A DNA stretch of 60,874 nt from a virus. The stretch lies in the IMG/VR virus record IMGVR_UViG_3300045988_147447; one strand, written 5' to 3'. Positions 1 to 60,874 of this stretch are shown piece after piece. The translations under genes and the position numbers were made by a program. How positions within the stretch are numbered: position 1 is the stretch's first letter; every line of letters begins with the position of its first letter. The notes beneath the pieces are model-generated. The model worked only from the letters and a program-made list of their open reading frames with translations. It was not told where the DNA came from and ran no database searches.

Positions 1-36
1 TGAGTAAGTCGCGGGTTCGAGTCCCGCTTTCGGCTC
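1..36 (+). repeat. attL core: 3-prime end (variable loop, T-arm, acceptor strand) of a host tRNA gene whose 5-prime part lies left of the window
   Basis: Bases 1-36 tgagtaagtcgcgggttcgagtcccgctttcggctc are identical to 60839-60874. They contain the T-arm GCGGG-TTCGAGT-CCCGC. The integrase gene starts 105 bp to the right. Confidence 0.85.
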
Positions 37-42
37 CGACTT

Positions 43-80
43 AAAACCGCTTATTACATTGTGAATTAGGCGGTTTTTCT
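43..80 (+). terminator. hairpin plus T-run after the tRNA 3-prime end
   Basis: aaaaccgc (43-50) pairs with gcggtttt (70-77) and is followed by a T-run. The loop is rather long. Confidence 0.45.
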
Positions 81-141
81 ATTTTCTACAGCTTATTACG
101 ATGATTAAAAAAAAGGATTTGAATTGTAAATTTACAATTCT

Positions 142-1416
142 GTGAGTATCCCTGGAGTATCCTTAAATTTTTTAATCATTATGGCAACTCTATCACTTAC
201 CATTTTCAAGGCAAAAGCATTAAAAGACGGAAGACATAAGATAAGAATTGCACTCCGTCACAAGCATGAAACAACATATATCGTCACACGATTCATTATT
301 TCAGAGAACCAGTTTAAGAACGGTCAGGTCGTGAAGCATCCAGAGGCATCTGCGATAAACCGGAAACTTAGGAACATCCTTGATGACCTTCAAGAGAAAC
401 TGGACTCAATAAAACATCTTGAACTTTATTCCTGCCGGCAAATTAAAGAAATCATTTCTACAGACAATCTTTCCGATGAGCAAACCTTTTCATCAGCATG
501 TAGCAATTTTGTAGACTATCTCAAGTCTGAGGGAAGAGATTCATACGCATTATCTATTGAAAGGGTGGGGAGATATTTTCGTGACTTTGCAAGAGGTGAC
601 ATACTTCTCTCTGATTTAACCCCGTCACTAGTCCAGAATTTTGCCGCATTCATACGGAAGCGGAAAGTGACTGAAACTACAGTAAACACAATGCTTGCCC
701 AAATGAAATCTGTCGTCAATAGAGCGATAAGAGAGTGGAATATATCTTACGATATACATCCTTTTGTAACGACTAGAATATCTGCAGCCCCTATCAGGAA
801 GCTTGATCTGACAGTACAGAATTTTAACAAGATTCGTGAATCTTCACCAGAAAAGAGAAAGCTGATTATGGCACGTGACCTTTTTTGCCTTTCCTTTTAC
901 TTGGGAGGGATGAATCTTATAGACATTATGCAAACAGACTTTAGAAAAGATGTATTGGAATATTCACGCTCAAAGACTAAAGGGCGAATGCAGTCGGATA
1001 GTGTAATCACATTTACAATACCGTCTCAAGCAAGAGAGATAATATGCAGGTGGATGGATAAAAGGACGGGGAAACTTGATTTTGGGTATAAATTCACATA
1101 TCACAACTTTTCTCAGTATGTTACGTATTCTCTTGGAGATTTGGCTGAAGAGTTAAATATTGATGAACGTGTTACATTTTATTCGGCCCGCAAGTCTTTC
1201 GCTCAGTACGCCTCTGAAATAGGTATTCCTGACGGGATAATAGACTACTGCTTAGGCCACTCAGACAAATCAAAAGGAGTTATACGATACTACACCAAAG
1301 TCCGGCAGAAACAGGCTGATATGGCCATATCTCGTGTGATTGATTACGTGAACAACCCGGAAAAGTACAAAGAATATATCGAACTGAGGTCTGATATTAT
1401 GATGATGAGAGGGTAA
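142..1416 (+). CDS. int: tyrosine-type phage integrase
   Basis: 424 aa next to attL. C-terminal catalytic region reads ARDLFCLSFYLGG ... YSARKSFAQYA ... LGHSDKSKGVIRYY (R..R..H..Y pattern). GTG start. Confidence 0.85.
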   Translation: MSIPGVSLNFLIIMATLSLTIFKAKALKDGRHKIRIALRHKHETTYIVTRFIISENQFKNGQVVKHPEASAINRKLRNILDDLQEKLDSIKHLELYSCRQIKEIISTDNLSDEQTFSSACSNFVDYLKSEGRDSYALSIERVGRYFRDFARGDILLSDLTPSLVQNFAAFIRKRKVTETTVNTMLAQMKSVVNRAIREWNISYDIHPFVTTRISAAPIRKLDLTVQNFNKIRESSPEKRKLIMARDLFCLSFYLGGMNLIDIMQTDFRKDVLEYSRSKTKGRMQSDSVITFTIPSQAREIICRWMDKRTGKLDFGYKFTYHNFSQYVTYSLGDLAEELNIDERVTFYSARKSFAQYASEIGIPDGIIDYCLGHSDKSKGVIRYYTKVRQKQADMAISRVIDYVNNPEKYKEYIELRSDIMMMRG

Positions 1417-1443
1417 TTTGTCTGACACTTTATCTGTTATGTT

Positions 1444-1710
1444 ATGTATGAGGCAATGGAGCCACTACATAATATTTATTGTAATATGAAAAGAATTATC
1501 AACAAATGCCCATGCTCGTTAGAAGCTTGGGTTGGGGCAGATGAACCTGTCTTTAGCGAACAGAATCTTTACTTCTCTCGTAAGGTTGAAGTGAAGGAGT
1601 ATTTATACAAGAGACTCCAAAAGTACAAAGGCGAAATGGTGGAGTGCTATGTATATCAATTTTACAAGGGTAAACCGCGTGAAGTGCTTGTATCTTTTAA
1701 TGTAAAATAG
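1444..1710 (+). CDS. hypothetical small protein
   Basis: 88-aa ORF 28 bp after int, followed by the hairpin at 1730-1765. Confidence 0.4.
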   Translation: MYEAMEPLHNIYCNMKRIINKCPCSLEAWVGADEPVFSEQNLYFSRKVEVKEYLYKRLQKYKGEMVECYVYQFYKGKPREVLVSFNVK

Positions 1711-1729
1711 CCTAAAGTATAAGTCAATA

Positions 1730-1770
1730 AAAGCCCCTTCCGGATATTAATCTGGTTGGGGCTTTCGTTT
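1730..1770 (+). terminator. hairpin aagcccc/ggggctt with a weak T-tract
   Basis: aaagcccc (1730-1737) pairs with ggggcttt (1757-1764), then cgttt. Confidence 0.4.
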
Positions 1771-1918
1771 GCAATAAAAGCAAACTTCTACACTGCAAAG
1801 ATGTATATAATTTCCCAGAAAAGTTGTATATAATTATTGGAAAATATTGTATATCAGAATGGCTACAATCTTAAATTTAAAACATAGTAATTACAATGTA
1901 AGTATTTATATGTAAGCA

Positions 1919-2998
1919 CTAATCATTTTTTATATCTATGGATTTATATAATCTGCTTAGAAACTCATAAGATACATATTCGTTCTTAACTGGATTTTGT
2001 TGTAAAGTTGAAGGGAAACTTATGTATTCCATACGTGATATATTATTTATATTTTCTTTCAATCTTATATCTTTTAGTTCAAGGTTATTGAATAAATCTG
2101 CATCTAAATATAATTGTCGGGTTTTGTTGTTTGACAAAGAACTAAAAGAGTTAAAGAATAAAAGTACGAGTTCATCTTTTGATAATTGAGCACGGAATAT
2201 ATCTGAATACTTTTTAGGATAGTTGAATCCTGAGACCATTTCCAGAATATAATAAGCGTTTCTAAAATATGTACCAAGTTGATTTATATATTTAGAAAAA
2301 CAAAAGTCAGCAGTTTTCGATATAGCTTCTATTATTGGTTTAAAGTTATTCTGTTTAAGATAAGTTCTTATAGCTATTAAGCAAATATAATCGTATGTAT
2401 TTAAATTAATAGGTATTTGATTAACAACGCCTCCAGATTTACTCCAATTATATCCGTTATAAATATTATTTATAGCAATTGCTAAATAATTGTATGAAGA
2501 ATACCATTGTATTGTAGATCTATTTGATGGAATGATTTCTTTTGCGAATTCCTCTTTGGATAAATAGTTTGGTATATTATTTCTTATTTCTACGTAAAAT
2601 ATACAACATAATTCAAAAGTTATTTGTTGATAAGTCTTTTCAGTAGTACAAAATTCCTCATATTGAATAATGTTCCAATCATGAAGTGTTTTATCATATT
2701 TCCAATCTATTTTTTTTACACGTAATGAATCACGATAAGAAATGAATATTTTAAGCATTTCAAAGAATGTAGATCTTTCCTCACTATTCAAAAACTGCTG
2801 TTTATTTTGTTTTGATGTGTATAATACTCCGATAAATGCTATTAACCCTGTAATAGCTCCAAGGATACTTCCAAAATCACCCCAATGAAATTTACTCCTT
2901 TCTGAAATAAAAAAACAGCATAAAATAGAGAATGCTATTATTGATATGGTAATTATCCATGATCTTTCATTTTTTATATACTTCTTCAATCTTCTCAT
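1919..2998 (-). CDS. membrane-anchored protein, putative abortive-infection protein (putAbiC-like)
   Basis: 359 aa in a very AT-rich moron between int and the lysis genes. Two N-terminal TM helices flank HWGDFGSILGAITG, which resembles the GDxxGG motif I recall for Pfam putAbiC. Named from memory only. Confidence 0.45.
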   Translation of the reverse strand: MRRLKKYIKNERSWIITISIIAFSILCCFFISERSKFHWGDFGSILGAITGLIAFIGVLYTSKQNKQQFLNSEERSTFFEMLKIFISYRDSLRVKKIDWKYDKTLHDWNIIQYEEFCTTEKTYQQITFELCCIFYVEIRNNIPNYLSKEEFAKEIIPSNRSTIQWYSSYNYLAIAINNIYNGYNWSKSGGVVNQIPINLNTYDYICLIAIRTYLKQNNFKPIIEAISKTADFCFSKYINQLGTYFRNAYYILEMVSGFNYPKKYSDIFRAQLSKDELVLLFFNSFSSLSNNKTRQLYLDADLFNNLELKDIRLKENINNISRMEYISFPSTLQQNPVKNEYVSYEFLSRLYKSIDIKND

Positions 2999-3040
2999 AA
3001 TTTGTAGTTTAATGTATTTTCCGCATTAACTACAAATATA

Positions 3041-3535
3041 CTACTTCTTGAATATTTTAAGCACCAATAATCCTATTATCACTATAATTACAATAAATGA
3101 GAGTTCACCAAGTCTAATTTTTATCTTTTGATATAAAGTAAGTTCCTTTTCTACTGGGTAAGGAACTTTTTCCTTTTTGGAAACAACCACTTCCTTCGCT
3201 GGAAGGTAAACCGTATCCGGCTGAGTTTTCATCTTCGCCAGTAGATTACCTAGGCTATCAATGGTAAGCTGCGCCTGAGCGTTCTTACTGTTTGCGATGT
3301 CCAACCATTTCAGTACGACCTTCCCGTTCTCGTCGCACTCTAACAACGCCCGGATGGTGGCACTGTCAGGAGGGATCTGTACTTCAACCAATTTCTCTAT
3401 TACCACGCTATCAGCTTTGGTTTCAACCGGAACATACTTCACTGTCTGGCAGGAATAAATGAGAACGAGGCACATAAATGGAGCCAGCGTAATACACCAG
3501 CTCACCTTATCCATTATGTATTCGTATAACTTCAT
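3041..3535 (-). CDS. unimolecular spanin candidate (N-terminal lipoprotein signal plus C-terminal TM anchor)
   Basis: 164 aa. N-terminus is ...FMCLVLIYSC (lipobox-like Cys) and C-terminus is LSFIVIIVIIGLLVLKIF. The start overlaps the endolysin stop by 4 nt. Confidence 0.5.
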   Translation of the reverse strand: MKLYEYIMDKVSWCITLAPFMCLVLIYSCQTVKYVPVETKADSVVIEKLVEVQIPPDSATIRALLECDENGKVVLKWLDIANSKNAQAQLTIDSLGNLLAKMKTQPDTVYLPAKEVVVSKKEKVPYPVEKELTLYQKIKIRLGELSFIVIIVIIGLLVLKIFKK

Positions 3536-4059
3536 GGCTTCACAACGATTTCAGGGACAAAAGGATATTCGCTCCGCACATCGAAGCAAGGACACATCTT
3601 CGTCCACTCTTCAGGTTCCACGATACCATCACCGTCCAGGTCAGGCGATGTGTCACGATGCCCCAGCACCTCGACAATCTGGTACTTTCCGCAAAGCTCC
3701 TTAATCAGTTTGGCTAACGCTTTCTTCTGTTCCGGTGTTCGGGTGTCAGCTGCCTTACCGTGCGCGTCCAGACCGCCCACATAGCAGATACCAATTGAAT
3801 GTTTGTTGTACGACACACCTGAGAATCCCTTGCTATTACAGTGCGCCCCGTCAATAGTGAGCGAACGGCCAACTTCTACCGTACCATCCAGCCGGATAAC
3901 GTAGTTGTACCCAATACACTGAAAGCCACGGGATACGTGCATCTGATTAATCTCCTTTTTACCTATGTCCAGCCCGGCACGTGTGGCTGAGCAGTGAATT
4001 ATTATTGAATCTATTTTGTTCATAATAAAATTACATCTATATTTGTGGAGTTCTGCCAA
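3532..4059 (-). CDS. N-acetylmuramoyl-L-alanine amidase endolysin (Amidase_2/PGRP, T7-lysozyme-like)
   Basis: Motifs IIIHCSATRAG, GYNYVI, ICYVGG, GHRDTSPD and CPCFD are typical of zinc amidase_2 endolysins. Confidence 0.85.
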   Translation of the reverse strand: MAELHKYRCNFIMNKIDSIIIHCSATRAGLDIGKKEINQMHVSRGFQCIGYNYVIRLDGTVEVGRSLTIDGAHCNSKGFSGVSYNKHSIGICYVGGLDAHGKAADTRTPEQKKALAKLIKELCGKYQIVEVLGHRDTSPDLDGDGIVEPEEWTKMCPCFDVRSEYPFVPEIVVKP

Positions 4060-4123
4060 TGGTAGGATGGTTAATAAAAAATTTATTACAAGGAGTGCAG
4101 TGGCACTCCTATTTTATTTTAGT

Positions 4124-4339
4124 TCAGTTCCTTTTCTTCAGCACACTAATCCGTTTCCCGTCTTTGAAATACATTCGTGACATGTTCTTATCACGAACAA
4201 ATCTTCTGTCCATCGAAAAATATCCATGCTTCCCGTCACTGAATACCGCCCTTTCGCCGGTCTTAAACCGAATCGGCATATTAGGCAGTCCATTATTCAT
4301 GGCCGCCAGTATAAGCAATCTGCGTCTTAACAAAATCAT
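4124..4339 (-). CDS. hypothetical small basic protein
   Basis: 71-aa ORF whose start overlaps the stop of 4336..4761 by 4 nt. Confidence 0.35.
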   Translation of the reverse strand: MILLRRRLLILAAMNNGLPNMPIRFKTGERAVFSDGKHGYFSMDRRFVRDKNMSRMYFKDGKRISVLKKRN

Positions 4340-4761
4340 AAAGTACCTCCCATCACAGCTATATTATTAAGAATACTTACCTGATACGTCCTGTTGGCCC
4401 TGACAACACTGCTTCCTATCCATTTCACACCTTCAGGAAGATTCAGGACGGTAGGCGTAACACCACTTGAAAACTGGAACATGTACTCATTGGCAATGCC
4501 TGGAAAGCCTTTTCCAAATGTGACGTTAAGTACGGATACTTCTCCGAACACATGGAACACGTTCGGAAGAAGCTCGGCACTGACCTCACCCGTACCAGCA
4601 TTCACGCTGGATATGCAGCCATTGCCATAATATTCCCCATGGGTATAGATAGCCCGTATCTCCTTGATGTAGGAAACGGAATCAGGCAATATGTTACCGG
4701 CTTCCAGTTCTTTCTTGAAGGTGGCATATTTCAAATAATTGTTGAATCTCTTTTTCGCCAT
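4336..4761 (-). CDS. hypothetical protein downstream of the fibre-like gene
   Basis: 141-aa ORF in the co-directional array directly after the 704-aa fibre-like gene. Confidence 0.5.
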   Translation of the reverse strand: MAKKRFNNYLKYATFKKELEAGNILPDSVSYIKEIRAIYTHGEYYGNGCISSVNAGTGEVSAELLPNVFHVFGEVSVLNVTFGKGFPGIANEYMFQFSSGVTPTVLNLPEGVKWIGSSVVRANRTYQVSILNNIAVMGGTL

Positions 4762-4808
4762 GTCATTGGGATTTATGGGGGGCTCTGATACAAAGCCCCC
4801 ACATATTA

Positions 4809-6923
4809 TTACTCGGTTTCCTCATTCCATGCAAACGCATCATCAAGATCCTGTTTAGTGGCATACTGCTTCAGAGTCTCGTTCGTTGCATAGCTGGTCA
4901 GTTCAGCCTTGGTCGCATAAGTGGAGGAAAGCCCTTCGATAGCCTCACTCAGTGCAGCTTTTGTGGCATAGGTGTTCGCCACATCTACAGCCTTGGCATA
5001 TCCAGCCAAATCCTCTTCGGTAAGAAATCCTTCGAGGTCAGCTTTCTTTGCATACGCTGTCAAATCGACCGTACCACCCAAGGAATCCCAGTTGGTTTCC
5101 ACACTTGCCTGATTGGCCGTTTCTCCGATGTAGACGAAGTTCGTTTCAGCCGGATATTTCTTGCCGTTCAGGGTAACTTCTGCCGTAACGTTATATACGT
5201 GGCCTTTCGATACAGAAGACACCCCTTTCAGGGCACTAAGGTCTGCCAGAGTACCCTTTGGCACATATACGGCACCAAGCGCGTTGACCTTGTTTGTCAG
5301 TGTGTCAACCAGACCTTTCAGAACTTTACCCTGCTCGGCGGAAAGTGCCTTATTAGTCCCGCCCGTTGTGAGGTCATTGATAATCTGGATGAGTGTCTGT
5401 GCACCGACGTCAAGACGAATCCATCCGCCATAATCAGCCTGGGTAATCTTTGTCATGTCCTTCAGGACATACAGAGCCGGTTTGCCGTCCCCGTTATCTC
5501 CAACAACGACCAACATGCCGTTATAAGTATTCTTTCCTGAATAGGTAGCTGCGGCAATAAGGTCTTTCTTGTTTGGAACAAGCTGACGGGCATCCAGTGG
5601 CGCCTGTCCTCCAGGCTCAAAGTTCACGGCAAAGGAAGCAACACCCGCAGGACGGTTTCCTGTTGTCGAAGCCATCGGCATGACATTGTTCATCGGCATG
5701 GCAAAGGGAACTTCACGGCTGTTTCGTGCAAGCATGGCTATCACTTCATCCGTAATTTCCTCGCCATTATATGTGTCCGGCTCGTCTACAAGTTTTTTCC
5801 CGGCATCGGAAACTGTGAAGCGAAGTTGTAATGCACCGGACATGGCACCTGTCGTTGTCAGCTTCTTGTATGCAATCTGAACACTTTGTACGGTCTTGTT
5901 TCCTGCATCAGATACGGTGTACTTGTCCGTTCCGAAGACTTCCCACTTTCCGGACACCGTATTATAGAACTCGACTTTTGATACATTCTTTTCTGAAGGG
6001 AAGTAGAATTCAAGGCGGGTTCCGGTTGCTGCTTCAGAAGCAAACTTCGCTCCAATTAATGTATCAGTCCATTTCTGCAGCGGAAGCTTTGTATCAGGAG
6101 CTGCGGCAGACGGGAAATTGGTATCTCCGGCAGAGGTAGAAGCTGAAGAACCATTACAGTAAAACGGATAGGTACCATAAAGGTAGACAGCACCTGATTT
6201 CACAGTACCTTCAGGAAGCGGATTAGGGGACACGGTCGCCTTGTTTCCTTTTGAAGTGAGCAAGGTGTCACCTGCGCCATGATGAGCCTGGTAATTGTAC
6301 TGCATCGTACCGAGTGTAACTTTCGTCGGCAATGTCTTGTTGCTTGTACTGTTTCCTACATAGATGAAAGACTGGTCATCGGAGATAAGTTCTCCTGCAC
6401 GGTTCTTGTTTGCCTGGCCAACAACCGTACAATTACCACGGTTAAATCCTGTCTGAATCTGTTCTGAGGTAGGTGCGCTTTCACCAACCTCCAGAATCTT
6501 GTTGGCGGTAAAAGGAGACTTGAATGATATTGTTGCACTTGGTGCCTGTACCGTCGGCTGGATTTCCTCAAAGAGAATATCCTCGAAAATCTGGCTCAGC
6601 GTCTTTGTCTTCAAGGTCTCGACCTTTGTCCCAGCCGGAAGACCTCCCAGTTTCGAAGGAGTGGCAAGGCTGTCTGGCAATGATGTCTTGAACCTGATGA
6701 GTTCCGTCAGATCATATTCGGTCTTGCCTGATGATTTGGTAACGATAAGTTTATTGCTGCCTTTGTCAAAACTGACATCTGTGACACCGCTTCCTCCATA
6801 ATTCACACCGTTCATCAACAGTTCTTTGGTGTCGGTTGCAAAATAGATAGCATCCAGATGTTTTGACGCTGCATCATAACGGGCCTTTAAGCCCCTGTAG
6901 AATTTTAATTTTGTTGTTGCCAT
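4809..6923 (-). CDS. fibre-like structural protein
   Basis: 704 aa. The C-terminal part has repeated Y-A-(T/K)-K heptad-like units (YAKKADLEG, YAKAVDVANTYATKAALSE, STYATKAELTSYATNETLKQYATKQDL). Located in the tail-distal gene block. Confidence 0.6.
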   Translation of the reverse strand: MATTKLKFYRGLKARYDAASKHLDAIYFATDTKELLMNGVNYGGSGVTDVSFDKGSNKLIVTKSSGKTEYDLTELIRFKTSLPDSLATPSKLGGLPAGTKVETLKTKTLSQIFEDILFEEIQPTVQAPSATISFKSPFTANKILEVGESAPTSEQIQTGFNRGNCTVVGQANKNRAGELISDDQSFIYVGNSTSNKTLPTKVTLGTMQYNYQAHHGAGDTLLTSKGNKATVSPNPLPEGTVKSGAVYLYGTYPFYCNGSSASTSAGDTNFPSAAAPDTKLPLQKWTDTLIGAKFASEAATGTRLEFYFPSEKNVSKVEFYNTVSGKWEVFGTDKYTVSDAGNKTVQSVQIAYKKLTTTGAMSGALQLRFTVSDAGKKLVDEPDTYNGEEITDEVIAMLARNSREVPFAMPMNNVMPMASTTGNRPAGVASFAVNFEPGGQAPLDARQLVPNKKDLIAAATYSGKNTYNGMLVVVGDNGDGKPALYVLKDMTKITQADYGGWIRLDVGAQTLIQIINDLTTGGTNKALSAEQGKVLKGLVDTLTNKVNALGAVYVPKGTLADLSALKGVSSVSKGHVYNVTAEVTLNGKKYPAETNFVYIGETANQASVETNWDSLGGTVDLTAYAKKADLEGFLTEEDLAGYAKAVDVANTYATKAALSEAIEGLSSTYATKAELTSYATNETLKQYATKQDLDDAFAWNEETE

Positions 6924-6935
6924 AAAAGTCTGATT

Positions 6936-7421
6936 TTAACTGTTTGTTTCTTCATTCCATACTGCTTCTGTTATCTCCTCCCATTCTCCATCCTTCCGGC
7001 CGTATATCTTCCCGTCTTTTGGCGCATCGGGAATGGGAATGCTTCCACCGGTTGATATGTCAATGGAAGAAGCACCAAGGTTGACGGTGGCCATTTCAAG
7101 GTTAGGGACACTTATGCTGTCCTCTTCACAAGTTGTTGCAACAAGCCTGAAAGCCTCACACATGTCAACGGCAGTCTGTCCTTCCTTACCATAGTTCTCC
7201 CACAAAGTCAGCGAATACGTACCAAGGTGTTTGTGGTCTGTTCCATGAAAAGTAAATTTCAGCTTGTTTCCCTGGTATATCTCAAAATGGAAATCGAGAA
7301 ATCTGCCTAGAGGATTCTTCAGCATGAGTTTCAAGTCCCTTCCTTCCAGTGGAACAGGCTCCTTGTTCGTGAGTATCTGCCAGGTGAAGTATATATCTTT
7401 CCCTATCCTTATCTTTCTCAT
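6936..7421 (-). CDS. hypothetical structural protein sharing a C-terminal WNEET motif with the 704-aa protein
   Basis: 161 aa ending ...AVWNEETNS, compared with ...AFAWNEETE in the downstream gene. Confidence 0.5.
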   Translation of the reverse strand: MRKIRIGKDIYFTWQILTNKEPVPLEGRDLKLMLKNPLGRFLDFHFEIYQGNKLKFTFHGTDHKHLGTYSLTLWENYGKEGQTAVDMCEAFRLVATTCEEDSISVPNLEMATVNLGASSIDISTGGSIPIPDAPKDGKIYGRKDGEWEEITEAVWNEETNS

Positions 7422-7496
7422 ATCAACTAGGTCATGAAACTTATTGTCATAAGTAATATTATGATTACGGAGTAGATGATTTCCGCTATCAGGCGT

Positions 7497-7994
7497 CTAT
7501 CTGTCTTCTTCATCCTTTGTAACTTTTTCGATAATTTCGCCAGCCGTTGTGTACTTCTTTTTAATGTAGCCCACCAGCAGGCGCTTAATGGAAACCTTGT
7601 TCTTGATTCCGTGAATTTCACATACATGTTCCATGATTGAATCAAATTCAAATACAATAGCTATCCCCAGTCCGCACATTGACGATGTCGTATAGGAACA
7701 AATACCTACAGGCTGGAGAATAGCAACACCAAAACCGAATCCCAACACTAAATACGAATTATATTCGATGAACTTGCACATCGTTCGGCGGCCTGCTCTG
7801 GAAAAGCGGAAATCCTCTCCTCGCTTGACCACGCTGTCAATGATACCAAGGACAAAATCCGCTATAATCATGGCTACAATGAAGACCAGCATCCAGCGAA
7901 GCTCAAAGACAACGCTTCTTATCTCTCCTACAAAGGAGTAAGCCCCGGCAACAAGAATCTGCGGGGCTATGACGGTTATAAGGTTCTGCATCAC
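7497..7994 (-). CDS. holin-family membrane protein (Phage_holin_4_1-like)
   Basis: 165 aa with 3-4 TM helices. FIVAMIIADFVLGIIDSVVKRGEDFRFSRAGRRTMCKF matches the hhhDhhhG...S..g..K pattern I recall for this holin family. Confidence 0.55.
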   Translation of the reverse strand: MMQNLITVIAPQILVAGAYSFVGEIRSVVFELRWMLVFIVAMIIADFVLGIIDSVVKRGEDFRFSRAGRRTMCKFIEYNSYLVLGFGFGVAILQPVGICSYTTSSMCGLGIAIVFEFDSIMEHVCEIHGIKNKVSIKRLLVGYIKKKYTTAGEIIEKVTKDEEDR

Positions 7995-8395
7995 TCCTTA
8001 TTTACCTTACCACCGAACAACCTGGACAGCCATTCACTTGTTACAACCGACACGATACCAGTAGATGCCAGGGCGACAAATAACGCATCAATCAGCACAA
8101 CCCAGACACTTGCATCTGCAGGAGGAAAACCGAGATTCATCCACCAGCTGAAAAAAGTAACAAGCATACCGACAACTGCTGTCACCCACATAGTCACCCA
8201 CTTGTTCATAGGATTGGATAGCTTCGAAGCGATAAATCCTACTACAGCAGGAACCACGACCGTAACAAGCCCGGTGAAGCTGGCAAATCCGGTCAGGAAC
8301 TCCGGAACGGAAGGTTCTACACTAACGGAAGTCTCCGCGAAAACACTCACTACGCACATCAGCAGTGCGACCATCATGAAAACGAATCTTTTCAT
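7991..8395 (-). CDS. multi-pass membrane protein (second holin/antiholin candidate)
   Basis: 134 aa with a signal-like N-terminus and 3 hydrophobic helices. Its stop overlaps the downstream start by 4 nt. Confidence 0.45.
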   Translation of the reverse strand: MKRFVFMMVALLMCVVSVFAETSVSVEPSVPEFLTGFASFTGLVTVVVPAVVGFIASKLSNPMNKWVTMWVTAVVGMLVTFFSWWMNLGFPPADASVWVVLIDALFVALASTGIVSVVTSEWLSRLFGGKVNKE

Positions 8396-8413
8396 CTTAC
8401 TAAGGTTTTAGAT

Positions 8414-8467
8414 TAAACAAAAAATGCCCATAAGCGCATCCCAACTTAATGGAACACGCTCATGGGC
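8414..8467 (-). terminator. rho-independent terminator closing the tail/shufflon transcript
   Basis: On the minus strand, GCCCATGAGCG...CGCTTATGGGC is followed by ATTTTTTGTTT (plus-strand stem arms 8426-8436 and 8457-8467). Confidence 0.55.
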
Positions 8468-8589
8468 GTAACTACTATTTCACACACAAAACTACTCATT
8501 TACCATCCTTTTTCAGCGAAGGTAAATGATATAAAAACGAACAAAGAATAAAAGGTTTCAAATCGACTGACACGCCTTGTCAGTAAGTT

Positions 8590-8645
8590 GGTAGAAGCCG
8601 GGTAGAATAAGCAAGCTAGTTACTATTTTCTACCCAATTTCTACC
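8590..8645. repeat. phased inverted repeat GGTAGAA-N4-GGTAGAA-N20-TTCTACC-N4-TTCTACC
   Basis: GGTAGAA at 8590-8596 and 8601-8607. Its complement TTCTACC is at 8628-8634 and 8639-8645. Spacing is 11 bp on each side. Confidence 0.6.
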
Positions 8646-8704
8646 ACTCAAATAATTTTCAATACAGCTTTCTTTATTTCAGTTGTTTTCATTCATACCC
8701 ATAA

Positions 8705-8992
8705 GTCCTGGCGGAACTTATTGGAACGGCTACTTTAAAAAATGATGGATTAATGTCAAAATCAGGTTTCCTGAGTGCTATTGGATTAAATTTGGAAGGT
8801 GATGCCAATACCGTAAATAACGGAGTTTATAAATTTGACTCACAACAGGACAATATGCCCGTGAATTATGGCATATTAGTTGCATTTTCTTGTGACGGAT
8901 GGATTCGTATGCAATTATGTGCAGGTGGAGATAATGGATTAGCATATATAAGAATGCATTATAATAGTTGGACATCATGGAAACAACTATAA
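8705..8992 (+). other. silent C-terminal cassette A of the tail-protein shufflon
   Basis: The frame opens right after TAA at 8702-8704 and starts V-LAELIG at site S1. It is in frame with track ORF 8753..8992 and ends ...MHYNSWTSWKQL. Confidence 0.65.
8708..8724 (+). repeat. shufflon crossover site S1 (ctggcggaacttattgg)
   Basis: Matches the 17-bp core CTGGCGGRACTKATKGG, in plus orientation. Confidence 0.7.
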
Positions 8993-9313
8993 TATTAATT
9001 TCCGAAGAGAATACTTCAGCTCGACAGAAGATACATTCCCAGTCTTATATGTAATTTTATATTTGTCAGTACCGGTTCTGGATACCTCTAGCGTAACATT
9101 ACTTGTGTAGCTATATTCAGATATTTTAGTTATACCAGCAGCATATACGGATGCCCATGCTAATATGTACGTAGCTAGATACTCCGTATTACTAGCACTA
9201 GCACGAATTGAAAGTAAATATATACTTGCCGTGTTAGTTTCTCCTATTTCAACGGATTCCCCAACTTGAAGTATTGTTGTTACCGTGCTATTAATCCCAA
9301 TAAGTCCCGCCAG
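8987..9313 (-). other. silent C-terminal cassette B of the shufflon (no start codon, absent from the ORF track)
   Basis: My translation from 9313 gives LAGLIGINSTVTTILQVGESVEIGETNTASIYLLSIRASASNTEY...SSVELKYSLRKLIL*. That is 108 sense codons. A TAA lies immediately 5-prime of the site. Confidence 0.65.
9291..9313 (-). repeat. shufflon crossover site S2 (23 bp identical to 9962-9984)
   Basis: ttaatcccaataagtcccgccag. The core 9297-9313 is the reverse complement of ctggcgggacttattgg. Confidence 0.7.
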
Positions 9314-9325
9314 GCAGATTTAGCA

Positions 9326-9342
9326 CTGGCGGAACTGATGGG
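9326..9342 (+). repeat. shufflon crossover site S3 (ctggcggaactgatggg)
   Basis: Lies 12 bp from S2 in the opposite orientation. Confidence 0.7.
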
Positions 9343-9688
9343 AGCGGTTCTACTGAAAGGAGTTACAAAAAGTGACTTGGATAATGGGCTTACCAGCCCA
9401 TCGCGCATGATTGTAATGTTTGTGTCAGGGTATATCAATCAAATAACCCCAACCGCCAATTACATATCAGGATATGCAGTAAGATACACATCTCTTAACA
9501 CAGAAATGCAGGTTGTTGTCGATTATGCAGGTAAATTATATTCGAGAACAAAGAACTTATCGGATGGCTCATGGACAGTGTCTACAGCTAGTTATAACTT
9601 ATATGCATATATTATTAGCTCTTCGTTTACTCTATCTATTGTTAAAGGACAAGATGGCAACGGGCTTATTAAAATCAATAGGGCCTAA
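9326..9688 (+). other. silent C-terminal cassette C of the shufflon
   Basis: Frame LAELMGAVLLKGVTKSDLDNG...IKINRA*. The track ORF 9266..9688 is this frame extended to a TTG with no plausible expression signal. Confidence 0.6.
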
Positions 9689-9717
9689 TATTATAATCGA
9701 GTCCATTTAAACTATGA

Positions 9718-10263
9718 TTAAAATTCTCTCCACTCTCCCCATGAATTACCACCATTAGAAGACATACGGGTAAACCGTTTATTGTCATATATGGACATTG
9801 CTATTTGCGTGTGATATTCACCTTGACTGAAATATAATAAATTCCCATAAGTGAATAAATCGAAGTTAATAGTTCCTAGAGATATATTAATCATATATAC
9901 CCTATTATTCAAACAATTATCCGGATTTATGACAATACCACCATCCCTGAACCAAGTATTGTTAATCCCAATAAGTCCCGCCAGAACTGACGCAACCTGC
10001 TCTTTTGTCATTACTCCGACGGCATTTCCGGCGGCATTCACGGCCACAAAACTGGAGATGTCTTCCAAAGCTGGGAGAGCCAGTGTAGACTTCTTCAAAA
10101 GTTCCGTTTTCGACACCTTATGCGGCACGCCGTTTGTATCGTACACCTGTACCGTTTCACCATCTTCTTCCGTTGTCTGATTCTTCATACTTTCTGTATG
10201 TTTCAATAGATTGTCAGTTTCTTCACCTGTAAAGCTTAATACAAAATCTTCTTCTGCTGCCAT
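9718..10263 (-). CDS. tail-associated protein with a switchable C-terminal domain (constant part 9985-10263, expressed cassette D 9718-9984)
   Basis: 181-aa ORF two genes downstream of the Tal-like gene. It contains site S4 at residues LAGLIG. Confidence 0.6.
   Translation of the reverse strand: MAAEEDFVLSFTGEETDNLLKHTESMKNQTTEEDGETVQVYDTNGVPHKVSKTELLKKSTLALPALEDISSFVAVNAAGNAVGVMTKEQVASVLAGLIGINNTWFRDGGIVINPDNCLNNRVYMINISLGTINFDLFTYGNLLYFSQGEYHTQIAMSIYDNKRFTRMSSNGGNSWGEWREF
9962..9984 (-). repeat. shufflon crossover site S4, inside the expressed gene
   Basis: ttaatcccaataagtcccgccag, encoding LAGLIGIN of ORF 9718..10263. Confidence 0.7.
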
Positions 10264-10316
10264 AATTGTTTTTAATTTATAGTTATTAATGATATTACCA
10301 ACATTGTATATTATAA

Positions 10317-10577
10317 TTATCTCATTGCATCATTAAGCCCAGCAAGAAACCATGGAAGAAGCGACGCTGCATGATGTCTTACCCTGTTAACTTCATCATC
10401 TGAAAATTCGGTATCGTCATCGCTGGAAAAAATTTTCTCAGCCAATTTTAAATCAGCAATACCAACTCCTGTCACATTGAAAATGTTATCTGCAAACATT
10501 TCTCTGACATCAATCTCCACGAAATCGGATTTATCTATCTTCGTGTACTTCTTAAATTTCTTAAAATCTATTTTCAT
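10317..10577 (-). CDS. hypothetical protein
   Basis: 86-aa acidic ORF 3 bp after the Tal-like gene. Confidence 0.5.
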   Translation of the reverse strand: MKIDFKKFKKYTKIDKSDFVEIDVREMFADNIFNVTGVGIADLKLAEKIFSSDDDTEFSDDEVNRVRHHAASLLPWFLAGLNDAMR

Positions 10578-10579
10578 GA

Positions 10580-13500
10580 TTAATCGACTAAAATTCCATT
10601 TTCAAAAACCAGTTTATACGTTGAAGGTATCGAACCATTCTGTATAGTCCATGATATTGTTCTCGTTGCTCCTTTTTTGTATGTATATGATCCATCGGCT
10701 TGCAATGACCATCCGGTACCGAACTCATTAGACAATATCGTATTGGTATAAAGATTTCCGTTTACATGTACTCCTCCGTCAAAATATCCGGCATAAGTAT
10801 TAGAACTATGTGGCTTGCTAGTACCGTTCCTTGAAGCATAGATGCATGCTCCACCGTCATTGCTTCCAATTACTTTAACCCCAAATTTCCCGTCAGTCGC
10901 ACCATTGAAATTTATGTCAATCATACCACTGTTATCATCCGTAGGAACACCAATCCGTATACTCCTGCTATCATTGCCGAAAAAATCCCTTCCCTTCCAA
11001 TTCAAGGAACCGTTGTCTATAGTGAAACCTCCAATCTTAGCACCATCGGCAGATATTGTTCCGGAAAAAGTACCTTTAGCGGCTTTCAGTTCACCCGAAA
11101 ATGTACCGTCCGCACCATCCAGATGTTTCACTTTTAACGAGTTTACATCTATGCACTCTGTAAGAAGAAGTGGTTTCCCATTTTTAACCGTAAACACGGC
11201 TATTCCTTTCCCTTCAGAACTTTTAATTTTAAACTTATCTGAAGAAATAACAATCTCATTTTTTTCGATGTCAATACCCGTAGCACCAAGTTTAATTGAG
11301 ATATTTTTCTCTGCTACATCTACAACGCTTTCACCATTTGACAACAATATTCTTGCTGCACGTACCTCTATTTCTCCAGAAGCAAGTCTGATATAATTTG
11401 TCTTGTCCCTATTACCGATATATGTCTTTCCATAAACATTAAAGTATCCTTCTTTAGTTAGACGATCATATCCGATTGAAACTATATCTTTCCCTGAGAG
11501 GGAGTAAGAACTTATCCCCTGATAGAAGGTAAGAGAAGGCGCACCGTCTCCGTATGCAGACAACACGATTGCAGCCTGATAGTCCGGGTCGGCTATGTCT
11601 CCAAGTTGTACCATCACGTCACCCACTTTGGGTATATCGCTTCCTTCGTCACAATGATTCACGGATACATCTATCCAGTTATCACCAACATTTTCCACCA
11701 GACGCCACCAATAGTGATTGGATACGCCGTCATACGCGCCTTCCTTAATATTAAAGGACTGTGAGCGTACTAAATTCCCTGGCTTAAAACGATTTTCTAT
11801 GGCTTTCTCACCATCATCTGCAAGGAAGTAACAGCGATAAACAGAACCATAAGTTCCAGGAGATGAGTAACCTCTTTTCCCGTCTGAGAACTTGACTCCT
11901 TTACCATCCTTGAAACGAATTCCTTTTTTTTCTATAAACTCGACCTTAGTAATCGTTGCTCTGGCCCCGCTGGCGTTGAACATGAAGGAAGCTCCGGCCA
12001 GCTCGGTCTCCATTATTGAAAGTAACTGGAAGATAGCTTTCTTGCGCACGTACAGTTTGTCAATCCATCCGACAGACTCGCCGCCCTTTTCTGAAGAGAA
12101 TGACATACCAGCACCCATCATACCGGTCACGAAGTCAATTGATTCCAGGAAAGGAGATATGATACCGCCAAGAAGCTTAATGAGATAGTTTGTCTGGTCT
12201 TCCTTGTCCTTTCTCAATAATGTTGCAAGTGACCGTTTTGCCGAAAATACGTTACTGTCCGATGGGGCAGTAGAATCATTGGTCTTAATCACATATATGC
12301 TACTACCTCCGCCTCCAACATAAGTATGCCCTTTATACGTAATCGACTCCAGTTTCTCTTCCACATCATTAAGGCGAGAGTAGGGCATACTTTCCCCAAT
12401 AGTATATACCGGAGAATCCCATGGAATGTCAAGGTTAAACTCCCATCCGAGAACACGGCTTTCACGGCCATTCTCAAAAAAGGCTTTATTGACCAGGTTT
12501 ATCTTTTGCCCGAACTCGAAAAAGCGTTTCAGCTTGTCTTCATTAACCCATTCTGACCGGAGGGTAGTGTAGTATGTACCATCGTCCTTTTTTCGCTGGT
12601 CTGCTATCTTCTGTGCCTTCTCTTTCAGTTCCTGCTCCGCGTCCGGAATCATTTGTACAGAAACAAACTTTGGATCAAAACCGGAAAGGATATACTTGTC
12701 ATCATTTTCAGGATATATGGTATCATCCGGCAATGGACGTCCGTAGTCTTCGCTGCGGACAATTTCCCAAAGCTGGCTTCCGTTGTTGTCCGGGTCAAAA
12801 ATAACACCGAACTCCAATCCATTCATTTTGCCGGACTGAAAGATAATTGTCAGCTCTTGTCCCGGAAGTATGTAGTCCTTGGAGAAATTCAGGCCAGTAT
12901 CACGATAGCGATAGTAAGTCACGGTTTCCTGACCTCCGTCTTCATTTGTAACGGTTTCCGTCCTCGTAGATACACTTGACATCGTACTTTCAAGTCGGGG
13001 ATATACCTCGTCAAATACCACGATGTCTTCAATTGCTTCTTCCTGGCTCATGTCAGGATACACATCTATGTATGGCGTACCAGCGGGAAGCATAAGTCGT
13101 CTTTGCACAACTCCGTTTACTACCGTCTGCTCTTCAATGGAACGGTAGTTCTCAGGTATGTTTCTTGTAGATCCGAATGCATAAATGCGGGTGGCATAAG
13201 TGCCTTTGCTCTCACTGCGAGTCATGGCAGACGCTTCAACCCCTAACTCGATTTTCACGGCATCACCGAATTCGTTTCGCCCAAAATGAATTACGTTGTC
13301 CGTTATCCAGCAATCACAGTTCCACTTATCCTCACCCGCCATTGAGAATAAGGCATCCAGCAGGTTCATATTGTCATACGTCATTGCAACTGCCTTATTC
13401 TCTACTGTTGAATCTATTTCAAATACGAATTCTTTTCCCTTATAGGTATATCCCAAAGCTTTCAGGTTACGTAAGAACACACCAAGCTGTACATCAAGGG

Positions 13501-13888
13501 CTGCGGTGAGAGACCATGACGCTTCATATCCAGCATGTTCAGGAGTGTATTTGAAAATTTTGTTTTTCCACTTCCAGTAGTAAGCATCCAGTTTCAGCTC
13601 ATAATCATATCCAGCGGTAGAAGCATTGAAAGAAGGTTTCTGCAAGTCAGTTACCTCATATACTTTTGAAAGTAATCCGCCCAGAGAATCATCCAGAACC
13701 CCAGAAAGGTCTACATAGTCACCAAGTTTAAAATATATAGGTTCAGGCACGGAAAAGGGGAGAACGATGTAGTCCTCTTTCATCAGTGTAAACTTTCCCT
13801 TCGCCCCTTTGTTGATAGGGGTAGAGAACCTTGTTTTTCCGGATATGTCCTTAATTTCAATCATATCCCCAAAGTTCATAAATAACAA
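10580..13888 (-). CDS. tail tip / Tal-like baseplate protein
   Basis: 1102 aa, third gene after the tape measure (TMP-Dit-Tal order of siphophages). The N-terminus resembles the prophage-tail endopeptidase-type fold only by position and size. Confidence 0.6.
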   Translation of the reverse strand: MLFMNFGDMIEIKDISGKTRFSTPINKGAKGKFTLMKEDYIVLPFSVPEPIYFKLGDYVDLSGVLDDSLGGLLSKVYEVTDLQKPSFNASTAGYDYELKLDAYYWKWKNKIFKYTPEHAGYEASWSLTAALDVQLGVFLRNLKALGYTYKGKEFVFEIDSTVENKAVAMTYDNMNLLDALFSMAGEDKWNCDCWITDNVIHFGRNEFGDAVKIELGVEASAMTRSESKGTYATRIYAFGSTRNIPENYRSIEEQTVVNGVVQRRLMLPAGTPYIDVYPDMSQEEAIEDIVVFDEVYPRLESTMSSVSTRTETVTNEDGGQETVTYYRYRDTGLNFSKDYILPGQELTIIFQSGKMNGLEFGVIFDPDNNGSQLWEIVRSEDYGRPLPDDTIYPENDDKYILSGFDPKFVSVQMIPDAEQELKEKAQKIADQRKKDDGTYYTTLRSEWVNEDKLKRFFEFGQKINLVNKAFFENGRESRVLGWEFNLDIPWDSPVYTIGESMPYSRLNDVEEKLESITYKGHTYVGGGGSSIYVIKTNDSTAPSDSNVFSAKRSLATLLRKDKEDQTNYLIKLLGGIISPFLESIDFVTGMMGAGMSFSSEKGGESVGWIDKLYVRKKAIFQLLSIMETELAGASFMFNASGARATITKVEFIEKKGIRFKDGKGVKFSDGKRGYSSPGTYGSVYRCYFLADDGEKAIENRFKPGNLVRSQSFNIKEGAYDGVSNHYWWRLVENVGDNWIDVSVNHCDEGSDIPKVGDVMVQLGDIADPDYQAAIVLSAYGDGAPSLTFYQGISSYSLSGKDIVSIGYDRLTKEGYFNVYGKTYIGNRDKTNYIRLASGEIEVRAARILLSNGESVVDVAEKNISIKLGATGIDIEKNEIVISSDKFKIKSSEGKGIAVFTVKNGKPLLLTECIDVNSLKVKHLDGADGTFSGELKAAKGTFSGTISADGAKIGGFTIDNGSLNWKGRDFFGNDSRSIRIGVPTDDNSGMIDINFNGATDGKFGVKVIGSNDGGACIYASRNGTSKPHSSNTYAGYFDGGVHVNGNLYTNTILSNEFGTGWSLQADGSYTYKKGATRTISWTIQNGSIPSTYKLVFENGILVD

Positions 13889-13941
13889 ATGGAAGCCCTA
13901 AAAATCCGGACTTCCATTTGAAACAATAAAGGAAATGTTTG

Positions 13942-14364
13942 TTATTCGCTTCTGTCCATGGGATTCGGTTCGCAAAACTTACTTGAAACCTTACCGAAAC
14001 ACCTGTCAATACTTAACCCGTAAGAGATGCTTTTCCCCAGGTAAACCAGCTTGAAGACTTCGCTCCCAAGAGCGGGGATTTTGATGTTTACGGCTCCCTT
14101 CTCCAGTTCTGACTGAAAGGCTTTCTTCTTTGTCCGATAGTCACCTTCTGAGTCTCCTTCTATGGTGAACTGGAGAGTGATTTCACGCGATGCTACTTTT
14201 GCATTGTCGGTTATTATTCGCTTCCCGTGCTCCAGACGGCTCTCATCTTCGATGTAGTCTTTCATCTGGTTGAATCCGTCGATAGCATCGAGAAAACTGT
14301 CACCCATGCGGACACCCCATGTGCTCCAGGCATCCTTCCCGTTAATAAATAAATCTCCTGTCAT
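13942..14364 (-). CDS. distal tail protein (Dit) candidate
   Basis: 140 aa. The start overlaps the tape-measure stop by 4 nt. The N-terminus LFINGKDAWSTWGV is typical of phage tail-family proteins. Confidence 0.5.
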   Translation of the reverse strand: MTGDLFINGKDAWSTWGVRMGDSFLDAIDGFNQMKDYIEDESRLEHGKRIITDNAKVASREITLQFTIEGDSEGDYRTKKKAFQSELEKGAVNIKIPALGSEVFKLVYLGKSISYGLSIDRCFGKVSSKFCEPNPMDRSE

Positions 14365-17300
14365 AGTCTTGCTGTATTACGTTTCACTTCGGCAATGTCG
14401 GCCTGCATCTGTTTGATAGGTTTGACAATTTCGCCTGTGTTCTCTCTGATTTGCTGTAACTCCAAATAGGAATTGGCCAGGATAGTACGTGTCTCGTCGG
14501 CAATGTTGTACAGACCGGTCACTTGTGATGTCAGGGAGCCGATGGAACCTCGCAGTTCGGTAATAGCTACCGTTTGCTGCTGTTCTGCCGTCTCAATACG
14601 AAGATTGGACTCATACACGGCTGTAAACCGCCCACTCAGTTCCCCGGCATCCTCGTGCGTCATTTCTGTACCGAATCCGCGGCTGGAGGCCGACTGCTTG
14701 GAACTGCTGCCAGCCTTGTCGTATCCGGTAGCTGCGGCAAGTTCATCCCGTAGTTTCAATGCTTCATTCACGTACCCCATATATTCGTTTTGGAGTGAAT
14801 TACGTTCACTCTCACTCAGGTTTCCGTCCTTCATACTTTCACCGAATCTGTTCCACCAGTCTTCCAGCTTCTGGCTGTACATGTTACCGATTTTATCTGA
14901 AAGCATGGCACGCATAAAGTATTCTGATAGGTTATCCGCAAAATCTTCCGCCGATGCATCCATATCCATAAGGGTATCGATGAAACTATCATACATGGAA
15001 TCAAAACTTATTCCGGTAAGCTGTTCGAAAAGTCCCTCTTTCAGTCCTTCGAGGTTTCCGGCCAGATCTGCATATTCATCTAGTGCATCAACGACAGCAT
15101 TTCCATAGCCTCCTTTTCCTGAATCGGCCATTTTCTGCCACAAGTCTACATTCTGACGTAATAAGTCCATCTGCTCCGGCGACATCTGCCACAAGGAATC
15201 TGTACCTGTGAATTCTGCCATGACATTTTCTCGAATCCATTGTATGTCACTTTCCGACCAGCCCATGTAATAGGCCCAGCTATGATGCTTACTGTGATAG
15301 CCAGCATTTGCCTGCGCTTTTGCAAGGACATTCTTGTTGTATTCCTCCTGATACTTGATGGCTTTATTGTACTCTGCTACGGATTTCTCGCTTCCCTTGC
15401 TGGACTTCATTTCTTCCGTAAGGGATTCGATGGCAGACTGCAACTTTTCGTTTCTGTCCGTGAGTCTGTTGATGGTATCCTGCACCTCTTTTTCGTTTCC
15501 TCCAATACCGAAAAGTTTGCTGAATCCGCCGAAAGTCAAAGTATCCCATATTCCACCTACAGACTTAAAGACACTACTGAATATGTTACCTACGAAACCA
15601 TCCAGCCCCTGTGTCCCGATAGCATCTAAAAGAGAAAATGCAGCTCCAATTATACCTCCAAGTTTCTCGCTCTCTTCTGCAAATATGTCTACTATATTTC
15701 CGGCCAAATCACCGACCTGAGAGAGTGAAATTTCAGAATTTGAACCAAGCTGGGTAATGACGTTCGACAATGTGACAAGGTTGCTTGTCGTTTTATCTGT
15801 CGACTTTTGTACATTGACCTGAGCGTTCTGCTGTCTTTTTTGGGCATCATTCAGTTTCTTCGTGGCCGCTTCCTTCTGCTCATCTGTTCCGCTTCTCATG
15901 GCTTCGTTGTATTCCTCCTGAGCTTGTGACAGTTCTTCCTGTGCCTTGGCTAATTCGCTTAACTGTTTGGGTAGGTCGGCCAGCAATCCTCCTTTGTCGA
16001 TAAGGGTTGACTGGATGTTGCTTAAAGCCTCGTCAATGACCTTCTTCTGGTCAACAGCCATATTCTTGTATTCTTCGGAGTTCTTGAAGTCCCTAAGCTG
16101 CTGCTTTACCTTGTTCAGGGACTTTTTGGATACCTTGTCCAAGTCACCGAAGATAAGTTCCCAGTTGATTCCCTGTTTCAGCTTCTCAAGATCAAGGGAG
16201 GAGAGTGCCTTATCCATTTCTTTCTGGAGTATGTCCTTGTCTCCCTGGGTAGTGGCTTCCGAGATTTTACGGGTGTACTCGGCTATGATTGCATCACGTT
16301 TCTGCATGAACGTACCGTAGCTTTTCAGGTAACGTTCGTTGGCCTCGATTGCAGCTTGATTTTCAGTTTCTGTAATTTCGGCCAGACCTTTTTCACGCGA
16401 CGTCATGGCATTAGACGCACGACTTCCTAATACTTCCCGCTGTTCAGACGTAAGCTTTCCTCCTTGCGCATCTTCCCATTTTTTGCGCTGTTTCCTAATT
16501 TCATCGATTTCTCGCTGGTAATCCAGCTCAATCTGTCTGCGCTTCTTTTCAGAACCTTCTTCCATCAGGTTGATTTCTTCCTGCTGATTTGTTCTGCGAA
16601 GCTGAAGGAGTTCTTCTGCAACCTGTTGCTGCTCTTTCTTTTGTCGCTCGGCATCTTTCTTCGCATTATTCTCTTGTTTGGCCAGAGTGTCTCCTGTTAC
16701 ACCACCGAGCGATTTATATGATTTTTCTGCTGCTTCCAACTCTTCTACAGCTTTCTTATAAGCAGATTCAGTGCCTTTTTTAGCATCCTCTACGGCCTTT
16801 AATTTTGCTTCGTAAACAGCTTTTGCTTCTTTATATGCTTGCTGATACGTCTTTTCCGATGCTTCTCTTTGCGATTCCAGGCCAGATATGGTGCCGTCAA
16901 TCCCTTTTAACGCTGCTTGCGCATTATTGAACCGTATTTGAACGTCAATAGGAATTGTTGCAAAAGGAAAATTCTTAATTTTTTCTTGCTCTTCCTGCAA
17001 TATTTGTCTTGCTATATTGTATTCGCGTATAATCTGCTCACGATTACTTCTTGCTTCCATCAGCTTGACTTCAACAGGTTTCGAGTTTTCCTCTGTTTCC
17101 TTTTTCAGTCGATTATATTCGCTCAAGGCTGATTTCCACTTGTTAAGATTTGCTTTTGCTGATTCTATTTGTGAAGCGATTAATGGGGCACCTTGTCCCG
17201 CATTTTTTAAAGAAGCATTTAATGATTTTATTTTCTCCTCCCATTGTTGAATATTCTTTAGTATGTTTTCATAACTGTTCTTGTCTCGTTCCTTATTCAG

Positions 17301-19013
17301 TTCTTTATTTGCTTCTGCAAGATTGAGTACAGCCAGTTGTTCACGGGTATAAGCAGAAGAAAGTGCAGGAGAATACCTTTGTAGTTCCTCATAGGCCTTT
17401 ATCTTTGAAAACTCGGTTTCTGTCTCATCTTGGATAACGCGTATCAGCTCTTCTATTTTTTTCTTGCGTTCCTCTTCCTGATTCGCAAAATTCTTTTGTT
17501 CTTCATTGAATTTTTGCTGTGCCTTTTCCGATGCGGTTGTGCTGTCATGAAAGGCCCACATAGTAGCAACAAGCCCGGCAAGAACCGTAGCTGCCAGTAC
17601 ATACGGGTTAGCTTTCATAACCGTATTCAAAGCCTTTTGTGCTATCATTTGAGCTTTGGTAACCAAGATTGCAAGTTCCATTCTGGCCGTTAATGTATCC
17701 TGAGCTATTCGCACAACAATAAGAGCGGTTTTATATGTCCCGTATGTAGCAATCAGTCCTATCAAAATCTTACCAACAGTTTCATAGTTCTCAATAAGAC
17801 CTTTCAATCCTGAAATACCTGCAGAAGCAATTCCCTGAGTATCTTTCCCAATCTCATTCAACATTGTATCCCAAGCATCTCCAAGGTTACTCAACTGACC
17901 TGTAAGAGACTTAGACTGTTCTTGCATCAGGTTATAATAGATTCCTGATTCACTAGTCATATTTTTGAAGGCCTGTTCTACTTCTTTAAATCCTACCTTG
18001 CCTTCCTTTACTAAACCGGAAACTTCATCTTTTGTCACACCAAGCACTTTTGCCAGTTCCTCGTAGATGGGAATACCACGTCCTGCAAACTGACGAATAT
18101 CGACAGCATAGGCCCTTCCTTGTGTCCTTAATGTGCCATAGAGATAGGCTATTTCACTAAGCTGGGAGCCAACACCGGCGGCTACATTACCAAGCATGAC
18201 AAGTTCATCACCCACATTCTCAGCTGACGAGCCGTAAGCAATCATTTGCTTGGCAGATGATGCCACCCCTTGAAGGTCGAAGGGTGTCTTTGCGGCAATA
18301 TCCACCAGCTCTGACATCAGTTTATCTGCTTTTTCCTTACTTTTCAGCATGGTTGAAAAAGCAATTTCAAGCTGCTGGAATTGTCCTCGTACATTAACAA
18401 GTTCTGTAACAAAGTTTTTCAAGGCAGTTACTCCACCTATTATACCAAGTACTTTGGTTAAGGAAACGGACATCTTTTCATTTGCTTCGACCGTTTCGCC
18501 GGCTTCTTCCTTAAAAGCTGCATATTCATCCTTCAGTCTCTTTACTGAAAGACGGGCTTCTGCCTGCTGTTGAGTAAGTCCAAACAAAATATCTTTCTGC
18601 TCCCTTAACTTATCGGTTTGAGCTTTTATCTGCTCCGACATACCGCTGGTATTACCACCCGACTTTACAGTTTCTCGGTATTTCTCTTTCAATAAAGTAA
18701 GCTCATTTTGTAATTGCCTAATGACACCCCTTTGTGAAGTAATATTTGCAGAGAGGTTGTTTACTGTTTGTGAAGCGCTGTAAATTCCATTTTTGAAATC
18801 ACGCTCCATTGTAGCTCCAACTTTAGCCGCCTCGGTTACCAGCCCCATCATTTGTTGGCGAGCAGATGCCAATTGGGTTTCCAAAGCCCTTGCCGCTGCC
18901 GGAGATTTGTTCACGTCCATCTTTTTGAGTTGGGCTTCCAGCTTTTCACATTCTTGTCTTAGCTTTACGACCTGTTCCCAGTCACTTGATACACGGAATA
19001 CGAGTGTTGCCAT
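14361..19013 (-). CDS. tail tape measure protein
   Basis: 1550 aa with long coiled-coil stretches and internal TM helices. Core motif reads LGNVAAGVGSQLSEIAYLYGTLRTQGRAYAVDIRQFAGRGIPIYEELAKVLG (TP901-type TMP core). Confidence 0.9.
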   Translation of the reverse strand: MATLVFRVSSDWEQVVKLRQECEKLEAQLKKMDVNKSPAAARALETQLASARQQMMGLVTEAAKVGATMERDFKNGIYSASQTVNNLSANITSQRGVIRQLQNELTLLKEKYRETVKSGGNTSGMSEQIKAQTDKLREQKDILFGLTQQQAEARLSVKRLKDEYAAFKEEAGETVEANEKMSVSLTKVLGIIGGVTALKNFVTELVNVRGQFQQLEIAFSTMLKSKEKADKLMSELVDIAAKTPFDLQGVASSAKQMIAYGSSAENVGDELVMLGNVAAGVGSQLSEIAYLYGTLRTQGRAYAVDIRQFAGRGIPIYEELAKVLGVTKDEVSGLVKEGKVGFKEVEQAFKNMTSESGIYYNLMQEQSKSLTGQLSNLGDAWDTMLNEIGKDTQGIASAGISGLKGLIENYETVGKILIGLIATYGTYKTALIVVRIAQDTLTARMELAILVTKAQMIAQKALNTVMKANPYVLAATVLAGLVATMWAFHDSTTASEKAQQKFNEEQKNFANQEEERKKKIEELIRVIQDETETEFSKIKAYEELQRYSPALSSAYTREQLAVLNLAEANKELNKERDKNSYENILKNIQQWEEKIKSLNASLKNAGQGAPLIASQIESAKANLNKWKSALSEYNRLKKETEENSKPVEVKLMEARSNREQIIREYNIARQILQEEQEKIKNFPFATIPIDVQIRFNNAQAALKGIDGTISGLESQREASEKTYQQAYKEAKAVYEAKLKAVEDAKKGTESAYKKAVEELEAAEKSYKSLGGVTGDTLAKQENNAKKDAERQKKEQQQVAEELLQLRRTNQQEEINLMEEGSEKKRRQIELDYQREIDEIRKQRKKWEDAQGGKLTSEQREVLGSRASNAMTSREKGLAEITETENQAAIEANERYLKSYGTFMQKRDAIIAEYTRKISEATTQGDKDILQKEMDKALSSLDLEKLKQGINWELIFGDLDKVSKKSLNKVKQQLRDFKNSEEYKNMAVDQKKVIDEALSNIQSTLIDKGGLLADLPKQLSELAKAQEELSQAQEEYNEAMRSGTDEQKEAATKKLNDAQKRQQNAQVNVQKSTDKTTSNLVTLSNVITQLGSNSEISLSQVGDLAGNIVDIFAEESEKLGGIIGAAFSLLDAIGTQGLDGFVGNIFSSVFKSVGGIWDTLTFGGFSKLFGIGGNEKEVQDTINRLTDRNEKLQSAIESLTEEMKSSKGSEKSVAEYNKAIKYQEEYNKNVLAKAQANAGYHSKHHSWAYYMGWSESDIQWIRENVMAEFTGTDSLWQMSPEQMDLLRQNVDLWQKMADSGKGGYGNAVVDALDEYADLAGNLEGLKEGLFEQLTGISFDSMYDSFIDTLMDMDASAEDFADNLSEYFMRAMLSDKIGNMYSQKLEDWWNRFGESMKDGNLSESERNSLQNEYMGYVNEALKLRDELAAATGYDKAGSSSKQSASSRGFGTEMTHEDAGELSGRFTAVYESNLRIETAEQQQTVAITELRGSIGSLTSQVTGLYNIADETRTILANSYLELQQIRENTGEIVKPIKQMQADIAEVKRNTARL

Positions 19014-19157
19014 AAATAAAAATCTAAATATTAATGCTTAAAATTATGATATAAGCAAATAGTATTCAGACTTTTTGAAATCAAAAACGAAACAACTTGG
19101 CAATTGTCGTGTAATTTAACTTCTATTTTTGAATAATTAGACTCCATCTCGGAATAG

Positions 19158-19188
19158 AACAAAAAAGGCGCACCATTATGATGCGCCC
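19158..19188 (-). terminator. terminator after hicB-1
   Basis: On the minus strand, GGCGCA-tcataatgg-TGCGCC is followed by TTTTTTG. Confidence 0.55.
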
Positions 19189-19237
19189 GATTGTCAATTT
19201 GTTCTTTAATTTATATCAGAGCCTCACGGCTGGAATA

Positions 19238-19642
19238 TCAAAACTTGACATTTGCCATTCTTTTAAGTATCTCATTGTATTTTGATTGTATGATAGCTCT
19301 TTGCTTTTCTGATGCTGTAATTATCTTTCCTTTATACTTTCGCATTACAGATTCATTTATACCTATTTCCTTTGCAAACTTACTTGCATTAATAAAAGGG
19401 AACGCTTCAAAAAATCCACTTAAGTCATACACATACTCCACAGAATAGCCAGCTTTATACCAACTTGGAAATTCACCATGTTTTTCTTTGTAATATTCTG
19501 CCTGTTCCTCTAAAACAGAAACAAAGTCCTCTTTCGCTTCTTGTTCTGTAAGCCCAAAGCCATACGCACCGTTTACATCTTCAGAATAGATAGAAATTCC
19601 TCCATCATCTGCTTTTTCAATAATAGCCTGAATCTTCTTCAT
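19238..19642 (-). CDS. hicB: HicB-family antitoxin with C-terminal HTH
   Basis: The N-terminus MKKIQAIIEKADDGGISIYSEDVNGAYGFGLTEQEAKEDF shows the HicB/UPF0150 pattern. Located directly downstream of hicA. Confidence 0.7.
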   Translation of the reverse strand: MKKIQAIIEKADDGGISIYSEDVNGAYGFGLTEQEAKEDFVSVLEEQAEYYKEKHGEFPSWYKAGYSVEYVYDLSGFFEAFPFINASKFAKEIGINESVMRKYKGKIITASEKQRAIIQSKYNEILKRMANVKF

Positions 19643-19700
19643 AATCGTGTATTTTAAGTTTTGTCAATTAAATGCACCCACCGAAGTGGGTGCTGTTCTT

Positions 19701-19886
19701 TTACTTCTTTAACCCCGCCTTTTTCATCATGCTGTCAAGAGTACCTTTAGGTATCTCTTTGGCTGGATGTCTGCCTACAGGGATAAAGTAGTCAAAGTCG
19801 GGATGAACATACTTGTGATGTTTCTTTCCCTTTTCGATTGTCCAGCCTGCTGACTCAATCAATTTGTAAAACTCTGAAAACTTCAT
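19701..19886 (-). CDS. hicA: HicA-family mRNA-interferase toxin
   Basis: 61 aa: ...AGWTIEKGKKHHKYVHP...IPVGRHPAKEIPKGTLDSMMKKAGL, the HicA/YcfA signature. Confidence 0.75.
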   Translation of the reverse strand: MKFSEFYKLIESAGWTIEKGKKHHKYVHPDFDYFIPVGRHPAKEIPKGTLDSMMKKAGLKK

Positions 19887-20004
19887 AAATCAAAGAACTT
19901 TTAATTGACAATGCAAAGGTAACATTTTCGTTACTATTAAGCAAGCTTTGTAACGTAAAAAAGTAACGTTTCTGTTGCTTTTTAACATTCTAATAGAGCC
20001 ATAT

Positions 20005-20187
20005 CTATTTCTTGTTTCTTCTTCTGCGTGAAGCCATATCCTTGCCTTTCACCTTCGTGACTTTTGTCCCGGTTACAGTATGAAGCTTGTCACGCTGCAT
20101 TAATACTAAATTCCTGTATGGTATCTCATAGACCACTTCCCGGTATGACAGATGCAGATTTTCCATGAACGATGCAATCTGTCCCAA
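20005..20187 (-). CDS. possible second tail-assembly chaperone ORF
   Basis: 60 aa with a TTG start. The frame stays open upstream into the 3-prime end of 20202..20585 (gpG/gpGT-like position). No slippery site identified. Confidence 0.35.
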   Translation of the reverse strand: MGQIASFMENLHLSYREVVYEIPYRNLVLMQRDKLHTVTGTKVTKVKGKDMASRRRRNKK

Positions 20188-20201
20188 GAGAGTATCATTT
20201 C

Positions 20202-20585
20202 CTACAACCTCGGTTTCGCTGCCAGCAGACTTACGTTCCTCGCCAAGCTGACAGCTTTGAGAAAAACCTTTGAGTCAATCATAGAGAGTGTTTCATCCAA
20301 TGCGTCCACATTCTCTTCGTATGTTCCTTTTGCCAGTTCTTCGCTCAAGTTTTCGTCACCAGCTATCAGCCAGGAAAGAGCCCTGCTGTAGGCCTCACTT
20401 TCTCCCAGGGAGAGAAGAACTTCTTTCAAATTGTCTGCTTCTTGTACACCTGACAAATGGGAGATTGCTCCGGCCAGTTTGTTGATAGTAGGAGGGTAGA
20501 CCGTGTAGGCTTTCCCAGCGACAAACACCGTTCTGAAATCACTTCCGATAATGGATTCAGTTACTATTTTTGCTCCTTGATTCAT
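20202..20585 (-). CDS. tail assembly chaperone candidate
   Basis: 127 aa located between the major tail gene and the tape measure. Confidence 0.45.
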   Translation of the reverse strand: MNQGAKIVTESIIGSDFRTVFVAGKAYTVYPPTINKLAGAISHLSGVQEADNLKEVLLSLGESEAYSRALSWLIAGDENLSEELAKGTYEENVDALDETLSMIDSKVFLKAVSLARNVSLLAAKPRL

Positions 20586-20596
20586 TCTGATAAAAG

Positions 20597-20633
20597 ATAA
20601 AAATTAAGGGGTGAAGCCATAAAGCCCACCCCT
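20597..20633 (-). terminator. hairpin after the major tail gene
   Basis: On the minus strand, AGGGGTG-ggctttatggctt-CACCCCT is followed by TAATTTTTAT. Confidence 0.5.
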
Positions 20634-20668
20634 GTTATGGAATTCAATCTCTACCTATTGGATAGGCA

Positions 20669-21220
20669 TTAAGCACCTGCTGTTACTTCAGATGAGTCAA
20701 ACCAGTATTCCGGTGCAACTTCTGCATTTTGTGGTTCCAGTTCCACCGCACTTACAGGAATACCGACAGCCTTGTCTGTTGTGGCTTCACGTGCACCGAT
20801 GTCAGCACGGGGAATCACACAATACTGGTCATCGTCAGTCAAAGCGACAAGTAACTTCTCAATGTTTACCTTGCCTCTTGCTCGTTTCCAACCCTTATCA
20901 GTGTTAATTACATCACCACCCATGAGGTCTTTCTTGGTCGGATAGTCGTACTCACCAATGGTGAAGTTCACGGTTACATCGCCCATTTCCTTATCACTAC
21001 GATAAGTCTGACCGGTAAGCTGGTTCTTGTAGTTAGTGCGGCTTGCTTCCGCTTCTTCAAGTGTCCATGTATCCTGATGGATATTCTTCACCTCTTTTAA
21101 GGTTTCACCTTGTAAAAGAGTATATAAAGCCTGCCCAGTCAAATCTGCTGTGATAGCATTTGTCTCGCCATACCAAAGTTTCTTGATATTCACAGCTGTG
21201 ATTTTCTTTGATTCTGCCAT
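20669..21220 (-). CDS. major tail protein candidate
   Basis: 183 aa, last gene before the chaperones and TMP, followed by an attenuator-like hairpin. Confidence 0.55.
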   Translation of the reverse strand: MAESKKITAVNIKKLWYGETNAITADLTGQALYTLLQGETLKEVKNIHQDTWTLEEAEASRTNYKNQLTGQTYRSDKEMGDVTVNFTIGEYDYPTKKDLMGGDVINTDKGWKRARGKVNIEKLLVALTDDDQYCVIPRADIGAREATTDKAVGIPVSAVELEPQNAEVAPEYWFDSSEVTAGA

Positions 21221-21221
21221 A

Positions 21222-21614
21222 TTATTTCACATTTAAAACTTCAAACAAAATTCTTACATTCACATAGTGACACTTTAAGGATGTGTCTTCCTCAATTCCG
21301 ATTGACTCGATGGAATAATGATAGGTTGTTCCGTCATAGCGTCCGGTCACTCCGTCAAACAATTCTTGCGCCTGTTTCTCCAGCTCGTTCAGACGTATTG
21401 TGTTAGCTTCACCTTCTTTCAAGTCAGGAACGCAAAGGTTCACTTCTACGAAAGACTTCTTCCAGTACGTCTCCGGTTGCTGCTTCTTAGAGTGAATGAC
21501 AATCCTTTCGGACTTCATCGGCCCCGTCAGCTTCTTACCGTGTGGAACGATGTCAATTTCAAAAGGCTGGCAATCACGATAGAGTATGTTCGCTATGTCG
21601 GTGGTAACTATCAT
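21222..21614 (-). CDS. tail completion / tail terminator-like protein
   Basis: 130 aa. Assigned by position in the connector block. Confidence 0.4.
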   Translation of the reverse strand: MIVTTDIANILYRDCQPFEIDIVPHGKKLTGPMKSERIVIHSKKQQPETYWKKSFVEVNLCVPDLKEGEANTIRLNELEKQAQELFDGVTGRYDGTTYHYSIESIGIEEDTSLKCHYVNVRILFEVLNVK

Positions 21615-21928
21615 TTTATTTCCTCCTTTAATCGTTTCTCAGCATATAATGCCCCTCCACTTCTCACTCTGAAACCCTTGCTTTCCACATTGGACGCATA
21701 ATGATACCCTTGGGGGCTTGCTGCATCATTGTACAATGTCAGACTACAATCGTCCTCAACATTGTGTTTATTTGACCTACGGAGTGTTTTTGTCCTGTCC
21801 TGATAAGAGCCATCCTTCACATCGTATTCATCAGCCTCATTGCCAACTTTATCTACGATGTCACGAATTTCACTTATTCCTTGCTCGAAAAAGCTATCCA
21901 CGTCCGAAAAATCAAATTTTACAGCCAT
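21611..21928 (-). CDS. HK97 gp10-like head-tail connector protein
   Basis: 105 aa. The DRTKTLRRS segment and the position fit. Overlapping start/stop with its neighbours. Confidence 0.4.
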   Translation of the reverse strand: MAVKFDFSDVDSFFEQGISEIRDIVDKVGNEADEYDVKDGSYQDRTKTLRRSNKHNVEDDCSLTLYNDAASPQGYHYASNVESKGFRVRSGGALYAEKRLKEEIK

Positions 21929-22242
21929 ATTTCTGAGTAACCAAAATAGTTAGTATTTTTTACCGTATAAACCTTGCCAGTTCCCCTGGTATTATCGCCA
22001 TCCATACATCTGACTTCATCGCCAGCCTTCAGGGAGGTTTTCTTTTCACAGACTATGTGATAGTTCGGTCGGTACACCTCGCCGTTCTCCGAAGTAAACT
22101 CCTTGGTGGAGTTATCATCACACCGGCACTTACATACGTCCTGCCAGCTTTCTCCACCGGTTCCGGGAATAGGCCGGCCGAACTCGTCTGTTTCCATTGG
22201 AGTAGTAACCTTGATTTGTAATATATGTGGCGCGAATATCAT
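21919..22242 (-). CDS. head closure / head-tail joining protein
   Basis: 107 aa. Assigned by position. Confidence 0.4.
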   Translation of the reverse strand: MIFAPHILQIKVTTPMETDEFGRPIPGTGGESWQDVCKCRCDDNSTKEFTSENGEVYRPNYHIVCEKKTSLKAGDEVRCMDGDNTRGTGKVYTVKNTNYFGYSEIWL

Positions 22243-22553
22243 AGGAATCTGACTTTAGGTTTATCTGACAGTGTGTCTTCAAGGCCATACTTCTTGCACA
22301 AGAATGAGTAGTATTCCTTCAAGCCTTTGGTGTCCCAGGACATAGAGAAACCGTTCTCGCTGATGGAAGTAGCACGAAGTAGAAGAGAGGGGATAAACTT
22401 CGCCATAGACACCGAAACAAGTCCGATGTTTGACGGGCCCATCTCATCCTCTCCGCTTACTTCTGAAGACAAACTTATCTCCAAAAGGTCAGCCTCCGAC
22501 AAGTTGATGCCGAAGGTCTGAAACTTCTGTGATATGTAGTCATTTACTGTCAT
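22239..22553 (-). CDS. head-tail connector (gp6-like) protein
   Basis: 104 aa, first gene after the capsid gene. Confidence 0.4.
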   Translation of the reverse strand: MTVNDYISQKFQTFGINLSEADLLEISLSSEVSGEDEMGPSNIGLVSVSMAKFIPSLLLRATSISENGFSMSWDTKGLKEYYSFLCKKYGLEDTLSDKPKVRFL

Positions 22554-23632
22554 GCGTTCATGGTTGACAAATCAAAGTTCACAATCAGATTCGGGTTCGT
22601 AATCTGAGGAATCCACTCTGCGGTGTATTCCAGATAACGACCGTTCTTGTCCTTGTAACCGGAAATAAGCATATCACCGTCTGCCTGGGTGTAGTTACGT
22701 CCCGGTACGCCGTCCACTGCTTCGTATGGAGTGTGGAAACGCATATAACCGACCTTATCCTGCGGAAGCAAGGTGATACGGTCGTCGGCGTAAATCTGCA
22801 CGTTCTTTCCGGTCTGGTCTTTTACGTAATCTTCCTTGATTTCAATGGCCGGAAGCCCGATGCCAGTGAACACTTGGGAAGCCAGTTGAGATGTAATCAA
22901 CCCGGTTGAAAGATACATCTCATTTCCTGTAAGCTGCATCTTGAACTTGTCACCAAACTCAGCCGACCCGATGATATTCTTCACGAAAGTTCCTCGTGAC
23001 ATAATCATCTTCTGGAAATTACCGTAGTCCGCTTTCAGTGCATTAATCTGCTGCTGCAAATAGGTGATGAAGTTCGTCTTCGCACCAGTATCAGGCTTGA
23101 TGAACTTGAACGGCAATTCAATGTTAAGAAGGTCAACGCCTCCGGCATTGTCATCCTTATTCTTGACTGTTGCTTCTCCGGTCATCAGAAGTGAACCTAC
23201 AATAATATCCATGCGCTTGTGGGCTGCCAAAAGTACCTGACGGTAATCATCATAGATGAAGTTCACGATTTCCTGCATGGCTGCTACCTGGTCGGCAGGT
23301 TTAGCTGCATTGAACTTGTCAATCAAGTCCTGAAGTTCGGACAGGCGGTCAATGGAAATCTGGTAAGCATCGCCAAGATAAGCGATTTCACCATATCCTG
23401 AGCCGATATTCCGGCGTTCACGGATAGGCTTCTCACCATAACGAGAGTTGATAGAACCGGCCATCACTCCAGTAACCTGACCGATGTAGTCCTTGAATAC
23501 ACGGGTAGTCGTTCTACGGAAATCAAGATACTGCTGCCAGTAGATTGTATCCTTACGAGTCTGAAGGACACGCTGAATAACGGCGTTAACGATGTTGGGG
23601 TCGTTAAACAGAGTATGAATAGTTAGCATCAT
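22550..23632 (-). CDS. major capsid protein, lambda gpE-like
   Basis: 360 aa. SLLMTGEATV and RITLLPQDKVGYMR align by eye with lambda gpE (YTMTGEAF, NFLPDNTMVLG). Preceded by decoration-like and scaffold genes. Confidence 0.7.
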   Translation of the reverse strand: MMLTIHTLFNDPNIVNAVIQRVLQTRKDTIYWQQYLDFRRTTTRVFKDYIGQVTGVMAGSINSRYGEKPIRERRNIGSGYGEIAYLGDAYQISIDRLSELQDLIDKFNAAKPADQVAAMQEIVNFIYDDYRQVLLAAHKRMDIIVGSLLMTGEATVKNKDDNAGGVDLLNIELPFKFIKPDTGAKTNFITYLQQQINALKADYGNFQKMIMSRGTFVKNIIGSAEFGDKFKMQLTGNEMYLSTGLITSQLASQVFTGIGLPAIEIKEDYVKDQTGKNVQIYADDRITLLPQDKVGYMRFHTPYEAVDGVPGRNYTQADGDMLISGYKDKNGRYLEYTAEWIPQITNPNLIVNFDLSTMNA

Positions 23633-23648
23633 GTTTTACCTCCTTTCT

Positions 23649-24503
23649 TTATTTGCTTGCAATTACACCTGCTGTTCTCAAAGATGCCAGAAGGGCATTC
23701 AATTTTGTATGTGCATCTTCCTGCCCAGTAGCATCATCTACTTTAACACCTTGCTTTACACCTCCGAGAGCAGAAGATGTTGCTGCAGACAAAGTGAATT
23801 TGTTGGCTTGGGATGCGATACCATCCAATTTAGCTTTGTCTTCTTTACTCATCAAGCCATCTTGACTGGAAGACGCTTTGGCAACTACAGCCTTTCCACC
23901 TTGAGTAACGTCAGGAGCGTTGAACTGGAAATGCGGCATGTTGGCCTTGTCAATGTCAGAGAAAGGCATAACCAATTTGGTAGGCTCAATCTCGAATGCT
24001 CGCATCAAAAGAGCAACTAATACAATGCCTTCTTCTACTTGTACTCTTCCGTACAAGGCTGAGTTAGCAATGACTTTCGGAGTTGTGCCGCTTACCGCTG
24101 TAGCTTCATAGAGTACAGTACCAGCTTCCAATGTTTCGCCAAAGTCGGCAGACAGCGTCAACTTATCGAAAGCTTTGTCTGATTTGTCAATACTGTTGAT
24201 GGTAGCTCCATGAGAACCATTACCCAGATGCATACCCACATAAGCCAAAGAGTTTTTCTTGATCTTCAAAGTGGTATTGGAACCGGTGGTAAACTTTTCA
24301 TAGACTTCTACACGGATGGCCACCTGAGCGGTTTTCTTTACTAAGTCGGCGGCAATGGGAGTGAAGGATGGAAGAAATGAACCAGCGACAAGGTTGGTCG
24401 TATCCAGCTTGTAAGGCCCTCTGCGTCTTACTCCGGTAGAAACATCATAGCGTTCCTCGATGGACGGTTCAGGCTCCATGTTGTACTTAAATCCTGCTGA
24501 CAT
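23649..24503 (-). CDS. head decoration / capsid-associated protein with a fibre-like C-terminal motif
   Basis: 284 aa in the gpD position. The C-terminus carries GLMSKEDKAKLDGI, a motif common in phage fibre proteins. Confidence 0.45.
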   Translation of the reverse strand: MSAGFKYNMEPEPSIEERYDVSTGVRRRGPYKLDTTNLVAGSFLPSFTPIAADLVKKTAQVAIRVEVYEKFTTGSNTTLKIKKNSLAYVGMHLGNGSHGATINSIDKSDKAFDKLTLSADFGETLEAGTVLYEATAVSGTTPKVIANSALYGRVQVEEGIVLVALLMRAFEIEPTKLVMPFSDIDKANMPHFQFNAPDVTQGGKAVVAKASSSQDGLMSKEDKAKLDGIASQANKFTLSAATSSALGGVKQGVKVDDATGQEDAHTKLNALLASLRTAGVIASK

Positions 24504-24506
24504 AAA

Positions 24507-25163
24507 TTACTTGTTTTGTTGTTCGACAATAGATTTTGTGTCCGCCTCAATCATTTTGGCGAACTCACTCGCTTCTTTCTCCTGCTTCTGTTCGGCAGTC
24601 TCAGGAGCTTTGGAGAACTGAAACCCGTTGTTAGACATATCCTGCTTCATGTCCTTGAAATAAGTATCCAAGTCCGTGTTCTCAGGAATGTTGCGGTCTT
24701 TCAGCATAAATTCGGGAATACCGTACTTCTTCGCCACTGCTGAAATCTGAGAATTGCGCTGCGCCTGCGCTTCATTTTCCTCCATTTTGGCCAGCTTGTC
24801 GGCAAACGGCTTGATACCGGCGGCAATGCCATCGGCAATCATCTTTGCGATGTCTGTCTCCTGCGGCTTTGGAGGGTCGTTTGGTTTCGGTGGTTCTGGT
24901 TTCGGATTCTCGATTGGTTTCCCGTCTTTCAGTCCATGCTTCTTCTCGTAGTTTGAAACAGCGGAAGTCTGCGCCTGTCCTGCACGGAAATCACCATAGT
25001 TTTGCATCACGTCCTGAAATGAGATACCCTCAACGATGGAGGTCACCTTCGTTTCGTCCGTTACACCCTCTGCCTTCTTTGTGGCGATACGGGTGAGTGT
25101 GGCAGTGTCCACCCCAGCGAATTTCTGTTGCAGTCCTGCCAAGATTTGTTCAAAGATTGTCAT
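24507..25163 (-). CDS. scaffolding protein candidate
   Basis: 218 aa, helical, charged and Pro-rich (PKPEPPKPNDPPKP), upstream of the capsid genes. Confidence 0.5.
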   Translation of the reverse strand: MTIFEQILAGLQQKFAGVDTATLTRIATKKAEGVTDETKVTSIVEGISFQDVMQNYGDFRAGQAQTSAVSNYEKKHGLKDGKPIENPKPEPPKPNDPPKPQETDIAKMIADGIAAGIKPFADKLAKMEENEAQAQRNSQISAVAKKYGIPEFMLKDRNIPENTDLDTYFKDMKQDMSNNGFQFSKAPETAEQKQEKEASEFAKMIEADTKSIVEQQNK

Positions 25164-25273
25164 ACCGTATGAGTTTGATTAATAATTTCATACGGTAAAT
25201 TTACTTATAGAGAAAGGGAAGGGGAAATTTAAAGGCTAACGATACGAAACAATTAGGGAAATGTTCGTTTTTA

Positions 25274-25310
25274 GGTAAAAAGAAAGCGTGACTACCTAAA
25301 TAATCACGCT
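25274..25310 (-). terminator. terminator after the hicAB-2 cassette
   Basis: On the minus strand, AGCGTGA-ttatttaggtag-TCACGCT is followed by TTCTTTTTACC. Confidence 0.55.
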
Positions 25311-25332
25311 AGATCATCATCCAATTATACTT

Positions 25333-25626
25333 TTAAAATTTCAATATAGCTGCTTCTATTTCTTTTTTGTCAGAATCTTTTACGTTCCTTAAAGCATTCA
25401 GAAAAGGTAATATTAAAGAGTCATCAACGATGAACCAGACTGGGTTTTTAAATAATTTAGGGTATCCAGGATCATCTCCATAACCATTCCATCTCATTGC
25501 CATTCTTCTTTCCCCATTTTCCCAAATACCTATCGCTATAGAAAAATCATCATTTTCAAATACAACATTCTCAACCTTAAAATTACTTGGATTTACATCT
25601 TTTGCTTTCATTGTACTATCCTCCAT
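25333..25626 (-). CDS. hypothetical protein (third gene of the hicAB-2 moron)
   Basis: 97 aa, AT-rich, 16 bp after hicB-2, followed by a terminator. Confidence 0.5.
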   Translation of the reverse strand: MEDSTMKAKDVNPSNFKVENVVFENDDFSIAIGIWENGERRMAMRWNGYGDDPGYPKLFKNPVWFIVDDSLILPFLNALRNVKDSDKKEIEAAILKF

Positions 25627-25642
25627 TATATTTAATTAATAA

Positions 25643-26074
25643 TCATAACAAATTTATAGCTGCCAGTTCCTCTGTCAGCGCGTTAATACCTTTCTGAATC
25701 TTCTCCAACTGCTGTTTACGGGGTTTGTGTACTCCAGCCGCATAATGCCATAACTGGCGCTCATTGATTCCGGTGATCCGGCTCAAAGCGGCCTTTGTGA
25801 AAATACTGCTGTAATAGTTGATGAAGGTGGCAGCATCTATCTTGAACTTCAATGTGAACTCTCCCTGCAAAATTTCCACTGGAGCGATGTTCATCTCCTT
25901 GCATGACTCCAGGTAAAGTTCAACAGCTTCCTTCATGTTCTTCTCGATTTCCTTCACGTCGTTACCGACAGTAATCACCGGAGCACCTTCAATATAGGCA
26001 CTAAGATTATTTCCAGCATGTTCTACAATCACTTCTACGGTTTTCATACTGACCTCCTTTTTATCGTTAAACAA
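25643..26074 (-). CDS. hicB: HicB-family antitoxin with C-terminal HTH
   Basis: MKTVEVIVEHAGNNLSAYIEGAPVITVGNDVKEIEKNMKEAVELYLE shows the HicB pattern. C-terminal HTH: LSRITGINERQLWHYAAG. Confidence 0.7.
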   Translation of the reverse strand: MFNDKKEVSMKTVEVIVEHAGNNLSAYIEGAPVITVGNDVKEIEKNMKEAVELYLESCKEMNIAPVEILQGEFTLKFKIDAATFINYYSSIFTKAALSRITGINERQLWHYAAGVHKPRKQQLEKIQKGINALTEELAAINLL

Positions 26075-26086
26075 AAGAGGCGGGGG

Positions 26087-26275
26087 CTATTTTAGCCCCG
26101 CTTGCCTCAGAATGTTGTAATAAGTGCCTTTCTCAACGCCTTTCTTGCCGTGGTCGGGTACAATCACTACATGGCTACCATCAGTGTAAACCATGTGACT
26201 GCCTTTCTGCCTCACGAACCAAAAGCCATTTTCAGTAAGCAGCGTTACAACGTCTTTAACTGATTTGTAGCTCAT
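26087..26275 (-). CDS. hicA: HicA-family toxin
   Basis: 62 aa: ...NGFWFVRQKGSHMVYT...VIVPDHGKKGVEKGTYYNILRQAGL, the canonical HicA GSH motif. Confidence 0.8.
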   Translation of the reverse strand: MSYKSVKDVVTLLTENGFWFVRQKGSHMVYTDGSHVVIVPDHGKKGVEKGTYYNILRQAGLK

Positions 26276-26463
26276 AGCGTTTAAGACTTAATTACGATGC
26301 AAATATAGTAAAATAACGAATAATTACAAAGAAGTATTCATGTTTTTACTATGATAAAGGAAATAGCGATACCTCGAAAGATACCGCTACTCAAATAGTC
26401 AATATTTTAGATTTATATCATTCTGTTTTGTATTATCCCCGTAAATATTCTGACTGGGTTGTT

Positions 26464-27975
26464 CTATTCTTCAGATTTACTGCTGGAACTTTTAAGAGAG
26501 GAAAGCTGTTTCTGCTTCTCGATGTCGTTCTTCTGTTTCTCAGATTGCTCTTCCTTGATGGCTTCAATCTCATCCAGAACTGCATCCACGTTCCCCACAA
26601 AGGTAATGGCCCGCTGTTGAGACCAGATTTCACCGTCCTTGGCCTTGATAGCTGTGTCTATCTTGTCTTTGATGTCCTCCAGCTTATACGGCTGCATCTG
26701 CACATCCACATCGATGGTTTCGGAGGCTTCTTCAAGGGTGGAATTCACGGAACCCAACGCGGAGACAAGGAAATTTACACGTCGTTGCATGAACTCGCCG
26801 ACGATCTCGTTCAGATTTTCTACGTTAAGGTGGGTGGACATAAACACATAATCGAAAGTCACACCGGAAACGGCGTTTCCTGTACCTTTCAGGGAGTCAA
26901 AAGAGATTCTGGGTGTATTGGTCAGTCCATATATCTGGCTCAGCAAGGTTTCTACCTCGAACTTGACAGTATCAGGTACCTGTGACCAGGTAAGATACTG
27001 GGCATTTGCTCCCTGGCCGGTCAACTCGACAACACGGTTCTTGAACTCACCTGAGAAATTCTCCACGTTACCAAAAAGCATGAGGATAGGGAAGAAGTGG
27101 TAGTCGATACAGTCTGCATAGTTTGAGAGAAGCTTCTCCAGTCTTACACGGAGGCTCTTTATCTTTTCACAGTACGCTTCCGGACGGTACATATAAATCA
27201 CCGGCATCTTCTTGAATCCATGTGCAAATGAGCCTTTGTCAGTCCAGTTGCTTGTCAGTTCCCACTGATAAACCATGTCCTTGGTAATGGTCATGAAGCA
27301 GGTAATCTCCACGTCATTCAGATCTTTCTTCTTGTATTCACGGGACAGGGCCACCAAATCCCCCTGGTCATTGAAGAAAGGGTAGAGCTTGTCGCCACGG
27401 AACGGAGACCAGATGGCACTCTTCAGACGGTATTCAGGTTTTGATTTGCCGAAGATTCCTGAAATCTTTCGTTTGAGCTTTGCCCAGAAGCCGTCATCCT
27501 TCACCACATACCAGTATTCGGCCACTTCCTGCTCGGCCAGCCATGCCCGGACTACTTTCTTGTTCTGGTATTTCAACTTGTTTTTCTTGAACACCTGCTT
27601 CAATGTGGAAAGAAGGCTTTCTTCCGACTGGTCCGGCTGGCAATCAAGGACCGGTTCTGTTCCCACGGTGAAGGCAGTCTGAATGTTCACGATGTCCTGC
27701 TCGATAGGAAGAGCAATCCTGTTCGGGTCAACTTCTTTCCTTGCCGCCGGCTCAACATATTCTTTCCCGGTTGTAGGGTCTGTAATCCGTTTCTCAGGCT
27801 GGGTCGTAATTTTGATTTTCGGGTATTTCTCTTCATCTATCACTATCTCGTGCTTGTTCGGATTCCAGTCGTTGTAAAGAGCGTGAGCGTTTGGTTGCTC
27901 GGTCTTTCGTCCTTTCTTCAGATAGTAGATTTTTCTCTCTACTTCCGGCATAGCTAAAATTTCTTCTATAGTCAT
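26464..27975 (-). CDS. portal protein
   Basis: 503 aa directly downstream of TerL, with an acidic/Ser-rich C-terminus. Confidence 0.7.
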   Translation of the reverse strand: MTIEEILAMPEVERKIYYLKKGRKTEQPNAHALYNDWNPNKHEIVIDEEKYPKIKITTQPEKRITDPTTGKEYVEPAARKEVDPNRIALPIEQDIVNIQTAFTVGTEPVLDCQPDQSEESLLSTLKQVFKKNKLKYQNKKVVRAWLAEQEVAEYWYVVKDDGFWAKLKRKISGIFGKSKPEYRLKSAIWSPFRGDKLYPFFNDQGDLVALSREYKKKDLNDVEITCFMTITKDMVYQWELTSNWTDKGSFAHGFKKMPVIYMYRPEAYCEKIKSLRVRLEKLLSNYADCIDYHFFPILMLFGNVENFSGEFKNRVVELTGQGANAQYLTWSQVPDTVKFEVETLLSQIYGLTNTPRISFDSLKGTGNAVSGVTFDYVFMSTHLNVENLNEIVGEFMQRRVNFLVSALGSVNSTLEEASETIDVDVQMQPYKLEDIKDKIDTAIKAKDGEIWSQQRAITFVGNVDAVLDEIEAIKEEQSEKQKNDIEKQKQLSSLKSSSSKSEE

Positions 27976-27985
27976 ATCTCAAAGT

Positions 27986-29254
27986 TTAATGTCCAAATAT
28001 TCCTGAAACGTCTTTGGGTTTCATAATTCTACCGAGAAGTTCTCCCAGCACATAGTAGCGTGCAGCATCTATGCCATGATTATCATGGTCTTCAGGTTTG
28101 TTGATGTAGTTTCCATCCTTATCTTTTGCCCAGACATAATTTCTGAACTCCCTTTGCAGGTTATAAGAACGCTTGGTAATGAATATTTCCATTCCCTGCA
28201 TCTTGTCAATACCGGCATTGACAGAACCTTGCCCTTTCTCTACCGCGTATATTTTAATCCCTCCGTTATGAATCTCCTGGATGAGTCGCGGGTCCGCACT
28301 GTCGGCAATCACTCTCAAATTCCACGGGCGTAGCGTCTTTATAATATCCCCAGAAAGTAATCCAGTTCTATAATCCACTTCATCCAGATAAAGCGCATTG
28401 TCAATGATTCCACACCGGATAGAAGCCGATGGGTCATTGGTATAACCAAAGTCCTGTCCAATAGCCACTTTCTTGCACCACATGGGGAACTCGTCCACAA
28501 TACCCCATTTCTTGAACACGGCACCTTCGGCCACGTCCGCCCATCGACCGATAACCACATGAGCGTACTTCTCCGGATTCTTCTCTTTCATTTCCTTGAC
28601 TTCTCTCAGGAACTCAGGAGAAAGGTTCTCTATATTGTCGAAGTAAGTCGTATGGATATGAAGTACATTCGGATGGGTGGAAATCTGTACCTGGACGCCG
28701 TCAATCTCCACCAGCCGGTGAGTATTCTCGATGTATTTCTTGTAGATGAAGTGATTGGAGTCACAGGGATTCATGATGATGATAATCCGGTTCTGGATTC
28801 CCTTTTTACGGATGGAGAGCATAATCTTGTCAAACTCGTCCTCACTGGTCCATTCCTCTGCTTCATCACAGACAAAGGTGGTGATACCCTGAATTGATTT
28901 CAACTTGGCCGTCTGGTTCCCTGAAGAGGTTTTGATACCACGGAACATGATACGGCTGCCGGTCATCCGGTTTACTATATCGGTTTTGGTGGTCTTGAAA
29001 TACTTCGTGGTTCCATCCAAATCTATCTTTTCCATCATTTCAGGAATAATAGACATCCCGGCAGATACCATCGTGTAACGGGTATAAAGAATCTGGTGGA
29101 CTATCTTCTCTGTGGGAGTCATCTCGAACGTCAGCCGCTCTATGAAGGTAGAAGCGTTGAAAGACTTTCCCGATCCACGGCCACCGGTAATGAGAATGAT
29201 AAACTTCTCGCTATCGGTATATAACGGATGATATATCGCTTGGGGTACAATCAT
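27986..29254 (-). CDS. terL: terminase large subunit
   Basis: Walker A ILITGGRGSGKS, Walker B TTFVCDEAEEW, and a C-terminal nuclease-like region. 422 aa. Confidence 0.9.
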   Translation of the reverse strand: MIVPQAIYHPLYTDSEKFIILITGGRGSGKSFNASTFIERLTFEMTPTEKIVHQILYTRYTMVSAGMSIIPEMMEKIDLDGTTKYFKTTKTDIVNRMTGSRIMFRGIKTSSGNQTAKLKSIQGITTFVCDEAEEWTSEDEFDKIMLSIRKKGIQNRIIIIMNPCDSNHFIYKKYIENTHRLVEIDGVQVQISTHPNVLHIHTTYFDNIENLSPEFLREVKEMKEKNPEKYAHVVIGRWADVAEGAVFKKWGIVDEFPMWCKKVAIGQDFGYTNDPSASIRCGIIDNALYLDEVDYRTGLLSGDIIKTLRPWNLRVIADSADPRLIQEIHNGGIKIYAVEKGQGSVNAGIDKMQGMEIFITKRSYNLQREFRNYVWAKDKDGNYINKPEDHDNHGIDAARYYVLGELLGRIMKPKDVSGIFGH

Positions 29255-29655
29255 TTCAGCTTGTCTTTAATCCATGAGTCGATAGAAATTCCGTGGTCAA
29301 TATCCTTTGGAATGTCTGCGTCTTCGTCTTCTCGGTCTCCAAAACCTTCTTTTCTTCCTAATGTGGAAAGTAAATAGCGAATCATATACCCATCTGGACG
29401 TTCACGCCATCCGATAAAGTTCCCATTTTCATCTTTCTCAGGGATACCAAGCGCAAGTACACGTGCAGATACAAGGCATTCATCTACCAGAGAACCTCTT
29501 TCGTCGGTGATAGCATCTTTGAACTGGCTGTCTGCTCTGGCCCAATCATACACGGTTTTTCGGGTTACATTGAATACAGCAGCAACCTTAGAGAGATTTC
29601 CACCTGTTTTATGAAGGACCTCTCTGAATTTCGATATGTCTGGCTTCTTTCCCAT
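29251..29655 (-). CDS. terS: terminase small subunit (HTH)
   Basis: 134 aa. HTH reads GGNLSKVAAVFNVTRKTVYDWAR. Overlaps the terL start by 4 nt. Confidence 0.65.
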   Translation of the reverse strand: MGKKPDISKFREVLHKTGGNLSKVAAVFNVTRKTVYDWARADSQFKDAITDERGSLVDECLVSARVLALGIPEKDENGNFIGWRERPDGYMIRYLLSTLGRKEGFGDREDEDADIPKDIDHGISIDSWIKDKLK

Positions 29656-29678
29656 GCGCGCGTATCTGTTTATTTTGA

Positions 29679-30413
29679 TTACTCAATCAATTTCAAAACC
29701 TCTTCTCCTTTGGCAAATTTTTCATCCGTACTGATACCCAACAAATCACAAAAATCTGATTTTGTCTCAAAAGAAGAAAATGAAAGTATTATATAAGCAT
29801 CTTCATCCTGCCTGTGCTGAAATGCAGATTCTTTTACTTGTTGCTTTACCGCTTTCATGTGTTCTTTCTTCTCTTCATATGGCAGTGCAGCATCTTCAGG
29901 AATAGGATTTTTTATACCATCGAAGTCTGTTGGCAATAACAAGTCATCTAATGACTCTGATAAGGAATTGGCATCAACTTCACTTATCGCAAGTATATCA
30001 TTCAACTCATCAGGACTCAACCCGACTTCGGAATAGTCTATATCAGGCAAATAACTCGCGAGCAAATCTAAATCAGGCTTGGTGTTTCCTACTGCCATAT
30101 AAGTAAGCTGTTCCTTTTCTTTTTTTTCGTCAAGGTTCACAACCTCCACTTTTACCTTATAGTCTGTATCAGAAGTACCATCGTATTTGTAATACATATC
30201 CATAGCCTTGATACGCCTGTGCCCATCTATTAGGTTTCCGCTTAATTCATTCCATACAATACCACCAAGAAAACCGACTTTTTGCAGGTTTTTCTTTTGC
30301 AGTCTAATACGTTCATCCGAATGCCTCTTAGGGTTTATCGGATTCAGATTTATCTGCGAACGTTTTATTATTCTTGTCTCACTTTGTTTCAGTTCCTTCA
30401 TAATCATGCTCAA
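29679..30413 (-). CDS. ParB/Srx-like N-terminal domain protein (IbrB-like)
   Basis: GGIVWNELSGNLIDGHRRIKAM is a ParB-type DGHxR box. Paired with a PAPS-reductase-like gene. Confidence 0.65.
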   Translation of the reverse strand: MSMIMKELKQSETRIIKRSQINLNPINPKRHSDERIRLQKKNLQKVGFLGGIVWNELSGNLIDGHRRIKAMDMYYKYDGTSDTDYKVKVEVVNLDEKKEKEQLTYMAVGNTKPDLDLLASYLPDIDYSEVGLSPDELNDILAISEVDANSLSESLDDLLLPTDFDGIKNPIPEDAALPYEEKKEHMKAVKQQVKESAFQHRQDEDAYIILSFSSFETKSDFCDLLGISTDEKFAKGEEVLKLIE

Positions 30414-31065
30414 ACAACAATCGTTCTACCATAGGGTATTCCTCTATAACCTTTTTCAAGTCTGCCGGGAAATTACTTCTGAGCCACAAAAGATAGTTCA
30501 TATCGCTTATATTCGTTCCTGCCGACTGGCTGTTACCGTATTTCTCCGGCTTTATAAGACTTTTCTTTTCGATATAGTTCAGAATATCAACATTTTTGTA
30601 AGCTGATAGGGGATAACATTTCTTTTGCGCTTCATTGATAGCTTCATCTTTGTACGTCCTTAGCATCAACCGTCTGTTCATTGAGTCGGATTGTTTGAAC
30701 CCGAAAAATGCCCAGTCTATATGATATTTTTCTCTGACTATCTCTGTAAGCTGCGCCATACTGTACTGCCTCTGCTTTTCGTTCTTTATACAACCCATGT
30801 AACCACTCTTACGATATGAATATACCGCAAAGTGAGGCACTTGTATGAACTTCACATTACCATATTTCTTGCAGGTGTAGTTGATGTATCTGTTAATATG
30901 CTGCAAGTCCTTGACTACATACATGTAAACACATACTATCTCTTTGAAATAGGGGTGCATAAGATCTAAAAGGGCTATACTGTCCTTACCCGATGCTGAG
31001 TGAAACAATATAACCCTATCTGTCAGCTCTGAGACTTGTTTAATTATGCTTATAGCCTTCTTCAT
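30379..31065 (-). CDS. PAPS-reductase-family PP-loop protein (IbrA/DndC-like)
   Basis: PP-loop FHSASGKDSIALLDL. 228 aa. Overlaps the ParB-like gene. Confidence 0.65.
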   Translation of the reverse strand: MKKAISIIKQVSELTDRVILFHSASGKDSIALLDLMHPYFKEIVCVYMYVVKDLQHINRYINYTCKKYGNVKFIQVPHFAVYSYRKSGYMGCIKNEKQRQYSMAQLTEIVREKYHIDWAFFGFKQSDSMNRRLMLRTYKDEAINEAQKKCYPLSAYKNVDILNYIEKKSLIKPEKYGNSQSAGTNISDMNYLLWLRSNFPADLKKVIEEYPMVERLLFEHDYEGTETK

Positions 31066-31234
31066 GATTAAACAACTCTACCGCCAACTGCTCTGTTGAT
31101 TCTCGCTCTCTGAGCAGCGTTTGTGCCCATTGATTGAAAACGTCCAGCTTCATAGTCCGCTCTTGTTCGGTACTTCTTACCATCCGAGCCTGTTGCGTAA
31201 ACTTCTGGCATAATCCTGAATTTAAATTAAACAA
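31040..31234 (-). CDS. hypothetical small protein
   Basis: 64-aa ORF in the array. It overlaps the downstream start by 26 nt, so the exact start is uncertain. Confidence 0.35.
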   Translation of the reverse strand: MFNLNSGLCQKFTQQARMVRSTEQERTMKLDVFNQWAQTLLRERESTEQLAVELFNHEEGYKHN

Positions 31235-31278
31235 TCTTTTTACCTATATGCAGACAAAGCCGCATAAAGCGGCTTGAC

Positions 31279-31734
31279 TTATTTTAATCCTTCATGGTTA
31301 ATCACTTCACTAATATGCAGGTAATAAAACAATGGAATTTCTTCTGGTGGATTTTTCTTGAACTCTTCTAACTGTTCGTCGAAATCGTGAAAATCAAATT
31401 CTTCGTGCATGAACTTTATGCCCTCTTCAGTAACCTCACCAATGCCGATTTCATCTATCGCCACATCAAGAAACCATGGGGCGCCTGTGCTATAAAAATG
31501 AATTGCTTCTATATCAGTACGCAGAATAGGCTGGCACTCATTTTCACGTCCTTCTTTTCTTAATCTCTCGTTTTCTTCAAGTTGCTTGAAATTTGTAAAC
31601 ATCTTTTCGTATTTAGAACTTAGCTTACGAGCTTCTATAACTTTCTTGCCATTGAGAATATCCAAAGCATTAGCCTTCGTCATTATCAGCGAGTAGGCTT
31701 CTACTTCTTGGCCATTATATTTGATTGTTTTCAT
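31279..31734 (-). CDS. hypothetical protein (possibly ASCH-like)
   Basis: 151 aa. ALDILNGKKVIEARK resembles the ASCH N-terminal strand motif. Weak call. Confidence 0.4.
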   Translation of the reverse strand: MKTIKYNGQEVEAYSLIMTKANALDILNGKKVIEARKLSSKYEKMFTNFKQLEENERLRKEGRENECQPILRTDIEAIHFYSTGAPWFLDVAIDEIGIGEVTEEGIKFMHEEFDFHDFDEQLEEFKKNPPEEIPLFYYLHISEVINHEGLK

Positions 31735-31873
31735 TTGATTATTAATATTTTACTATTCAAAAATAGTATATACTTACCTCAAAACAGAATAAATTGCTAG
31801 TACATACGAAACAATATGCCAATTGTTTCATTTTATACACACGCCAACTTAATGACGTGTGTATGAACGGTTT

Positions 31874-33022
31874 TTAAGCTGCCGATTTACTGTTTACTAA
31901 ATCAAGTATAAACTTTCTACCAAGTTGCGTCCAACACAAGTATTGCTTTGCAACCTGCATACCAGTGGTATCACTTGTATAGGTGTGTGTCCTGTACTTG
32001 TCATAACCTAATCCCCTGTATTTGGCATAAAGCATGTAAACCCCATTCTGGTTGTACAATACGCCTAAATCTTTTAATATCTTGTACAGCTTTTTGGCAC
32101 TCATGCCAAGTTCGTTGGCTATGATATTTGTTGTTATCAATCCTTCGCTTTGAAGGACATTGTCGAAGTAGGCAGCTTTTGGCGCCATCAGTCTGTTCTG
32201 TTCTTCTACCAGATTCTTTTCGGTTTCAAGTACAGATATTCGTTCTTTCTGCCTTTCGATGGTTGAGTTTGCTAACAGGATGGCTTTTGCCATGATTTCT
32301 TCTGGCGTATCATCCGATTTTACTGCCATATAACCGCCTTTAGTTCGGATTTCTTTCAGTATGGCTTTTACGCCTTTCTTGAACTGTTTGGCTATCGGTT
32401 TGCGGCTTTGCATCAGGACTTCATATAAACCGTTCTCTGTGAGCATCCAGACTTGACGGTTCTGACCTGATACGAAAATTGTTCGTACCAGCTTTTCATC
32501 TTCATCAACAGTACCAACCATACGAGATACATCATATTTATCTTGTGATGTTTTTGCATATTCAATCCATTCAGCTACATCTTTAGCAAGAAACAACGGA
32601 TTCTCTGCACTGCCATAAACGGTTAGTTCTTTACCCAACAAGGTAGTTTTCTGTAAAACCTGTATTTCATTCATATTATTTGAATTTAAATTACCAATCT
32701 GATTCTTTACACACTCTGTCAATTCTCTATTATTTGCGAAATACATCAAGGCTATGCCGATTTCTAGATACTGGCCAAAATACATGATTTCTCTTAGTTT
32801 CAATCCGTTTTCGGCTGCATACGTTTTTATTTGCGACATGTTCTTTGATTTCCATTTGCTTATGCTTATCCCGACATCAGAATTAAGCCCCTTGCAAGAA
32901 ATATATATCCTGCCATTGTAGGTACAATAAGAAATTTGCTTATCTTTGTACCGTATGAATTGGGATTCATTTATGGTTTCTTTGTTCATACGCTGTAAAA
33001 CCTGAATTAAACATATCCTCAT
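31874..33022 (-). CDS. antirepressor (Bro-N plus KilA-C type)
   Basis: The middle region NPLFLAKDVAEWIEY is Bro-N-like. The C-terminus TTNIIANELGMSAKKLYKILKDLGVLY is KilA-C/Ant-like. Confidence 0.65.
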   Translation of the reverse strand: MRICLIQVLQRMNKETINESQFIRYKDKQISYCTYNGRIYISCKGLNSDVGISISKWKSKNMSQIKTYAAENGLKLREIMYFGQYLEIGIALMYFANNRELTECVKNQIGNLNSNNMNEIQVLQKTTLLGKELTVYGSAENPLFLAKDVAEWIEYAKTSQDKYDVSRMVGTVDEDEKLVRTIFVSGQNRQVWMLTENGLYEVLMQSRKPIAKQFKKGVKAILKEIRTKGGYMAVKSDDTPEEIMAKAILLANSTIERQKERISVLETEKNLVEEQNRLMAPKAAYFDNVLQSEGLITTNIIANELGMSAKKLYKILKDLGVLYNQNGVYMLYAKYRGLGYDKYRTHTYTSDTTGMQVAKQYLCWTQLGRKFILDLVNSKSAA

Positions 33023-33066
33023 TGATGGCCGGTCAATTCATCAATGAGGATTTTATTTTGACCGTA

Positions 33067-33122
33067 GTAGCAAGCTGGGATTCGAACCCATGCACACCTG
33101 AATGCCTTGCCTTGACCTGCCA
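33067..33122 (-). ncRNA. tRNA-like minihelix fragment (acceptor plus T-arm only)
   Basis: On the minus strand: TGGCAGG ... TGGG-TTCGAAT-CCCA-G-CTTGCTA-C. The acceptor pairs with 2 G-U pairs. No D or anticodon arm is present. Confidence 0.3.
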
Positions 33123-33334
33123 CGCTTGACATATAAAAAAGGCAAATCTTAAAAGAGGTCTGATGTGGCAGTTTACCCCTTGAAAGAAATGCCTTGAATA
33201 TCTTTGCAGCGCAACTGCCACGAAGCGCATTTCATTCTATGGCAAAATTACCAACCGCCAAATGTTTATCCTAAAAATTGCCGTAATCAGAACAAACATT
33301 TGGCTGATTGTTTCAAAATAATCGTGTGAGGGAT

Positions 33335-33670
33335 TTACATTGCAGTTTTCATCATGTTTGGATTAAAGCCTTGCATAAGATTACCTTCGCAGTCAAAAAA
33401 GGTGTCTTCTCGTAGCAGACTACCAATAAGTTCATTTGCAAGCCTAAATATCGGGTAAACTTCATCATTAGAGTCTATCATGCCATCTTTACAACATTTC
33501 TTTTCACTCAGAGAACGCAACAGCCAAAGTGTTTTCATGTAATACTGGTATTTTTCGGGGTTGTTGAACATTCGTTTTAATAACATAATGTTTGATTCAG
33601 TTATTACTGTTTCTTGTTTGTTAGTAAATGTTATCTTGTGCAATTCAGGATTAAAGTCTATAATTCTCAT
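33335..33670 (-). CDS. hypothetical protein
   Basis: 111-aa ORF in the array. Confidence 0.5.
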   Translation of the reverse strand: MRIIDFNPELHKITFTNKQETVITESNIMLLKRMFNNPEKYQYYMKTLWLLRSLSEKKCCKDGMIDSNDEVYPIFRLANELIGSLLREDTFFDCEGNLMQGFNPNMMKTAM

Positions 33671-33696
33671 AAGTCATATTCTTTTAAATATTAATA

Positions 33697-34023
33697 CTAA
33701 GCTATCTTTATAAGGTTGCATTTTTTGAAACAACGCCATTCTTCTTTTTCACAATCGAAATACACCTGGCAGTTATCTGCTGTTTTCTTTGTACCCTTTT
33801 TTTCTGGTATTCTACTACTCATTAAAGTACCGAAAGCCTGACGTAGCGTGCCGTCTGTTTTCTTGAAATAGAACTCAACCACCTTCTTATGAAGCAATGC
33901 ACGAAGTTTGATATTAGTCCACGCACATTTCAACGCCTCACTCATAGAATAACCGTTCTTGCGTACAAATGACCAAGCAAGACTCATAATCTCTTTTAAT
34001 TGATTTCTCTTTTCTATTGCCAT
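33697..34023 (-). CDS. small SH3-barrel-type protein (DUF2693/WYL_2-like), paralog of 57551..57874
   Basis: About 50 percent identical by eye to the 107-aa protein at 57551..57874 (IMSLAW..V.KNG.SMSEA.KCAW.N.KL...F.FKK.DG..R.A.GTL...VYFD.E..E.RCFKK.NL). Confidence 0.6.
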   Translation of the reverse strand: MAIEKRNQLKEIMSLAWSFVRKNGYSMSEALKCAWTNIKLRALLHKKVVEFYFKKTDGTLRQAFGTLMSSRIPEKKGTKKTADNCQVYFDCEKEEWRCFKKCNLIKIA

Positions 34024-34080
34024 AGTTCTTTATATTTTATTAATTATACTACTTCGTTTTATTTGATACTGCAAAGTAAG

Positions 34081-34212
34081 ACTATATAGTTTAATTATGC
34101 AATAGTTACATAGATAATTTATGTTAAATATAAAACTATATAGATTTATTTTTCACGTTTCATTGTATTATATAGTATAAACACCTATATTTGTGCAATA
34201 AAACTATGTAGT
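34081..34212. promoter_or_regulatory. divergent control region with four copies of the palindrome ACTATATAGT
   Basis: 34081-34090 is perfect. 34135-34144, 34167-34176 and 34203-34212 have 1 mismatch each. The last copy abuts the ATG of the HTH gene. Confidence 0.55.
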
Positions 34213-34215
34213 ATT

Positions 34216-34509
34216 ATGGATTTTAGAACAAGGATAAAAGAACTTTGCCAGTCTAAGGGTCTTACTCAAAAAGATTTGGCTGATAAGATGGGTATATCTG
34301 ATATTAGTCTTAATAAGACATTAAGAGGTGATTATCCGCAATTACAATCTTTAGAACGTATTGCAAATGCTTTAGATGTAGACATTTCGGAACTATTTGT
34401 GAGAAATACACCTGATTCAGAAGTAAACGGTTATGTTAAAGTGAAAGGAACTCTTTATGAAGTTCACTCTTTTGAGGATTTAAGGAAGTTATTAGAAATG
34501 GATGTTTAA
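34216..34509 (+). CDS. XRE-family HTH regulator
   Basis: RIKELCQSKGLTQKDLADKMGISDISLNKTLRG is a classic Cro/CI HTH. 97 aa with no peptidase domain. Confidence 0.8.
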   Translation: MDFRTRIKELCQSKGLTQKDLADKMGISDISLNKTLRGDYPQLQSLERIANALDVDISELFVRNTPDSEVNGYVKVKGTLYEVHSFEDLRKLLEMDV

Positions 34510-34528
34510 TCAATAAAACCAAAGTAAA

Positions 34529-35374
34529 ATGAAGAAAATGTTATTTATACTGCCTATACTAGTGGCTTTGTTTTTTGTAGGGTGCAGTAGCGATGGTGAT
34601 GGAGAGCCCGGAGGAAATAGTGGAAATAAAGTTCTGTCTGAAATTGTAATAAACGAACACGAAAAGAAATTTGGCGAGATAAATGAATATGGAGAACTAT
34701 ACGAACAGTATATCTATAATCCAGACGGAACATTGCAAGAAAAAACCACCAATTACTATAATGCTTTATTGGATGATAGGATTGATTACAATTACAAATA
34801 TGAATACGACGACAAAAAGCGTGTAGTGGAAATGAACGAATATACGTTTACTTTGTTTGAAAAAAAACGTAAATATGAATATAACAACATTGATTCCGTG
34901 TCACGCATGTTGGTATATGATGACGATGGAGACCTGAATGAAGAATGGACATACGAATATGATAGTCAAAAAAGATTGATAAAAACAGTAGAAAAAGACA
35001 TTTGGGTTAGTAAAAATTTTGGCTATATAAGCGAATATAGATACGAAGGGAATAACGCTTATATAGAAAAGACAATGCTTAATGACGGTTCTTTGTTCGG
35101 GAACTTTATCTTTGAGTACGACACACATGGAAATCTACTACAAGAAACATATATCAACGGAGATACAGGGAGAGAATCATTAGAGCAAAAATATGAATAC
35201 CAATATGACTCTTCAGGTCGTATTCAAAGAAAATCTAAAAAGGAATCATATTCAGATTCTTGGACATATTATGACTACTTTTATAATGAAGATGGTACAA
35301 TAAATAAAATTTCCGTATCATATAGTTTTAAGAATGATGAATCCGAACTAAGATATAACTATATTTGGAAATAA
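34529..35374 (+). CDS. lipoprotein with YD/RHS-like repeats
   Basis: Signal plus lipobox LFFVGC. Repeated units are YEYDDKKRVVE, YEYDSQKRLIK, FEYDTHGNLLQE and YQYDSSGRIQRK. Confidence 0.6.
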   Translation: MKKMLFILPILVALFFVGCSSDGDGEPGGNSGNKVLSEIVINEHEKKFGEINEYGELYEQYIYNPDGTLQEKTTNYYNALLDDRIDYNYKYEYDDKKRVVEMNEYTFTLFEKKRKYEYNNIDSVSRMLVYDDDGDLNEEWTYEYDSQKRLIKTVEKDIWVSKNFGYISEYRYEGNNAYIEKTMLNDGSLFGNFIFEYDTHGNLLQETYINGDTGRESLEQKYEYQYDSSGRIQRKSKKESYSDSWTYYDYFYNEDGTINKISVSYSFKNDESELRYNYIWK

Positions 35375-35489
35375 CTATTCCATTATGCTTTACAGTTTTT
35401 GGGAGCATAAAAATCTGTCACTTGATAAATTCAATGCTTTATTGTATCTTTGTAGATTAAAATAAAATTCTAGTATAATTAATACGATT

Positions 35490-36551
35490 ATGAAACTGAA
35501 AAGTCTCGAATATGTTACACCTGGATGGTCTTTAGATGGTCTCAATTTGTCAGAAACAAGTCTCATCGTAGGCCGTAATGCTGTTGGAAAATCAAAAACA
35601 ATAGAAGCCTTAAATTCTTTAGTCTCTGTTATACTCCAAACTAAAGAAATTGCTGAGCACGATAATTTTTTCTATAAAATTATTTTTTCAGACAATGATA
35701 CAGAATTGACATATTCATTTGCATGTTTTCAAGGGAATATTACCTTGGAACAGCTAATTGATCATAACGAAAACATCTTAATAGAAAGGAATGAAAACTC
35801 TACTATCTTTTTTAACGACGAAATTAACCCTCCAAGTAATAAACTTACAATCAATGTAAGACGAGATACAAAATTATATCCTCAAATTGAAAAAATAGTA
35901 AATTGGGCTGAAAATTCATATGGGATATTATTTAATCAGATTAATATGTTTCCTAATGGTACCAACCTATTTAGTACTATGTCTAAAGGAGAAAGTATTA
36001 TCCCAATGTTTGAAAAATTAAATGATGATTTGAAACTAAAGGTTCAGGAGGAACTAAATGCTTTAGATTATTCTATTGACGAAATAAAGATTGTAAAAAT
36101 TGGAGATGAGAAATCTGATATAAGAGTCTTACAGATTAATGAAAAAGATGTAAGCACATTTTTATGGGAAGGATTGTTATCTCAAGGAATGCAAAGAACA
36201 CTATACATTCTTGTTCTTTTATTCTATATTGTTTCTCAAAAAAAGAAGACACAGACAATTGTTATTGATGATTTTTGTGAGGGATTAGATTATGATAGAT
36301 CCATAAAATTAGGTAAATACCTATATAAATTCTGTTTAGAAAATAATATACAATTAATTACTACTTCAAACGATAGTTTTTTAATGGACGTTGTCGATTT
36401 GAAATATTGGAATATTTTACAACGTAAAGGCGATAAAGTTACTGCAATAAATATATATAATTCTCCTGAATTATTTGAAGATTTTGAATTTACAGGACTT
36501 AATAATTTTGATTTATTCTCATCTGATTTTATTGCACGACATAAAAAATGA
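35490..36551 (+). CDS. ABC/SMC-type (AAA_21-like) ATPase
   Basis: Walker A VGRNAVGKSKT, signature-like LSQGMQR, Walker B/D-loop TIVIDDFCEGLD. Confidence 0.7.
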   Translation: MKLKSLEYVTPGWSLDGLNLSETSLIVGRNAVGKSKTIEALNSLVSVILQTKEIAEHDNFFYKIIFSDNDTELTYSFACFQGNITLEQLIDHNENILIERNENSTIFFNDEINPPSNKLTINVRRDTKLYPQIEKIVNWAENSYGILFNQINMFPNGTNLFSTMSKGESIIPMFEKLNDDLKLKVQEELNALDYSIDEIKIVKIGDEKSDIRVLQINEKDVSTFLWEGLLSQGMQRTLYILVLLFYIVSQKKKTQTIVIDDFCEGLDYDRSIKLGKYLYKFCLENNIQLITTSNDSFLMDVVDLKYWNILQRKGDKVTAINIYNSPELFEDFEFTGLNNFDLFSSDFIARHKK

Positions 36552-37270
36552 AGAAAGTAGCAGTTTTTGTAGAAGGACAAGCTGAATTAATTTTGGTCAG
36601 AGAATTACTTCTAAAGATGTACGACTACCAAGATATAGGAATCAATTGTTATAACCTGATTTGTGATAATCTGGATGAAGCTCCTTATCAATATGGTGAT
36701 AAAATGGCTCATAACTATTATATGCTTGTAAATGTTGGTAATGACAACTCTGTATTATCTAAAATCTTTACTAGAGCAAATGGATTGCATGAAAAGGGAT
36801 TTACCAAGATTATAGGGTTAAGAGATGTATATGGGGACTTTTACAAGAAAAAAAATAGAGGCGTAAGAAATATAAACTTAGAATTAATTGAAAAATTTAG
36901 AAATTCAGCTCAAAAGGAAATAGACGCTAAAAACCTGGCTCAATATATAAAATTACATTTTGCAATAATGGAGGTTGAAGCATGGTTTTTAGGATTTAAC
37001 ATATTTGAACGTATTGATGGCACATTGTCAAATGATTTTATTAAGTCTAAGCTAAATTATGATTTGGAGAATGATGATCCAGAGATTACCTATTATCATC
37101 CAGCAAGAATTATGGGAGATATTTATGGCCTGATTGGATCAAAATATGACAAACATGAAAGTGATGTATCCTCCCTTGTGAGTTGTCTTGAAAAAGAAGA
37201 TTATAATAACTTAATAGAAAGTGTTAAATGCTCAACATTTACATCTTTCGTTCAAGAATTGCTAAATTGA
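36548..37270 (+). CDS. TOPRIM/OLD-like nuclease candidate (DUF4276/DUF4435-like)
   Basis: The N-terminus VAVFVEGQAELILVREL carries a TOPRIM-type glutamate strand. Later motifs are IIGLRDVYGD and MEVEAWFLG. ATGA overlap with the ATPase gene. Confidence 0.5.
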   Translation: MKKVAVFVEGQAELILVRELLLKMYDYQDIGINCYNLICDNLDEAPYQYGDKMAHNYYMLVNVGNDNSVLSKIFTRANGLHEKGFTKIIGLRDVYGDFYKKKNRGVRNINLELIEKFRNSAQKEIDAKNLAQYIKLHFAIMEVEAWFLGFNIFERIDGTLSNDFIKSKLNYDLENDDPEITYYHPARIMGDIYGLIGSKYDKHESDVSSLVSCLEKEDYNNLIESVKCSTFTSFVQELLN

Positions 37271-37278
37271 TAGTGAAC

Positions 37279-37311
37279 AAAAAGCCGGAAGCATAACGTT
37301 CCGGCTTTTTT
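37279..37311. terminator. bidirectional terminator
   Basis: AAAAAGCCGGAA-gcataacg-TTCCGGCTTTTTT. Confidence 0.7.
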
Positions 37312-37333
37312 ACTTGATTAGTTCTTTTACTAA

Positions 37334-37567
37334 TTACCTATCATTAAGTCCCATGTAAGTACGTTTTGAAACTTGTGTATTCCAACTGGTTCCACTTCTA
37401 TTAAAGCTCCCAAGATACCTGCCTGCAATCCTATTTACAAGATTATTAGGATTGTCAGAGTTACTTCCATAACGCTGTTGAGCTAATCTGTCGGCTTGTC
37501 GAACTATTTCCCAACCTGATTTTGTTCTTCTTCTGACTCGGCTTTAAAATTTAAATTTGTTAGACAT
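37334..37567 (-). pseudogene. ORF interrupted by an in-frame TAA at codon 8
   Basis: ATG 37567, MSNKFKF, TAA (37544-37546), then 69 further sense codons in the same frame (SRVRRRTKSGWEIVRQADRLAQQRYGSNSDNPNN...) with no alternative start. Confidence 0.4.
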
Positions 37568-37611
37568 AAAAATTTAAGCATAGGGACTTTATCCCCATTA
37601 GAAACATTCTG

Positions 37612-38049
37612 TTACTTGATTAGTCCTTTGGATTTCAATCTTTCTACGATTTGGCAGTAAAGGTACTCTATATCCTGCCGGAAATCCTTATACTGCTGGT
37701 AGATAAAGGAAACATCAGCGATATTGTTTGATATTACACACGGAGAAACATCCGGGAACACGCCGGAAATTTCTGCTCGGATACCGTTCGGCAGCCGTCC
37801 GCCGGCAAGCACACTAGGGGCGAACAAGAACAACACAATGAAGAGGAACTTCTTTCGCTGGGTAACACTTTCCGGATTGGGCGGACAATCTGCCCCGGAA
37901 AGTATCTCCCTGAACCACTCATAAATCTCCGGGATGAGAGAAAAATCAGTCAGGATAGGGGAGGATAACTCCTGCTCGCGTTCTGATAATCTTGATTTCT
38001 GTTCACGTATTGATTTCAACTCCACGATTGATGAAAATTCTTTTGTCAT
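37612..38049 (-). CDS. hypothetical protein
   Basis: 145-aa ORF. Confidence 0.5.
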   Translation of the reverse strand: MTKEFSSIVELKSIREQKSRLSEREQELSSPILTDFSLIPEIYEWFREILSGADCPPNPESVTQRKKFLFIVLFLFAPSVLAGGRLPNGIRAEISGVFPDVSPCVISNNIADVSFIYQQYKDFRQDIEYLYCQIVERLKSKGLIK

Positions 38050-38139
38050 AGCACGATTTATTTAGTTGGAAATTCTTATATTTGCATCATAATCGTGTGT
38101 GGGAGTTGGCTTCTAATCGTGTGGGCTGGCTCCCTATTT

Positions 38140-38496
38140 TTATGCCAAGTGATATGCATTCAGGATGGCGAAAGTGTAGATGATGACCGTAACCAGACTG
38201 TCCAAGAATATAGCCCATTCTCCCAGCTTTTGAATCTGACTGAAACTCATGGCCAAGACAACAAGGAAACATATCCACTGGCTTGAAAACAATCCCATCC
38301 CCAGCAATAAAAGTCCGATAGTATCCATGAATAATGCAACATGAAGCCACGGATGCGCCATCAGATACCATCTTTTTGATGTCTTATCCAGCTTCTGAAA
38401 GACTTTTACATGTCGGTATATGGATTTACATTTGAGCAGCTTCACAAGCTCGTACAGGGCTTGTATGATGATTAAGGCGTAGAATGCGTGTTTCAT
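38140..38496 (-). CDS. small multi-pass membrane protein
   Basis: 118 aa with 3-4 hydrophobic helices. Confidence 0.45.
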   Translation of the reverse strand: MKHAFYALIIIQALYELVKLLKCKSIYRHVKVFQKLDKTSKRWYLMAHPWLHVALFMDTIGLLLLGMGLFSSQWICFLVVLAMSFSQIQKLGEWAIFLDSLVTVIIYTFAILNAYHLA

Positions 38497-38498
38497 GG

Positions 38499-39104
38499 TC
38501 AGTAGTTTTTATCTCCATGCTTGTACGGACGAAGTTCATTGTATTTTATTTTCTGCTTGATGTGCCAGAAGATGTCGATATTTCTATCCCGGCAGAAAGC
38601 GAATATCTCATTCAGGAGGATAAATGGTTCATCCCTGTAGAAGTTGTCGGTGACATAGACGCAGATTCTAAACATGGACTCCGTGAAGGTCATATCAGAA
38701 TAATCTTCCGTATCGCTTCCTTCGTAGTCAAAGCTATCCAAATCATATCCTCTCAATCCAGCCAAATCCAGCAGACGGATGCAGGCATCGGCAAGTTCTT
38801 CCTCGACAGTCCCTTTGATAAATGCCTCAAAGTATTCCATGAATCTCCTTTTCCTAGTTTCTTCGGTCAATGGGACGCTATTCCCTTGCCATTCTTTGAA
38901 CATTGCAACTTTCGCATGTTTCCCTTTCCGGTCTGCTTCCACAGCTTCCATAAGTTCGGATATGACCAGGCAGAGGAAATGTTCGTCACTCAGGTTCTCT
39001 TCGTGCCATCCGTGGGCTACTGCGCACTGGTAGGCTTTATCTCTCAATTTGTTTAAGTTTATAATTTCTATATTTATGACATTTTGACATCGTTTCTCTG
39101 GCAC
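38499..39104 (-). CDS. MazG-like NTP pyrophosphohydrolase candidate
   Basis: LVISELMEAVEADRKG and VEEELADACIRLLDLAGLRGYDLD match the EExxE/D helices of MazG-type proteins. Confidence 0.5.
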   Translation of the reverse strand: MPEKRCQNVINIEIINLNKLRDKAYQCAVAHGWHEENLSDEHFLCLVISELMEAVEADRKGKHAKVAMFKEWQGNSVPLTEETRKRRFMEYFEAFIKGTVEEELADACIRLLDLAGLRGYDLDSFDYEGSDTEDYSDMTFTESMFRICVYVTDNFYRDEPFILLNEIFAFCRDRNIDIFWHIKQKIKYNELRPYKHGDKNY

Positions 39105-39143
39105 ACATATTGTATGCCCATAGTATAATTTAATTATATCTAT

Positions 39144-39458
39144 ATGAATGAATTTGATTCTTATAAGAATGATTTTGGTTTTGAAATAGGCTCTGGATTC
39201 TCAGGAAACTCTGATTACATGAAGGCTCTGGATGAGAAGAAAAGACGCGCTCTCATGGAAGAGCAATACAACTTTCTTCAAATTCAGAAATCAGAAATCC
39301 TCGCCCAACAGAAATATCGTGAGTTGCATCAGAAGGAAATCCTTGCTCAACAAAAATACCGCGAAGAGCAACGTAAAGGGGCCAATTTCGATAAATGGCT
39401 TCTAATTTTTAATACTATTATAGCCATTGCATCATTATTGGTATCTATATTCAAATAA
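39144..39458 (+). CDS. tail-anchored coiled-coil protein with an internal tandem repeat
   Basis: EILAQQKYRELHQK / EILAQQKYREEQRK duplication. C-terminal TM reads WLLIFNTIIAIASLLVSIF. Confidence 0.5.
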   Translation: MNEFDSYKNDFGFEIGSGFSGNSDYMKALDEKKRRALMEEQYNFLQIQKSEILAQQKYRELHQKEILAQQKYREEQRKGANFDKWLLIFNTIIAIASLLVSIFK

Positions 39459-39544
39459 AATACCCGGTCACCGCCACAAAGCAGTTACCGGGTATTCACA
39501 AAGCACTGACAAGGGTTGTCAGTAAGATTGGAAAATTTTAATGA

Positions 39545-40099
39545 TTACCGTACCAGTCTAACTGGTAATTTAAATCCGCAAAACACGCCAATTTTTGAGT
39601 TGCTACTAGAAGTGAGACATGCACTCGTTTTATAATTAGCCTTATTATCATTTAACAACCAAAAATAGGAAGAATCTTGATTCATAATAACATTAAAACC
39701 AATCTTACCCGTTTTATTAAAAGTCATCATAGTGCCATTAACACCAAGAAAATACACTCCACTGTATTGGTTAAGATCATCCTTAAAACCTCTTCTCAAA
39801 CAAGCTAATATCAACTCATTATATTGTTCTATTGTTGGTATTTTATATTGCAAAGCTTCATCATAAGTAAAATAACAGATTTCTCCATTTTCATCTCTCA
39901 AATAATCAGATGCCCATAAAGTCCCGCTCGACAAACCAAGGTCAACAAATTCCGCATCATTACATCCTATTTGAGCATTTTCTTGACCGCTCTTATAACC
40001 ATCTTTGTATCCATCTATATATGCCTGAGCAATGGCCTTTGTTATAGCTTCATTTGCTTTCCCATCAGCATAAGAGTTTGCTTTTTCTTGAATATCCAT
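39545..40099 (-). CDS. hypothetical protein
   Basis: 184 aa. The FVDLGLSSGTLWASDY motif is common in Bacteroidales paralog families. Function unknown. Confidence 0.5.
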   Translation of the reverse strand: MDIQEKANSYADGKANEAITKAIAQAYIDGYKDGYKSGQENAQIGCNDAEFVDLGLSSGTLWASDYLRDENGEICYFTYDEALQYKIPTIEQYNELILACLRRGFKDDLNQYSGVYFLGVNGTMMTFNKTGKIGFNVIMNQDSSYFWLLNDNKANYKTSACLTSSSNSKIGVFCGFKLPVRLVR

Positions 40100-40228
40100 A
40101 TTAGTTCAAATTATCATAGTTTACACTTGTTACAAACTTCGTAAGTTTTGTTTGAATGAACAAATAAAAAGGAAAATTTTATCCATTTAAGCCCATTATG
40201 ATTTGTCTAGAATTATAATCACGATTAT

Positions 40229-41722
40229 GTGTTTATAACTTATTTATTTTTATTTGTTGATTCTCATATTTTACTTATAATTTTGTTGAAACGATACAAA
40301 CTTATAGTTATGGAACTTATACCAATAAAAAACGAACTTAAATCTTTCAAAGACCATCTTGATATTAACGAACGTACCGTTTTCTCAGCCAAATTTGGAG
40401 ACGGGAAAACATACTTTTTAAATGAATTCAAAAAGAAATATGGAGATAGTTATGAATTTATTACCATATATCCGGTTAATTATCAGATAGCTGATAATAA
40501 AGAGGTTTTTGAGTATATTAAAAGAGATATTCTTATACAAATGGTTTCAAAGAAAATGATAGAGCCATCTTATGAAATCCCTGATTCACTAATATTCCAA
40601 TTCTTTATTATGCAGAATTCTGACTCATTCTTGGGTAATCTATTAAAAATACTACCAAGTCTAGGTGTTCCAGAACAAACAGCATCTCTTTTCTTAGCTG
40701 GATACCATGCTTTAAATTGGTCGAAAAAGATGGCTAAAAAATATAAAGAATATAAGGACGCAATTCAAAGCCAAGATGAGAATCAAATTATAGCAACCTT
40801 TTTAGAATCTTTTTCAAAGAGAATAGGAAGTCCTTATGAGATTGATTTAATCACTCAAATTATAATTGATAATATTCAATGGTTCTGTAAAAGCAACAAC
40901 AAAAAAGTTATTTTAATCATCGAAGACTTGGACCGTATGGATCCTGCTCATCTATTCAGAATTTTAAATATTTTCTCTGCACATATTGACAGAGTATACC
41001 AATATCAAAACAGTAGTACTCAAAAAGAAGAAGATACTACATATTCAGAATTATTGCCAAATAAATTTGGATTTAACAATATCATAACAGTATTTGATTA
41101 TAATAAAACTAAAAGTATTTTCCAGCATTTTTATGGACAAGAGGCTAACTATGATGGTTATATCAACAAATTCACATCCCATCAACCATTTTTCTATTCT
41201 ATAGATGAAATAGCACGTGAATATTTATATAAAGTTATATCTGAAAAATGTTGCATAACAAAAGAATCTATCAGGCATATTTCAAAACAAATTAACAACA
41301 AATTTGATTCATTGTCAGTAAGAGATGTAAATACGATTTTAAACGGAATAGATTTATATATTCAAGAAGATATTTACAAATCAGGCACTACGGAATTTAA
41401 TACAAAGTCTCCTCTAACTTATACTATTGCAATGTTTAAACTATTAGGTTACTCAAATACAGATATCAGGAGATATATTTTAAGCTTGTCAAAATCGGAT
41501 TTATTAAACTGTATAAATGTGTTTTTATATATCCGTCCAGATGTTTCAGCTAATTCCTTTACATTTCATGATATATCATATATTATTAGAATTCCTTCAA
41601 GCGATACTATCAATAAAATTCAAATAAAACCTGGGCATGACCATAGTGGATTTCATTTAATATTAACAGAAGATGATATAAATAAATGTTTAGACAGAGC
41701 ATTTGATTATATCATCAAATAG
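40229..41722 (+). CDS. KAP-family P-loop NTPase (probable true start at Met 40310)
   Basis: Walker A FSAKFGDGKTYF. KAP-type Walker B VILIIEDLDRMDPAHLFRILN. AT-rich. A single gene on its own strand. Confidence 0.6.
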   Translation: MFITYLFLFVDSHILLIILLKRYKLIVMELIPIKNELKSFKDHLDINERTVFSAKFGDGKTYFLNEFKKKYGDSYEFITIYPVNYQIADNKEVFEYIKRDILIQMVSKKMIEPSYEIPDSLIFQFFIMQNSDSFLGNLLKILPSLGVPEQTASLFLAGYHALNWSKKMAKKYKEYKDAIQSQDENQIIATFLESFSKRIGSPYEIDLITQIIIDNIQWFCKSNNKKVILIIEDLDRMDPAHLFRILNIFSAHIDRVYQYQNSSTQKEEDTTYSELLPNKFGFNNIITVFDYNKTKSIFQHFYGQEANYDGYINKFTSHQPFFYSIDEIAREYLYKVISEKCCITKESIRHISKQINNKFDSLSVRDVNTILNGIDLYIQEDIYKSGTTEFNTKSPLTYTIAMFKLLGYSNTDIRRYILSLSKSDLLNCINVFLYIRPDVSANSFTFHDISYIIRIPSSDTINKIQIKPGHDHSGFHLILTEDDINKCLDRAFDYIIK

Positions 41723-42153
41723 TCATAGATTTCCTTGTTTGATATAAAGGAAACTGGAACTTTTATTTTATACTCCCCAAAACCAAGTTTTCCTTTCACA
41801 TTTTGAATCGGCTTATCAAATAGTACTGCATCTTTCAGCACCCAGTTCCAGCAACCTTTCTCAGCCCAGACTGAAGGATGGTTCTGTACGCAGTCAGCTA
41901 TTACCACGCTGCCGATAATGACACCACGAGGTAACTTGTTGCAGTCTACACCTGCTAATTCTGAAGGATGAACTAGAATTTGTACTCTTTGCTCACTGTT
42001 CATTATCCAACCTACTCCCTTACTGTTACTTGCATGTATTAGCACTCTTTGTCCAATGTACTTCTGAGGACACTTCCAAGTCCGGTTCTCGATGTCTTTG
42101 ATACCGTGAGCGATTAGGCTCGCCCACGGCTGTTTGATGGATATTGCTTTCAT
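41707..42153 (-). CDS. ASCH-domain protein
   Basis: MKAISIKQPWASLIAHGIKDIENRTW is the ASCH/PUA-like N-terminal signature. Confidence 0.7.
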   Translation of the reverse strand: MKAISIKQPWASLIAHGIKDIENRTWKCPQKYIGQRVLIHASNSKGVGWIMNSEQRVQILVHPSELAGVDCNKLPRGVIIGSVVIADCVQNHPSVWAEKGCWNWVLKDAVLFDKPIQNVKGKLGFGEYKIKVPVSFISNKEIYDYLMI

Positions 42154-42362
42154 TTTTTGTTATTTTTAAATTCAAACATTATATTTGCGCTATAATCAAG
42201 GTTAAACGTAGGGCTATGCTTGATTTCAGTCCATTCTTTTGGTTGCTCATTGCCTACCTTTTTCCAGTTTGCAATGGCTGAGATTAGCGCGTATAATTTC
42301 ATAAAAAACTTAAACGATATGGATAGTTTTGGAAAACTTTTAAAGAGGTGGGTTTGTAGCAC
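42150..42362 (-). CDS. hypothetical small protein (start probably at an internal Met)
   Basis: 70-aa ORF. Its 5-prime end overlaps the promoter region of the opposite-strand tRNA-like RNA. Confidence 0.35.
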   Translation of the reverse strand: MLQTHLFKSFPKLSISFKFFMKLYALISAIANWKKVGNEQPKEWTEIKHSPTFNLDYSANIMFEFKNNKK

Positions 42363-42364
42363 GC

Positions 42365-42456
42365 TGGGCAGTACTCGACTTTGAATGAAATGAGCTGGAA
42401 CTTCATGACCTGAAATTTAATAGCGCTACAAGGGGTTCGATTCCCTATCTGCCCAC
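42365..42456 (+). ncRNA. tRNA-like RNA (non-canonical cloverleaf) with its own promoter motif and terminator
   Basis: Acceptor TGGGCAG/CTGCCCA and T-arm AGGGG-TTCGATT-CCCT. One extra base lies between the T-stem and the acceptor. No canonical D or anticodon arm. TAGTTTTG (-7 type motif) at 42324-42331. Confidence 0.4.
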
Positions 42457-42460
42457 ACTT

Positions 42461-42494
42461 AAAGACTGCTCTAATTCTAGGGCAGTCTTTTTTT
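42461..42494 (+). terminator. rho-independent terminator
   Basis: AAAGACTGC-tctaattctagg-GCAGTCTTT followed by TTTTT. Confidence 0.7.
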
Positions 42495-42741
42495 AATCCT
42501 CCAGTAAATCCAATATGCGAAAAAGTGCTCCTTCAAGAACAGACACCCTGTCCTCCATGTCATTTCTGTAATCTTCATATTCTTGGTCCTCATAGAGTGT
42601 CTCACACCCTTCATTTTTTGATGTTGAGTATTCCAATGATGTGTGACATATATCTGCAATATCACCAAGAACTTCATTAACAGGCTTATCGCCTAACATG
42701 GTTTCAACAGTTGTTTCAATTTTCACTTTTACTTGTTTCAT
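42493..42741 (-). CDS. hypothetical acidic protein
   Basis: 82-aa ORF in the array. The overlapping 42477..42677 ORF is rejected. Confidence 0.45.
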   Translation of the reverse strand: MKQVKVKIETTVETMLGDKPVNEVLGDIADICHTSLEYSTSKNEGCETLYEDQEYEDYRNDMEDRVSVLEGALFRILDLLED

Positions 42742-42809
42742 AGCTCCTCCTTTCCACCTATCCCAGCAGCCACCACATGACTGCCAGGAACAGGTAATAT
42801 AGTTTTGTT

Positions 42810-43085
42810 TTACTCATTTCCATTCATTTTCTTATCCATCCATTCAACAGCATCCTGTATGGATGAAACCTTCTTAAACTCACGTGTAACGCAGAACGTC
42901 ATGTACTCACAGATAATTTCTCCCACATCATTAAAGTAAATGTTGTATGCTCCAGTGCTATTTGCTCCAGTACACGGTATCTCAAGTTCCAAAGCCTTCA
43001 ATGCTTTTTCAGCATCACAAGTGAAGTAAGCATATATATCATGCGAAACCTCCTTGCATCCGGTCAATTTTACAATGTTTGCCAT
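42810..43085 (-). CDS. hypothetical protein
   Basis: 91-aa ORF. Confidence 0.45.
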   Translation of the reverse strand: MANIVKLTGCKEVSHDIYAYFTCDAEKALKALELEIPCTGANSTGAYNIYFNDVGEIICEYMTFCVTREFKKVSSIQDAVEWMDKKMNGNE

Positions 43086-43086
43086 A

Positions 43087-43365
43087 TCACTTTTTTGTTT
43101 TTAAATGTTTTCTGTATTTCACTGGTATAAATCGTTTGAGTTCAGGAAGCGAAGTAGAAACAATGTGCATCCATGCGTTCCACCTTTGTCCGTCATGGTC
43201 TCTGGATGGAATTGAACAATTCTGCCCTTGACAAGTTCCGCTTTTATTCTCAGCCTTGCATTTCACACAGCATCCTGCGCACTCAGAGGATAAATGACAA
43301 AGGATGCAAGCCTGTTCTTTACTAATTCCATAATCCAAGTTTAAAGACAGTTGAGTTTCTTTCAT
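43087..43365 (-). CDS. Cys-rich small protein
   Basis: 92 aa with 10 Cys in CILCHLSSECAGCCVKCKAENKSGTCQGQNC. Confidence 0.45.
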   Translation of the reverse strand: MKETQLSLNLDYGISKEQACILCHLSSECAGCCVKCKAENKSGTCQGQNCSIPSRDHDGQRWNAWMHIVSTSLPELKRFIPVKYRKHLKTKK

Positions 43366-43883
43366 TGATTATTTCTCCTTCTTTCAACTAATAATTCTAA
43401 TCGTTTCTCACACTCAGCACACTCGATTTTCTTGCGCTCCAGTTTCTCTCTAAACTTAACCAGCTCCTCATCCGTGTTCTCGTCAAAGAACAGATTGTTC
43501 TTACGGTTGTGTTCTATGTATTCATTCATCCTGCGTTCTGCTTTTGTTATCTGGGCTTTTGCAGAAATCAGTTTAGATAGGCAGGAACTCACCTCAAGCG
43601 ACTCTCCTGAACGCTTGTCGTAGTAGTAAAAAGAAGTGTACACATCATTCCTCGGATACTGGCATTGCAGTCTGGCCACCCTCCATCTGATTACCCACAT
43701 CCTTCTTTCGTACACTTCACGAGGAAGGTCGTAGGTGTATAGGGTGACAGATTGATGGCCGTAACCGTAGCAGATGCTGATTTGCACCCAATTCTCGATT
43801 TTCAGCTCCTTTTCAGCTTTGGCCAAATCCTTTGCGAACTGATAATAATCACTCAAACTTTCTTGCTTTCCCATATCATTCAA
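43362..43883 (-). CDS. hypothetical protein
   Basis: 173-aa ORF with overlapping start/stop. Confidence 0.5.
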   Translation of the reverse strand: MNDMGKQESLSDYYQFAKDLAKAEKELKIENWVQISICYGYGHQSVTLYTYDLPREVYERRMWVIRWRVARLQCQYPRNDVYTSFYYYDKRSGESLEVSSCLSKLISAKAQITKAERRMNEYIEHNRKNNLFFDENTDEELVKFREKLERKKIECAECEKRLELLVERRRNNQ

Positions 43884-44286
43884 AGCTCAATTCAAGTTGT
43901 TGCCAACCTGGTTCTCTGTATTTGCGATTCGTCTGCATAAAAGCTTTCCGTAAGGCTTCAGCAATCTTATCACGCATTTCTTTAGATACATGTTTCTTAT
44001 CAGCCTCACTGTTCATTTGGAGTATCTTGTTAAGGCTTCCGTTTATTGGCTTTTCGTCAAAGAACAAGCTGTATTCAGTAAATATCCGGCTACAATCCTT
44101 TGCAGCTTTCTCTTCTTCCGCATCCTGGTATCGCTCTATTACTGTTTCCTGGGCTGCTCTCAAAATCCTTTGTCCTCGGTCGCTCCTGCAACCATGCCAT
44201 TCATTCTCGAATATGACAGATATTGCACGTTTCTTGCGAATCTTACCTATCTTTGCCCATCCATAATACACTTTTAACTTTCCCAT
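43876..44286 (-). CDS. hypothetical protein
   Basis: 136-aa ORF directly after the methyltransferase. Confidence 0.5.
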   Translation of the reverse strand: MGKLKVYYGWAKIGKIRKKRAISVIFENEWHGCRSDRGQRILRAAQETVIERYQDAEEEKAAKDCSRIFTEYSLFFDEKPINGSLNKILQMNSEADKKHVSKEMRDKIAEALRKAFMQTNRKYREPGWQQLELSFE

Positions 44287-44287
44287 C

Positions 44288-45316
44288 TCACTTATTAATT
44301 ACTATTGCTATAGTTTTAGTTCCAGTTCCGCTTTCCTTGAAAGTGCCTTCTTCAATCTCGAATTTCTTCCCTCCATTATCCTCCAGCCATTGTCTAAAAT
44401 CCTTACACTCAGATTCACTTCCAAATTCCCAGTGAGGACCAGTTATTGCAGCCAGGACACCGCCGGGATTTAAACACTCATACATACGCCTTACATGCCG
44501 AATGTCCTGATTTTTACTGAATGGTGGATTTGCTATAATCTTATCATACTGTGCAATATCACACTTCGTGAAGTCATCTCCAAGAATACGTATATTATCC
44601 TTTTTCGATAGAATTTCTTTATTCTCAGGCATAAGTTCATAGCAATCTACAATTACGTCCGGACAGCTTCGATGAATCGCATCTATGATAGCACCAGTAC
44701 CAGCACTGGGTTCCAGAACCTTTTCATCATCGTGCACACCACCGGCCAACATAACCAGCCAGTCGGCTACTTCTGGAGGTGTTGCAAAAAACTGGAAGTC
44801 CTGCTGTAAATTGCACCGCTTACCTTCATGAAGAATATTGAATACTCGTTCTGCATTAAATGGAAATGTAAATCCTTGCACCTTGCCACCCATCCAGCTA
44901 CCTCCGGCTTCTTCAATCCATTTTTTAGCTTCTGCGTATGATTTCTTATTAAATTGTACTTGAGGAAGTTTCATCACATTATTTTCAAGCGTACAATGTT
45001 TAAGAATATCCTCAACACTCCATTTACTTCCAGAATCATCCTTATTGCGCTTGTTGTTCTGCTCCAGTTCGTCACACCCCAACAGACGGTTCAACGACTT
45101 CTGTACTTTCACACTTATTTCTGCCATCCTTGACATCCATTGCAGGATTGCAGTCATAAACTCCAAATCCACATGTCCGGTCTCATCGTAAATGTTTTCC
45201 CGGTCTATCAATTCCGGAAGGTTATCCATGAACATGAAGCTACCATACAACGCTTCGATTAAATTCTTTTTTTTGTTCGTCATAACTTTTCTGTAAATAA
45301 ATTCTTGTCGTATCAA
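44288..45316 (-). CDS. N6-adenine DNA methyltransferase (start probably at Met 45235, just after the recombinase stop)
   Basis: Motif I LEPSAGTGAIID and motif IV IIANPPFSKN. Confidence 0.8.
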   Translation of the reverse strand: MIRQEFIYRKVMTNKKKNLIEALYGSFMFMDNLPELIDRENIYDETGHVDLEFMTAILQWMSRMAEISVKVQKSLNRLLGCDELEQNNKRNKDDSGSKWSVEDILKHCTLENNVMKLPQVQFNKKSYAEAKKWIEEAGGSWMGGKVQGFTFPFNAERVFNILHEGKRCNLQQDFQFFATPPEVADWLVMLAGGVHDDEKVLEPSAGTGAIIDAIHRSCPDVIVDCYELMPENKEILSKKDNIRILGDDFTKCDIAQYDKIIANPPFSKNQDIRHVRRMYECLNPGGVLAAITGPHWEFGSESECKDFRQWLEDNGGKKFEIEEGTFKESGTGTKTIAIVINK

Positions 45317-46352
45317 TACTTCCGTGTCCTAAAAGGTCTGCCAACTGTACCACGTCATTGTTCTTTTTCAGATACATTTTAGCGAAGAAATGCCGAAAAG
45401 CATGAGGATGCATCTTGCTTCTATCTATTCCGCACTTATCGCCCCAGTCTTTCATTGATTGGCACAAGCTTCTCTGTGTCAACCTTCCGCACTTACCTAC
45501 TGCGACATATCCAGTCTTGTGACTCTCCTTTACGTATGCTTTTACTTCCGCCTGTAACTGCCTGCTGAAAAAGAATCTCCGGTACTTGTTTCCCTTTCCC
45601 TTTAGAGTGACTTCACCGGAAAGGATGTCCTCCCATTTGAATTGGAAGAACTCGCTTACCCTCGCCCCGGTTGTAGCCAGTATCTTGATGAAGAAGTACC
45701 TGTCCCTGTTAGGACAAGTTTTCAAATACTCAAGCAGCCGGTTGTATTCGGCTTCTGTCGGAACATTCTCCGTATTCAACTCCTTCTTGAACTTCGGGCG
45801 CTTCAACTCTATTGGCTTTTTCATCCATTTGCTGAAACGTTCAAGTGCGGTAATTCGTAGGCGTATTGTTCTGGGAGACAATCCCTCATCCTCCAGCATC
45901 CGTACAAAACGCTTGTAATTGTCAACTGATACCTCGTTGGCGTATTCGAAATATTTCTTAATTGAAAATGAATATATTTCAAGAGTGTGTGGAGAGTAAT
46001 CTTCATCCTGCGTAAGGTAATACACAAATTCATTCATCAGTTTCATGTTCTTTTCAGAAACATCGCTTAGCTTCTCCAGAGGTTTAACTGATTTCTCCTT
46101 TCGTGTGCGTGAATATCCAATACCAAGAAAATTAAGGAACCCACATAGAGCATCTTTAATGTATGGCTTATCAGATAATTCAACTGCATTTTCTCTGATA
46201 TAAGCCTTGTATCCTTTACGGTTCACCTGATAATCACTTTCAAGGAATAACTTTACAGCTTTAATGCTTTTACCAATAACTTCATAGCTTTTATCGGTAC
46301 TATACAAGTGGGATACGTATTCTATAAATATTTTTTTATTTACGTCTTCCAT
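45240..46352 (-). CDS. second tyrosine recombinase (XerC/D- or Rci-like)
   Basis: SAM-like N-domain (YSPHTLEIYSFSIKKYFEY). Catalytic residues in ATTGARVSEF, HPHAFRHFFA and LLGHGSIDTTRIY. Confidence 0.85.
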   Translation of the reverse strand: MEDVNKKIFIEYVSHLYSTDKSYEVIGKSIKAVKLFLESDYQVNRKGYKAYIRENAVELSDKPYIKDALCGFLNFLGIGYSRTRKEKSVKPLEKLSDVSEKNMKLMNEFVYYLTQDEDYSPHTLEIYSFSIKKYFEYANEVSVDNYKRFVRMLEDEGLSPRTIRLRITALERFSKWMKKPIELKRPKFKKELNTENVPTEAEYNRLLEYLKTCPNRDRYFFIKILATTGARVSEFFQFKWEDILSGEVTLKGKGNKYRRFFFSRQLQAEVKAYVKESHKTGYVAVGKCGRLTQRSLCQSMKDWGDKCGIDRSKMHPHAFRHFFAKMYLKKNNDVVQLADLLGHGSIDTTRIYLQKSYDEQKKEFNRSVVW

Positions 46353-46353
46353 A

Positions 46354-46587
46354 TCAGTTCCATTTTTGAGGCCGGTTGTTGATTCTTTCTAAGTATGTGG
46401 CTATCTTCTTTTCCGCATCCTCACCATCACGCACGAAAATACGTGTATACGTTTTGTCTCCAGGAACCGAAACATATCTTCCATGCTTTTCACGTTCACG
46501 CTGCTGGGCGATTTTCAGTTCGGTTCCAGAAGGGTTCTTCTCCAAATCCACTTTACGTGGAAGCATTGGGTCATTTTCCGTTATCAT
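46354..46587 (-). CDS. hypothetical protein
   Basis: 77-aa ORF 1 bp before the recombinase start. Confidence 0.45.
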   Translation of the reverse strand: MITENDPMLPRKVDLEKNPSGTELKIAQQREREKHGRYVSVPGDKTYTRIFVRDGEDAEKKIATYLERINNRPQKWN

Positions 46588-47030
46588 TTTGCAAGATATT
46601 TGTTGATTATGTTACTCACTACAAGTCCGGCTTCATCACACATCCCGGCAAAGTTGTCAGACAATGAAGCGTTTTTCTCTTCATCCGGTATTCGTACTAT
46701 GCTTCTCAGTTCTTTCAGTACGCGTTTCACCTGAAAAACTACCTGAGCATCTATTCCGTTTGATTCAAGTTCAGACTGGAACTCCAGTGCCGCACCCTCA
46801 AGTAAGTCTGAATAGATGAACAGCTTGTGCATCTTGCGAAGCATTTCTACCTTGAACTCCGGGGTATAGTCCTGAAGAAGTTCTCCCAAGGAATGCGGTT
46901 CCACCTCTCTTTCAAGGGAGTCAATCTTGTTCTTGATTTTCTGTGCTTTGGCAAAGTTCATGGATGAAATCAAGGCGATATACTTCTTTCTCAGTTCATT
47001 GAGCTTTCTTTCTGATTCTTGTCTTGTCAT
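46584..47030 (-). CDS. hypothetical helical protein
   Basis: 148-aa ORF with overlapping start/stop. Confidence 0.5.
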   Translation of the reverse strand: MTRQESERKLNELRKKYIALISSMNFAKAQKIKNKIDSLEREVEPHSLGELLQDYTPEFKVEMLRKMHKLFIYSDLLEGAALEFQSELESNGIDAQVVFQVKRVLKELRSIVRIPDEEKNASLSDNFAGMCDEAGLVVSNIINKYLAK

Positions 47031-47212
47031 TTCTCTACTTTTCTGATGATTAAATACTTTGGCTCACCCTTGCGGAGATTGCTTAATGTCTCCTCGTCAA
47101 CCTCTGCTTCTGTGAGTCCGTTCACGTTCATGTATTGTGGGAGACGGTATTTCTCACGTAACCTCCTGATCAGGTTCCAGTCACGAGTTACCCAGTTGAT
47201 TGTGATTTTCAT
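47027..47212 (-). CDS. hypothetical small protein
   Basis: 61-aa ORF with overlapping start/stop. Confidence 0.4.
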   Translation of the reverse strand: MKITINWVTRDWNLIRRLREKYRLPQYMNVNGLTEAEVDEETLSNLRKGEPKYLIIRKVEK

Positions 47213-47213
47213 A

Positions 47214-47798
47214 TCATTTTCTCAGACTTTCACCGCTGAAGAGGGCGGTTTTCGTTATCGCCCTCAGCCGGTCAATGGTTCTTTCCCCATATTTCTCTCT
47301 CAGCTCGTCTATCGTGAGATTGGTGGTCAGGATAAGAAGCTTTCCTTTCTTCTCGGCTTCGTCTGCCAGCTCAGCGAATGCAAGCCTTTTTTCGCCGTAT
47401 TTGACGCTAAGATTCTCTGTTCCTATATCGTCAACGTAGATGATGTGTTTTTGCTTCACAGCGTCTAAATCTGCATTCATCTGCTGTGCATCGTAGCAGC
47501 TTACCACCTTGCGGCAGTAATGGTTAAGAACCAAAGGAAGAATCTTTCCGCAGATAAGGGTCTTTCCGCGTCCGCAGTTGCCGAAACACAGAAGTCCGCG
47601 ACCTTCATTGCCGGCCAGCCAGCCTGCCACTTCTTCGTACTCAGGAAGCCATCTGGCATTTTCTCCAGTGAAGTACCTGATACCGGCCCAGAGAACTCTT
47701 TTGGCATCCGGAACGGTTATCTTTACGACGTTAGGAATAGGGGAGAAACCCGTATCTTTGAGCCGTTCGATTGTCTGTTGAAAATTTATCTGTTCCAT
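47214..47798 (-). CDS. DnaC/IstB-like AAA+ helicase loader
   Basis: Walker A GNCGRGKTLI and Walker B HIIYVDDIG. Follows the replication initiator. Confidence 0.7.
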   Translation of the reverse strand: MEQINFQQTIERLKDTGFSPIPNVVKITVPDAKRVLWAGIRYFTGENARWLPEYEEVAGWLAGNEGRGLLCFGNCGRGKTLICGKILPLVLNHYCRKVVSCYDAQQMNADLDAVKQKHIIYVDDIGTENLSVKYGEKRLAFAELADEAEKKGKLLILTTNLTIDELREKYGERTIDRLRAITKTALFSGESLRK

Positions 47799-47800
47799 GT

Positions 47801-48643
47801 TTACCAGCCTTTCTTGTATTTTCCCGGTGAATTATCCTTCAGAACTATGCCTACATCTGTTTTTGAAGGCACTTTCTCACGACTGGCCCAGGTCGCCAGC
47901 CGTCTTGGAAGCTCCCAGGTCTTTTCCAGTTCATAGCGCATCTTGGTTTCTGACTTGTTAAGCTCGCTCCAGTAATCGAAGAAAGCCCGAATCATTTCTT
48001 TCGGGTACTGACTGACATAAGGGACTAACGACTGGTAGAAGGATTCTTTCCTAGAGAGAGTAGCGGCTTTAGCCGCGTCTTTCTTTGCTACTACGTTAGT
48101 AGTAGTTTCTTTAATAATATTCTTCTCCTTTATTTGCTTTGTGTCACCCGTGTGTCGCTTTTCTGGCTCTTTGGCAGGGTGTGTCACCTGCTGTGTCGCC
48201 ACTTGTGTCATTAGCTGTGTCACTTGCATCCGTAAATTATTGATTTCCTGAATGATATTTATGTCACTCATTGTGTCATTGCTTGTGTCACTTACTGTGT
48301 CAGACTCTGAGCCATTATACTCATTGTACTTTACCAAGGTTATTACATTCATTCCTTGTTCTTTGGAAAGAGTTATCATGTTCTCTCTTCTCAGAAAGGC
48401 AAGAAACGTCCGTACTTTCCTCTCAGACCATTTCCAACGCTTTGATAAGAATCTTATGGATGCAGGATATTGTCCTCTTGTATAAGAGACTTCTCGACCT
48501 CCGATACTCTCCATACGGGGCGTTGCCTCAAATCGTGCTGACTGAATCAAGTCAAGCCACGCTTCGCAACTGCTAAAAGTCCGGGCTTCATTCCACATAT
48601 CATTCGAGAAGAACTTGCGGCTTAGTTTTATATATCCTTCCAT
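47801..48643 (-). CDS. replication initiator / replisome organizer
   Basis: 280 aa. The N-terminus GYIKLSRKFFSNDMWNE... is typical of phage replication proteins. It contains an iteron cluster and is followed by the loader gene. Confidence 0.6.
   Translation of the reverse strand: MEGYIKLSRKFFSNDMWNEARTFSSCEAWLDLIQSARFEATPRMESIGGREVSYTRGQYPASIRFLSKRWKWSERKVRTFLAFLRRENMITLSKEQGMNVITLVKYNEYNGSESDTVSDTSNDTMSDINIIQEINNLRMQVTQLMTQVATQQVTHPAKEPEKRHTGDTKQIKEKNIIKETTTNVVAKKDAAKAATLSRKESFYQSLVPYVSQYPKEMIRAFFDYWSELNKSETKMRYELEKTWELPRRLATWASREKVPSKTDVGIVLKDNSPGKYKKGW
48140..48303. repeat. iteron cluster (candidate phage origin) inside the initiator gene
   Basis: Ten copies of TGTGTCR(C/T), one of them degenerate, at 48140, 48151, 48180, 48192, 48204, 48216, 48260, 48272, 48284 and 48296. 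The two clusters are split by an AT-rich spacer at 48224-48259. Confidence 0.6.
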
Positions 48644-48647
48644 AATC

Positions 48648-49820
48648 TTAGAATCTTACGTTAGTCAACTGTCTGCTATTGGAGTACACGGCCCATTTAC
48701 CGTTTCCGCTATCCACCAGGCGTAAATCCTTGACTTCGCCAAATCGTTTCAGATTCCCGCAAAGGTCAACGATCCAGCCAGCCTCCTTGTTAGGATGCGG
48801 ACGGATGGCACGACCGACTATCTGATACCAAAGAGCCAGTGACATTGTCGGACGGGCCATGACAATCGTATCCAGTTCAGGATAGTCAAATCCGGTAGTA
48901 AGTACACCTACGTTGGCTACAACGGGTATCTCTCCGGCCTTGAACGCTTCAAGGATATGTTCGCGTTCTTTTTTCGGTGTTTCTCCTGAAACGATGGCTG
49001 TTCCGGGAATGGACCAGGTGAGACGTTCTGCTTCTTTCAAGAAACGGGTGAAAACCAATATACCTTTTCGTTTTACACCGCTCTTGGGATTCATAAGCCT
49101 TTGGACGATGCTCACCAGAAACCCGTAGAAGTCGATACGCTCATACTCTTTCACTACAGACTTGTCCGTGTAGTCGGCTCCGGTAGTGTTCACCTTCAGG
49201 TTAAGTTCGTTCCATCCCAAAGGATTCATCGGATAATAGTTCAGCTTCGAAAGATACCCCATATCCAATAGAGTAGAGATTTGAACCTGATAGATTACCT
49301 CAGAGAACACGCACGGGCGTGTGCGTGTGATGAACTTCAACATACTGCCGAAATCCCTGCTTGATGAAAGCCGGTAAGGCGTAGCCGTCAATCCAAGAAC
49401 TTTACATTTCAGCATCGAAAGAAATCTCTTGTACATTCCGTCTTTCGGGTTAACCAGATGGCACTCGTCGATGATGATATTCTGAAAATGCTGGAAAAGT
49501 TCCGGATGGTTGACTACGCTTCCGATAGTGGCGAAAGTTATTCTTGAAATCTCCTTTCGCCCGAATGAGGCAGAGTAGATGGAACAATCCAGAACACCAT
49601 ACGAACAGAGCTTCAGATAGTTCTGTTCTAGTATCTCCTTACTGGGCTGAAATACTAGCGTGTGCCCTTCAAGACGGCTGGCGATGTCGGCTATCACAAG
49701 ACTCTTGCCGGCTCCGGTAGGCAGTACCATGATGGCATTGTTCTTCTTGGCCCTGTTAGCAAAGAAGCTGACTGCAGCATTACTGGCCTTCTGCTGGTAA
49801 TCCCGTAAAACATAACTCAT
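48648..49820 (-). CDS. SF2 DEAD/DEAH-box DNA helicase
   Basis: Motif I VLPTGAGKS, II IIIDECH, III GLTATP, V VLTTGFDYP, VI QIVGRAIR. Confidence 0.85.
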   Translation of the reverse strand: MSYVLRDYQQKASNAAVSFFANRAKKNNAIMVLPTGAGKSLVIADIASRLEGHTLVFQPSKEILEQNYLKLCSYGVLDCSIYSASFGRKEISRITFATIGSVVNHPELFQHFQNIIIDECHLVNPKDGMYKRFLSMLKCKVLGLTATPYRLSSSRDFGSMLKFITRTRPCVFSEVIYQVQISTLLDMGYLSKLNYYPMNPLGWNELNLKVNTTGADYTDKSVVKEYERIDFYGFLVSIVQRLMNPKSGVKRKGILVFTRFLKEAERLTWSIPGTAIVSGETPKKEREHILEAFKAGEIPVVANVGVLTTGFDYPELDTIVMARPTMSLALWYQIVGRAIRPHPNKEAGWIVDLCGNLKRFGEVKDLRLVDSGNGKWAVYSNSRQLTNVRF

Positions 49821-50290
49821 AATCCTTTCTCCTTACTCAGTTTGTCTCCCAAAGCCTTGTAATACTTGGTGAGTTCTATTAATTCAAAATCAGTCCATTT
49901 CTTCGCCTGGCTTGCTCTCCATGCCAGCTTGTCGAAGCGTTGCTGACCGATTTTTGATTTCAAGTTTTTCTCGTAATGTATCAGATGGTCTGCGCTGAAA
50001 CGGTTGCACGCCCGGCACTCTGCGTGGGCATTGTCCTCGTCAAAGCGTGTAGCCATGTGGCGGCGCGAATGGAAGTGTCCGCAATCTGCCTGTTCGTATG
50101 GCTTTATCTGGGCGCATGAGATACAACGGAAATACCCGTTCGGCATACAATCACGAAGCCGGATATAGCGGCTGAAAACTTTGTCGAGTTTGGCCACTAA
50201 ATCCGGCTTCTTTTTAATCTTGATACCTGCCTTATCGAATAACGGCAAAGGCTTTTCTTTCTTCTTTTTAGGTTTCTTGATGTAATACAT
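49817..50290 (-). CDS. ninG: NinG-like protein
   Basis: FRCISC...CGHFHSRRHMATRFDEDNAHAECRACN is the NinG Cys/His pattern. Confidence 0.65.
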   Translation of the reverse strand: MYYIKKPKKKKEKPLPLFDKAGIKIKKKPDLVAKLDKVFSRYIRLRDCMPNGYFRCISCAQIKPYEQADCGHFHSRRHMATRFDEDNAHAECRACNRFSADHLIHYEKNLKSKIGQQRFDKLAWRASQAKKWTDFELIELTKYYKALGDKLSKEKGL

Positions 50291-50292
50291 AT

Positions 50293-50808
50293 TTATAAAG
50301 CCTTATAATCATTCATACTACCCCAATAACCATATATTTCTTCATCACTCTCACCATTAAGCCGAGCTTTTTCTATTTCTTTATTCATGCTATGTGAAAG
50401 ACCAGTCAAATCTCCTGAAAGACTTTCGAATGACGAACATTCTTTCGTACTATTTCTGCGTATTTTGTGTGTAATGTATTTTTCAATACTGTTGAATATT
50501 GGATTATCCTTTTCAGACATTCTTAAAGATATATATCCATAATTGAATGTAAATGGAGTATTTAACTTTTCATATGACTCTCTGTCTTTTATATGCTTAT
50601 ACATCATTTCAACCGGAAAAGTCATTGGCAAGCGTTCCTTCTTAATCATTATGGCTATCGCATCATATAAAGCCTGTTCTTGATCTGTCAGCTTAAACCA
50701 GTTGATATTCTCAAAGCACCACATGATATAACCAATATGAGTAAGTATGATATACTTTATCTCTTGTCCTTTGTATTTCCCAAATGTTAATTTCCGTTCT
50801 TCTTTCAT
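50293..50808 (-). CDS. hypothetical protein with a DUF3820-like N-terminus
   Basis: LTFGKYKGQEIKYI motif. Confidence 0.4.
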   Translation of the reverse strand: MKEERKLTFGKYKGQEIKYIILTHIGYIMWCFENINWFKLTDQEQALYDAIAIMIKKERLPMTFPVEMMYKHIKDRESYEKLNTPFTFNYGYISLRMSEKDNPIFNSIEKYITHKIRRNSTKECSSFESLSGDLTGLSHSMNKEIEKARLNGESDEEIYGYWGSMNDYKAL

Positions 50809-50828
50809 AATAATTCCATTATTGGTTG

Positions 50829-50948
50829 TGGACGCAACGGGAATCGAACCCGCCCAACCATCACGGTTTTACTTGCTCATATATTAGCTAATTCAATGGG
50901 ACAAGTGTATGGAGATATTGCGCAATTACTCCATACTAAAGCACGTCC
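50829..50948 (-). ncRNA. 120-nt tRNA-like cloverleaf with oversized D- and anticodon-position arms
   Basis: On the minus strand: acceptor GGACGTG/TGCGTCC (2 G-U pairs) plus discriminator A, and T-arm GCGGG-TTCGATT-CCCGT. An 8-bp hairpin GTATGGAG/CTCCATAC and a 6-bp hairpin ACTTGT/GCAAGT replace the D and anticodon arms. Confidence 0.4.
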
Positions 50949-50992
50949 TGTGCTTGCGCCCGTATGCCCGTCTTTCCGGGCGTTTATTCATG

Positions 50993-51799
50993 CTATTTCG
51001 TTATTTTTAAAAACTCAGGGGCAATTCCATAAAGTGGTGTACGGCCATCCCATTTATCTATGAATTGCTTATAGAGTATTTCTTTAGTCAACCCACGTGA
51101 TTGAATGATAGCCTGTTCTGTTTTTAATTGCTCCAATTCGTTGCGTTTCTTCTGCTCTGCAATCTGCTGGTCTAATACAGATATATTGGTATTCACCTCA
51201 TTACGACTATCAATCTTCTCACGCACAGCCTTTGAAAATTCAAGCTGTGCAGAAAAAGTCAGCAATTGAAGCCCTCTTTTCTCAAATTCTTTATCCACAA
51301 TCTGCTCCAACCGCTTTTCAAAAAGAAGAGAACCACCGTCAGCCATTAAACTGTCTGTCTTGTGCTTACGGCTTTCTTCTTTGATTAAATCATAAATACG
51401 AGGTTCAAGTATATTATCTTCAAGGCTTTGCATAAACCCGTCTTTTCCTGATTCTGTATCAGCTTTATCTATATGTTTGTTATCGAATACAACATCTATA
51501 GCTCTATTCTTGATAACTTTATAAGAATAAGTAGGACGTGCGTTAAATTCAGTGTTATCAGCAGCCTTCAATGTGACAGGTTCAGCAAATTCCCCTCTTT
51601 GGTCAAACAATGGAACTTGAAACAATTCAGTGCCCCATTCCCAAGTGGAAACTTTACCGGACACTACCTTAAAATCCTCTTTTCCTTGCTTCCCATAGTT
51701 CTCCATTAGAACACCGGCATAATTAGGGGCTACTCTTTCGCATGAAGCAAATACCACTAAGGTCATACAGACCAACATTAGATTAATCAATCTTTTCAT
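50993..51799 (-). CDS. SPFH/band-7 domain lipoprotein
   Basis: Signal plus lipobox VVFASC. The region YAGVLMENYGKQGKEDFKVVSGKVSTWEWGTELFQVPLFDQ is SPFH-like. Confidence 0.55.
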   Translation of the reverse strand: MKRLINLMLVCMTLVVFASCERVAPNYAGVLMENYGKQGKEDFKVVSGKVSTWEWGTELFQVPLFDQRGEFAEPVTLKAADNTEFNARPTYSYKVIKNRAIDVVFDNKHIDKADTESGKDGFMQSLEDNILEPRIYDLIKEESRKHKTDSLMADGGSLLFEKRLEQIVDKEFEKRGLQLLTFSAQLEFSKAVREKIDSRNEVNTNISVLDQQIAEQKKRNELEQLKTEQAIIQSRGLTKEILYKQFIDKWDGRTPLYGIAPEFLKITK

Positions 51800-51950
51800 T
51801 CTTCAAATTTTTAATTAGTTTATAAACGAAATAAATCACTGTGGCTGATATTATTACCACGCCCAGCCAAGCGTTGAGGTGATTGAATATTCTGTTTCCG
51901 ATAGATACTCCGACTACCAGAAACAGAATTAAATAAATTTGCTTTCTCAT
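51783..51950 (-). CDS. 55-aa two-TM membrane protein upstream of the SPFH gene (not in the ORF track)
   Basis: My translation is MRKQIYLILFLVVGVSIGNRIFNHLNAWLGVVIISATVIYFVYKLIKNLKNEKID*. It overlaps the SPFH start by 17 nt. Confidence 0.4.
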   Translation of the reverse strand: MRKQIYLILFLVVGVSIGNRIFNHLNAWLGVVIISATVIYFVYKLIKNLKNEKID

Positions 51951-51952
51951 TG

Positions 51953-52690
51953 TTACACCTCAATGATTACGATGTCAGGTGCAACACCTTTGATTGCTTC
52001 AACCTGTTTGTCAATCACCTTATTCTTGTATTCTTCAATGGCCTCATTCGCACCGGCAGAAACCAAAGAAAGGGAAACTTCCCGTCCGTCCACATCGGCG
52101 TAGATTTCAACTTCGATTTCTTCACAGGCAAAACCTTTGAAAAGAGGGATATTCAGTTTGAACGATTTTGGCAGATTGGAATCAACCACTTGAGAATAGT
52201 TATCCGTCTTGTTTCCGTTTTCCTCTTTACTACGTTCTATATCCTGGTTTACTTTCGCCTTGAAATTCTTCAAAGTAGAAACCAGCATCATGTTCTCAGA
52301 CTTATCCTTGAAGAAGGCACGGTGCATCTTGAAGAACTGGGACAATTTGATAGGTTCCCATTTCCTTTCCGCATTGATACCGAACTCCTGCATTTCCTTT
52401 GAAGCCTGTAAAACTCCACTAATTACTGTCTGGTAATAATTGGTTTCATCAATAGTCAAAGCCAGACACATCTTATCACGGTTCACAATGATATTGGCCG
52501 ATTTCTGATTAATCAGTTCGACACGCTTTTCCAGCCATCTGAAGGGTGCTTCTATCGTTCCATTGATAACTACTCTCTCCGGTTCTTTCGGGTCAAGGGC
52601 TACGGATGCTTTACCTTCTCTCAATACTACTTCGATGGGGGTACCATTGTACTCTTTCGGTACTACCAAATTGATTTTGTTTTCACTCAT
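51953..52690 (-). CDS. hypothetical protein
   Basis: 245-aa ORF in the array. Confidence 0.55.
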   Translation of the reverse strand: MSENKINLVVPKEYNGTPIEVVLREGKASVALDPKEPERVVINGTIEAPFRWLEKRVELINQKSANIIVNRDKMCLALTIDETNYYQTVISGVLQASKEMQEFGINAERKWEPIKLSQFFKMHRAFFKDKSENMMLVSTLKNFKAKVNQDIERSKEENGNKTDNYSQVVDSNLPKSFKLNIPLFKGFACEEIEVEIYADVDGREVSLSLVSAGANEAIEEYKNKVIDKQVEAIKGVAPDIVIIEV

Positions 52691-53124
52691 GATTCTGTTC
52701 CAGTTTTACGGTTAATACTAAATACTGTCTTCTGCATTTCTTGTGGCATGATTGGGCGGCTATAAACCAGTTCACCTAACTTGTTGTAGAATCCTACCAT
52801 CTTTTCTTTATGGTATAGGAATTTTGCACATTCTTCATTCTCGACGAACTCCGAACCTCTTTTGATGTGGTCCAAAAGTTCCTGCTTTTCTTCATTCAAA
52901 GGCTTCAATCGTTCTTTGAAGCTTTCCATAGCCTCTTTCTTCTCCAACTCAACATCGTTGATGGTGATTGATACCTCGGCCAAAGTCTCTTTCTTCTGAG
53001 CCAGTTCTTCGGGGGTGAATCGGTGAGTATATCCGATTTTCTCTACCGCATCGGCGTTGTCCTGAAGGAACTGCCATCGTTCCTGTTCAGGGATGTCTTG
53101 TCCTAAAAATTTGTCCATAGTCAA
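52687..53124 (-). CDS. hypothetical protein
   Basis: 145-aa ORF with a 4-nt overlap. Confidence 0.55.
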   Translation of the reverse strand: MTMDKFLGQDIPEQERWQFLQDNADAVEKIGYTHRFTPEELAQKKETLAEVSITINDVELEKKEAMESFKERLKPLNEEKQELLDHIKRGSEFVENEECAKFLYHKEKMVGFYNKLGELVYSRPIMPQEMQKTVFSINRKTGTES

Positions 53125-53155
53125 ATAAACTCTTTGTTACGTTCGATTTAATTTA

Positions 53156-53695
53156 TTATTCAAACTTCCAACAATATCCACCAGCAGTTTTTCTTTTATG
53201 ATAACAGCAAAGTGAAATATTTCGGTAATCTACACCAGTATCTCTATAAGCATCCATCAATGTTAAATGGCGTTTTATCAAAACTCCATTTTTATCCAAT
53301 TGAAGAACCACCTTTCCTTGCGATATAGCTCTACGTCTTTTAGCTGTACCGTAATTAAGATTGTAAGCATGGCTACACCATTCAAGATTTCCTACATTGT
53401 TGTTTGTTTTGTTTTCATCTTTATGATTTACAACTGGATAATTATGAGGATTAGGCAAGAAAGATTCAGCCACTAAACGATGAATGTTTACTGTATGAAT
53501 ACTTCCATCTTTGAATAGATTTACGCATCTATATCCACATCTGTTTTGTGGTTTCAAAATATGTGGTTTCTTTTTCATTAACTCGCCATTTTGAAGCCTT
53601 ACATGACTGCATATAGATTTAACCCGTCCCATATCTGATACTTGATATAAACCTTCATATCCGGATATATCTTTCCAATTCTCACCCATCCCCAT
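53156..53695 (-). CDS. HNH homing endonuclease (NUMOD4 plus HNH_3)
   Basis: WKDISGYEGLYQVSDMGRVKS (NUMOD4). HRLVAESFLPNP...VNHKDENKTNNNVGNLEW (HNH). Confidence 0.8.
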   Translation of the reverse strand: MGMGENWKDISGYEGLYQVSDMGRVKSICSHVRLQNGELMKKKPHILKPQNRCGYRCVNLFKDGSIHTVNIHRLVAESFLPNPHNYPVVNHKDENKTNNNVGNLEWCSHAYNLNYGTAKRRRAISQGKVVLQLDKNGVLIKRHLTLMDAYRDTGVDYRNISLCCYHKRKTAGGYCWKFE

Positions 53696-54137
53696 AGCTT
53701 AGAAATTCTTTATCTTTTTCTATCTCTTGTTGAATATGTAATAGAAACTCATTCTCGTTAGGACTTGGTAAATATATTCCTGCTTTAGCACTAGAATAAT
53801 TCCGAAATCTTTCAATAGCGAGAGTCATTTCTCCCGTACTCAGTTCAGACGAGCTTCTCAAAGTTTTTATAATCTTTCCTTTTTTGTTCGTCTTTTCTTT
53901 CTCGAATATATCCCTATTACATAACCTCTTGAAAATATCGATTTTAACTTCCTCTACACTATAACCTGTTTCACTTGCGAACCAATTTAGAAGCAAATAG
54001 AAGTATCTGTTCTGGGCGAGCGTGCGGTTGGGCAGCTTCTTTCTCACTTCCACAACCGCCCGCTCCTGGAACAGTTTGTTTACATAAGCCTTGAACTTGG
54101 GTATATCGTATTCATTCTTCAGATTGAATATGCTCAT
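53682..54137 (-). CDS. hypothetical protein (NinB-like?)
   Basis: 151 aa. The RTLAQNRYFYLLLNW motif and the position next to ssb fit. Weak call. Confidence 0.35.
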   Translation of the reverse strand: MSIFNLKNEYDIPKFKAYVNKLFQERAVVEVRKKLPNRTLAQNRYFYLLLNWFASETGYSVEEVKIDIFKRLCNRDIFEKEKTNKKGKIIKTLRSSSELSTGEMTLAIERFRNYSSAKAGIYLPSPNENEFLLHIQQEIEKDKEFLSYGDG

Positions 54138-54140
54138 AGG

Positions 54141-54587
54141 CTAGAACGGTAAGTCATCTTTGGGATTTCCATTCGCATCTACATCAGGTGGAAACGCCTG
54201 TGCCATGGTTGGCGTTTGTGTCGGTGACGGTTGCTGTGCTGGCACGGATGCTGGCTGGTGCATTGGCTGACGGCCTTCCAGTTTATAGCAGCGGATGGAC
54301 ACCATACGTTTTAGTTGTCCGTCCTGATTTGTCCATTCCCGACCTTGGAGGGAAAAGGAAACCGTTATTACATCACCGGTTCTGAACTGGTCAAGTTCGG
54401 CACATTTGTCACCACTTACTTCAAGAGGTAGAATGTTCTCGTACTGGCTTCGTTCACCTGTATAGGGGTCATAGGTTGTGGCATCAAGAATAAATTCACG
54501 TTTCACAAACGGGTTGCCACCGCTTTTGGATGGGATTTCTTGGGGCTGGCCAATATAGACCAGCCGTCCAGTTATTTGATTTGCCAT
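54141..54587 (-). CDS. ssb: single-stranded DNA-binding protein
   Basis: OB-fold N-terminus, a Pro/Gln-rich linker and the acidic tail DDLPF. Confidence 0.85.
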   Translation of the reverse strand: MANQITGRLVYIGQPQEIPSKSGGNPFVKREFILDATTYDPYTGERSQYENILPLEVSGDKCAELDQFRTGDVITVSFSLQGREWTNQDGQLKRMVSIRCYKLEGRQPMHQPASVPAQQPSPTQTPTMAQAFPPDVDANGNPKDDLPF

Positions 54588-54588
54588 A

Positions 54589-55209
54589 TTAGTTTGAATA
54601 AAAATCTTTTATCTGTTGGAAAATCTGTCCACGTCGTTTTATTTCTGCAATTGCCTGTTCGTCACGAGTGATACGGATTTTACAATACTCATTGGGAAGG
54701 ATATTACGATGCCAGTTGGCTTCGTCGTCGTAGGTTGTTACAGACAGAAAAACAAGGTTACAGCTTTTAAGATGAGTGCAAAAGAGTTGTTCCTGAACCT
54801 GATAATAATAAGCTTTATGCTTCTTCTTGACGTATTCGATTAAAGCTTTGTTGTCATGCTTGATAGGCTCAATAAAATCAAGGTAATCTGAAAGATAAAG
54901 AGTCTTTAATTCATCAAAATCAGTTAACTTTCCTTTATCGATACAAGCAAAGTCCAGGCTGCACTTGAACACGTTCATTTCATCTGACCTGACAACATAC
55001 TGAGTAAAGTAGTTGTCAGGCAAAGTGAGAAGATACCTGTTCTCAAGAATGGCTCCCGTACGTAAAGCATCTATAGGGCTGGCAAAAGCATTGTAATAAG
55101 GCTTTATCCCGCTGACGAAACGCTGCATGAGGGCGATATGTGATTTCGTATTCTTACCACTCATCAAGGCATGAACGTCACCGCTTCCTATGTACATGGT
55201 TTCTGTCAT
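54589..55209 (-). CDS. YqaJ/lambda-Exo-like PD-(D/E)XK exonuclease
   Basis: IGSGDVHALMSG N-terminus and DFACID...FDELKT (D...ExK). Paired with the Erf-like annealase. Confidence 0.55.
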   Translation of the reverse strand: MTETMYIGSGDVHALMSGKNTKSHIALMQRFVSGIKPYYNAFASPIDALRTGAILENRYLLTLPDNYFTQYVVRSDEMNVFKCSLDFACIDKGKLTDFDELKTLYLSDYLDFIEPIKHDNKALIEYVKKKHKAYYYQVQEQLFCTHLKSCNLVFLSVTTYDDEANWHRNILPNEYCKIRITRDEQAIAEIKRRGQIFQQIKDFYSN

Positions 55210-55829
55210 ATCTTTCCTTTCTTCTTGAGGTTGTTATATGCCATTTTAAGCTGTTCGCTTGTCATGTCATCAGCACTTCCTACATTGAAATAAGACAGTA
55301 TGTTCTGCGCAAACTGATTGTCGGTCATCATGTAATCAACGACAATATTTTTCACTTCATCTACTGTAGCAGGGGTTTGCACTTTGGATTTGTTTTCATC
55401 AGGGTCTTCACCTGTAGCAATCTTATAGGCATTAAGTAAAGCGTATTTTCTGGCATAAGTAGAAGCCTTTCCAAATCCCTTGTCGCCTGGGTCAAGTCCA
55501 CGCCCAAAACTTTCCACGTCTATGTATTCTGATGTGTTGTCCAGATTGATAATGCGTAGGGTCATTTTTATGATGTCCATATAGTTGATGGATTCCCCTC
55601 CACCTTCTTTGACAACTCTAATTATTTCCGATTTAACAAGTTCCTGCTTAATGGGAATACTGACAAGGCCATGCTTGGACTCGGCTTCTTTCACTTCCAA
55701 GGTGACATCAATGTCCTGTACTGCCTTGTAGGCATAATTACCTTTGCCTACGGTCAGGTTCTTTTCGATATTTTTTATCTCATTTGAGACAAGCTGTATC
55801 TTCTGATATAGATTTGGCTTTTCTTCCAT
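55206..55829 (-). CDS. ERF-family single-strand annealing protein
   Basis: LYQKIQLVSNEIKNIEKN...YKAVQDIDV and ASTYARKYALLNAYKIATGED are Erf-like. Confidence 0.55.
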   Translation of the reverse strand: MEEKPNLYQKIQLVSNEIKNIEKNLTVGKGNYAYKAVQDIDVTLEVKEAESKHGLVSIPIKQELVKSEIIRVVKEGGGESINYMDIIKMTLRIINLDNTSEYIDVESFGRGLDPGDKGFGKASTYARKYALLNAYKIATGEDPDENKSKVQTPATVDEVKNIVVDYMMTDNQFAQNILSYFNVGSADDMTSEQLKMAYNNLKKKGKI

Positions 55830-55840
55830 AATAATTGGTT

Positions 55841-56053
55841 TTAATACATCAATTTTGCATGTTTTATCACGTCCCAGGCATTACAAGCCCATCTGCTGTG
55901 TGGCACGCCTTCTTTGGTCTTGTATCTTATCCTTCCGGATTCGCACAATTCTTTCAGCCTTTTGAGACCGCCTACTATCGAAGCTGCTTCGTATTTCCCG
56001 AAAGACTTGTTGTTTAAGACTATTTTCAATACATCTTCGTTTATCATAAGCAT
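55841..56053 (-). CDS. hypothetical small protein
   Basis: 70-aa ORF. Confidence 0.4.
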   Translation of the reverse strand: MLMINEDVLKIVLNNKSFGKYEAASIVGGLKRLKELCESGRIRYKTKEGVPHSRWACNAWDVIKHAKLMY

Positions 56054-56054
56054 T

Positions 56055-56297
56055 TTATTTTAAGCAGATAATTGCCGAGAAACCCGGATACTCTGTTGCT
56101 GATACCCGATATTTCACGTCCATTTTGTTTTTAAGTGTCCCGATCAAGCGAAGGTCACGATTGCGGCGTGATGCTTCCAGCTTGATTCCGTTGTGCCGTT
56201 TCTTGTCATAGGGAACCTTGTAAATGTCCCCTTTCTTCATTTCGTCAAAAAGACGTACTGTTTGGTAGTTTTCGTCTACTGTAATTTCTCTAACCAT
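56055..56297 (-). CDS. hypothetical small protein
   Basis: 80-aa ORF. Confidence 0.45.
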   Translation of the reverse strand: MVREITVDENYQTVRLFDEMKKGDIYKVPYDKKRHNGIKLEASRRNRDLRLIGTLKNKMDVKYRVSATEYPGFSAIICLK

Positions 56298-56319
56298 AGT
56301 TTAAGTATTTGATTGTTTG

Positions 56320-56395
56320 CTGGCAGAACGGGACTCGAACCCGTGACTTCCATGCTAACCCTTACATGGTGTTCTACCGCCTGAACTATCTGCCA
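56320..56395 (-). tRNA. phage-encoded tRNA with a non-canonical 10-nt (or 6 bp plus 8 nt) anticodon loop; isotype undetermined
   Basis: TGGCAGA-TA-GTTC-AGGCGGTA-GAAC-A-CCATG-TAAGGGTTAG-CATGG-AAGTC-ACGGG-TTCGAGT-CCCGT-TCTGCCA-G. All four stems pair perfectly. Confidence 0.7.
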
Positions 56396-56450
56396 ATGAA
56401 AATGCCGGACTTTCATAGCCCGGCATCTACCCATTTTCAAACCATAAAAA

Positions 56451-56639
56451 CTAATCTACTAAGCCAGCTAATGACTTAACCATGTTCTTGAAGTTGTCAA
56501 ACTTCGATTCAATCTTTTTCTCTTCTTCCATGTAATACAGCATTGATTTTTTGTATTCTTCGGATTCTCGTTGCAGATTCTGTGTGTATGCCACGAGTTC
56601 ATCATGCGTCATACCTTGTAATTCCTCATTTGTTTTCAT
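56451..56639 (-). CDS. hypothetical small coiled-coil protein
   Basis: 62-aa ORF. Confidence 0.45.
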   Translation of the reverse strand: MKTNEELQGMTHDELVAYTQNLQRESEEYKKSMLYYMEEEKKIESKFDNFKNMVKSLAGLVD

Positions 56640-56790
56640 GTCTATTCTTTTTAATGTTTTTTATTTCCGTTTCTATCTCCTTATCAAATAGCTCCCGTCT
56701 GTCCAGTTCCCGTGAGCGTGCCGTCAGAATGGCACTGATGTCCGCAAATTCATCACAGATGCTTTTTATTGTTTCTTGCAGCTCGTTCAT
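56626..56790 (-). CDS. 54-aa ORF not in the track
   Basis: My translation is MNELQETIKSICDEFADISAILTARSRELDRRELFDKEIETEIKNIKKNRHENK*. Its TGA overlaps the next ATG region. Confidence 0.3.
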   Translation of the reverse strand: MNELQETIKSICDEFADISAILTARSRELDRRELFDKEIETEIKNIKKNRHENK

Positions 56791-56923
56791 TGTCCAGTCT
56801 GTTTGCGATTGAAAAACCAGTGATTATAAACCCGACAAATCCTATCCAGTACATAGCAGACAGGTCTTGATTGAAGTGCATTACCAGAACGGACAATGCA
56901 CAGAGAAAAAGTAGTATTTTCAT
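56753..56923 (-). CDS. 56-aa two-TM membrane ORF not in the track
   Basis: My translation is MKILLFLCALSVLVMHFNQDLSAMYWIGFVGFIITGFSIANRLDNERAARNNKKHL*. Confidence 0.3.
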   Translation of the reverse strand: MKILLFLCALSVLVMHFNQDLSAMYWIGFVGFIITGFSIANRLDNERAARNNKKHL

Positions 56924-57299
56924 AACCGTGTGTATTAAATATCGTTCCCGTGGGCGTTCCGGTGGTTGCCTTACTGCTTATCAAAGGTCTGGTAAGCCAC
57001 GGGTATATATAGTTCATGCTGGTGTCTAATCAGTGAAGATTGTCTTTGTAGCCGACCTACGGCCACCTGCAATCGTATAAGTGTCTTTTTGTTATCTGTG
57101 TGATTCGTATGCTGCGTTTGCTTAGTGCAGCCCTTTACTCATACTCTTTTCACACAGCCGTTATCGCTACTCAGTCGTCCGTTTCACGTCAGGCTTAACG
57201 GTAAGCCTAAATTTCCATCATGTCAAAGAACCAATCAAGTAGAACCCTGCCCGATTCTCGCTATCGGTTGCCGTTCAGTCCGTCAGCAGGGTAGGTGAG
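56924..57299 (-). ncRNA. ORF-free, GC-richer, hairpin-dense region: candidate structured RNA
   Basis: Minus-strand helices: ACCCTGC/GCAGGGT enclosing CCGAT/ATCGG; AGGCTTA-ccgt-TAAGCCT; GCCG-taggt-CGGC; CCCGTGG/CCACGGG enclosing CTTAC/GTAAG. No plausible ORF. Confidence 0.35.
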
Positions 57300-57554
57300 T
57301 TACCAGCGTGTAACTGCCATGCCTTGTGATAACTGAAGGTTAATGTAGTCCATGCCATCATCTTCAGGCAGGTTGTATTCTTCAAGAAGGGCTTCGTATT
57401 TGTCCACCTCTTCAGTAAGTACTTTGATGTATTCTTGCTTGCTGTCAGCATTGAAAGCCCTGCATAAAGTCTCTTCATCTGCGTTGTAGGCGAAGTTCAG
57501 GTCTTTGTACAGCCCGTCAAGTTCTTCTTCGATTTCGTGGCGTGTCATAGTCAT
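57300..57554 (-). CDS. hypothetical acidic protein
   Basis: 84-aa ORF with a 4-nt overlap with the upstream gene. Confidence 0.5.
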   Translation of the reverse strand: MTMTRHEIEEELDGLYKDLNFAYNADEETLCRAFNADSKQEYIKVLTEEVDKYEALLEEYNLPEDDGMDYINLQLSQGMAVTRW

Positions 57555-57874
57555 GCGGCGATGTTTAAAAGGTTAGCTTTCTTGAAGCATCTGTATTCTT
57601 GTCTCTCAGTATCGAAGTACACCTGAACAGTGTCATTCTTCTTTCTGCTTTCACCAGATGTGGCTGGTATCAGATTTTCTTTCAGCGTGCCGTAGGCTTC
57701 ACGAACAGAACCATCTACCTTTTTGAAGTAGAACTTTACGATTCTTTGCTTCATGGCAGCTTTCAGCTTCATGTTTGCCCAAGCGCATTTCATCGCTTCA
57801 CTCATAGAGAAACCGTTTCTCTTTACCAACTGCCATGCAAGGCTCATAATCTCGTGTAATAAATTCTTTTTCAT
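57551..57874 (-). CDS. first early-leftward gene: SH3-barrel-type (DUF2693/WYL_2-like) protein, paralog of 33697..34023
   Basis: 107 aa, divergent from cI across the operator region. Confidence 0.6.
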   Translation of the reverse strand: MKKNLLHEIMSLAWQLVKRNGFSMSEAMKCAWANMKLKAAMKQRIVKFYFKKVDGSVREAYGTLKENLIPATSGESRKKNDTVQVYFDTERQEYRCFKKANLLNIAA

Positions 57875-57955
57875 AATCGTGTGAGGGTTAGTTGTTTTTT
57901 ACTATATTTGTTTCGTACCTAAGTTTCGATATGCAAATGTACTAATATTATTGAT

Positions 57956-58031
57956 ATATCACTGATATTACAGTGAAAATATCAGTGATATTAACTTTAT
58001 TTTAGTTTTACCGAAATAATATTACTGATAT
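57956..58031. promoter_or_regulatory. immunity operators: three copies of the 13-bp palindrome ATATCA-N-TGATAT
   Basis: atatcactgatat at 57956-57968, atatcagtgatat at 57979-57991, and atattactgatat at 58019-58031. The last has 1 mismatch and overlaps the cI ATG. Confidence 0.6.
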
Positions 58032-58668
58032 GTACGATTTAAAAGGATTCAGACAAGCATTTGGACTTACCCAAAAGAATATTGCTGATATTCTTGAATG
58101 TGGTCAAGCTAATGTTTCAGGTATGGAAAAGTCTATGAGGGATTTAGAACCTGAACAATATAGAAAGTTGTGTGCTCGATTTGATGCAGCCTCTGTTGAC
58201 AAGTTTAAGGTCTCAGATTTTATCATTGATAATAAGAAAACAGAAACTGAACCTGTAATAAGTTATACTAATGGTGTACCTTACTATAATGTAGATTTCA
58301 TAGGAGGATTTGATATTGTCCTAAATGACCAGACTGCAAAGCCGGAATACTTGATAGACTTTAAGAAATACAATGAAGCTACTTGCTGGTGTAATGTTAC
58401 AGGCCATTCAATGGAACCTGAGATAACTCATGGAGATATTATTGCGTTAAAGAAAATAGAAGATAAGTCTTTTCTTCCATTAGGTGAAGTGTATGCAATA
58501 GTGACAACCAACGGAATGCGAACAATCAAGAGATTAGGCCCTTCAACCGATCCGAAATGCTATACGCTGGTTCCTACAAATAAATCTCCGGAATATGGTA
58601 TTCAGGAACTTCCTAAGAATATGATAGAACATATATATCAAGTTCTTGGCTGTATGAAAAGATTATAA
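58030..58668 (+). CDS. cI: CI-type repressor (XRE HTH plus S24 LexA-like peptidase)
   Basis: HTH FGLTQKNIADILECGQANVSGMEK. S24 Ser/Lys dyad context VTGHSMEPEITHGDIIALKK ... MRTIKRL. Confidence 0.85.
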   Translation: MYDLKGFRQAFGLTQKNIADILECGQANVSGMEKSMRDLEPEQYRKLCARFDAASVDKFKVSDFIIDNKKTETEPVISYTNGVPYYNVDFIGGFDIVLNDQTAKPEYLIDFKKYNEATCWCNVTGHSMEPEITHGDIIALKKIEDKSFLPLGEVYAIVTTNGMRTIKRLGPSTDPKCYTLVPTNKSPEYGIQELPKNMIEHIYQVLGCMKRL

Positions 58669-58677
58669 ATAATTTAT

Positions 58678-59739
58678 ATGAATTTATATATGGTAAATAT
58701 TACTGCAGAACTAAATGACCAAAAGCGAAAAGTAGATTTTAATTCTTATGATATGAGTGTAAAAGAATTAATATCTATGGTCAATGACAATATTATAGAT
58801 ATTGCACCAGAATACCAAAGGCAATTTAGATGGGATGATTCTAGACAATCTGCACTGATTGAGTCTATTTTTTTAGGTATTCCTGTTCCCTCATTGTTTA
58901 TGGCAACAAATAATGATGGGACTTGGGAGGTAATTGACGGGGTGCAGAGACTTAGTTCTATCATTAACTTCGCTGCAGATGCAATTTCTGCTGCAAGGGC
59001 CAAAATCAATCGGGATATTCCGCTTACTTTATGTGAATTAAAAAAATTGGAAAGTTTTAATGGTTTAAGATTCCCCGATTTACCTCGATCTCTCCAGATT
59101 GACTTCTTGTTGAAACCCATAAAAATTACGACATTAAGTGATAAAAGTGATAAATCTGTAAGATTTGATTTGTTTGAAAGATTAAATACAGGAGGAATTA
59201 AATTATCAGACCAGGAAATCAGAAGTTGTATTTATCGTGGAAGGTTCAATGATTTTATTAAAGCCCTTTCTGAAAATCCATCTTTTAATTCTGTAATAAA
59301 GCTATCAAAATCTTCTGAAAATGATGGAACAAAAGAAGAGTTGATATTAAGGTTTTTTGCTTATCTTAATGGTAGAGATAAGTTTGAACATAGCGTTGTT
59401 GGATTTTTAAATGATTATATGGAAAGTGCAAGCAGAAATTTTGATTATAATAATAATGAAAGAATTTTCTGTAGAACTTTTGAGGAGTTAGCACGGTTAG
59501 ATCACGGAATAGTAAAAACAAGAACTCGTTCTGTTACCTCTATTATATTATTTGAAGCTGTTAGTGTTGGTGCTGCAGAAGCTATCAAAGAACAAGATCA
59601 GATTAATCTTGATGGTTTTTATCAATGGGTGATGAATAGAGATTTTAATAATCTTATAACGGGGGCTACCAATACAAAGAACCGTGTCAATTCTAGAATA
59701 GAATACTGCAAAAATAAATTTTTAGAAGAGAATGTTTAG
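58678..59739 (+). CDS. DUF262 (ParB/Srx-fold, GmrSD-N-terminal-type) protein
   Basis: APEYQRQFRWDDSRQSALIESIFLGIPVPSLF and WEVIDGVQRLSSI (DGQQR-type motif). 353 aa. I see no His-Me/DUF1524 motif. Confidence 0.65.
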   Translation: MNLYMVNITAELNDQKRKVDFNSYDMSVKELISMVNDNIIDIAPEYQRQFRWDDSRQSALIESIFLGIPVPSLFMATNNDGTWEVIDGVQRLSSIINFAADAISAARAKINRDIPLTLCELKKLESFNGLRFPDLPRSLQIDFLLKPIKITTLSDKSDKSVRFDLFERLNTGGIKLSDQEIRSCIYRGRFNDFIKALSENPSFNSVIKLSKSSENDGTKEELILRFFAYLNGRDKFEHSVVGFLNDYMESASRNFDYNNNERIFCRTFEELARLDHGIVKTRTRSVTSIILFEAVSVGAAEAIKEQDQINLDGFYQWVMNRDFNNLITGATNTKNRVNSRIEYCKNKFLEENV

Positions 59740-60388
59740 TGACATTAATGCTGAATCAACTAGAAGATTAACAGAAGCCAAATCTTTAGTACTATTAATT
59801 AAAAATGAAGATTTGATGCGGTCATTAAATTTAGATTCTAAGGTACATAAAGGTGCATTCTTTGTGTTATTATATGGGGCTTTAGAATATACGATTACTG
59901 CAGTTGTGCAAAGATGTATTAGTATCTTAAATAAAAGACAATATGACATACATGCATTGAAACCAACATTATATTCGCTTATATTTCACAAAGAATGTAA
60001 CGCTATAATGGATGCAAGGGATAAAAAATGGACTAAAAGATATGAATTATTTTCTCAGCTTGGAGGAACTAAAATAGCAAACATTGAAGATTGTTTGTTT
60101 CCTACAAGTATTGGCAATATAAAATATAGTCAATTAGAGTCCATCTGGAATACTTTTGGGATTACTCATGATGTCGTTACAGATGTAAAAATTAAAGGAC
60201 GACTTGCAGCTTTAGCTGATAATCGAAATGCAATAGCACATGGAAGAGAATTGGCCTCTGTTATAGGAGGACGATATACAATCAGTGAAATAGAATGCAT
60301 TTATAATGATATTAATACATACTGCAGTTATATCATTACAGTTTTTGAAGACTATATAACAAATGAAATGTATTTAATCGGCCATTAA
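59732..60388 (+). CDS. HEPN-like nuclease (R-x4-H)
   Basis: ALADNRNAIAHGRE contains RNAIAH. 218 aa. Overlaps the DUF262 gene by 8 nt. Confidence 0.55.
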   Translation: MFSDINAESTRRLTEAKSLVLLIKNEDLMRSLNLDSKVHKGAFFVLLYGALEYTITAVVQRCISILNKRQYDIHALKPTLYSLIFHKECNAIMDARDKKWTKRYELFSQLGGTKIANIEDCLFPTSIGNIKYSQLESIWNTFGITHDVVTDVKIKGRLAALADNRNAIAHGRELASVIGGRYTISEIECIYNDINTYCSYIITVFEDYITNEMYLIGH

Positions 60389-60402
60389 TAAAATTCTGTG
60401 TT

Positions 60403-60741
60403 ATGAGAAAAATATTATTGACTATACTGGCAATATCATTGTTTGGCTGCGGAGGGAACAAGCCGTCCCAGGAACAGAAGGATAAAGCTGACAGATACGT
60501 CCAAAGTCTCGTGGATGCCGATATAGGAATCTACAAAGGCGAACTGACCGACGCAAACTTTCTCATCCTTGCCGTAGACGCTTATTCTGGAGCAAACTTT
60601 GATGCTTATGCACGTACATACCTGGAAGAAGCACAAGGTAAAGGACTGGAGATAAAAGGAGTCTATATTGTAGACATCAAGAACTGCCAGTTCGGCGATG
60701 GCTGGGTATCCGGTGACAGGATAGGGAAGGCATTCAAGTAG
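60403..60741 (+). CDS. small lipoprotein
   Basis: Signal plus lipobox ISLFGC. 112 aa. Last gene before attR. Confidence 0.6.
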   Translation: MRKILLTILAISLFGCGGNKPSQEQKDKADRYVQSLVDADIGIYKGELTDANFLILAVDAYSGANFDAYARTYLEEAQGKGLEIKGVYIVDIKNCQFGDGWVSGDRIGKAFK

Positions 60742-60838
60742 AAAAAATGTTCTAATGAGTATCCTTATTTAGCTTAAATTTAATCATAAACAACTGATAC
60801 ACAGTGATTTTATATTATTCTTAGATAATCATTCGTAA

Positions 60839-60874
60839 TGAGTAAGTCGCGGGTTCGAGTCCCGCTTTCGGCTC
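60839..60874 (+). repeat. attR core: duplicated tRNA 3-prime fragment
   Basis: Identical to 1-36. The preceding sequence is not tRNA-like, so this copy is the displaced partial tRNA end. The repeat may extend beyond the window. Confidence 0.85.

Follow-up and report, generated by a model that had tools for sequence, protein, structure and literature searches.

A multiple-inversion shufflon in a tail-fibre-like gene of a Phocaeicola plebeius-type prophage, probably driven in trans

How does a prophage come to carry a short tail-fibre-like gene followed by three further stop-free segments that each begin with the same short sequence, and which enzyme might rearrange them? This question is raised by positions 8,705 to 10,263 of a 60,874-nucleotide stretch of viral DNA (IMG/VR virus record IMGVR_UViG_3300045988_147447), which we refer to in its entirety as the window. 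We consider it probable that the locus, part of a Phocaeicola plebeius-type prophage, works as a multiple-inversion shufflon that exchanges the end of a tail-fibre-like gene, with a tyrosine recombinase termed rec397 presumably acting in trans and with a putative effect on host range. The window shufflon is of a kind already known in gut phages. Tyrosine-recombinase fibre shufflons have been described previously, and no new principle is involved.

Table 1. Positions of the shufflon elements, their surroundings and the recombinase genes of the window
Feature	Position	Strand	Description
Integrase, 424 aa	142..1416	+	Bacteroides-type; domain architecture as in the shufflon recombinase family; presumably the prophage integrase
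Intrinsic terminator	8426..8467	-	18-bp stem with 9 GC pairs, then T-run; closes the shufflon transcription unit
Distal flank F	8586..8707		About 120 bp; occupies the place of the 397-aa tyrosine recombinase gene in sister phages
S1 outer arm	8698-8707	read on -	GACTTATGGG; mirrors the cassette-side arm
S1	8708..8724	+	Distal boundary site; core match
Cassette A, silent	8725..8992	+	VLAELIGTAT...SWKQL*; knob type related to D
Cassette B, silent	8987..9296	-	LAGLIGINST...RKLIL*; same orientation as the shufflon gene
S2	9297..9313	-	Core match
Linker	9314..9325		GCAGATTTAGCA, 12 bp; separates S2 from S3, the two internal sites lying back to back; flips when larger segments invert
S3	9326..9342	+	Core match
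Cassette C, silent	9343..9688	+	LAELMGAV...KINRA*; tail-to-tail with D
Cassette D, expressed now	9718..9967	-	C-terminal knob ...INNTWFRDGG...NSWGEWREF; ORF 9718..10263, 181 aa
S4, expression site	9968..9984	-	Overlap CTGGCGG plus arm GACTTATTGG; inside ORF 9718..10263
Constant 5' part K	9985..10263	-	Residues 1-93, ending ...KEQVASV directly before the crossover core
Upstream tail genes	10317..13888	-	1102-aa distal tail protein and 86-aa ORF; orientation as the shufflon gene
XerC/D-like tyrosine recombinase, 370 aa	45240..46352	-	Paired with DNA methyltransferase gene 44288-45316; Pfam and NCBIfam matches

The locus is marked out by a 17-bp core (CTGGCGGRACTKATKGG) that matches the window four times in alternating orientation (Table 1) and nowhere else, even when two mismatches are allowed. 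By chance 0.03 matches would be expected, and four sites were reached in 0 of 100 shuffles. These positions and orientations agree with the first-pass annotation, as do the 23 bp common to S2 and S4 (9291-9313 and 9962-9984) and the location of S4 at residues LAGLIG of the minus-strand open reading frame. The same annotation took all 17 bp as the shared unit, which fits the four copies in the window, but in relatives the conservation is limited to 14 bp, CTGGCGG followed by RACTKAT. Likewise, the idea that only one arm of each site is conserved suits the internal sites S2 and S3 but not S4, whose left arm (reverse complement, AACTGACGC) partly mirrors its right arm, or S1, where the outer arm is also an imperfect second arm. 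The left contexts differ among the sites, and partial mirror arms occur at S1 and S4 only. Of 279 sites, 273 have CTGGCGG as their spacer. The R base of the arm usually tracks the cassette (59:2 for A, 31:0 for C) but is at times swapped (24:13 for D, 22:6 for B), which places this base at the edge of the exchanged region.

Translation bore out the earlier description of A, B and C as stop-free frames, with TAA immediately before those of A and B. The proposal that these frames have no start codon of their own is accurate for the 5' ends of A and B, but the C frame is open upstream as far as a TTG at 9266, where it forms a mechanical ORF (9266..9688), and A contains an internal ATG ORF (8753..8992). 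The N-terminus encoded by K is 70-100% conserved in 141 homologues, and more than 10 tail types diverge after VLA(G/E)L. On the distal side, flank F contains an inverted repeat (8589-8607/8628-8646), together with what looks like a leftover cassette start. The terminator previously marked at 8414-8467 is real, with a stem that runs from 8467 to 8426 on the minus strand. Upstream of the shufflon, the order of the tail genes is the same in the loci L001-L023.

All variation considered here is between public assemblies, and was compared by segment mapping of near-identical prophages. Each of the four predicted fusions between the constant region and a cassette is present residue for residue in these assemblies. 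The D state, represented by the exact 181-aa protein, is the commonest by far (521 index blocks), and exact copies of the K+A fusion P0121 and the K+C fusion P0137 are found in 186 and 82 index blocks, respectively. The exact K+B fusion P0136 occurs in 7 contigs, all of which have the two-cassette form K B> <A. Exact-sequence look-ups were positive for K+A(E), K+B(G), K+C(E or G) and K+D(G or E), and returned no K+A(G), no K+B(E) and no K+C with the junction peptide LAGLIG.

The mapped segments, which are mostly 100% identical, fall into five arrangement classes. These are K D><C B><A F; K A><B C><D F, the product expected from S1xS4 recombination (L010-L014); K A><B D><C F; K C><D B><A F, the product expected from S3xS4 recombination; and the two-cassette forms K D><C F, K C><D F and K B><A F. 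The order K C> <D is carried by L019-L023, and the product of a double inversion is also present among near-identical prophages. It had been predicted that S1xS4 inversion would fuse A to the constant part and that S3xS4 inversion would fuse C, and natural prophages with both products exist. The alignment of homologous prophages that had been suggested reveals permuted cassette orders rather than one fixed arrangement. The two-step route proposed for B (S1xS2, then S1xS4) fared less well, with the B-fused state found only in two-cassette forms. Where junctions were compared in near-identical prophages, every breakpoint fell within the 7-bp CTGGCGG. Each junction consists of one of four fixed left contexts and one of four cassette contexts that meet across this heptamer, and the K-side left context (GCGTCAGTT) is joined to A, B, C or D depending on the contig. 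Judged from assembled sequences, these comparisons support the view that site-specific inversion links a constant 5' part to one of four 3' cassettes that have no promoter.

The system is not confined to inversion: two-cassette forms occur whose junctions match those that deletion between direct sites would leave (L005, L015, L017-L020 and L051). These forms could in principle be ancestral instead of deletion products. A broader repertoire is apparent in 74 IMG/VR contigs, which hold at least 15 cassette types and include shufflons with 2, 4 and 6 cassettes. Reciprocal states are found among them (for example, K>A F<H three times and K>H F<A three times), and at 31 IMG/VR sites the recombinase-less F flank adjoins many different cassettes. 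Some loci end less than 100 bp past the junction, and hairpin-like contigs are also present. The partial isolate proteins P0074 and P0115 stop at the junction (VLA or VLAEL). Such truncated contigs and proteins give a hint of heterogeneity.

A candidate for the enzyme is provided by sister loci. In L032, L057 and L065, whose downstream genes are those of the window, a 397-aa tyrosine recombinase (rec397) is encoded about 45 bp past the last site, and a rec397-type gene flanks the cassette array in these three loci and in L195-L199. It is also found in L027, L043, L048 and L050, and adjoins shufflons in a second P. plebeius prophage type. The family is IntDOT-like, with Arm-DNA-bind_5, SAM_5 and Phage_integrase domains. 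Homologues also stand beside such sites elsewhere: at 92-94% identity in B. mediterraneensis and uncultured Bacteroides, where the core of the shufflons is GTGGGAGGACT; at 72% over the full length in BV01-like contigs, next to TGGGAGAACT sites; and at 54% in a Prevotella genome, next to GTGGCGGGACTTATGCC sites. This adjacency and conservation make the rec397 family the likely source of the cognate enzyme. In L013, a different 381-aa recombinase, 28% identical to rec397, abuts the same shufflon; it was rejected as the cognate enzyme because it lies beside the shufflon in only one examined locus.

The window itself has no rec397 gene. The sole tblastn match in the window is the 424-aa integrase, at 23% identity over 231 aligned residues. 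The segment from 8585 down to 8396 aligns at 82% with the DNA downstream of the recombinase gene in L032, and the segment from 8707 to 8586 has no counterpart in that locus. A tblastn search of the window with an approximate Hin query gave no match better than E 0.9 and no serine invertase, and the recombinases recognized in Pfam scans of selected window ORFs are all of the tyrosine type. Given that the window is without rec397, we infer that switching must depend on a recombinase in trans.

We propose that the target is a small tail-fibre-like gene with a fixed 5' part and four interchangeable 3' cassettes, arranged as two tail-to-tail invertible segments. Each cassette starts with the same site, and strands would be exchanged within its 7-bp asymmetric overlap, CTGGCGG. 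The arm that follows the overlap, RACTKAT(KGG), would bind the recombinase and also encodes the junction peptide L-A-(E/G)-L-(I/M)-G. Recombination between inverted sites would flip one or both segments and bring another cassette into frame, and recombination between direct sites would delete a segment. A lysogen population might in this manner give rise to virions with different receptor-binding tips. The enzyme would be a ~400-aa IntDOT-like tyrosine recombinase, rec397, whose gene the window has lost, and the drive would come in trans, most plausibly from the rec397 of a co-resident related prophage.

It is also conceivable that the shufflon is driven in cis by the window's own 370-aa XerC/D-like recombinase (45240..46352), which the first-pass annotation had put forward as the invertase, but we regard this as rather unlikely. 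A part for the window's 424-aa integrase is likewise conceivable. Some enzyme must act on a recombinase-less shufflon that evidently still rearranges, and the 370-aa protein has both the SAM-like and the catalytic domain of a complete tyrosine recombinase and is 99% conserved across many contigs of the phage group. Furthermore, it occurs together with the K site on at least 10 IMG/VR contigs, in a survey that covered 80 of 152 recombinase loci and whose contigs mostly fall short of the 35 kb separating recombinase gene and site. However, its gene is 35 kb from the sites and is always found with its methyltransferase partner. The same pair, at 63.5% identity, is present in Bacteroides phage BS-TP3, and neither this phage nor any other of 50,697 phage records yielded a homologue of the shufflon gene. 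The L048/L145 contig bears both the 370-aa gene and a shufflon-adjacent rec397-type gene, which would be redundant if the 370-aa protein were the invertase. Similarity of this protein to the 381-aa recombinase of L013 is marginal (E 2e-04 over 37 aa), and it went undetected when rec397 was compared with the window by tblastn. Given that sister phages have a dedicated 397-aa tyrosine recombinase beside the shufflon and that the window does not, the earlier candidate is probably not the invertase.

An explanation to which we assign a still lower probability is that shuffling ended when the adjacent recombinase gene was lost, such that the arrangements reflect older events or exchange between phages. 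The lack of a recombinase gene in cis and the predominance of D (521 blocks versus 186, 82 and a few) are in keeping with such a frozen relic. However, all arrangement classes have one recombinase-less F flank in common, made up of CCATAAGTC and about 120 bp, and their mapped segments are mostly 100% identical, and the F|D and F|C junctions are only possible by core exchange after the F flank had formed. The many different cassettes that adjoin this flank at the 31 IMG/VR sites, and the hint of heterogeneity from contigs and partial proteins (P0074, P0115) ending at the junction, also argue against a relic. Finally, the repeats might be due to chance or be remnants of duplication, with A, B and C serving as independent small genes or persisting as pseudogenes. 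The mechanical ORFs within A (ATG start) and through C (TTG start) would be expected of such genes, but the sequence comparisons effectively refute this reading and leave it a negligible probability: no shuffle yielded four sites, A and B have no start at the 5' end and a stop just before it, and exact fusion proteins and permuted arrangements are found in hundreds of contigs.

We return to the shufflon reading and to the protein whose end would be exchanged. An AF2 model of the shufflon protein has a mean pLDDT of 77.9, with values above 90 in the C-terminal domain; an earlier run on 12 sequences (pLDDT 51.5) was too poor for use. Foldseek matches to the PDB, headed by phi812 baseplate chains and the R2 pyocin fibre, were weak (E 0.02-0.1, TM about 0.35). 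Stronger matches came from BFVD, where 14 reached E<=1e-3; those that carry a name are tail-fibre proteins. One homologue bears the NCBI label 'pyocin knob domain-containing protein'. Pfam, NCBIfam and PHROG gave no family for the shufflon protein, with Tad_C sub-threshold only, and a profile search against PDB sequences returned only chance matches to focal adhesion kinase. Searches of the 50,697 phage records with positions 8400-10600 (blastn) and with the constant N-terminus (tblastn) produced nothing useful. The protein models as tail-fibre-like with a confident C-terminal domain, and the match of this model to tail-fibre proteins makes a receptor-binding role plausible.

Several established systems bear comparison with the window shufflon. 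In phages Mu (Gin, G segment) and P1 (Cin, C segment) and in p15B (Min), serine recombinases act on crossover sites with the aid of an enhancer, and host range changes when inversion replaces the receptor-binding C-terminal part of a tail fibre. These examples had been offered as precedents. The outcome is the same, but the Rin and BV01-like tyrosine-recombinase shufflons are closer. The Gin, Cin and Min sites are unrelated to those of the window, and the Hin query found no similarity to a serine recombinase in the window. The R64/IncI1 shufflon undergoes multiple inversion in pilV through the tyrosine recombinase Rci and its sfx sites, which have an identical asymmetric central spacer and one conserved arm, the other arm being poorly conserved. 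Its tail-to-tail cassettes are alternative C-termini of a surface adhesin of the conjugative pilus, and the system is described as inversion-only. The window sites resemble those of R64 in form only, through the CTGGCGG spacer and the conserved right arm. R64 targets a pilus adhesin rather than a phage fibre, uses Rci rather than the IntDOT-like type (Arm-DNA-bind_5, SAM_5) found in the window's relatives, and is inversion-only, whereas near-identical prophages of the window include forms with the junctions that deletion would be expected to give. No adjacent Rci-family recombinase was found at the window locus.

The Rin shufflon of Bifidobacterium prophages is a phage-borne multiple inversion system run by a tyrosine recombinase, in which a constant receptor-binding-protein N-terminus (Rc) is combined with dissimilar C-terminal cassettes (Rv), each preceded by a short asymmetric crossover repeat (PMC6109161). 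The same report lists Min as a multi-segment system (PMC6109161). Rin and the window are alike in having a constant N-terminus, swappable C-terminal cassettes and asymmetric repeats. However, the hosts of Rin belong to a different, unrelated phylum, the 11-bp rix site (TTCCCTAACCC) bears no relation to the window core, and the rin gene flanks the cassettes, whereas the window has no flanking recombinase gene.

The shufflon of BV01-like Phocaeicola vulgatus phages, described in a Research Square preprint of September 2026, exchanges the distal end of a tail-fibre gene at a short directional motif, TGGGAGAACT, and its three cassettes give six variants, with activity demonstrated at the read level (PMC13596623). 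Host genus and logic are the same as for the window shufflon. The motif, TGGGAGAACT(GAT), equals the window core, CTGGCGGAACT(GAT), at 12 of 14 positions; the recombinase is 72% identical over its full length to rec397 of the sister copies; and the cassettes start alike (LGELIGVAT... in the BV01-like system, LAELIGTAT... in the window). The comparison draws on BV01-like viral contigs in place of the P. vulgatus genome match (L187), whose recombinase is truncated and whose contig breaks off within the shufflon. The window has the constant 5' part and several promoterless, dissimilar 3' cassettes of the BV01 type, the core (C/G)TGGNNG-RACT-KAT at every cassette start in alternating orientation, and alternative natural configurations with breakpoints at the core. 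The flanking ~400-aa tyrosine recombinase gene of this type is not in the window, and about 120 bp stand in its place. The overlap differs (TGGCGG in the window, TGGGAG in the BV01-like system) but the RACT arm, which is common to the window, B. mediterraneensis and Prevotella systems, is kept, and this fits the division of the site into overlap and arm. The window departs from the BV01-like system in further respects: its constant gene encodes a 181-aa protein for which the phage collection gave no match at DNA or protein level, its cassettes number four, in two segments, rather than three, and no recombinase gene adjoins them. The start of the recombinase gene is about 45 bp from the last site in the sister P. 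plebeius phages versus about 520 bp in BV01-like contigs. Moreover, the variants reported here are known from assemblies alone, whereas BV01-like activity is known from reads.

Although the principle is not new, Phocaeicola and Bacteroides vary their surfaces by inversion, and phages that vary a receptor-binding tip likewise can keep pace. The locus is part of a very common human-gut prophage, whose expressed variant alone is present in 521 index blocks. Assemblies reveal its four states directly, and these might serve to mark the tropism state of the phage in metagenomic data. A defined site (CTGGCGG plus RACTKAT) and a candidate enzyme family could yield a Bacteroidales-native inversion tool. 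The locus also offers a test case for whether a phage can rely on the recombinase of another prophage. On this point we tentatively entertain a more specific possibility, although the odds seem somewhat against it: the window might hold an 'orphan' shufflon that has lost its invertase gene and diversifies its tip through rec397 of a second related prophage type with the same constant gene end and cassette pool, with the two prophages trading cassettes and recombining with each other through the sites they share. If true, one phage would switch host range only in co-lysogeny with another. Hybrid joints are present in L193 and L194, and under this reading they would be examples of exchange between prophages.

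The shufflon comprises a constant 5' gene part (K), an expressed 3' cassette (D), silent cassettes (A, B and C) and a distal flank (F). A search of the window recovered the four copies of the core CTGGCGGRACTKATKGG claimed by the first-pass annotation (sites S1 to S4), compared with 0.03 matches expected by chance; four were reached in 0 of 100 shuffles, and no further copy lies elsewhere in the window with two or fewer mismatches allowed. The same annotation was right about the identity of S2 and S4 over 23 bases, the position of S4 at LAGLIG within the 181-aa ORF, and the silent frames, which are open exactly as described; the terminator it proposed is strong and ends the shufflon unit. Other details need correction. 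Cassette A contains an internal ATG ORF. The cassette C frame is indeed open on the plus strand, and its upstream opening extends to a TTG, giving an ORF that crosses the S2 complement and a 12-bp linker before entering the cassette, for which no evidence of independent translation was found. Of the 17-bp core, only CTGGCGG+RACTKAT is conserved across relatives.

Positions of features in the window, with the tail module in its gene order
Feature	Position	Strand	Remark
Putative AbiC-like gene	1919-2998
Tape measure	14361-19013	-	first in tail module
Dit-like 140-aa protein		-	after tape measure
1102-aa distal tail protein		-	after Dit-like protein
86-aa ORF		-	between distal tail protein and shufflon gene
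Shufflon gene	9718..10263	-	after 86-aa ORF
Core S4	9968	-	inside expressed gene
Core S3	9326	+	internal
Core S2	9297	-	internal
Core S1	8708	+	distal boundary
TTG-started ORF	9266-9688	+	into cassette C
Segment in rec397 position	8586-8707		about 120 bp
Inverted repeat	8589-8607/8628-8646		within 8586-8707
Terminator	8467->8426	-	ends shufflon unit
134-aa membrane protein, and a weak, sub-threshold holin-family match		-	after terminator
161-aa protein, then 704-aa fibre		-	last in tail module
Low-GC island	34529-37270	+
Low-GC island	40229-41722	+
370-aa XerC/D-like gene	45240-46352		with methyltransferase gene, 44288-46352
tRNA-like gene	56319-56395	-
NsnA/PD-T4-2_A-like gene	58678-59739

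Using the 99 N-terminal residues as query, we found 141 proteins that all share the constant part to ...VASVLA(G/E)L and continue into more than 10 tails that are unrelated or distantly related to one another, A-like and D-like ones among them. The proteins predicted for every recombination were then written out and looked up by exact sequence. This returned the window's own K+D with Gly at the junction (521 blocks listed), K+D with Glu (12 contigs), K+A with Glu (186 blocks), K+C with Glu (82 blocks) or Gly (2 contigs), and K+B with Gly (7 contigs); K+A with Gly, K+B with Glu and K+C with the junction LAGLIG were absent from the look-up.

Arrangements were read by mapping window segments, mostly 100% identical, onto fetched loci. 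Together with the window's own order (K D><C B><A F, where > and < give cassette orientation), there are products of S1xS4 (K A><B C><D F) and S3xS4 (K C><D B><A F), a double product (K A><B D><C F) and two-cassette forms (K D><C F, K C><D F and K B><A F). At every junction, CTGGCGG links a left context, drawn from a fixed set of four, to a cassette context drawn from another four. By this direct comparative evidence, the process is conservative site-specific recombination at the core. Because the two-cassette forms are apparent deletions that occur besides inversions, the earlier remark that such sites permit only inversion is untenable. An IMG/VR scan gave 74 contigs with a K-side junction; these include no fewer than 15 cassette types, arrays with 2, 4 or 6 cassettes, and reciprocal states.

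Mixed states within samples are hinted at, though not proved, by 12 fetched stretches that stop less than 100 bp past the junction (stretch ends may not be contig ends), by three hairpin-like stretches, and by two 'partial' proteins with the NCBI label P. plebeius, taken to be from isolate assemblies, that end at VLA or VLAEL. In seven contigs (L044, L064, L066, L069, L080, L081 and L091) a cassette pair is flanked on either side by the K-side junction, the two copies facing opposite ways. Three of these are perfect hairpins at a contig end, and others have two different tail modules joined head to head; they are likely assembly artefacts from coexisting orientations or shared cassettes. On two metagenome contigs of 290 kb and 220 kb (L193, 6142-8001; L194, 7404-8001), a window-type distal flank and lysis/fibre module are linked through shared cassettes to a 397-aa tyrosine recombinase (rec397), whose side also carries a D12 methyltransferase and host genes. 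Either these joints are chimeras assembled across identical cassettes, or two prophages have recombined at their shufflon sites; on both readings one sample contained the two phage types.

Of 279 sites, 273 have the spacer CTGGCGG. The base R that follows it, specifying Gly or Glu, mostly stays with its cassette (59:2 for A, 31:0 for C, 33:1 for E); exchanges are seen for D (24:13) and for B (22:6). We infer from these sequences that strand exchange occurs inside CTGGCGG, with R bordering the exchanged stretch. The arm RACT-KAT recurs in related systems, whose overlaps are different: B. mediterraneensis has GTGGGAGGACT, a Prevotella genome has GTGGCGGGACT and BV01-like phages have CTGGGAGAACT. 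Tyrosine recombinases bind the arms, and the overlap must merely match between partner sites; the kept arm and varied overlap agree with this usual layout. Bacteroides shufflons use GTGGGAGGACT even though their recombinase has 92-94% identity to rec397, so the overlap can apparently vary with hardly any change in the enzyme. These shufflons (L180, L181 and L183, from B. mediterraneensis and uncultured Bacteroides) adjoin their rec397 homologues, and a Prevotella MAG (L186, 3162-5001) has a shufflon by another homologue with one forward and three reverse GTGGCGGGACTTATGCC sites.

Two tyrosine recombinases are encoded in the window, a 424-aa Bacteroides-type integrase at the left end and the 370-aa XerC/D-like protein; tblastn of the window found neither a serine invertase (Hin query) nor the rec397 gene. 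In L032, L057 and L065, whose downstream genes are those of the window (134, 164, 161 and 704 aa), the rec397 gene begins about 45 bp past the last site. This enzyme (domains Arm-DNA-bind_5, SAM_5 and Phage_integrase) is also present in L027, L043, L048 and L050, and 918 contigs carry one variant. Another P. plebeius prophage type, which has the K gene end and cassettes in common with the window type, also carries its gene beside shuffled arrays holding 2-6 cassettes, and homologues adjoin shufflons in other Bacteroidales.

Window positions 8585->8396 align to DNA 3' of the rec397 gene in L032, and a short segment occupies the recombinase position. This segment, which contains an inverted repeat, opens with GACTTATGGGTATGAATGAAAAC, resembling the beginning of a further cassette (type 'LMNGNN') attached to an inverted overlap. 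The remnant suggests that a larger array was once shortened by deletion. Since the recombinase-less flank is common to all arrangement classes, the rearrangements must postdate recombinase loss, and catalysis would thus have been in trans. The 370-aa enzyme, nominated earlier as the recombinase, is a weak candidate because its pairing with a methyltransferase is kept (63.5% identity) in Bacteroides phage BS-TP3, in which no shufflon gene was found, and because it occurs together with rec397 on one contig. In the window its gene overlaps the start of the DNA methyltransferase gene (mad2- or type II MTase-like). Separately, L013 has a different 381-aa tyrosine recombinase (7587-8732, minus strand) directly beside the same shufflon, encoded on the other strand and with a different lysis module after it. 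This enzyme shares 28% identity with rec397; in the phage collection it comes closest to a protein annotated as the integrase of Bacteroides phage BS-TP2 (30% identity).

The shufflon protein, whose homologues are labelled Phocaeicola plebeius, matches no sequence family in Pfam, NCBIfam, PHROG or a PDB-sequence profile search and has just 73 representatives among 1.8 billion proteins. An AF2 model from a 30-sequence alignment has a mean pLDDT of 77.9, exceeding 90 at residues ~110-180. Its top PDB matches, phi812 baseplate chains and the R2 pyocin fibre, are weak (E 0.02-0.1), and BFVD gave 14 matches at E<=1e-3, all the named ones being tail-fibre proteins. Cassettes A, D and several others align as a single knob family with a W-x-x-W end, from which B and C differ. 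A receptor-binding role is likely.

Tyrosine-recombinase fibre shufflons are already known, and the window locus joins them. Among inversion targets, phage tail genes form a recognised class (PMC9881135), and fibre shufflons are described for Bifidobacterium prophages (the tyrosine-recombinase Rin system, PMC6109161) and, in a September 2026 preprint, for BV01-like P. vulgatus phages (PMC13596623). The BV01-like system has a homologous site arm and the same associated enzyme family (72% identical to rec397 over its full length), but the window locus differs in overlap sequence, target gene, cassette number and the missing recombinase gene. This orphan status is the sole feature that merits follow-up.

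Elsewhere in the prophage, the two low-GC (0.29-0.33) islands are probably defence cargo, one holding an AbiLi/HEC-01A-like ATPase with a HEC-01B-like partner and the other a weak KAP NTPase-like ORF. The AbiC-like gene adjoins the integrase end, and the NsnA/PD-T4-2_A-like gene (E 2e-70) lies at the low-GC right end. The tRNA-like gene, with a four-base anticodon gggt (ARAGORN), may be related to the prophage attachment site.

Follow-up and report, generated by a model that had tools for sequence, protein, structure and literature searches.

Four AT-rich genes on the plus strand of a viral genome of 60,874 nucleotides (IMG/VR record IMGVR_UViG_3300045988_147447; the whole stretch is called the window here) raise the question of which of them act together, and whether the last two, encoding an ABC-type ATPase and a TOPRIM-like protein, form an anti-phage system of a new kind. 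The phage is a temperate Bacteroides siphovirus of the BS-TP2-like type.

The two-gene unit and its neighbours

All ORF coordinates and motifs of the original prediction were verified in the 60.9-kb genome sequence (Table 1), including GRNAVGKS, LSQGMQR and IVIDDFCEGLD in the ATPase and VAVFVEGQAE, RDVYGD and EVEAWFL in its partner. GC content was 0.28-0.30 across 34-37 kb, compared with about 0.37-0.47 in the flanks. The perfect bidirectional terminator closing the block was confirmed by its arms and by a folding energy of -18.5 kcal/mol (z = -4.55), with none of 200 shuffles folding as well. The description of the phage as otherwise minus-strand was contradicted by further AT-rich plus-strand blocks at 39144-41722 and 58030-60741.

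Table 1. Features of the locus in window coordinates
Feature	Coordinates	Strand	Evidence or details
Operator array, four copies of palindrome ACTATATAGT	34081..34212	.	Divergent intergenic region
XRE/Cro-C1-type HTH regulator, 97 aa	34216-34509	+	Pfam HTH_3 3e-12, HTH_26 2e-11
Lipoprotein, 281 aa	34529-35374	+	Signal peptide, lipobox FFVGC read from sequence
Cassette left end with putative promoter region	35380..35489	+	Homology junctions, conserved boxes
ABC/SMC-type ATPase, 353 aa	35490-36551	+	Pfam AAA_21 2.1e-8, SMC_N 3.9e-6
DUF4276-like partner, 240 aa	36548-37270	+	Pfam DUF4276 6.3e-5, below cut-off
Bidirectional intrinsic terminator	37279..37311	.	A5-GCCGGAA-8 nt-TTCCGGC-T6; closes cassette

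The ATPase and partner genes overlap by ATGA, as predicted. An ATPase homolog was located directly upstream of the partner gene on the same strand in 80 of 80 genome loci from several phyla, confirming synteny elsewhere, and also in 5 distant viral loci. The two genes overlap in 65 of 84 loci, and 52 of these overlaps are of the 4-nt ATGA type. The ATPase and its partner are a conserved, translationally coupled pair, and the functional unit consists of these last two genes only.

If all four products (XRE regulator, YD-repeat lipoprotein, ATPase and TOPRIM-like protein) worked as one system, this would account for genes that are adjacent, co-oriented and AT-rich without a strong terminator between any two of them, and for the 97-100% conservation of the whole block that several sister contigs show. 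However, neither the lipoprotein nor the HTH gene was found at any of the 80 genome loci with the pair, and the pair was missing from 20 of the 24 viral contigs with the lipoprotein; the claimed coupling of the pair to these two genes, and conservation of the four-gene neighbourhood, were not borne out. Moreover, other genes or none lie between the pair and the HTH gene in four sister phages (L085, L086, L099 and L102), the pair has its own conserved promoter-like region, and the HTH gene and operators are exchanged without regard to what lies downstream. As judged from these comparative data, the four-gene reading is largely refuted, and we regard it as very improbable.

The lipoprotein is an independent moron outside the two-gene module and may serve at the surface or in exclusion; in two phages the pair occurs without it. 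Its identification as a lipoprotein stood; the YD/RHS-repeat call remained sub-threshold, with weak YD-like repeats scoring 18.2 bits against a cut-off of 22 for Pfam RHS_repeat (E = 0.0034) and 14.9 against 15.8 for TIGR01643. No match to the lipoprotein was found among PDB sequences.

The HTH regulator and its operators are phage-backbone regulation heading a cargo slot, likewise outside the two-gene module. The predicted four-copy array was found: one perfect copy of ACTATATAGT (34081-34090) and three one-mismatch copies (34135-34144, 34167-34176 and 34203-34212), with no other such copies in the whole 60.9-kb genome. ACTATRTAG gave 5 matches against 0.75 expected, and a Bacteroidetes-type -7 box (TATATTTG) lies inside the operator region at 34186-34193. 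The regulator, which also matched the NCBIfam RstR family below the cut-off (7.7e-11), is not dedicated to the pair, since in sister phages it stands at the head of the slot whatever cargo follows; its equivalent in BS-TP2 is gp46. At least four HTH identity classes were distinguished among sister phages (96-98, 66-68, 58 and 46-48%). In sister phage L001 the HTH N-terminus differs and the corresponding site holds another repeat (ACGATATT..AATATCGT); the 97% DNA identity of L001 with the window begins only at 34341, inside the HTH gene. The N-terminal, DNA-reading part of the regulator is mosaic between sister phages, with operators that co-vary with it.

A cassette in a polymorphic slot

The cassette spans about 35380-37315 and comprises the promoter region, the two genes and the terminator. 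Homology with cassette-less sister phages stops at 35379-35382, homology with L085 and L086 begins at 35368, and the right junction falls at 37269-37315. The region upstream of the ATPase gene may function as a promoter: CTTG (35421-35424) is followed, after a 20-nt spacer, by the TAnnTTTG -7 box TATCTTTG (35445-35452), and both boxes are kept across diverged relatives. The cassette is most likely a mobile, self-contained two-gene unit with its own promoter and terminator.

Sister phages have the cassette, lack it or carry other cargo in its place, irrespective of the lipoprotein; in them the slot that holds it here also carries other defence genes. The slot is empty (126 nt) in L121, contains an AbiC/AbiP-like gene in the near-isogenic L106 (Pfam 1.2e-20, PADLOC 3e-17) and contains a gene with a DpnII/MboI REase domain in L109 and L107 (5.8e-55). 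Peptidase_C14 and SLFN/AlbA_2 genes are further cargo in integrated relatives, and BS-TP2 lacks the cassette.

The pair could instead be a selfish addiction or TA-like module, in which the ATPase keeps a toxic partner in check and the benefit is retention of the prophage or locus, not defence. Its occurrence as an isolated two-gene unit in unrelated contexts (prophage, capsule loci, a fimbrial locus and plasmids) would suit such a module, as would the Pfam label of AAA_21 ('putative AbiEii toxin, type IV TA') and the HicAB genes that adjoin the same slot in BS-TP2. Nevertheless, we consider addiction quite unlikely: the alternative cargo of the slot is mainly Abi- or REase-like, and diversification of the ATPase N-terminal region fits the sensing of variable invaders better. 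TA and abortive-infection roles can coexist.

The ATPase and its DUF4276-like partner

The prediction of a 353-aa ABC-type ATPase was upheld by an AAA_21 score of 35 bits against the Pfam cut-off of 27 and by a Foldseek search with the AF2 model (pLDDT 86; beta-rich inserts and short helices), in which PtuA, Rad50 and SMC heads were the top matches (E about 1e-11, probability 1.0). The protein carries a Walker A motif (G28-x4-GKS35), Q50, the signature LSQGMQR (S231/G233/R236), a Walker B motif (IVIDD261, with E264) and a D-loop (GLD267). Within the family, G28-GKS35, Q50, LSQGMQR, IVIDD261 and GLD267 show no variation. With all the defining ABC motifs and the head fold, it is an SMC/Rad50/PtuA-like ABC ATPase. 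The H-loop histidine is absent, its place being taken by S293-N-D295, and after Walker B an Asp stands where the catalytic Glu would be; ATP hydrolysis may therefore be slow.

The conservation profile identified residues 41-100 and 141-220 as variable and the C-terminal third (261-353) as the most conserved part. In comparison with L102, the N-terminal ~270 codons of the ATPase were 58-66% identical, whereas the ATPase C-terminus and the partner were 89-99% identical, with a recombination breakpoint in the ATPase gene at about 36300. This pattern points to allele exchange in the N-terminal region.

An SMC-like ATPase with a Toprim partner is formally similar to RecF with RecR, and the pair could on that basis be a recombination or repair mediator in phage DNA metabolism. 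NCBIfam recF matches across the ABC signature and Walker B (E=1.2e-7), and the Walker B pattern DD..E.LD resembles RecF. However, the recF score was 31 bits against a cut-off of 172, and the partner has no RecR, zinc-finger or HhH signature. In addition, the cassette is an AT-rich accessory block on the opposite strand; near-isogenic phages differ in whether they carry it, and it lies outside the replication and recombination module. A RecFR-like role is highly unlikely.

The partner consists of an N-terminal alpha/beta core followed by a C-terminal helical domain. It had been associated with DUF4276 and DUF4435, and only the first association was supported, by sub-threshold similarity. PF14103 (DUF4276) scored 23.7 bits against a gathering threshold of 30.2 and covered only profile positions 1-109 of 192, but all 37 aligned relatives matched it (best 9.4e-9), and many carry a precomputed DUF4276 annotation or the source name 'DUF4276 family protein', relatives of the ATPase being named 'AAA family ATPase'. 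No DUF4435 or AriB match at E<=1 was obtained in Pfam or PADLOC, either for the partner or for the 37 family members. In PADLOC, HEC-01B matched 37 of the 37 relatives and mad4 matched 10; matches of the partner in PADLOC and Pfam were all weak (E 1e-5 to 1e-9). These profiles suggest a divergent branch of DUF4276/HEC-01B, not of DUF4435/AriB.

A Toprim domain is defined by a beta-alpha core with sheet order 2-1-3-4, a Glu after beta1 and a DxD after beta3. The AF2 model of the partner (pLDDT 94.9) has the predicted order beta-alpha-(hairpin)-beta-alpha-beta-alpha-beta. Its invariant residues include E9-G10-x2-E13, G64-N65-D66, D93 and E142-x-E144-x-W146. E9 and E13 are placed as in the OLD-type EGxxE, and the DxD keeps its second Asp only (L91-R-D93). 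EGxxE, D93 and ExE come after strands beta1, beta3 and beta4, the placement seen in the metal sites of OLD-type Toprim proteins, and in motif register with P2 Old, E9/E13 correspond to E398/E402 and D93 to D455. Matches to the predicted TOPRIM fold itself were weak: OLD-like_TOPRIM reached 0.02 in Pfam (sub-threshold, as in 31 of the 37 relatives), and hhalign against the P2 Old TOPRIM region gave a probability of 12-20% (P about 1e-3) with the beta1 motif alone aligned. Against the P2 Old family, hhalign gave 1.3% for the partner and 9.7%, over Walker A only, for the ATPase. Profile searches of PDB sequences with the partner returned nothing.

The literature does assign this family to Toprim. 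Structural analysis placed DUF4276 in the Toprim superfamily and described Mad4 as homologous to DUF4276 (PMC12065111). By structure, HEC-01B resembles TOPRIM proteins and has a metal site in common with BpOLD (bioRxiv 10.1101/2024.01.29.577857). The effector domains of AAA15/21 ATPase defence systems include DUF4276 (PMC11464382). The partner is described here as a putative TOPRIM-superfamily nuclease effector. A defence system whose partner is no nuclease, and instead binds or sequesters nucleic acid or protein or performs other hydrolytic chemistry, is unlikely given these published structure-based assignments and the OLD-type placement of EGxxE, D93 and ExE. It would, however, explain why the very confident partner model matched nothing in PDB or BFVD by Foldseek at E<=1e-3, including TOPRIM, OLD and AriB, why the first Asp of DxD is Leu throughout the family alignment, and why additional invariants (C34, C228, D177-P-E179 and Y200-x-K202) lie outside the Toprim core.

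Proposed role and comparison with known systems

We favour, with moderate confidence, a module that pairs an ABC ATPase with a Toprim-superfamily effector and serves against phages, in superinfection exclusion or in abortive infection. The pair is assigned to the HEC-01/Mad3-Mad4-like class as a phage-borne member and would probably be an ATPase-nuclease module that protects the lysogen. We infer that the cassette is probably expressed in the lysogen and that the ATPase would dimerise on ATP, with its conserved C-terminal third holding the partner. The variable N-terminal and insert regions may sense a trigger from the infecting phage. The partner would then be released or activated as a metal-dependent nuclease against nucleic acid, with E9/E13, D93 and E142/E144 as putative nuclease residues, and an anti-phage phenotype would follow. 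Against this reading stand the weak TOPRIM matches, the degenerate DxD, the atypical ATPase residues and the weak profile scores of the partner. Moreover, no phenotype is on record for any clade member, the sampled cellular homologs lie in capsule-biosynthesis or fimbrial loci and not in obvious defence islands, and with the single HEC-01 representative assayed no protection was seen with any phage in the test (bioRxiv 10.1101/2024.01.29.577857).

Pairs of an ABC ATPase and a DUF4276 protein have already been catalogued in HEC-01, Mad3-Mad4 and some Menshen effectors. To our knowledge, such pairs have no demonstrated activity, trigger, target or solved structure. What the present locus contributes is circumstantial support for regarding the class as a genuine defence module: a discrete cassette, a slot with Abi and REase cargo and allele exchange in the variable region of the ATPase. 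It also lends itself to natural comparisons that are tractable among gut Bacteroides phages akin to BS-TP2, which has been isolated. The clade is mainly from Bacteroidota and appears divergent because its HEC-01 matches are weak. It is conceivable, though doubtful, that it forms a functionally distinct, naturally phage-borne HEC-01/DUF4276 branch, in which the exchangeable N-terminal two-thirds of the ATPase set the specificity for the trigger and the conserved C-terminal third and tail tether an effector that differs from every solved TOPRIM in its fold and degenerate DxD. If so, near-isogenic prophages (the window versus the L106 or L121 type) would be the first natural system for studying DUF4276 effector activity, trigger and target, and the slot would represent a defence hotspot of the P2/P4 type in temperate phages of Bacteroides.

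As an ABC ATPase paired with a protein of DUF4276, which published structural work assigns to the Toprim superfamily, the cassette shares the broad logic of OLD, Gabija and PARIS, as predicted; identity with PARIS was not supported. Like P2 Old, class 1 OLD and GajA, the cassette combines an ABC ATPase with EGxxE...D Toprim-type motifs; it is prophage-encoded and lies at a lysogenic-conversion locus, as P2 old and tin do. In Old and GajA one polypeptide carries both functions, the ATPase motifs are the canonical DEPE and THS, and a DxD is present, whereas the functions are split between two genes here; OLD and Gabija were rejected on the separate genes, the hhalign probabilities of 1-20% and the absence of an adjacent GajB-like helicase gene. 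PtuA of Septu and retrons, the best structural match of the ATPase (TM about 0.5), pairs with the HNH nuclease PtuB, and the window pair contains no HNH domain. Menshen comprises NsnA (ParB-DUF262), NsnB (ABC ATPase with a DUF3696 tail) and NsnC (inPIN plus effector) (PMC12065111). It was dismissed: the only DUF262 gene of the genome lies 21 kb away (58678-59739), the ATPase matched NsnB at 6.9e-5, and the partner lacks inPIN.

PARIS is also a two-gene ABC ATPase and Toprim-superfamily effector system, often on phages or satellites; its AriA model (AAA_21-like) matched the window ATPase at 7.7e-13 and all 32 family members, and the ATPase diversification recalls that of AriA, whose clades have been proposed to differ in the triggers they recognise. 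Both window proteins are smaller than AriA (55 kDa) and AriB (35 kDa) (PMC11464382), as had been anticipated. AriA has IS1/IS2 coiled-coil insertions and a hexameric scaffold, and AriB is DUF4435 whereas the window effector is DUF4276; PARIS was ruled out by the lack of a DUF4435/AriB match at E<=1 in Pfam or PADLOC. AbiL, counted among ABC ATPase plus TOPRIM systems (PMC11464382), includes AbiLi, the best PADLOC match of the ATPase (7.5e-22; 32/32 in the family). It was rejected because the partner has no match to AbiLii, which is RloB-type, or to RloB. For MADS, mad3 matched 20 of 32 ATPase members (best 2.4e-9) and mad4 10 of 37 partners (best 2.2e-4), whereas the window ATPase matched mad3 at 2.6e-5 only and its partner had no mad4 match. 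With only weak mad3, mad8 and mad4 similarity and no methyltransferase or other Mad gene in or beside the cassette, MADS was excluded.

The closest named system, on profile evidence, is the PADLOC candidate HEC-01 ('Hma-embedded candidate 01'), which comprises the ABC ATPase HEC-01A and the TOPRIM-like HEC-01B (Payne et al., bioRxiv 10.1101/2024.01.29.577857). Among catalogued systems, HEC-01 alone has models that match both window proteins, with the same gene order and logic. HEC-01A matched the ATPase at about 1e-6 (family best 9.6e-15, 32/32), and HEC-01B matched the partner at 1.2e-5 (family best 7e-7); the A and B genes are adjacent, as in HEC-01, and overlap, although the scores are weak. 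HEC-01 is embedded in the Hma (helicase-methylase-ATPase) system, whereas the window cassette is phage-borne and stands alone among phage genes. Hma embedding reflects how HEC-01 was discovered and is no strict requirement. The suggestion of a distinct variant was not sustained, as both proteins match the existing HEC-01 models and their relatives are already named by the sources. The cassette belongs to a widespread candidate anti-phage family and is not a new kind of system.

The four-gene block and its regulator

The window, whose first 36 nt are repeated at its end, is an entire genome of about 60.8 kb, closed as a circle. It encodes integrase, tape measure, major head, portal, terminase and a Bro/ANT antirepressor, and the phage is temperate and siphovirus-type. 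The nearest isolated relative is Bacteroides phage BS-TP2 (B. salyersiae), with a TerL identity of 91%. Megablast of the four-gene island and of 29–40 kb against GenBank phages returned no match.

The original prediction described an AT-rich island of four plus-strand genes, the last two overlapping by ATGA, closed by a bidirectional terminator. All four ORFs, the overlap and the terminator were recovered at their predicted positions (see the table), and every motif cited was found in the window sequence. GC content is 28–30% in the block versus about 37–47% in the flanks. In addition, boxes matching TAnnTTTG, the Bacteroidetes -7 promoter consensus, lie 5' of the HTH gene (34186–34193) and of the ATPase gene (35445–35452).

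A dedicated XRE regulator with a four-copy operator array had also been proposed. The array was confirmed: the palindrome ACTATATAGT has four copies genome-wide at ≤1 mismatch, all within the 132 nt that precede the HTH gene. The dedication was not. DNA identity with the sister-phage contig L001 begins only at 34341, inside the HTH gene, so the DNA-reading N-terminus of the HTH protein and the intergenic region differ, and L001 carries ACGATATT..AATATCGT repeats where the window has ACTATATAGT. This co-variation supports predicted binding of the HTH protein to ACTATATAGT-type repeats, and it also marks the HTH gene as an immunity-type element that the phage backbone can exchange and that is not dedicated to the pair. 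The same lipoprotein gene is preceded by at least four HTH identity classes. Transcribed divergently from the HTH gene is an operon whose products are a WYL_2 protein, a 111-aa protein and the Bro-N/ANT antirepressor; in sister phages, this operon is replaced along with the HTH N-terminus and operators. The small HTH was considered as a possible main CI repressor of the prophage; a separate S24-peptidase/HTH repressor-like gene is present, and the layout may resemble a secondary immunity switch (immI, Mnt/Ant-like).

Coordinates of features in the window and, where a contig is named, in sister phages
Feature	Coordinates	Strand	Evidence or remark
Integrase	142–1416		
putAbiC (abortive infection) homolog, 359 aa	1919–2998	-	E=1.5e-11; adjoins integrase
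Divergent operon	31874–34023	-	
XRE-type HTH	34216–34509	+	ORF
Lipoprotein	34529–35374	+	ORF
ATPase, 353 aa	35490–36551	+	ORF
Partner, 240 aa	36548–37270	+	ORF; start overlaps ATPase stop by ATGA
Bidirectional terminator, strong	37279–37311		dG -18.5 kcal/mol, z -4.55
Second integrase-like gene (tyrosine recombinase), 370 aa	45240–46352	-	PHROG integrase 2.4e-36
tRNA-like gene	56319–56395	-	Rfam tRNA 52 bits
DUF2693-FD sRNA motif (Rfam)	57244–57292	-	perfect match; 76 bits, gathering score 44.5
Second AT-rich block	58030–60741	+	adjoins integrase in circular genome
S24-peptidase/HTH repressor (LexA/CI-like), 212 aa	58030–58668, in 58030–60741	+	
GmrSD_N/DUF262 protein, 353 aa	in 58030–60741	+	E=4.9e-30
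HEPN RiboL-PSP protein, 218 aa	in 58030–60741	+	3.1e-15
112-aa ORF	in 58030–60741	+	
HTH-Peptidase_M78 fusion	L085 8766–9851	-	directly past cassette terminator
HTH-Peptidase_M78 fusion	L102 8766–9830	-	directly past cassette terminator
HTH-Peptidase_M78 fusion	L103 7173–8225	-	further downstream

A two-gene cassette in a cargo hotspot

To evaluate conservation of the neighbourhood, each species was represented by one genome in a pattern scan, which gave 80 loci with a homolog of the partner; most are from Bacteroidota, with some from Desulfobacterales, Chloroflexota, Planctomycetota, Patescibacteria and others. An ATPase homolog lies directly upstream on the same strand in every one of them. 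The lipoprotein gene was absent from all 80, and an HTH match of any kind occurred at a single locus (weak, opposite strand, about 1.8 kb upstream). The same pair is present in five distant viral loci at 27–34% identity, and the two genes overlap in 65 of 84 loci, with the 4-nt ATGA type in 52. Furthermore, the window's lipoprotein was found in 24 viral contigs, 20 of which lack the pair. Given this synteny and this presence/absence pattern, the four-gene system was rejected, and with it the coupling to the lipoprotein; the comparison indicates that the functional unit is two genes, not four.

Cellular copies of the pair (L130 5929–7738; L133/L134 5970–7741) sit, in gut Bacteroidales genomes, inside capsular-polysaccharide biosynthesis loci with glycosyl-/acyl-transferase genes on either side and, in Duncaniella, between fimbrial genes and metH. 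A putative defence module would not usually be expected in such loci. As defence-island context was not seen among the sampled cellular neighbourhoods, that line of support failed.

The boundaries of the pair were defined in sister phages. Several contigs conserve the four-gene block at 97–100%. Contigs L085 and L086 share with the window only 35368–37315, at 88% identity, and carry a different lipoprotein and a membrane protein between HTH and pair. Homology to the pair-less lipoprotein contigs stops at 35379–35382 and restarts at 37269–37613. The intervening slot is 126 nt in L121, which thus represents an empty site; in L106, which is 98% identical to the window over 29534–35382, it holds an AbiC/AbiP-like gene and a 227-aa gene. 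A DpnII/MboI REase-domain gene occupies it in L107 and L109, and small membrane or coiled-coil proteins are encoded there in other contigs. In integrated relatives, on contigs of 80–470 kb, Peptidase_C14 and SLFN/AlbA_2 genes come after the pair. The counterpart site of BS-TP2 has an equivalent small regulator and a single 129-aa gene, with HicAB alongside and the pair absent, and tblastn of the partner against 50,697 GenBank phage genomes found no homolog. Upstream of the ATPase, CTTG-20 nt-TAnnTTTG is kept across diverged relatives. Judged from these alignments, the two genes form a discrete cassette at a hotspot for cargo.

Other variable elements were observed around the slot. Between the terminator and the next gene, 37312–37611 (about 300 nt) contains no ORF ≥40 aa; it is kept in some cassette-less sisters (L111 and L128, where homology restarts at 37269–37280) and not in others (37525 or 37611), and could represent a remnant or a short non-coding element. 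In sister phages, a gene for an HTH-Peptidase_M78 (ImmA/IrrE-like) fusion of 350–361 aa adds a further variable element, regulatory or cargo, to the hotspot. About 2 kb downstream lies a second variable cargo site (window 39545–41722; L001 11305–14262), with a 184-aa gene and an AT-rich 497-aa KAP-family P-loop NTPase-like gene (weak, E=0.0019) in the window and a 985-aa HD-CE/HATPase_c protein in L001.

Elsewhere in the window, the DUF262 and HEPN genes of the second AT-rich block may form a defence pair behind the S24 repressor. The putAbiC gene, to which the AbiC/AbiP-like gene in the L106 slot is related, is located where the genome is richest in AT (GC 0.26). The second integrase-like gene is within the early/replication region, and the sRNA motif sits near the right-end regulatory region. 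The tRNA-like gene has an expanded 10-nt anticodon loop (UAAGGGUUAG), for which ARAGORN assigned no anticodon and reported 'gggt'; candidate explanations are an unusual suppressor/frameshift tRNA, a decoy and a degenerate copy. Viral tRNAs can counteract tRNA-cleaving PARIS (PMC11464382).

The ATPase and its partner

The predicted ABC-type ATPase was borne out by profile and structure comparison. The protein scores above the Pfam AAA_21 cut-off and matches the PADLOC models AbiLi (7.5e-22), an AAA_21-like AriA model (7.7e-13) and HEC-01A (1e-6), the ATPase of the candidate system HEC-01; each of the three models matched 32/32 family members. At E about 1e-11, its AF2 model (pLDDT 86) resembles PtuA (Septu/retron systems), Rad50 and SMC heads. 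The family shows no variation in Walker A, Q-loop, signature, Walker B or D-loop. The Walker B Asp is followed by Asp in place of the catalytic Glu, and the protein lacks the H-loop His, with S-N-D at that position; P2 Old has DEPE...THS, and the window ATPase departs from both motifs.

Nucleotide identity to the sister contig L102 is 58–66% across 35600–36300 and rises to 89–99% from about 36300 on, through the partner gene; the jump falls at residue ~270 of the ATPase, just past Walker B. Family-wide, residues 261–353 are the most conserved (entropy 0.6–1.0) and residues 41–100 and 141–220 the most variable (about 2.0–2.2). The C-terminal tail is invariant, yet has low pLDDT in the monomer model. 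We infer that the C-terminal third of the ATPase would make contact with the partner, and that its N-terminal and insert regions would determine specificity.

For the partner, the suggested association with DUF4276/DUF4435 held in its first half, at a sub-threshold 23.7 bits (Pfam cut-off 30.2). The DUF4435, AriB, RloB and AbiLii models (Pfam/PADLOC) gave no match, and OLD-like_TOPRIM and HEC-01B scored E=0.02 and 1.2e-5, respectively. Matches among 37 aligned relatives, all weak, were to DUF4276 (37/37), HEC-01B (37/37), OLD-like_TOPRIM (31/37) and mad4 (10/37). A whole-library search with the partner profile returned about 900 clusters (50% identity) at E≤1e-10; among the matches listed, nearly all are full-length, at about 240 aa. 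In their sources, relatives carry the names 'DUF4276 family protein' and 'AAA family ATPase'.

For the proposed TOPRIM fold, whose absence in profile or structure comparison was to refute the original prediction, direct evidence was weak. The partner model is highly confident (pLDDT 94.9, pTM 0.91); its secondary structure runs beta1-alpha-(beta hairpin)-beta2-alpha-beta3-alpha-beta4 and ends in a helical C-domain. In PDB and BFVD, Foldseek found nothing at E≤1e-3; its top 50 contained no TOPRIM protein, with only generic alpha/beta folds returned (guanylate kinase, GPN GTPase; TM≤0.36), and PDB sequence searches with full-length and N-terminal-core profiles found no relevant relative. Compared by hhalign with 35 aligned sequences of the P2 Old family, the partner gave no significant full-length match; against the Old TOPRIM region alone, it gave only a weak beta1-motif match, the best local one being VAVFVEGQAELILV to VLLVEGKTETNVL (P about 1e-3, probability 12–20%). 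Collinearity is kept in the relaxed alignment (E9/E13 with E398/E402, VNVGND with VAVDGKG, LRD93 with DCD455), so that the partner has an OLD-type EGxxE and retains the second Asp of DxD; in place of the first Asp, all family members have Leu. Structure-based work places DUF4276 in the Toprim superfamily (PMC12065111), and HEC-01B has been described as TOPRIM-like, with the BpOLD metal site in common (bioRxiv 10.1101/2024.01.29.577857). Direct tests being weak, it is on these published assignments that the partner is treated as a probable Toprim-superfamily effector.

Proposed function and relation to known systems

Taking PARIS, OLD, Septu and Gabija as analogues, we moderately favour a role as an ATPase-effector module that would be expressed in the lysogen and shield the host against competing phages. 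The ATPase would sense a trigger and then gate the DUF4276 partner, which would act as a metal-dependent nuclease. Strict pairing, cassette mobility, hotspot context, family affinities and allele exchange argue for this lysogen-protection mechanism. Against it stand the lack of a phenotype anywhere in the class, the inactivity of the tested HEC-01 representative, the weak TOPRIM results, the degenerate DxD and ATPase catalytic motifs, and the capsule/fimbrial rather than defence-island setting of sampled cellular homologs. A RecFR-like role of the pair was considered and rejected. Useful outcomes are the boundaries of the cassette, the hotspot in Bacteroides prophages and natural comparisons between near-isogenic phages that make the class testable.

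Membership of PARIS was rejected, since the effector family differs from that of PARIS, with neither a DUF4435 nor an AriB match. The pair is unlike OLD/GajA, since ATPase and effector are unfused and the profiles do not match; it differs from AbiL in that the partner is not RloB-type, and from Menshen and MADS in that the remaining components of each are missing at the cassette. We place the pair as a divergent, phage-borne addition to a known class without functional validation, resembling Mad3-Mad4 and matching the two-gene candidate HEC-01 in both components, ATPase and partner.

What the first reader, a model, noticed from the sequence alone, without database searches (positions are those of the whole stretch)
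58030..60741. Lysogen-expressed cI-DUF262-HEPN-lipoprotein operon at attR (rexAB-like position)
Three low-GC genes run co-directionally with the CI repressor, starting 10 bp downstream of it. The first is a 353-aa DUF262 protein with YQRQFRW and DGVQRLSS motifs, the ParB/Srx-fold NTPase domain found at the N-terminus of GmrSD/BrxU-type modification-dependent nucleases. I can find no DUF1524 His-Me motif in it. The second is an 8-nt-overlapping 218-aa protein with a HEPN R-x4-H motif (RNAIAHG). The third is a 112-aa lipoprotein. The architecture suggests a split system in which a HEPN (typically RNase) effector replaces the DNase half of GmrSD. Transcription with cI is how lambda rexAB and other prophage exclusion systems are deployed. 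I recall that HEPN proteins of this type are often annotated next to DUF262 genes. I do not know of a characterised defence phenotype for this pair.
Basis: partly seen in the sequence, partly recalled or inferred. Interest (0 to 1): 0.7.

Follow-up and report, generated by a model that had tools for sequence, protein, structure and literature searches.

The report
Prophage-borne PD-T4-2-like DUF262–HEPN defence pair
A gut Bacteroidales prophage carries, directly behind its repressor gene, a two-gene DUF262 + HEPN module that is a diverged relative of the experimentally validated E. coli anti-phage system PD-T4-2, so it is a new example of a known kind of defence system and not a new kind.

Summary
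The four co-directional ORFs, the gene spacings (9-nt gap, 8-nt overlap, 14-nt gap), the motifs and the attR position are all real. The window is a complete prophage bounded by a perfect 36-nt direct repeat. The 353-aa protein has a DUF262 (ParB/Srx-fold) domain with all three signature motifs, followed by an all-helical C-terminal domain. It has no DUF1524 His-Me nuclease. The 218-aa protein is a RiboL-PSP/MAE_28990-family HEPN with a conserved RNxxxH motif. The two genes are an obligate pair: adjacent in 79/79 informative genome loci and 77/78 informative viral loci, and they co-diverge (rho 0.85). DUF262 + RiboL-PSP HEPN is the architecture of PD-T4-2 (Vassallo 2022), which protects E. coli against T4. 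I retrieved the E. coli locus: the A proteins are 31% identical (E 2e-37), while the B proteins share only the catalytic motif and the Pfam family. PADLOC's PD-T4-2_B models miss this subfamily. Placement directly after a cI-type repressor recurs in at least 28 of 80 viral loci, which supports expression in lysogens. The lipoprotein is cargo of this phage lineage only. Verdict: new member of a known kind, moderate-to-low interest.

The parts
1..36 (.). attL core: 36-nt direct repeat resembling a tRNA 3' end (T-arm plus acceptor)
   Evidence: Identical to 60839-60874; sequence read.
142..1416 (+). Tyrosine integrase. Context only: it marks the attL end of the prophage.
   Evidence: Pfam Phage_int_SAM_5 1.9e-15, Arm-DNA-bind_5, Phage_integrase.
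57943..58033 (.). Immunity switch region with 3-4 operator-like palindromes ATATCAsTGATAT (57956, 57979, 58019; a weaker copy at 57943), between the divergent WYL_2 early gene (57551-57874, minus strand) and cI
   Evidence: Repeat analysis. TAnnTTTG -7-like boxes at 57903-57910 (+) and 57934-57941 (-), but the motif is not enriched in the window overall, so promoter assignment is inference.
58030..58668 (+). cI-type repressor (N-terminal HTH plus C-terminal S24 autopeptidase)
   Evidence: Pfam Peptidase_S24 3.6e-11, HTH_3 0.0074; PHROG phrog_4 transcriptional repressor 1.2e-18.
58678..59739 (+). Component A: DUF262 (ParB/Srx-fold NTPase, motifs QRxxxW, DGxQR, FxxxN) plus an all-helical ParBDB-like C-terminal domain; no DUF1524. 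Predicted sensor and NTPase.
   Evidence: Pfam GmrSD_N 4.9e-30. PADLOC NsnA 2e-70 and PD-T4-2_A 6e-53, both full length. phrog_2598 8e-104. BLASTP to E. coli PD-T4-2A: 31% identity, E 2e-37. AF2 model: no strands in residues 189-349, with pLDDT about 74-97 there. Foldseek top hits BrxU, ParB and SspE. Motifs invariant in the family alignments.
59732..60388 (+). Component B: stand-alone HEPN (RiboL-PSP / MAE_28990 family) with R165-x4-H170 (RNAIAH). Predicted RNase effector; its start overlaps the end of A by 8 nt.
   Evidence: Pfam PF18735 3.1e-15 and PF18737 5.7e-10. R165 and H170 conserved in >=90% of 79 partners. Rx4H present in 154/155 partners. AF2 pLDDT 94.3, all-alpha. BFVD match to a phage MAE_28990-like HEPN, TM 0.69-0.72.
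60403..60741 (+). BDI_0842-family lipoprotein (lipobox LFGC). It is cargo of this phage lineage and not part of the conserved two-gene module.
   Evidence: Pfam PF21903 4.4e-42. Present after the pair only in the same phage lineage (L083-L088; L095/L096). GC 0.454.
60839..60874 (.). attR core: second copy of the 36-nt repeat

Best explanation
Genes 58678-59739 and 59732-60388 form a PD-T4-2-type two-gene anti-phage module carried as a moron in the immunity operon of a Bacteroidales temperate phage. SHOWN: component A has a DUF262 domain with intact NTP-binding motifs and a helical C-terminal domain of the kind called ParBDB in NsnA, and it has no nuclease domain. Component B is a RiboL-PSP-family HEPN with a conserved Rx4H motif. 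The two genes overlap, are always adjacent across many phyla, and co-diverge. A distant homologue of the same architecture, PD-T4-2, defends E. coli against T4. INFERRED: A acts as the sensor. It binds incoming phage DNA, possibly modified DNA as in GmrSD, BrxU and SspE, and uses NTP binding or hydrolysis to release or activate B. B dimerises to form the composite HEPN RNase site and cleaves RNA, which stops phage production, probably by growth arrest or abortive infection. ALSO INFERRED: the pair is transcribed from the cI maintenance promoter, because there is only a 9-nt gap and no terminator. It would then be on in lysogens, excluding superinfecting phages in the way lambda rexAB does, and would decline when cI is cleaved on induction, sparing the phage's own replication. 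The downstream lipoprotein is separate cargo of this lineage.
For: Domains. Absence of a nuclease: no GmrSD_C hit and an all-helical C-terminal half. ParB/BrxU/SspE fold. Motif conservation: QRxxxW and DGxQR in 155/155 A proteins, Rx4H in 154/155 B proteins. Obligate pairing: 79/80 genome loci and 77/80 viral loci, with gaps mostly -7 to +6 nt. Co-divergence: Spearman 0.85. Pfam PF18735 in 78/79 partners. Homology to the validated system: the E. coli locus was retrieved through the published lambda-red primer; A is 31% identical, E 2e-37; E. coli PD-T4-2B is itself a PF18735 member (31.4 bits, cut-off 28.4) with an RNAAAH motif; deleting PD-T4-2 in ECOR65 restores T4 plaquing, and an H127A mutant was built as one of the four site-directed mutants said to abolish protection (PMC9519451). 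Defence-island and mobile-element context of distant members: next to GmrSD, EVE-HNH, Type III R-M, Mrr and AbiEii; in a P4 hotspot; at the end of a P2-like phage genome. Repressor-adjacent placement: S24 in 25 and Phage_CI_repr in 3 of 80 viral loci, across cI proteins only about 15-24% identical to this one, plus Moraxella Mcat28. Same four-gene layout in 90%-identical relatives. No terminator-like site inside the operon.
Against: There is no functional data for this subfamily. The B protein cannot be aligned to PD-T4-2B beyond the catalytic motif (BLASTP E 0.017; hhalign probability 1.8%). PADLOC's three PD-T4-2_B models hit only 1 of 79 partners, at 2e-3. A scores higher on the NsnA (Menshen) model than on PD-T4-2_A. 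The mechanism of PD-T4-2 itself is uncharacterised in the literature I could search, so the sensor/effector roles, RNA as the target and abortive infection are all inference. The most conserved stretch of A (residues 154-187) is modelled with pLDDT below 50. Co-transcription with cI rests only on spacing; the promoter scans are uninformative for Bacteroidetes.
Confidence: 0.75

Rival explanations
1. The pair is a prophage addiction or toxin-antitoxin module. The HEPN protein is a constitutively toxic RNase that the DUF262 protein neutralises, and the pair mainly stabilises the prophage or mobile element and does not sense phages.
For: HEPN toxins with a cognate neutraliser are well known, for example HEPN-MNT, and the weak Foldseek hits of B are to HEPN toxins. 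The genes are tightly coupled in translation and always co-inherited. The pair lies on mobile elements.
Against: A is much more conserved than B (mean pairwise identity 0.43 against 0.24) and keeps invariant NTPase motifs, which is unlike a typical fast-evolving antitoxin. A is encoded upstream and is larger than the putative toxin. The homologous PD-T4-2 gives a phage-defence phenotype in its native strain. One locus (L090) keeps A next to a truncated 99-aa downstream ORF, which is the opposite of what addiction predicts.
Confidence: 0.1
2. The pair is a DNA-targeting type IV-like restriction system. The DUF262/ParB-fold protein itself nicks or cleaves (modified) phage DNA, and the HEPN protein is an accessory or regulatory subunit and not the effector.
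For: The 2013 HEPN survey calls the partner a 'ParB nuclease'. The nearest folds are those of the GmrSD-family enzymes BrxU and SspE. PD-T4-2 was selected on T4, whose DNA is glucosyl-hmC.
Against: No recognised nuclease domain or His-Me finger is present. In GmrSD, BrxU and SspE the DUF262 domain is described as the NTPase/sensor and DUF1524 as the nuclease. The HEPN Rx4H motif is conserved in 154/155 partners, and the H127A mutant of PD-T4-2B is listed among the catalytic-residue mutants that abolished defence.
Confidence: 0.1
3. The locus is a degenerate or partial Menshen (NsnABC) system, given that NsnA is the best PADLOC hit.
For: PADLOC NsnA 2e-70 over residues 16-346.
Against: No NsnB ABC ATPase or NsnC gene follows; the next gene is a HEPN in 156 of 160 loci examined. 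The bona fide PD-T4-2A also hits the NsnA model at 1.6e-58, so that model simply recognises the shared DUF262+ParBDB architecture.
Confidence: 0.02

Closest known systems
PD-T4-2 (Vassallo et al. 2022, E. coli ECOR65; PADLOC PD-T4-2_A/_B)
   Same: It is a two-gene operon: a DUF262 protein of about 350-365 aa without DUF1524, followed directly by a small stand-alone HEPN of Pfam PF18735 with an RNxxxH motif. The A proteins are homologous over most of their length (31% identity, E 2e-37; PADLOC 6e-53). Both are carried on mobile elements, a P4-like satellite hotspot in E. coli and a prophage here.
   Different: B is 218 aa here against 167 aa in E. coli, and only the catalytic motif can be aligned. 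PADLOC's B models do not detect this subfamily. A scores 178 bits on PD-T4-2_A, against 538 bits for the real protein. This subfamily's A protein is unusually conserved, at 47-73% identity across at least a dozen phyla. Here the pair sits inside a cI operon.
Menshen NsnA (Millman 2022; Li et al. 2025, PMC12065111)
   Same: NsnA has the same two-domain architecture, ParB-DUF262 plus a helical ParBDB domain, with the motifs QRxxxW, DGxQR and FxxxN. It is the best PADLOC hit (2e-70).
   Different: Menshen needs an NsnB ABC ATPase and an NsnC inPIN-nuclease effector. Neither is present here; a HEPN protein takes their place.
GmrSD / BrxU / SspE (type IV, modification-dependent enzymes)
   Same: They share the DUF262 NTPase/sensor domain and the following helical domain, and they are the best structural matches (BrxU probability 0.93).
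   Different: Those enzymes are single polypeptides of 560-820 aa with a C-terminal DUF1524 His-Me nuclease that cuts or nicks DNA. Here the nuclease is absent and a separate HEPN, usually an RNase, is the partner.
Lambda rexAB and other repressor-operon exclusion genes
   Same: They occupy the same position and follow the same logic: accessory genes directly downstream of, and co-directional with, cI, and therefore expected to be expressed in lysogens. This placement recurs in other phage lineages.
   Different: There is no sequence or domain relationship to RexA/RexB. The resemblance is positional only, and the comparison rests on established knowledge of lambda, not on a test done here.
ParB-HEPN operons noted by Anantharaman et al. 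2013 (PMC3710099)
   Same: [quoted passage not shown] This is the same gene pair. A C5 DNA methylase sits upstream in 8 viral loci.
   Different: That was a purely computational note, with no phenotype and no description of the prophage cI context.

Membership tests
PD-T4-2 | Component A: a DUF262 protein homologous to PD-T4-2A and lacking DUF1524 | tested here: met
   PADLOC PD-T4-2_A 6e-53 over residues 27-348. BLASTP to the retrieved E. coli PD-T4-2A: 31% identity over 235 aa, E 2e-37. No GmrSD_C hit.
PD-T4-2 | Component B: an adjacent downstream small HEPN protein homologous to PD-T4-2B | tested here: inconclusive
   Both B proteins belong to Pfam PF18735 (3.1e-15 here; 2.3e-7 for E. coli PD-T4-2B) and carry the same RNxxxH motif. 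Direct comparison is not significant (E 0.017; hhalign probability 1.8%), and the PADLOC B models hit 1 of 79 partners.
PD-T4-2 | Protection against phage that depends on the HEPN catalytic histidine | not testable with these tools
   This is known only for the E. coli system (PMC9519451).
GmrSD / BrxU / SspE | A C-terminal DUF1524 (His-Me finger) nuclease fused to or paired with DUF262 | tested here: not met
   No PF07510 hit at E<=1. The AF2 model has no beta-strands in residues 189-349. The neighbouring gene is a HEPN.
GmrSD / BrxU / SspE | A DUF262 domain with the QRxxxW, DGxQR and FxxxN motifs | tested here: met
   Q47-R48...W52, D87-G88-x-Q90-R91 and F166...N170 are invariant in 61 sequences. 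QRxxxW and DGxQR occur in 155/155 proteins.
Menshen (NsnABC) | An NsnA-like gene followed by an NsnB ABC ATPase and an NsnC effector | tested here: not met
   The NsnA-like architecture is present, but the downstream genes are a HEPN and a lipoprotein. The same holds in 156 of 160 related loci.
HEPN superfamily (active RNase type) | An all-alpha fold with a conserved Rx4-6H motif | tested here: met
   R165 and H170 are conserved in >=90% of partners. Rx4H is present in 154/155. The AF2 model is all-helical with pLDDT 94. Pfam HEPN families match. RNase activity itself was not tested.
HEPN-MNT toxin-antitoxin | A partner gene encoding an MNT nucleotidyltransferase antitoxin | tested here: not met
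   The partner is DUF262; there is no NTase domain in any operon gene.
Lysogen-expressed exclusion genes in the cI operon (rexAB-type deployment) | Location directly downstream of and co-directional with the repressor, with no intervening terminator | tested here: met
   9-nt gap. No terminator-like site between 58030 and 60741. The layout recurs in close relatives and in at least 28 of 80 viral loci.
Lysogen-expressed exclusion genes in the cI operon (rexAB-type deployment) | Demonstrated co-transcription with cI in the lysogen | not testable with these tools
   No expression data are available.

The most novel reading that the evidence does not exclude
This deeply conserved DUF262-HEPN subfamily (A proteins 47-73% identical across at least a dozen phyla; found in about 480 of 185,579 species genomes and 162 viral contigs) may be a functionally distinct defence family that is currently not annotated, and not merely a PD-T4-2 orthologue. 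It might sense a different trigger, for example unmodified or replicating phage DNA. Temperate phages may have wired it repeatedly into cI operons, so that immunity is on in lysogens and is switched off automatically on induction to avoid self-targeting.
Probability: 0.2. Interest if true: 0.5.

Novelty: new member of a known kind. Interest (0 to 1): 0.3.

Why it matters
The result extends an experimentally validated but mechanistically uncharacterised E. coli defence system, PD-T4-2, to a much larger and more conserved subfamily. That subfamily is common in gut Bacteroidales prophages and in many other phyla, and at least one standard annotation resource (the PADLOC v2 B-component models) does not detect it. 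It also documents that temperate phages from unrelated lineages repeatedly place this pair directly behind their repressor. That arrangement gives a natural setting for studying prophage-mediated superinfection exclusion in the gut microbiome. It does not reveal a new kind of system.

Tried and rejected
(1) Menshen was rejected. NsnA is the top PADLOC hit, but there is no NsnB or NsnC, and the true PD-T4-2A hits the same model.
(2) An ordinary GmrSD was rejected, because there is no DUF1524 by Pfam or in the model.
(3) Dazbog and other DUF262 systems gave no PADLOC hit beyond weak N-terminal matches to SspE, HEC-05/06 and Orf5.
(4) A blastn search of the Buttiauxella homologue pair against 5,426 complete E. 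coli genomes found nothing. PD-T4-2 was reached instead through the published lambda-red primer.
The DUF262 model is mediocre as a result (pLDDT 77, with residues 154-187 below 50).
(6) A Foldseek search of the HEPN model against the PDB gave no significant match; only one BFVD phage HEPN matched.
(7) A PDB sequence search with the family profile found only short motif-level matches to DUF262 proteins.
(8) The sigma-70 promoter scan does not suit Bacteroidetes. The Bacteroidetes -7 motif TAnnTTTG is not enriched in the window (67 matches against 60 expected), so no promoter could be assigned with confidence.
(9) A near-identity search of the phage collection found no described phage that carries this immunity region.
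(10) Searches for a mechanistic study of PD-T4-2, or for another characterised DUF262+HEPN pair, found none.
Full report
OBSERVATION. All are on the + strand. They are separated by a 9-nt gap, an 8-nt overlap and a 14-nt gap. The quoted motifs (YQRQFRW, DGVQRLSS, RNAIAHG) are present.

Pfam confirms each assignment. The repressor matches Peptidase_S24 (3.6e-11) with a weak HTH. The 353-aa protein matches GmrSD_N/DUF262 (4.9e-30, residues 30-186). The 218-aa protein matches HEPN_RiboL-PSP (3.1e-15) and HEPN_MAE_28990 (5.7e-10). The lipoprotein matches BDI_0842 (4.4e-42). No DUF1524/GmrSD_C match appears even at E<=1.

The window is one complete prophage. Bases 1-36 are identical to 60839-60874, a repeat that looks like a tRNA 3' end, and a tyrosine integrase lies at 142-1416. 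The operon therefore does abut attR.

One detail is wrong. The DUF262 gene (GC 0.315) and the HEPN gene (0.301) are low in GC, but the lipoprotein gene (0.454) is above the prophage mean of 0.40.

THE PAIR IS A CONSERVED MODULE. The DUF262 protein has thousands of relatives and is unusually conserved, at about 60% identity to proteins of Bacillus, Paenibacillus and Flavobacterium. The HEPN partner diverges much faster.

A scan of one genome per species found 480 genomes with a relative. Among the best 80 loci, which by record title span at least a dozen phyla, 79 have a HEPN homologue of 213-237 aa immediately downstream on the same strand. The spacing is usually -7 to +6 nt. The single exception is a 1.85-kb truncated contig.

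In viral contigs, 162 carry a relative. Of the best 80, 77 have the HEPN partner, and two of the three exceptions are cut at the contig end.

Across 155 pairs, A-A and B-B identities correlate strongly (Spearman 0.85), with B evolving about twice as fast. Rx4H is present in 154/155 B proteins. QRxxxW and DGxQR are present in 155/155 A proteins. Pfam PF18735 is found in 78/79 partners. An exhaustive profile search finds 1,291 50%-identity clusters of the HEPN partner. All of the top 150 are stand-alone proteins of about 215-235 aa or fragments; none is a fusion.

STRUCTURE. The AF2 model of A has mean pLDDT 77. It shows an N-terminal alpha/beta ParB-like domain and an all-helical C-terminal half (residues 189-349). 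Most of that half has high pLDDT and it contains no beta-strands, so there is no His-Me finger. Foldseek's best PDB matches are BrxU (probability 0.93), ParB CTPases and SspE. This agrees with the 'ParB-DUF262 + ParBDB' description of NsnA (PMC12065111). The stretch 154-187, which holds the invariant FDLFERLNTGG motif, is poorly modelled.

The model of B has pLDDT 94 and is all-helical. It has no significant PDB neighbour. It does match a phage 'MAE_28990-like HEPN' in BFVD with TM 0.69-0.72.

WHAT IT IS. PADLOC matches A full-length to NsnA (2e-70) and to PD-T4-2_A (6e-53). Menshen is excluded because no NsnB or NsnC is present.

PD-T4-2 is listed by its discoverers as 'DUF262, HEPN'. Their HHpred table gives PF18735 and PF18737 as the top hits for PD-T4-2B, the same two families found here (PMC9519451). 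Deleting PD-T4-2 from ECOR65 restores T4 plaquing. A PD-T4-2B H127A plasmid is listed among the catalytic mutants, and its primer encodes RNAAA[H>A].

Using the published lambda-red primer I retrieved the E. coli locus. It is present in 17 of 5,426 complete genomes and lies in the psu-int hotspot of a P4-like satellite at ssrA. The window's A protein is 31% identical to PD-T4-2A over 235 residues (E 2e-37). The B proteins share only the L..L..RNAxAH segment (E 0.017; hhalign probability 1.8%). Even so, E. coli PD-T4-2B is itself above the Pfam PF18735 threshold (31.4 bits against 28.4).

As a calibration, the real proteins score 2e-162 and 8e-64 on their PADLOC models. Only 1 of 79 partners from this subfamily touches a PD-T4-2_B model, at 2e-3. 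The locus is therefore a diverged relative with the same architecture, and PADLOC v2 would probably not call it.

The ParB-HEPN operon association was already noted computationally in 2013 (PMC3710099, Table 1). Reviews already describe PD-T4-2 as a DUF262 system without DUF1524 (PMC10952713). I found no mechanistic study of PD-T4-2.

CONTEXT AND DEPLOYMENT. Relatives at about 90% identity sit in the same phage lineage with an identical layout: WYL_2 (minus strand), then cI, DUF262, HEPN and the BDI_0842 lipoprotein. The lipoprotein is found after the pair only in this lineage, so it is separate cargo.

Distant members sit in defence islands or mobile elements. In B. cereus the pair lies beside a full-length GmrSD, an EVE-HNH protein and a C5 methylase. 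In Bacteroidetes MAGs it lies between a Type III R-M system and Mrr/AbiEii. Other examples lie on a relaxase-bearing element and at the end of a P2-like coliphage genome.

Among the 80 viral loci, the ORF directly upstream and co-directional is an S24 repressor in 25 and a Phage_CI_repr protein in 3. These repressors are only about 15-24% identical to the one here. Moraxella phage Mcat28 shows the same order, S24/HTH repressor then DUF262 then HEPN, with the same 8-nt overlap, although its DUF262 protein is only 32% identical. The 'rexAB-like position' is therefore a recurrent feature and not an accident of this phage.

The switch region upstream of cI carries three to four palindromic ATATCAsTGATAT sites. 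No terminator-like site lies within the operon. Promoters could not be assigned. Co-transcription therefore remains an inference from geometry.

MECHANISM (inferred). In GmrSD, BrxU and SspE the DUF262 domain is the NTPase/sensor that licenses a nuclease. By analogy, A most likely recognises incoming phage DNA through its DUF262 and ParBDB domains and then activates or releases the HEPN dimer through nucleotide-dependent changes. The composite Rx4H site of that dimer would cleave RNA and stop phage production.

There are three rivals. One is a TA-like addiction module. Another is a system in which A itself is the DNase. The third is a Menshen remnant. They are less likely for the following reasons:
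- A is more conserved than B.
- The HEPN catalytic motif is nearly universal and is needed in PD-T4-2.
- The gene content excludes Menshen.

VERDICT. However, the system belongs to a known and experimentally validated kind, PD-T4-2 (DUF262 + RiboL-PSP HEPN). What is new is modest: a large, very conserved subfamily that is poorly annotated, and its repeated insertion behind prophage repressors. I rate the novelty as 'new member of a known kind' and the interest as 0.3.

Noticed in passing
window 56320-56395 (-): A phage-encoded tRNA (Rfam RF00005, 52 bits). ARAGORN reports a four-base anticodon 'gggt', that is an enlarged anticodon loop, and cannot assign an amino acid. It could be a degenerate tRNA or a frameshift-suppressor-like tRNA.
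   Followed up: partly
window 57244-57292 (-): A strong match to the Rfam DUF2693-FD sRNA motif (76 bits against a gathering score of 44.5), in the early leftward operon just downstream of the 84-aa ORF 57300-57554.
   Followed up: no
window 35490-37270 (+), perhaps from 34529: A second low-GC (0.296) defence-like island, on the opposite strand to the genes flanking it. It comprises an ABC/AAA_21 ATPase (PADLOC AbiLi 7.5e-22, AriA 7.7e-13) overlapping a DUF4276 protein (HEC-01B 1.2e-5). This is an AbiL/HEC-01-like ATPase plus TOPRIM-like pair.
   Followed up: partly
window 1919-2998 (-): A 359-aa protein with a putAbiC domain (Pfam 1.5e-11; PADLOC AbiP 6e-5) and the lowest GC of the genes checked (0.261), next to the integrase at attL. 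It is a third candidate exclusion gene in the same prophage.
   Followed up: partly
window 57943-58033: Three to four copies of the palindrome ATATCAsTGATAT lie between the divergent WYL_2 gene and cI, and the last copy overlaps the cI start codon. They are probably repressor operators.
   Followed up: partly
L174 (E. coli 2009C-3133, NZ_CP013025.1 3553868-3555503): The bona fide PD-T4-2 sits in the psu-int variable hotspot of a P4-like satellite integrated at ssrA. It is present in only 17 of 5,426 complete E. coli genomes.
   Followed up: partly
L128-L134, L136 (viral contigs): In a more distant DUF262-HEPN clade (about 32% identity), a C5 cytosine DNA methylase lies directly upstream and co-directional in 8 loci. 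This echoes the 2013 note of 'ParB nuclease and DNA methylase' operons and hints at a link to DNA modification.
   Followed up: no
L090 9029-9328: One genomic locus, on a relaxase-bearing element, keeps an intact DUF262 gene followed by only a 99-aa ORF where the HEPN should be. This is apparently a decayed partner, next to a RelA_SpoT-domain gene.
   Followed up: no
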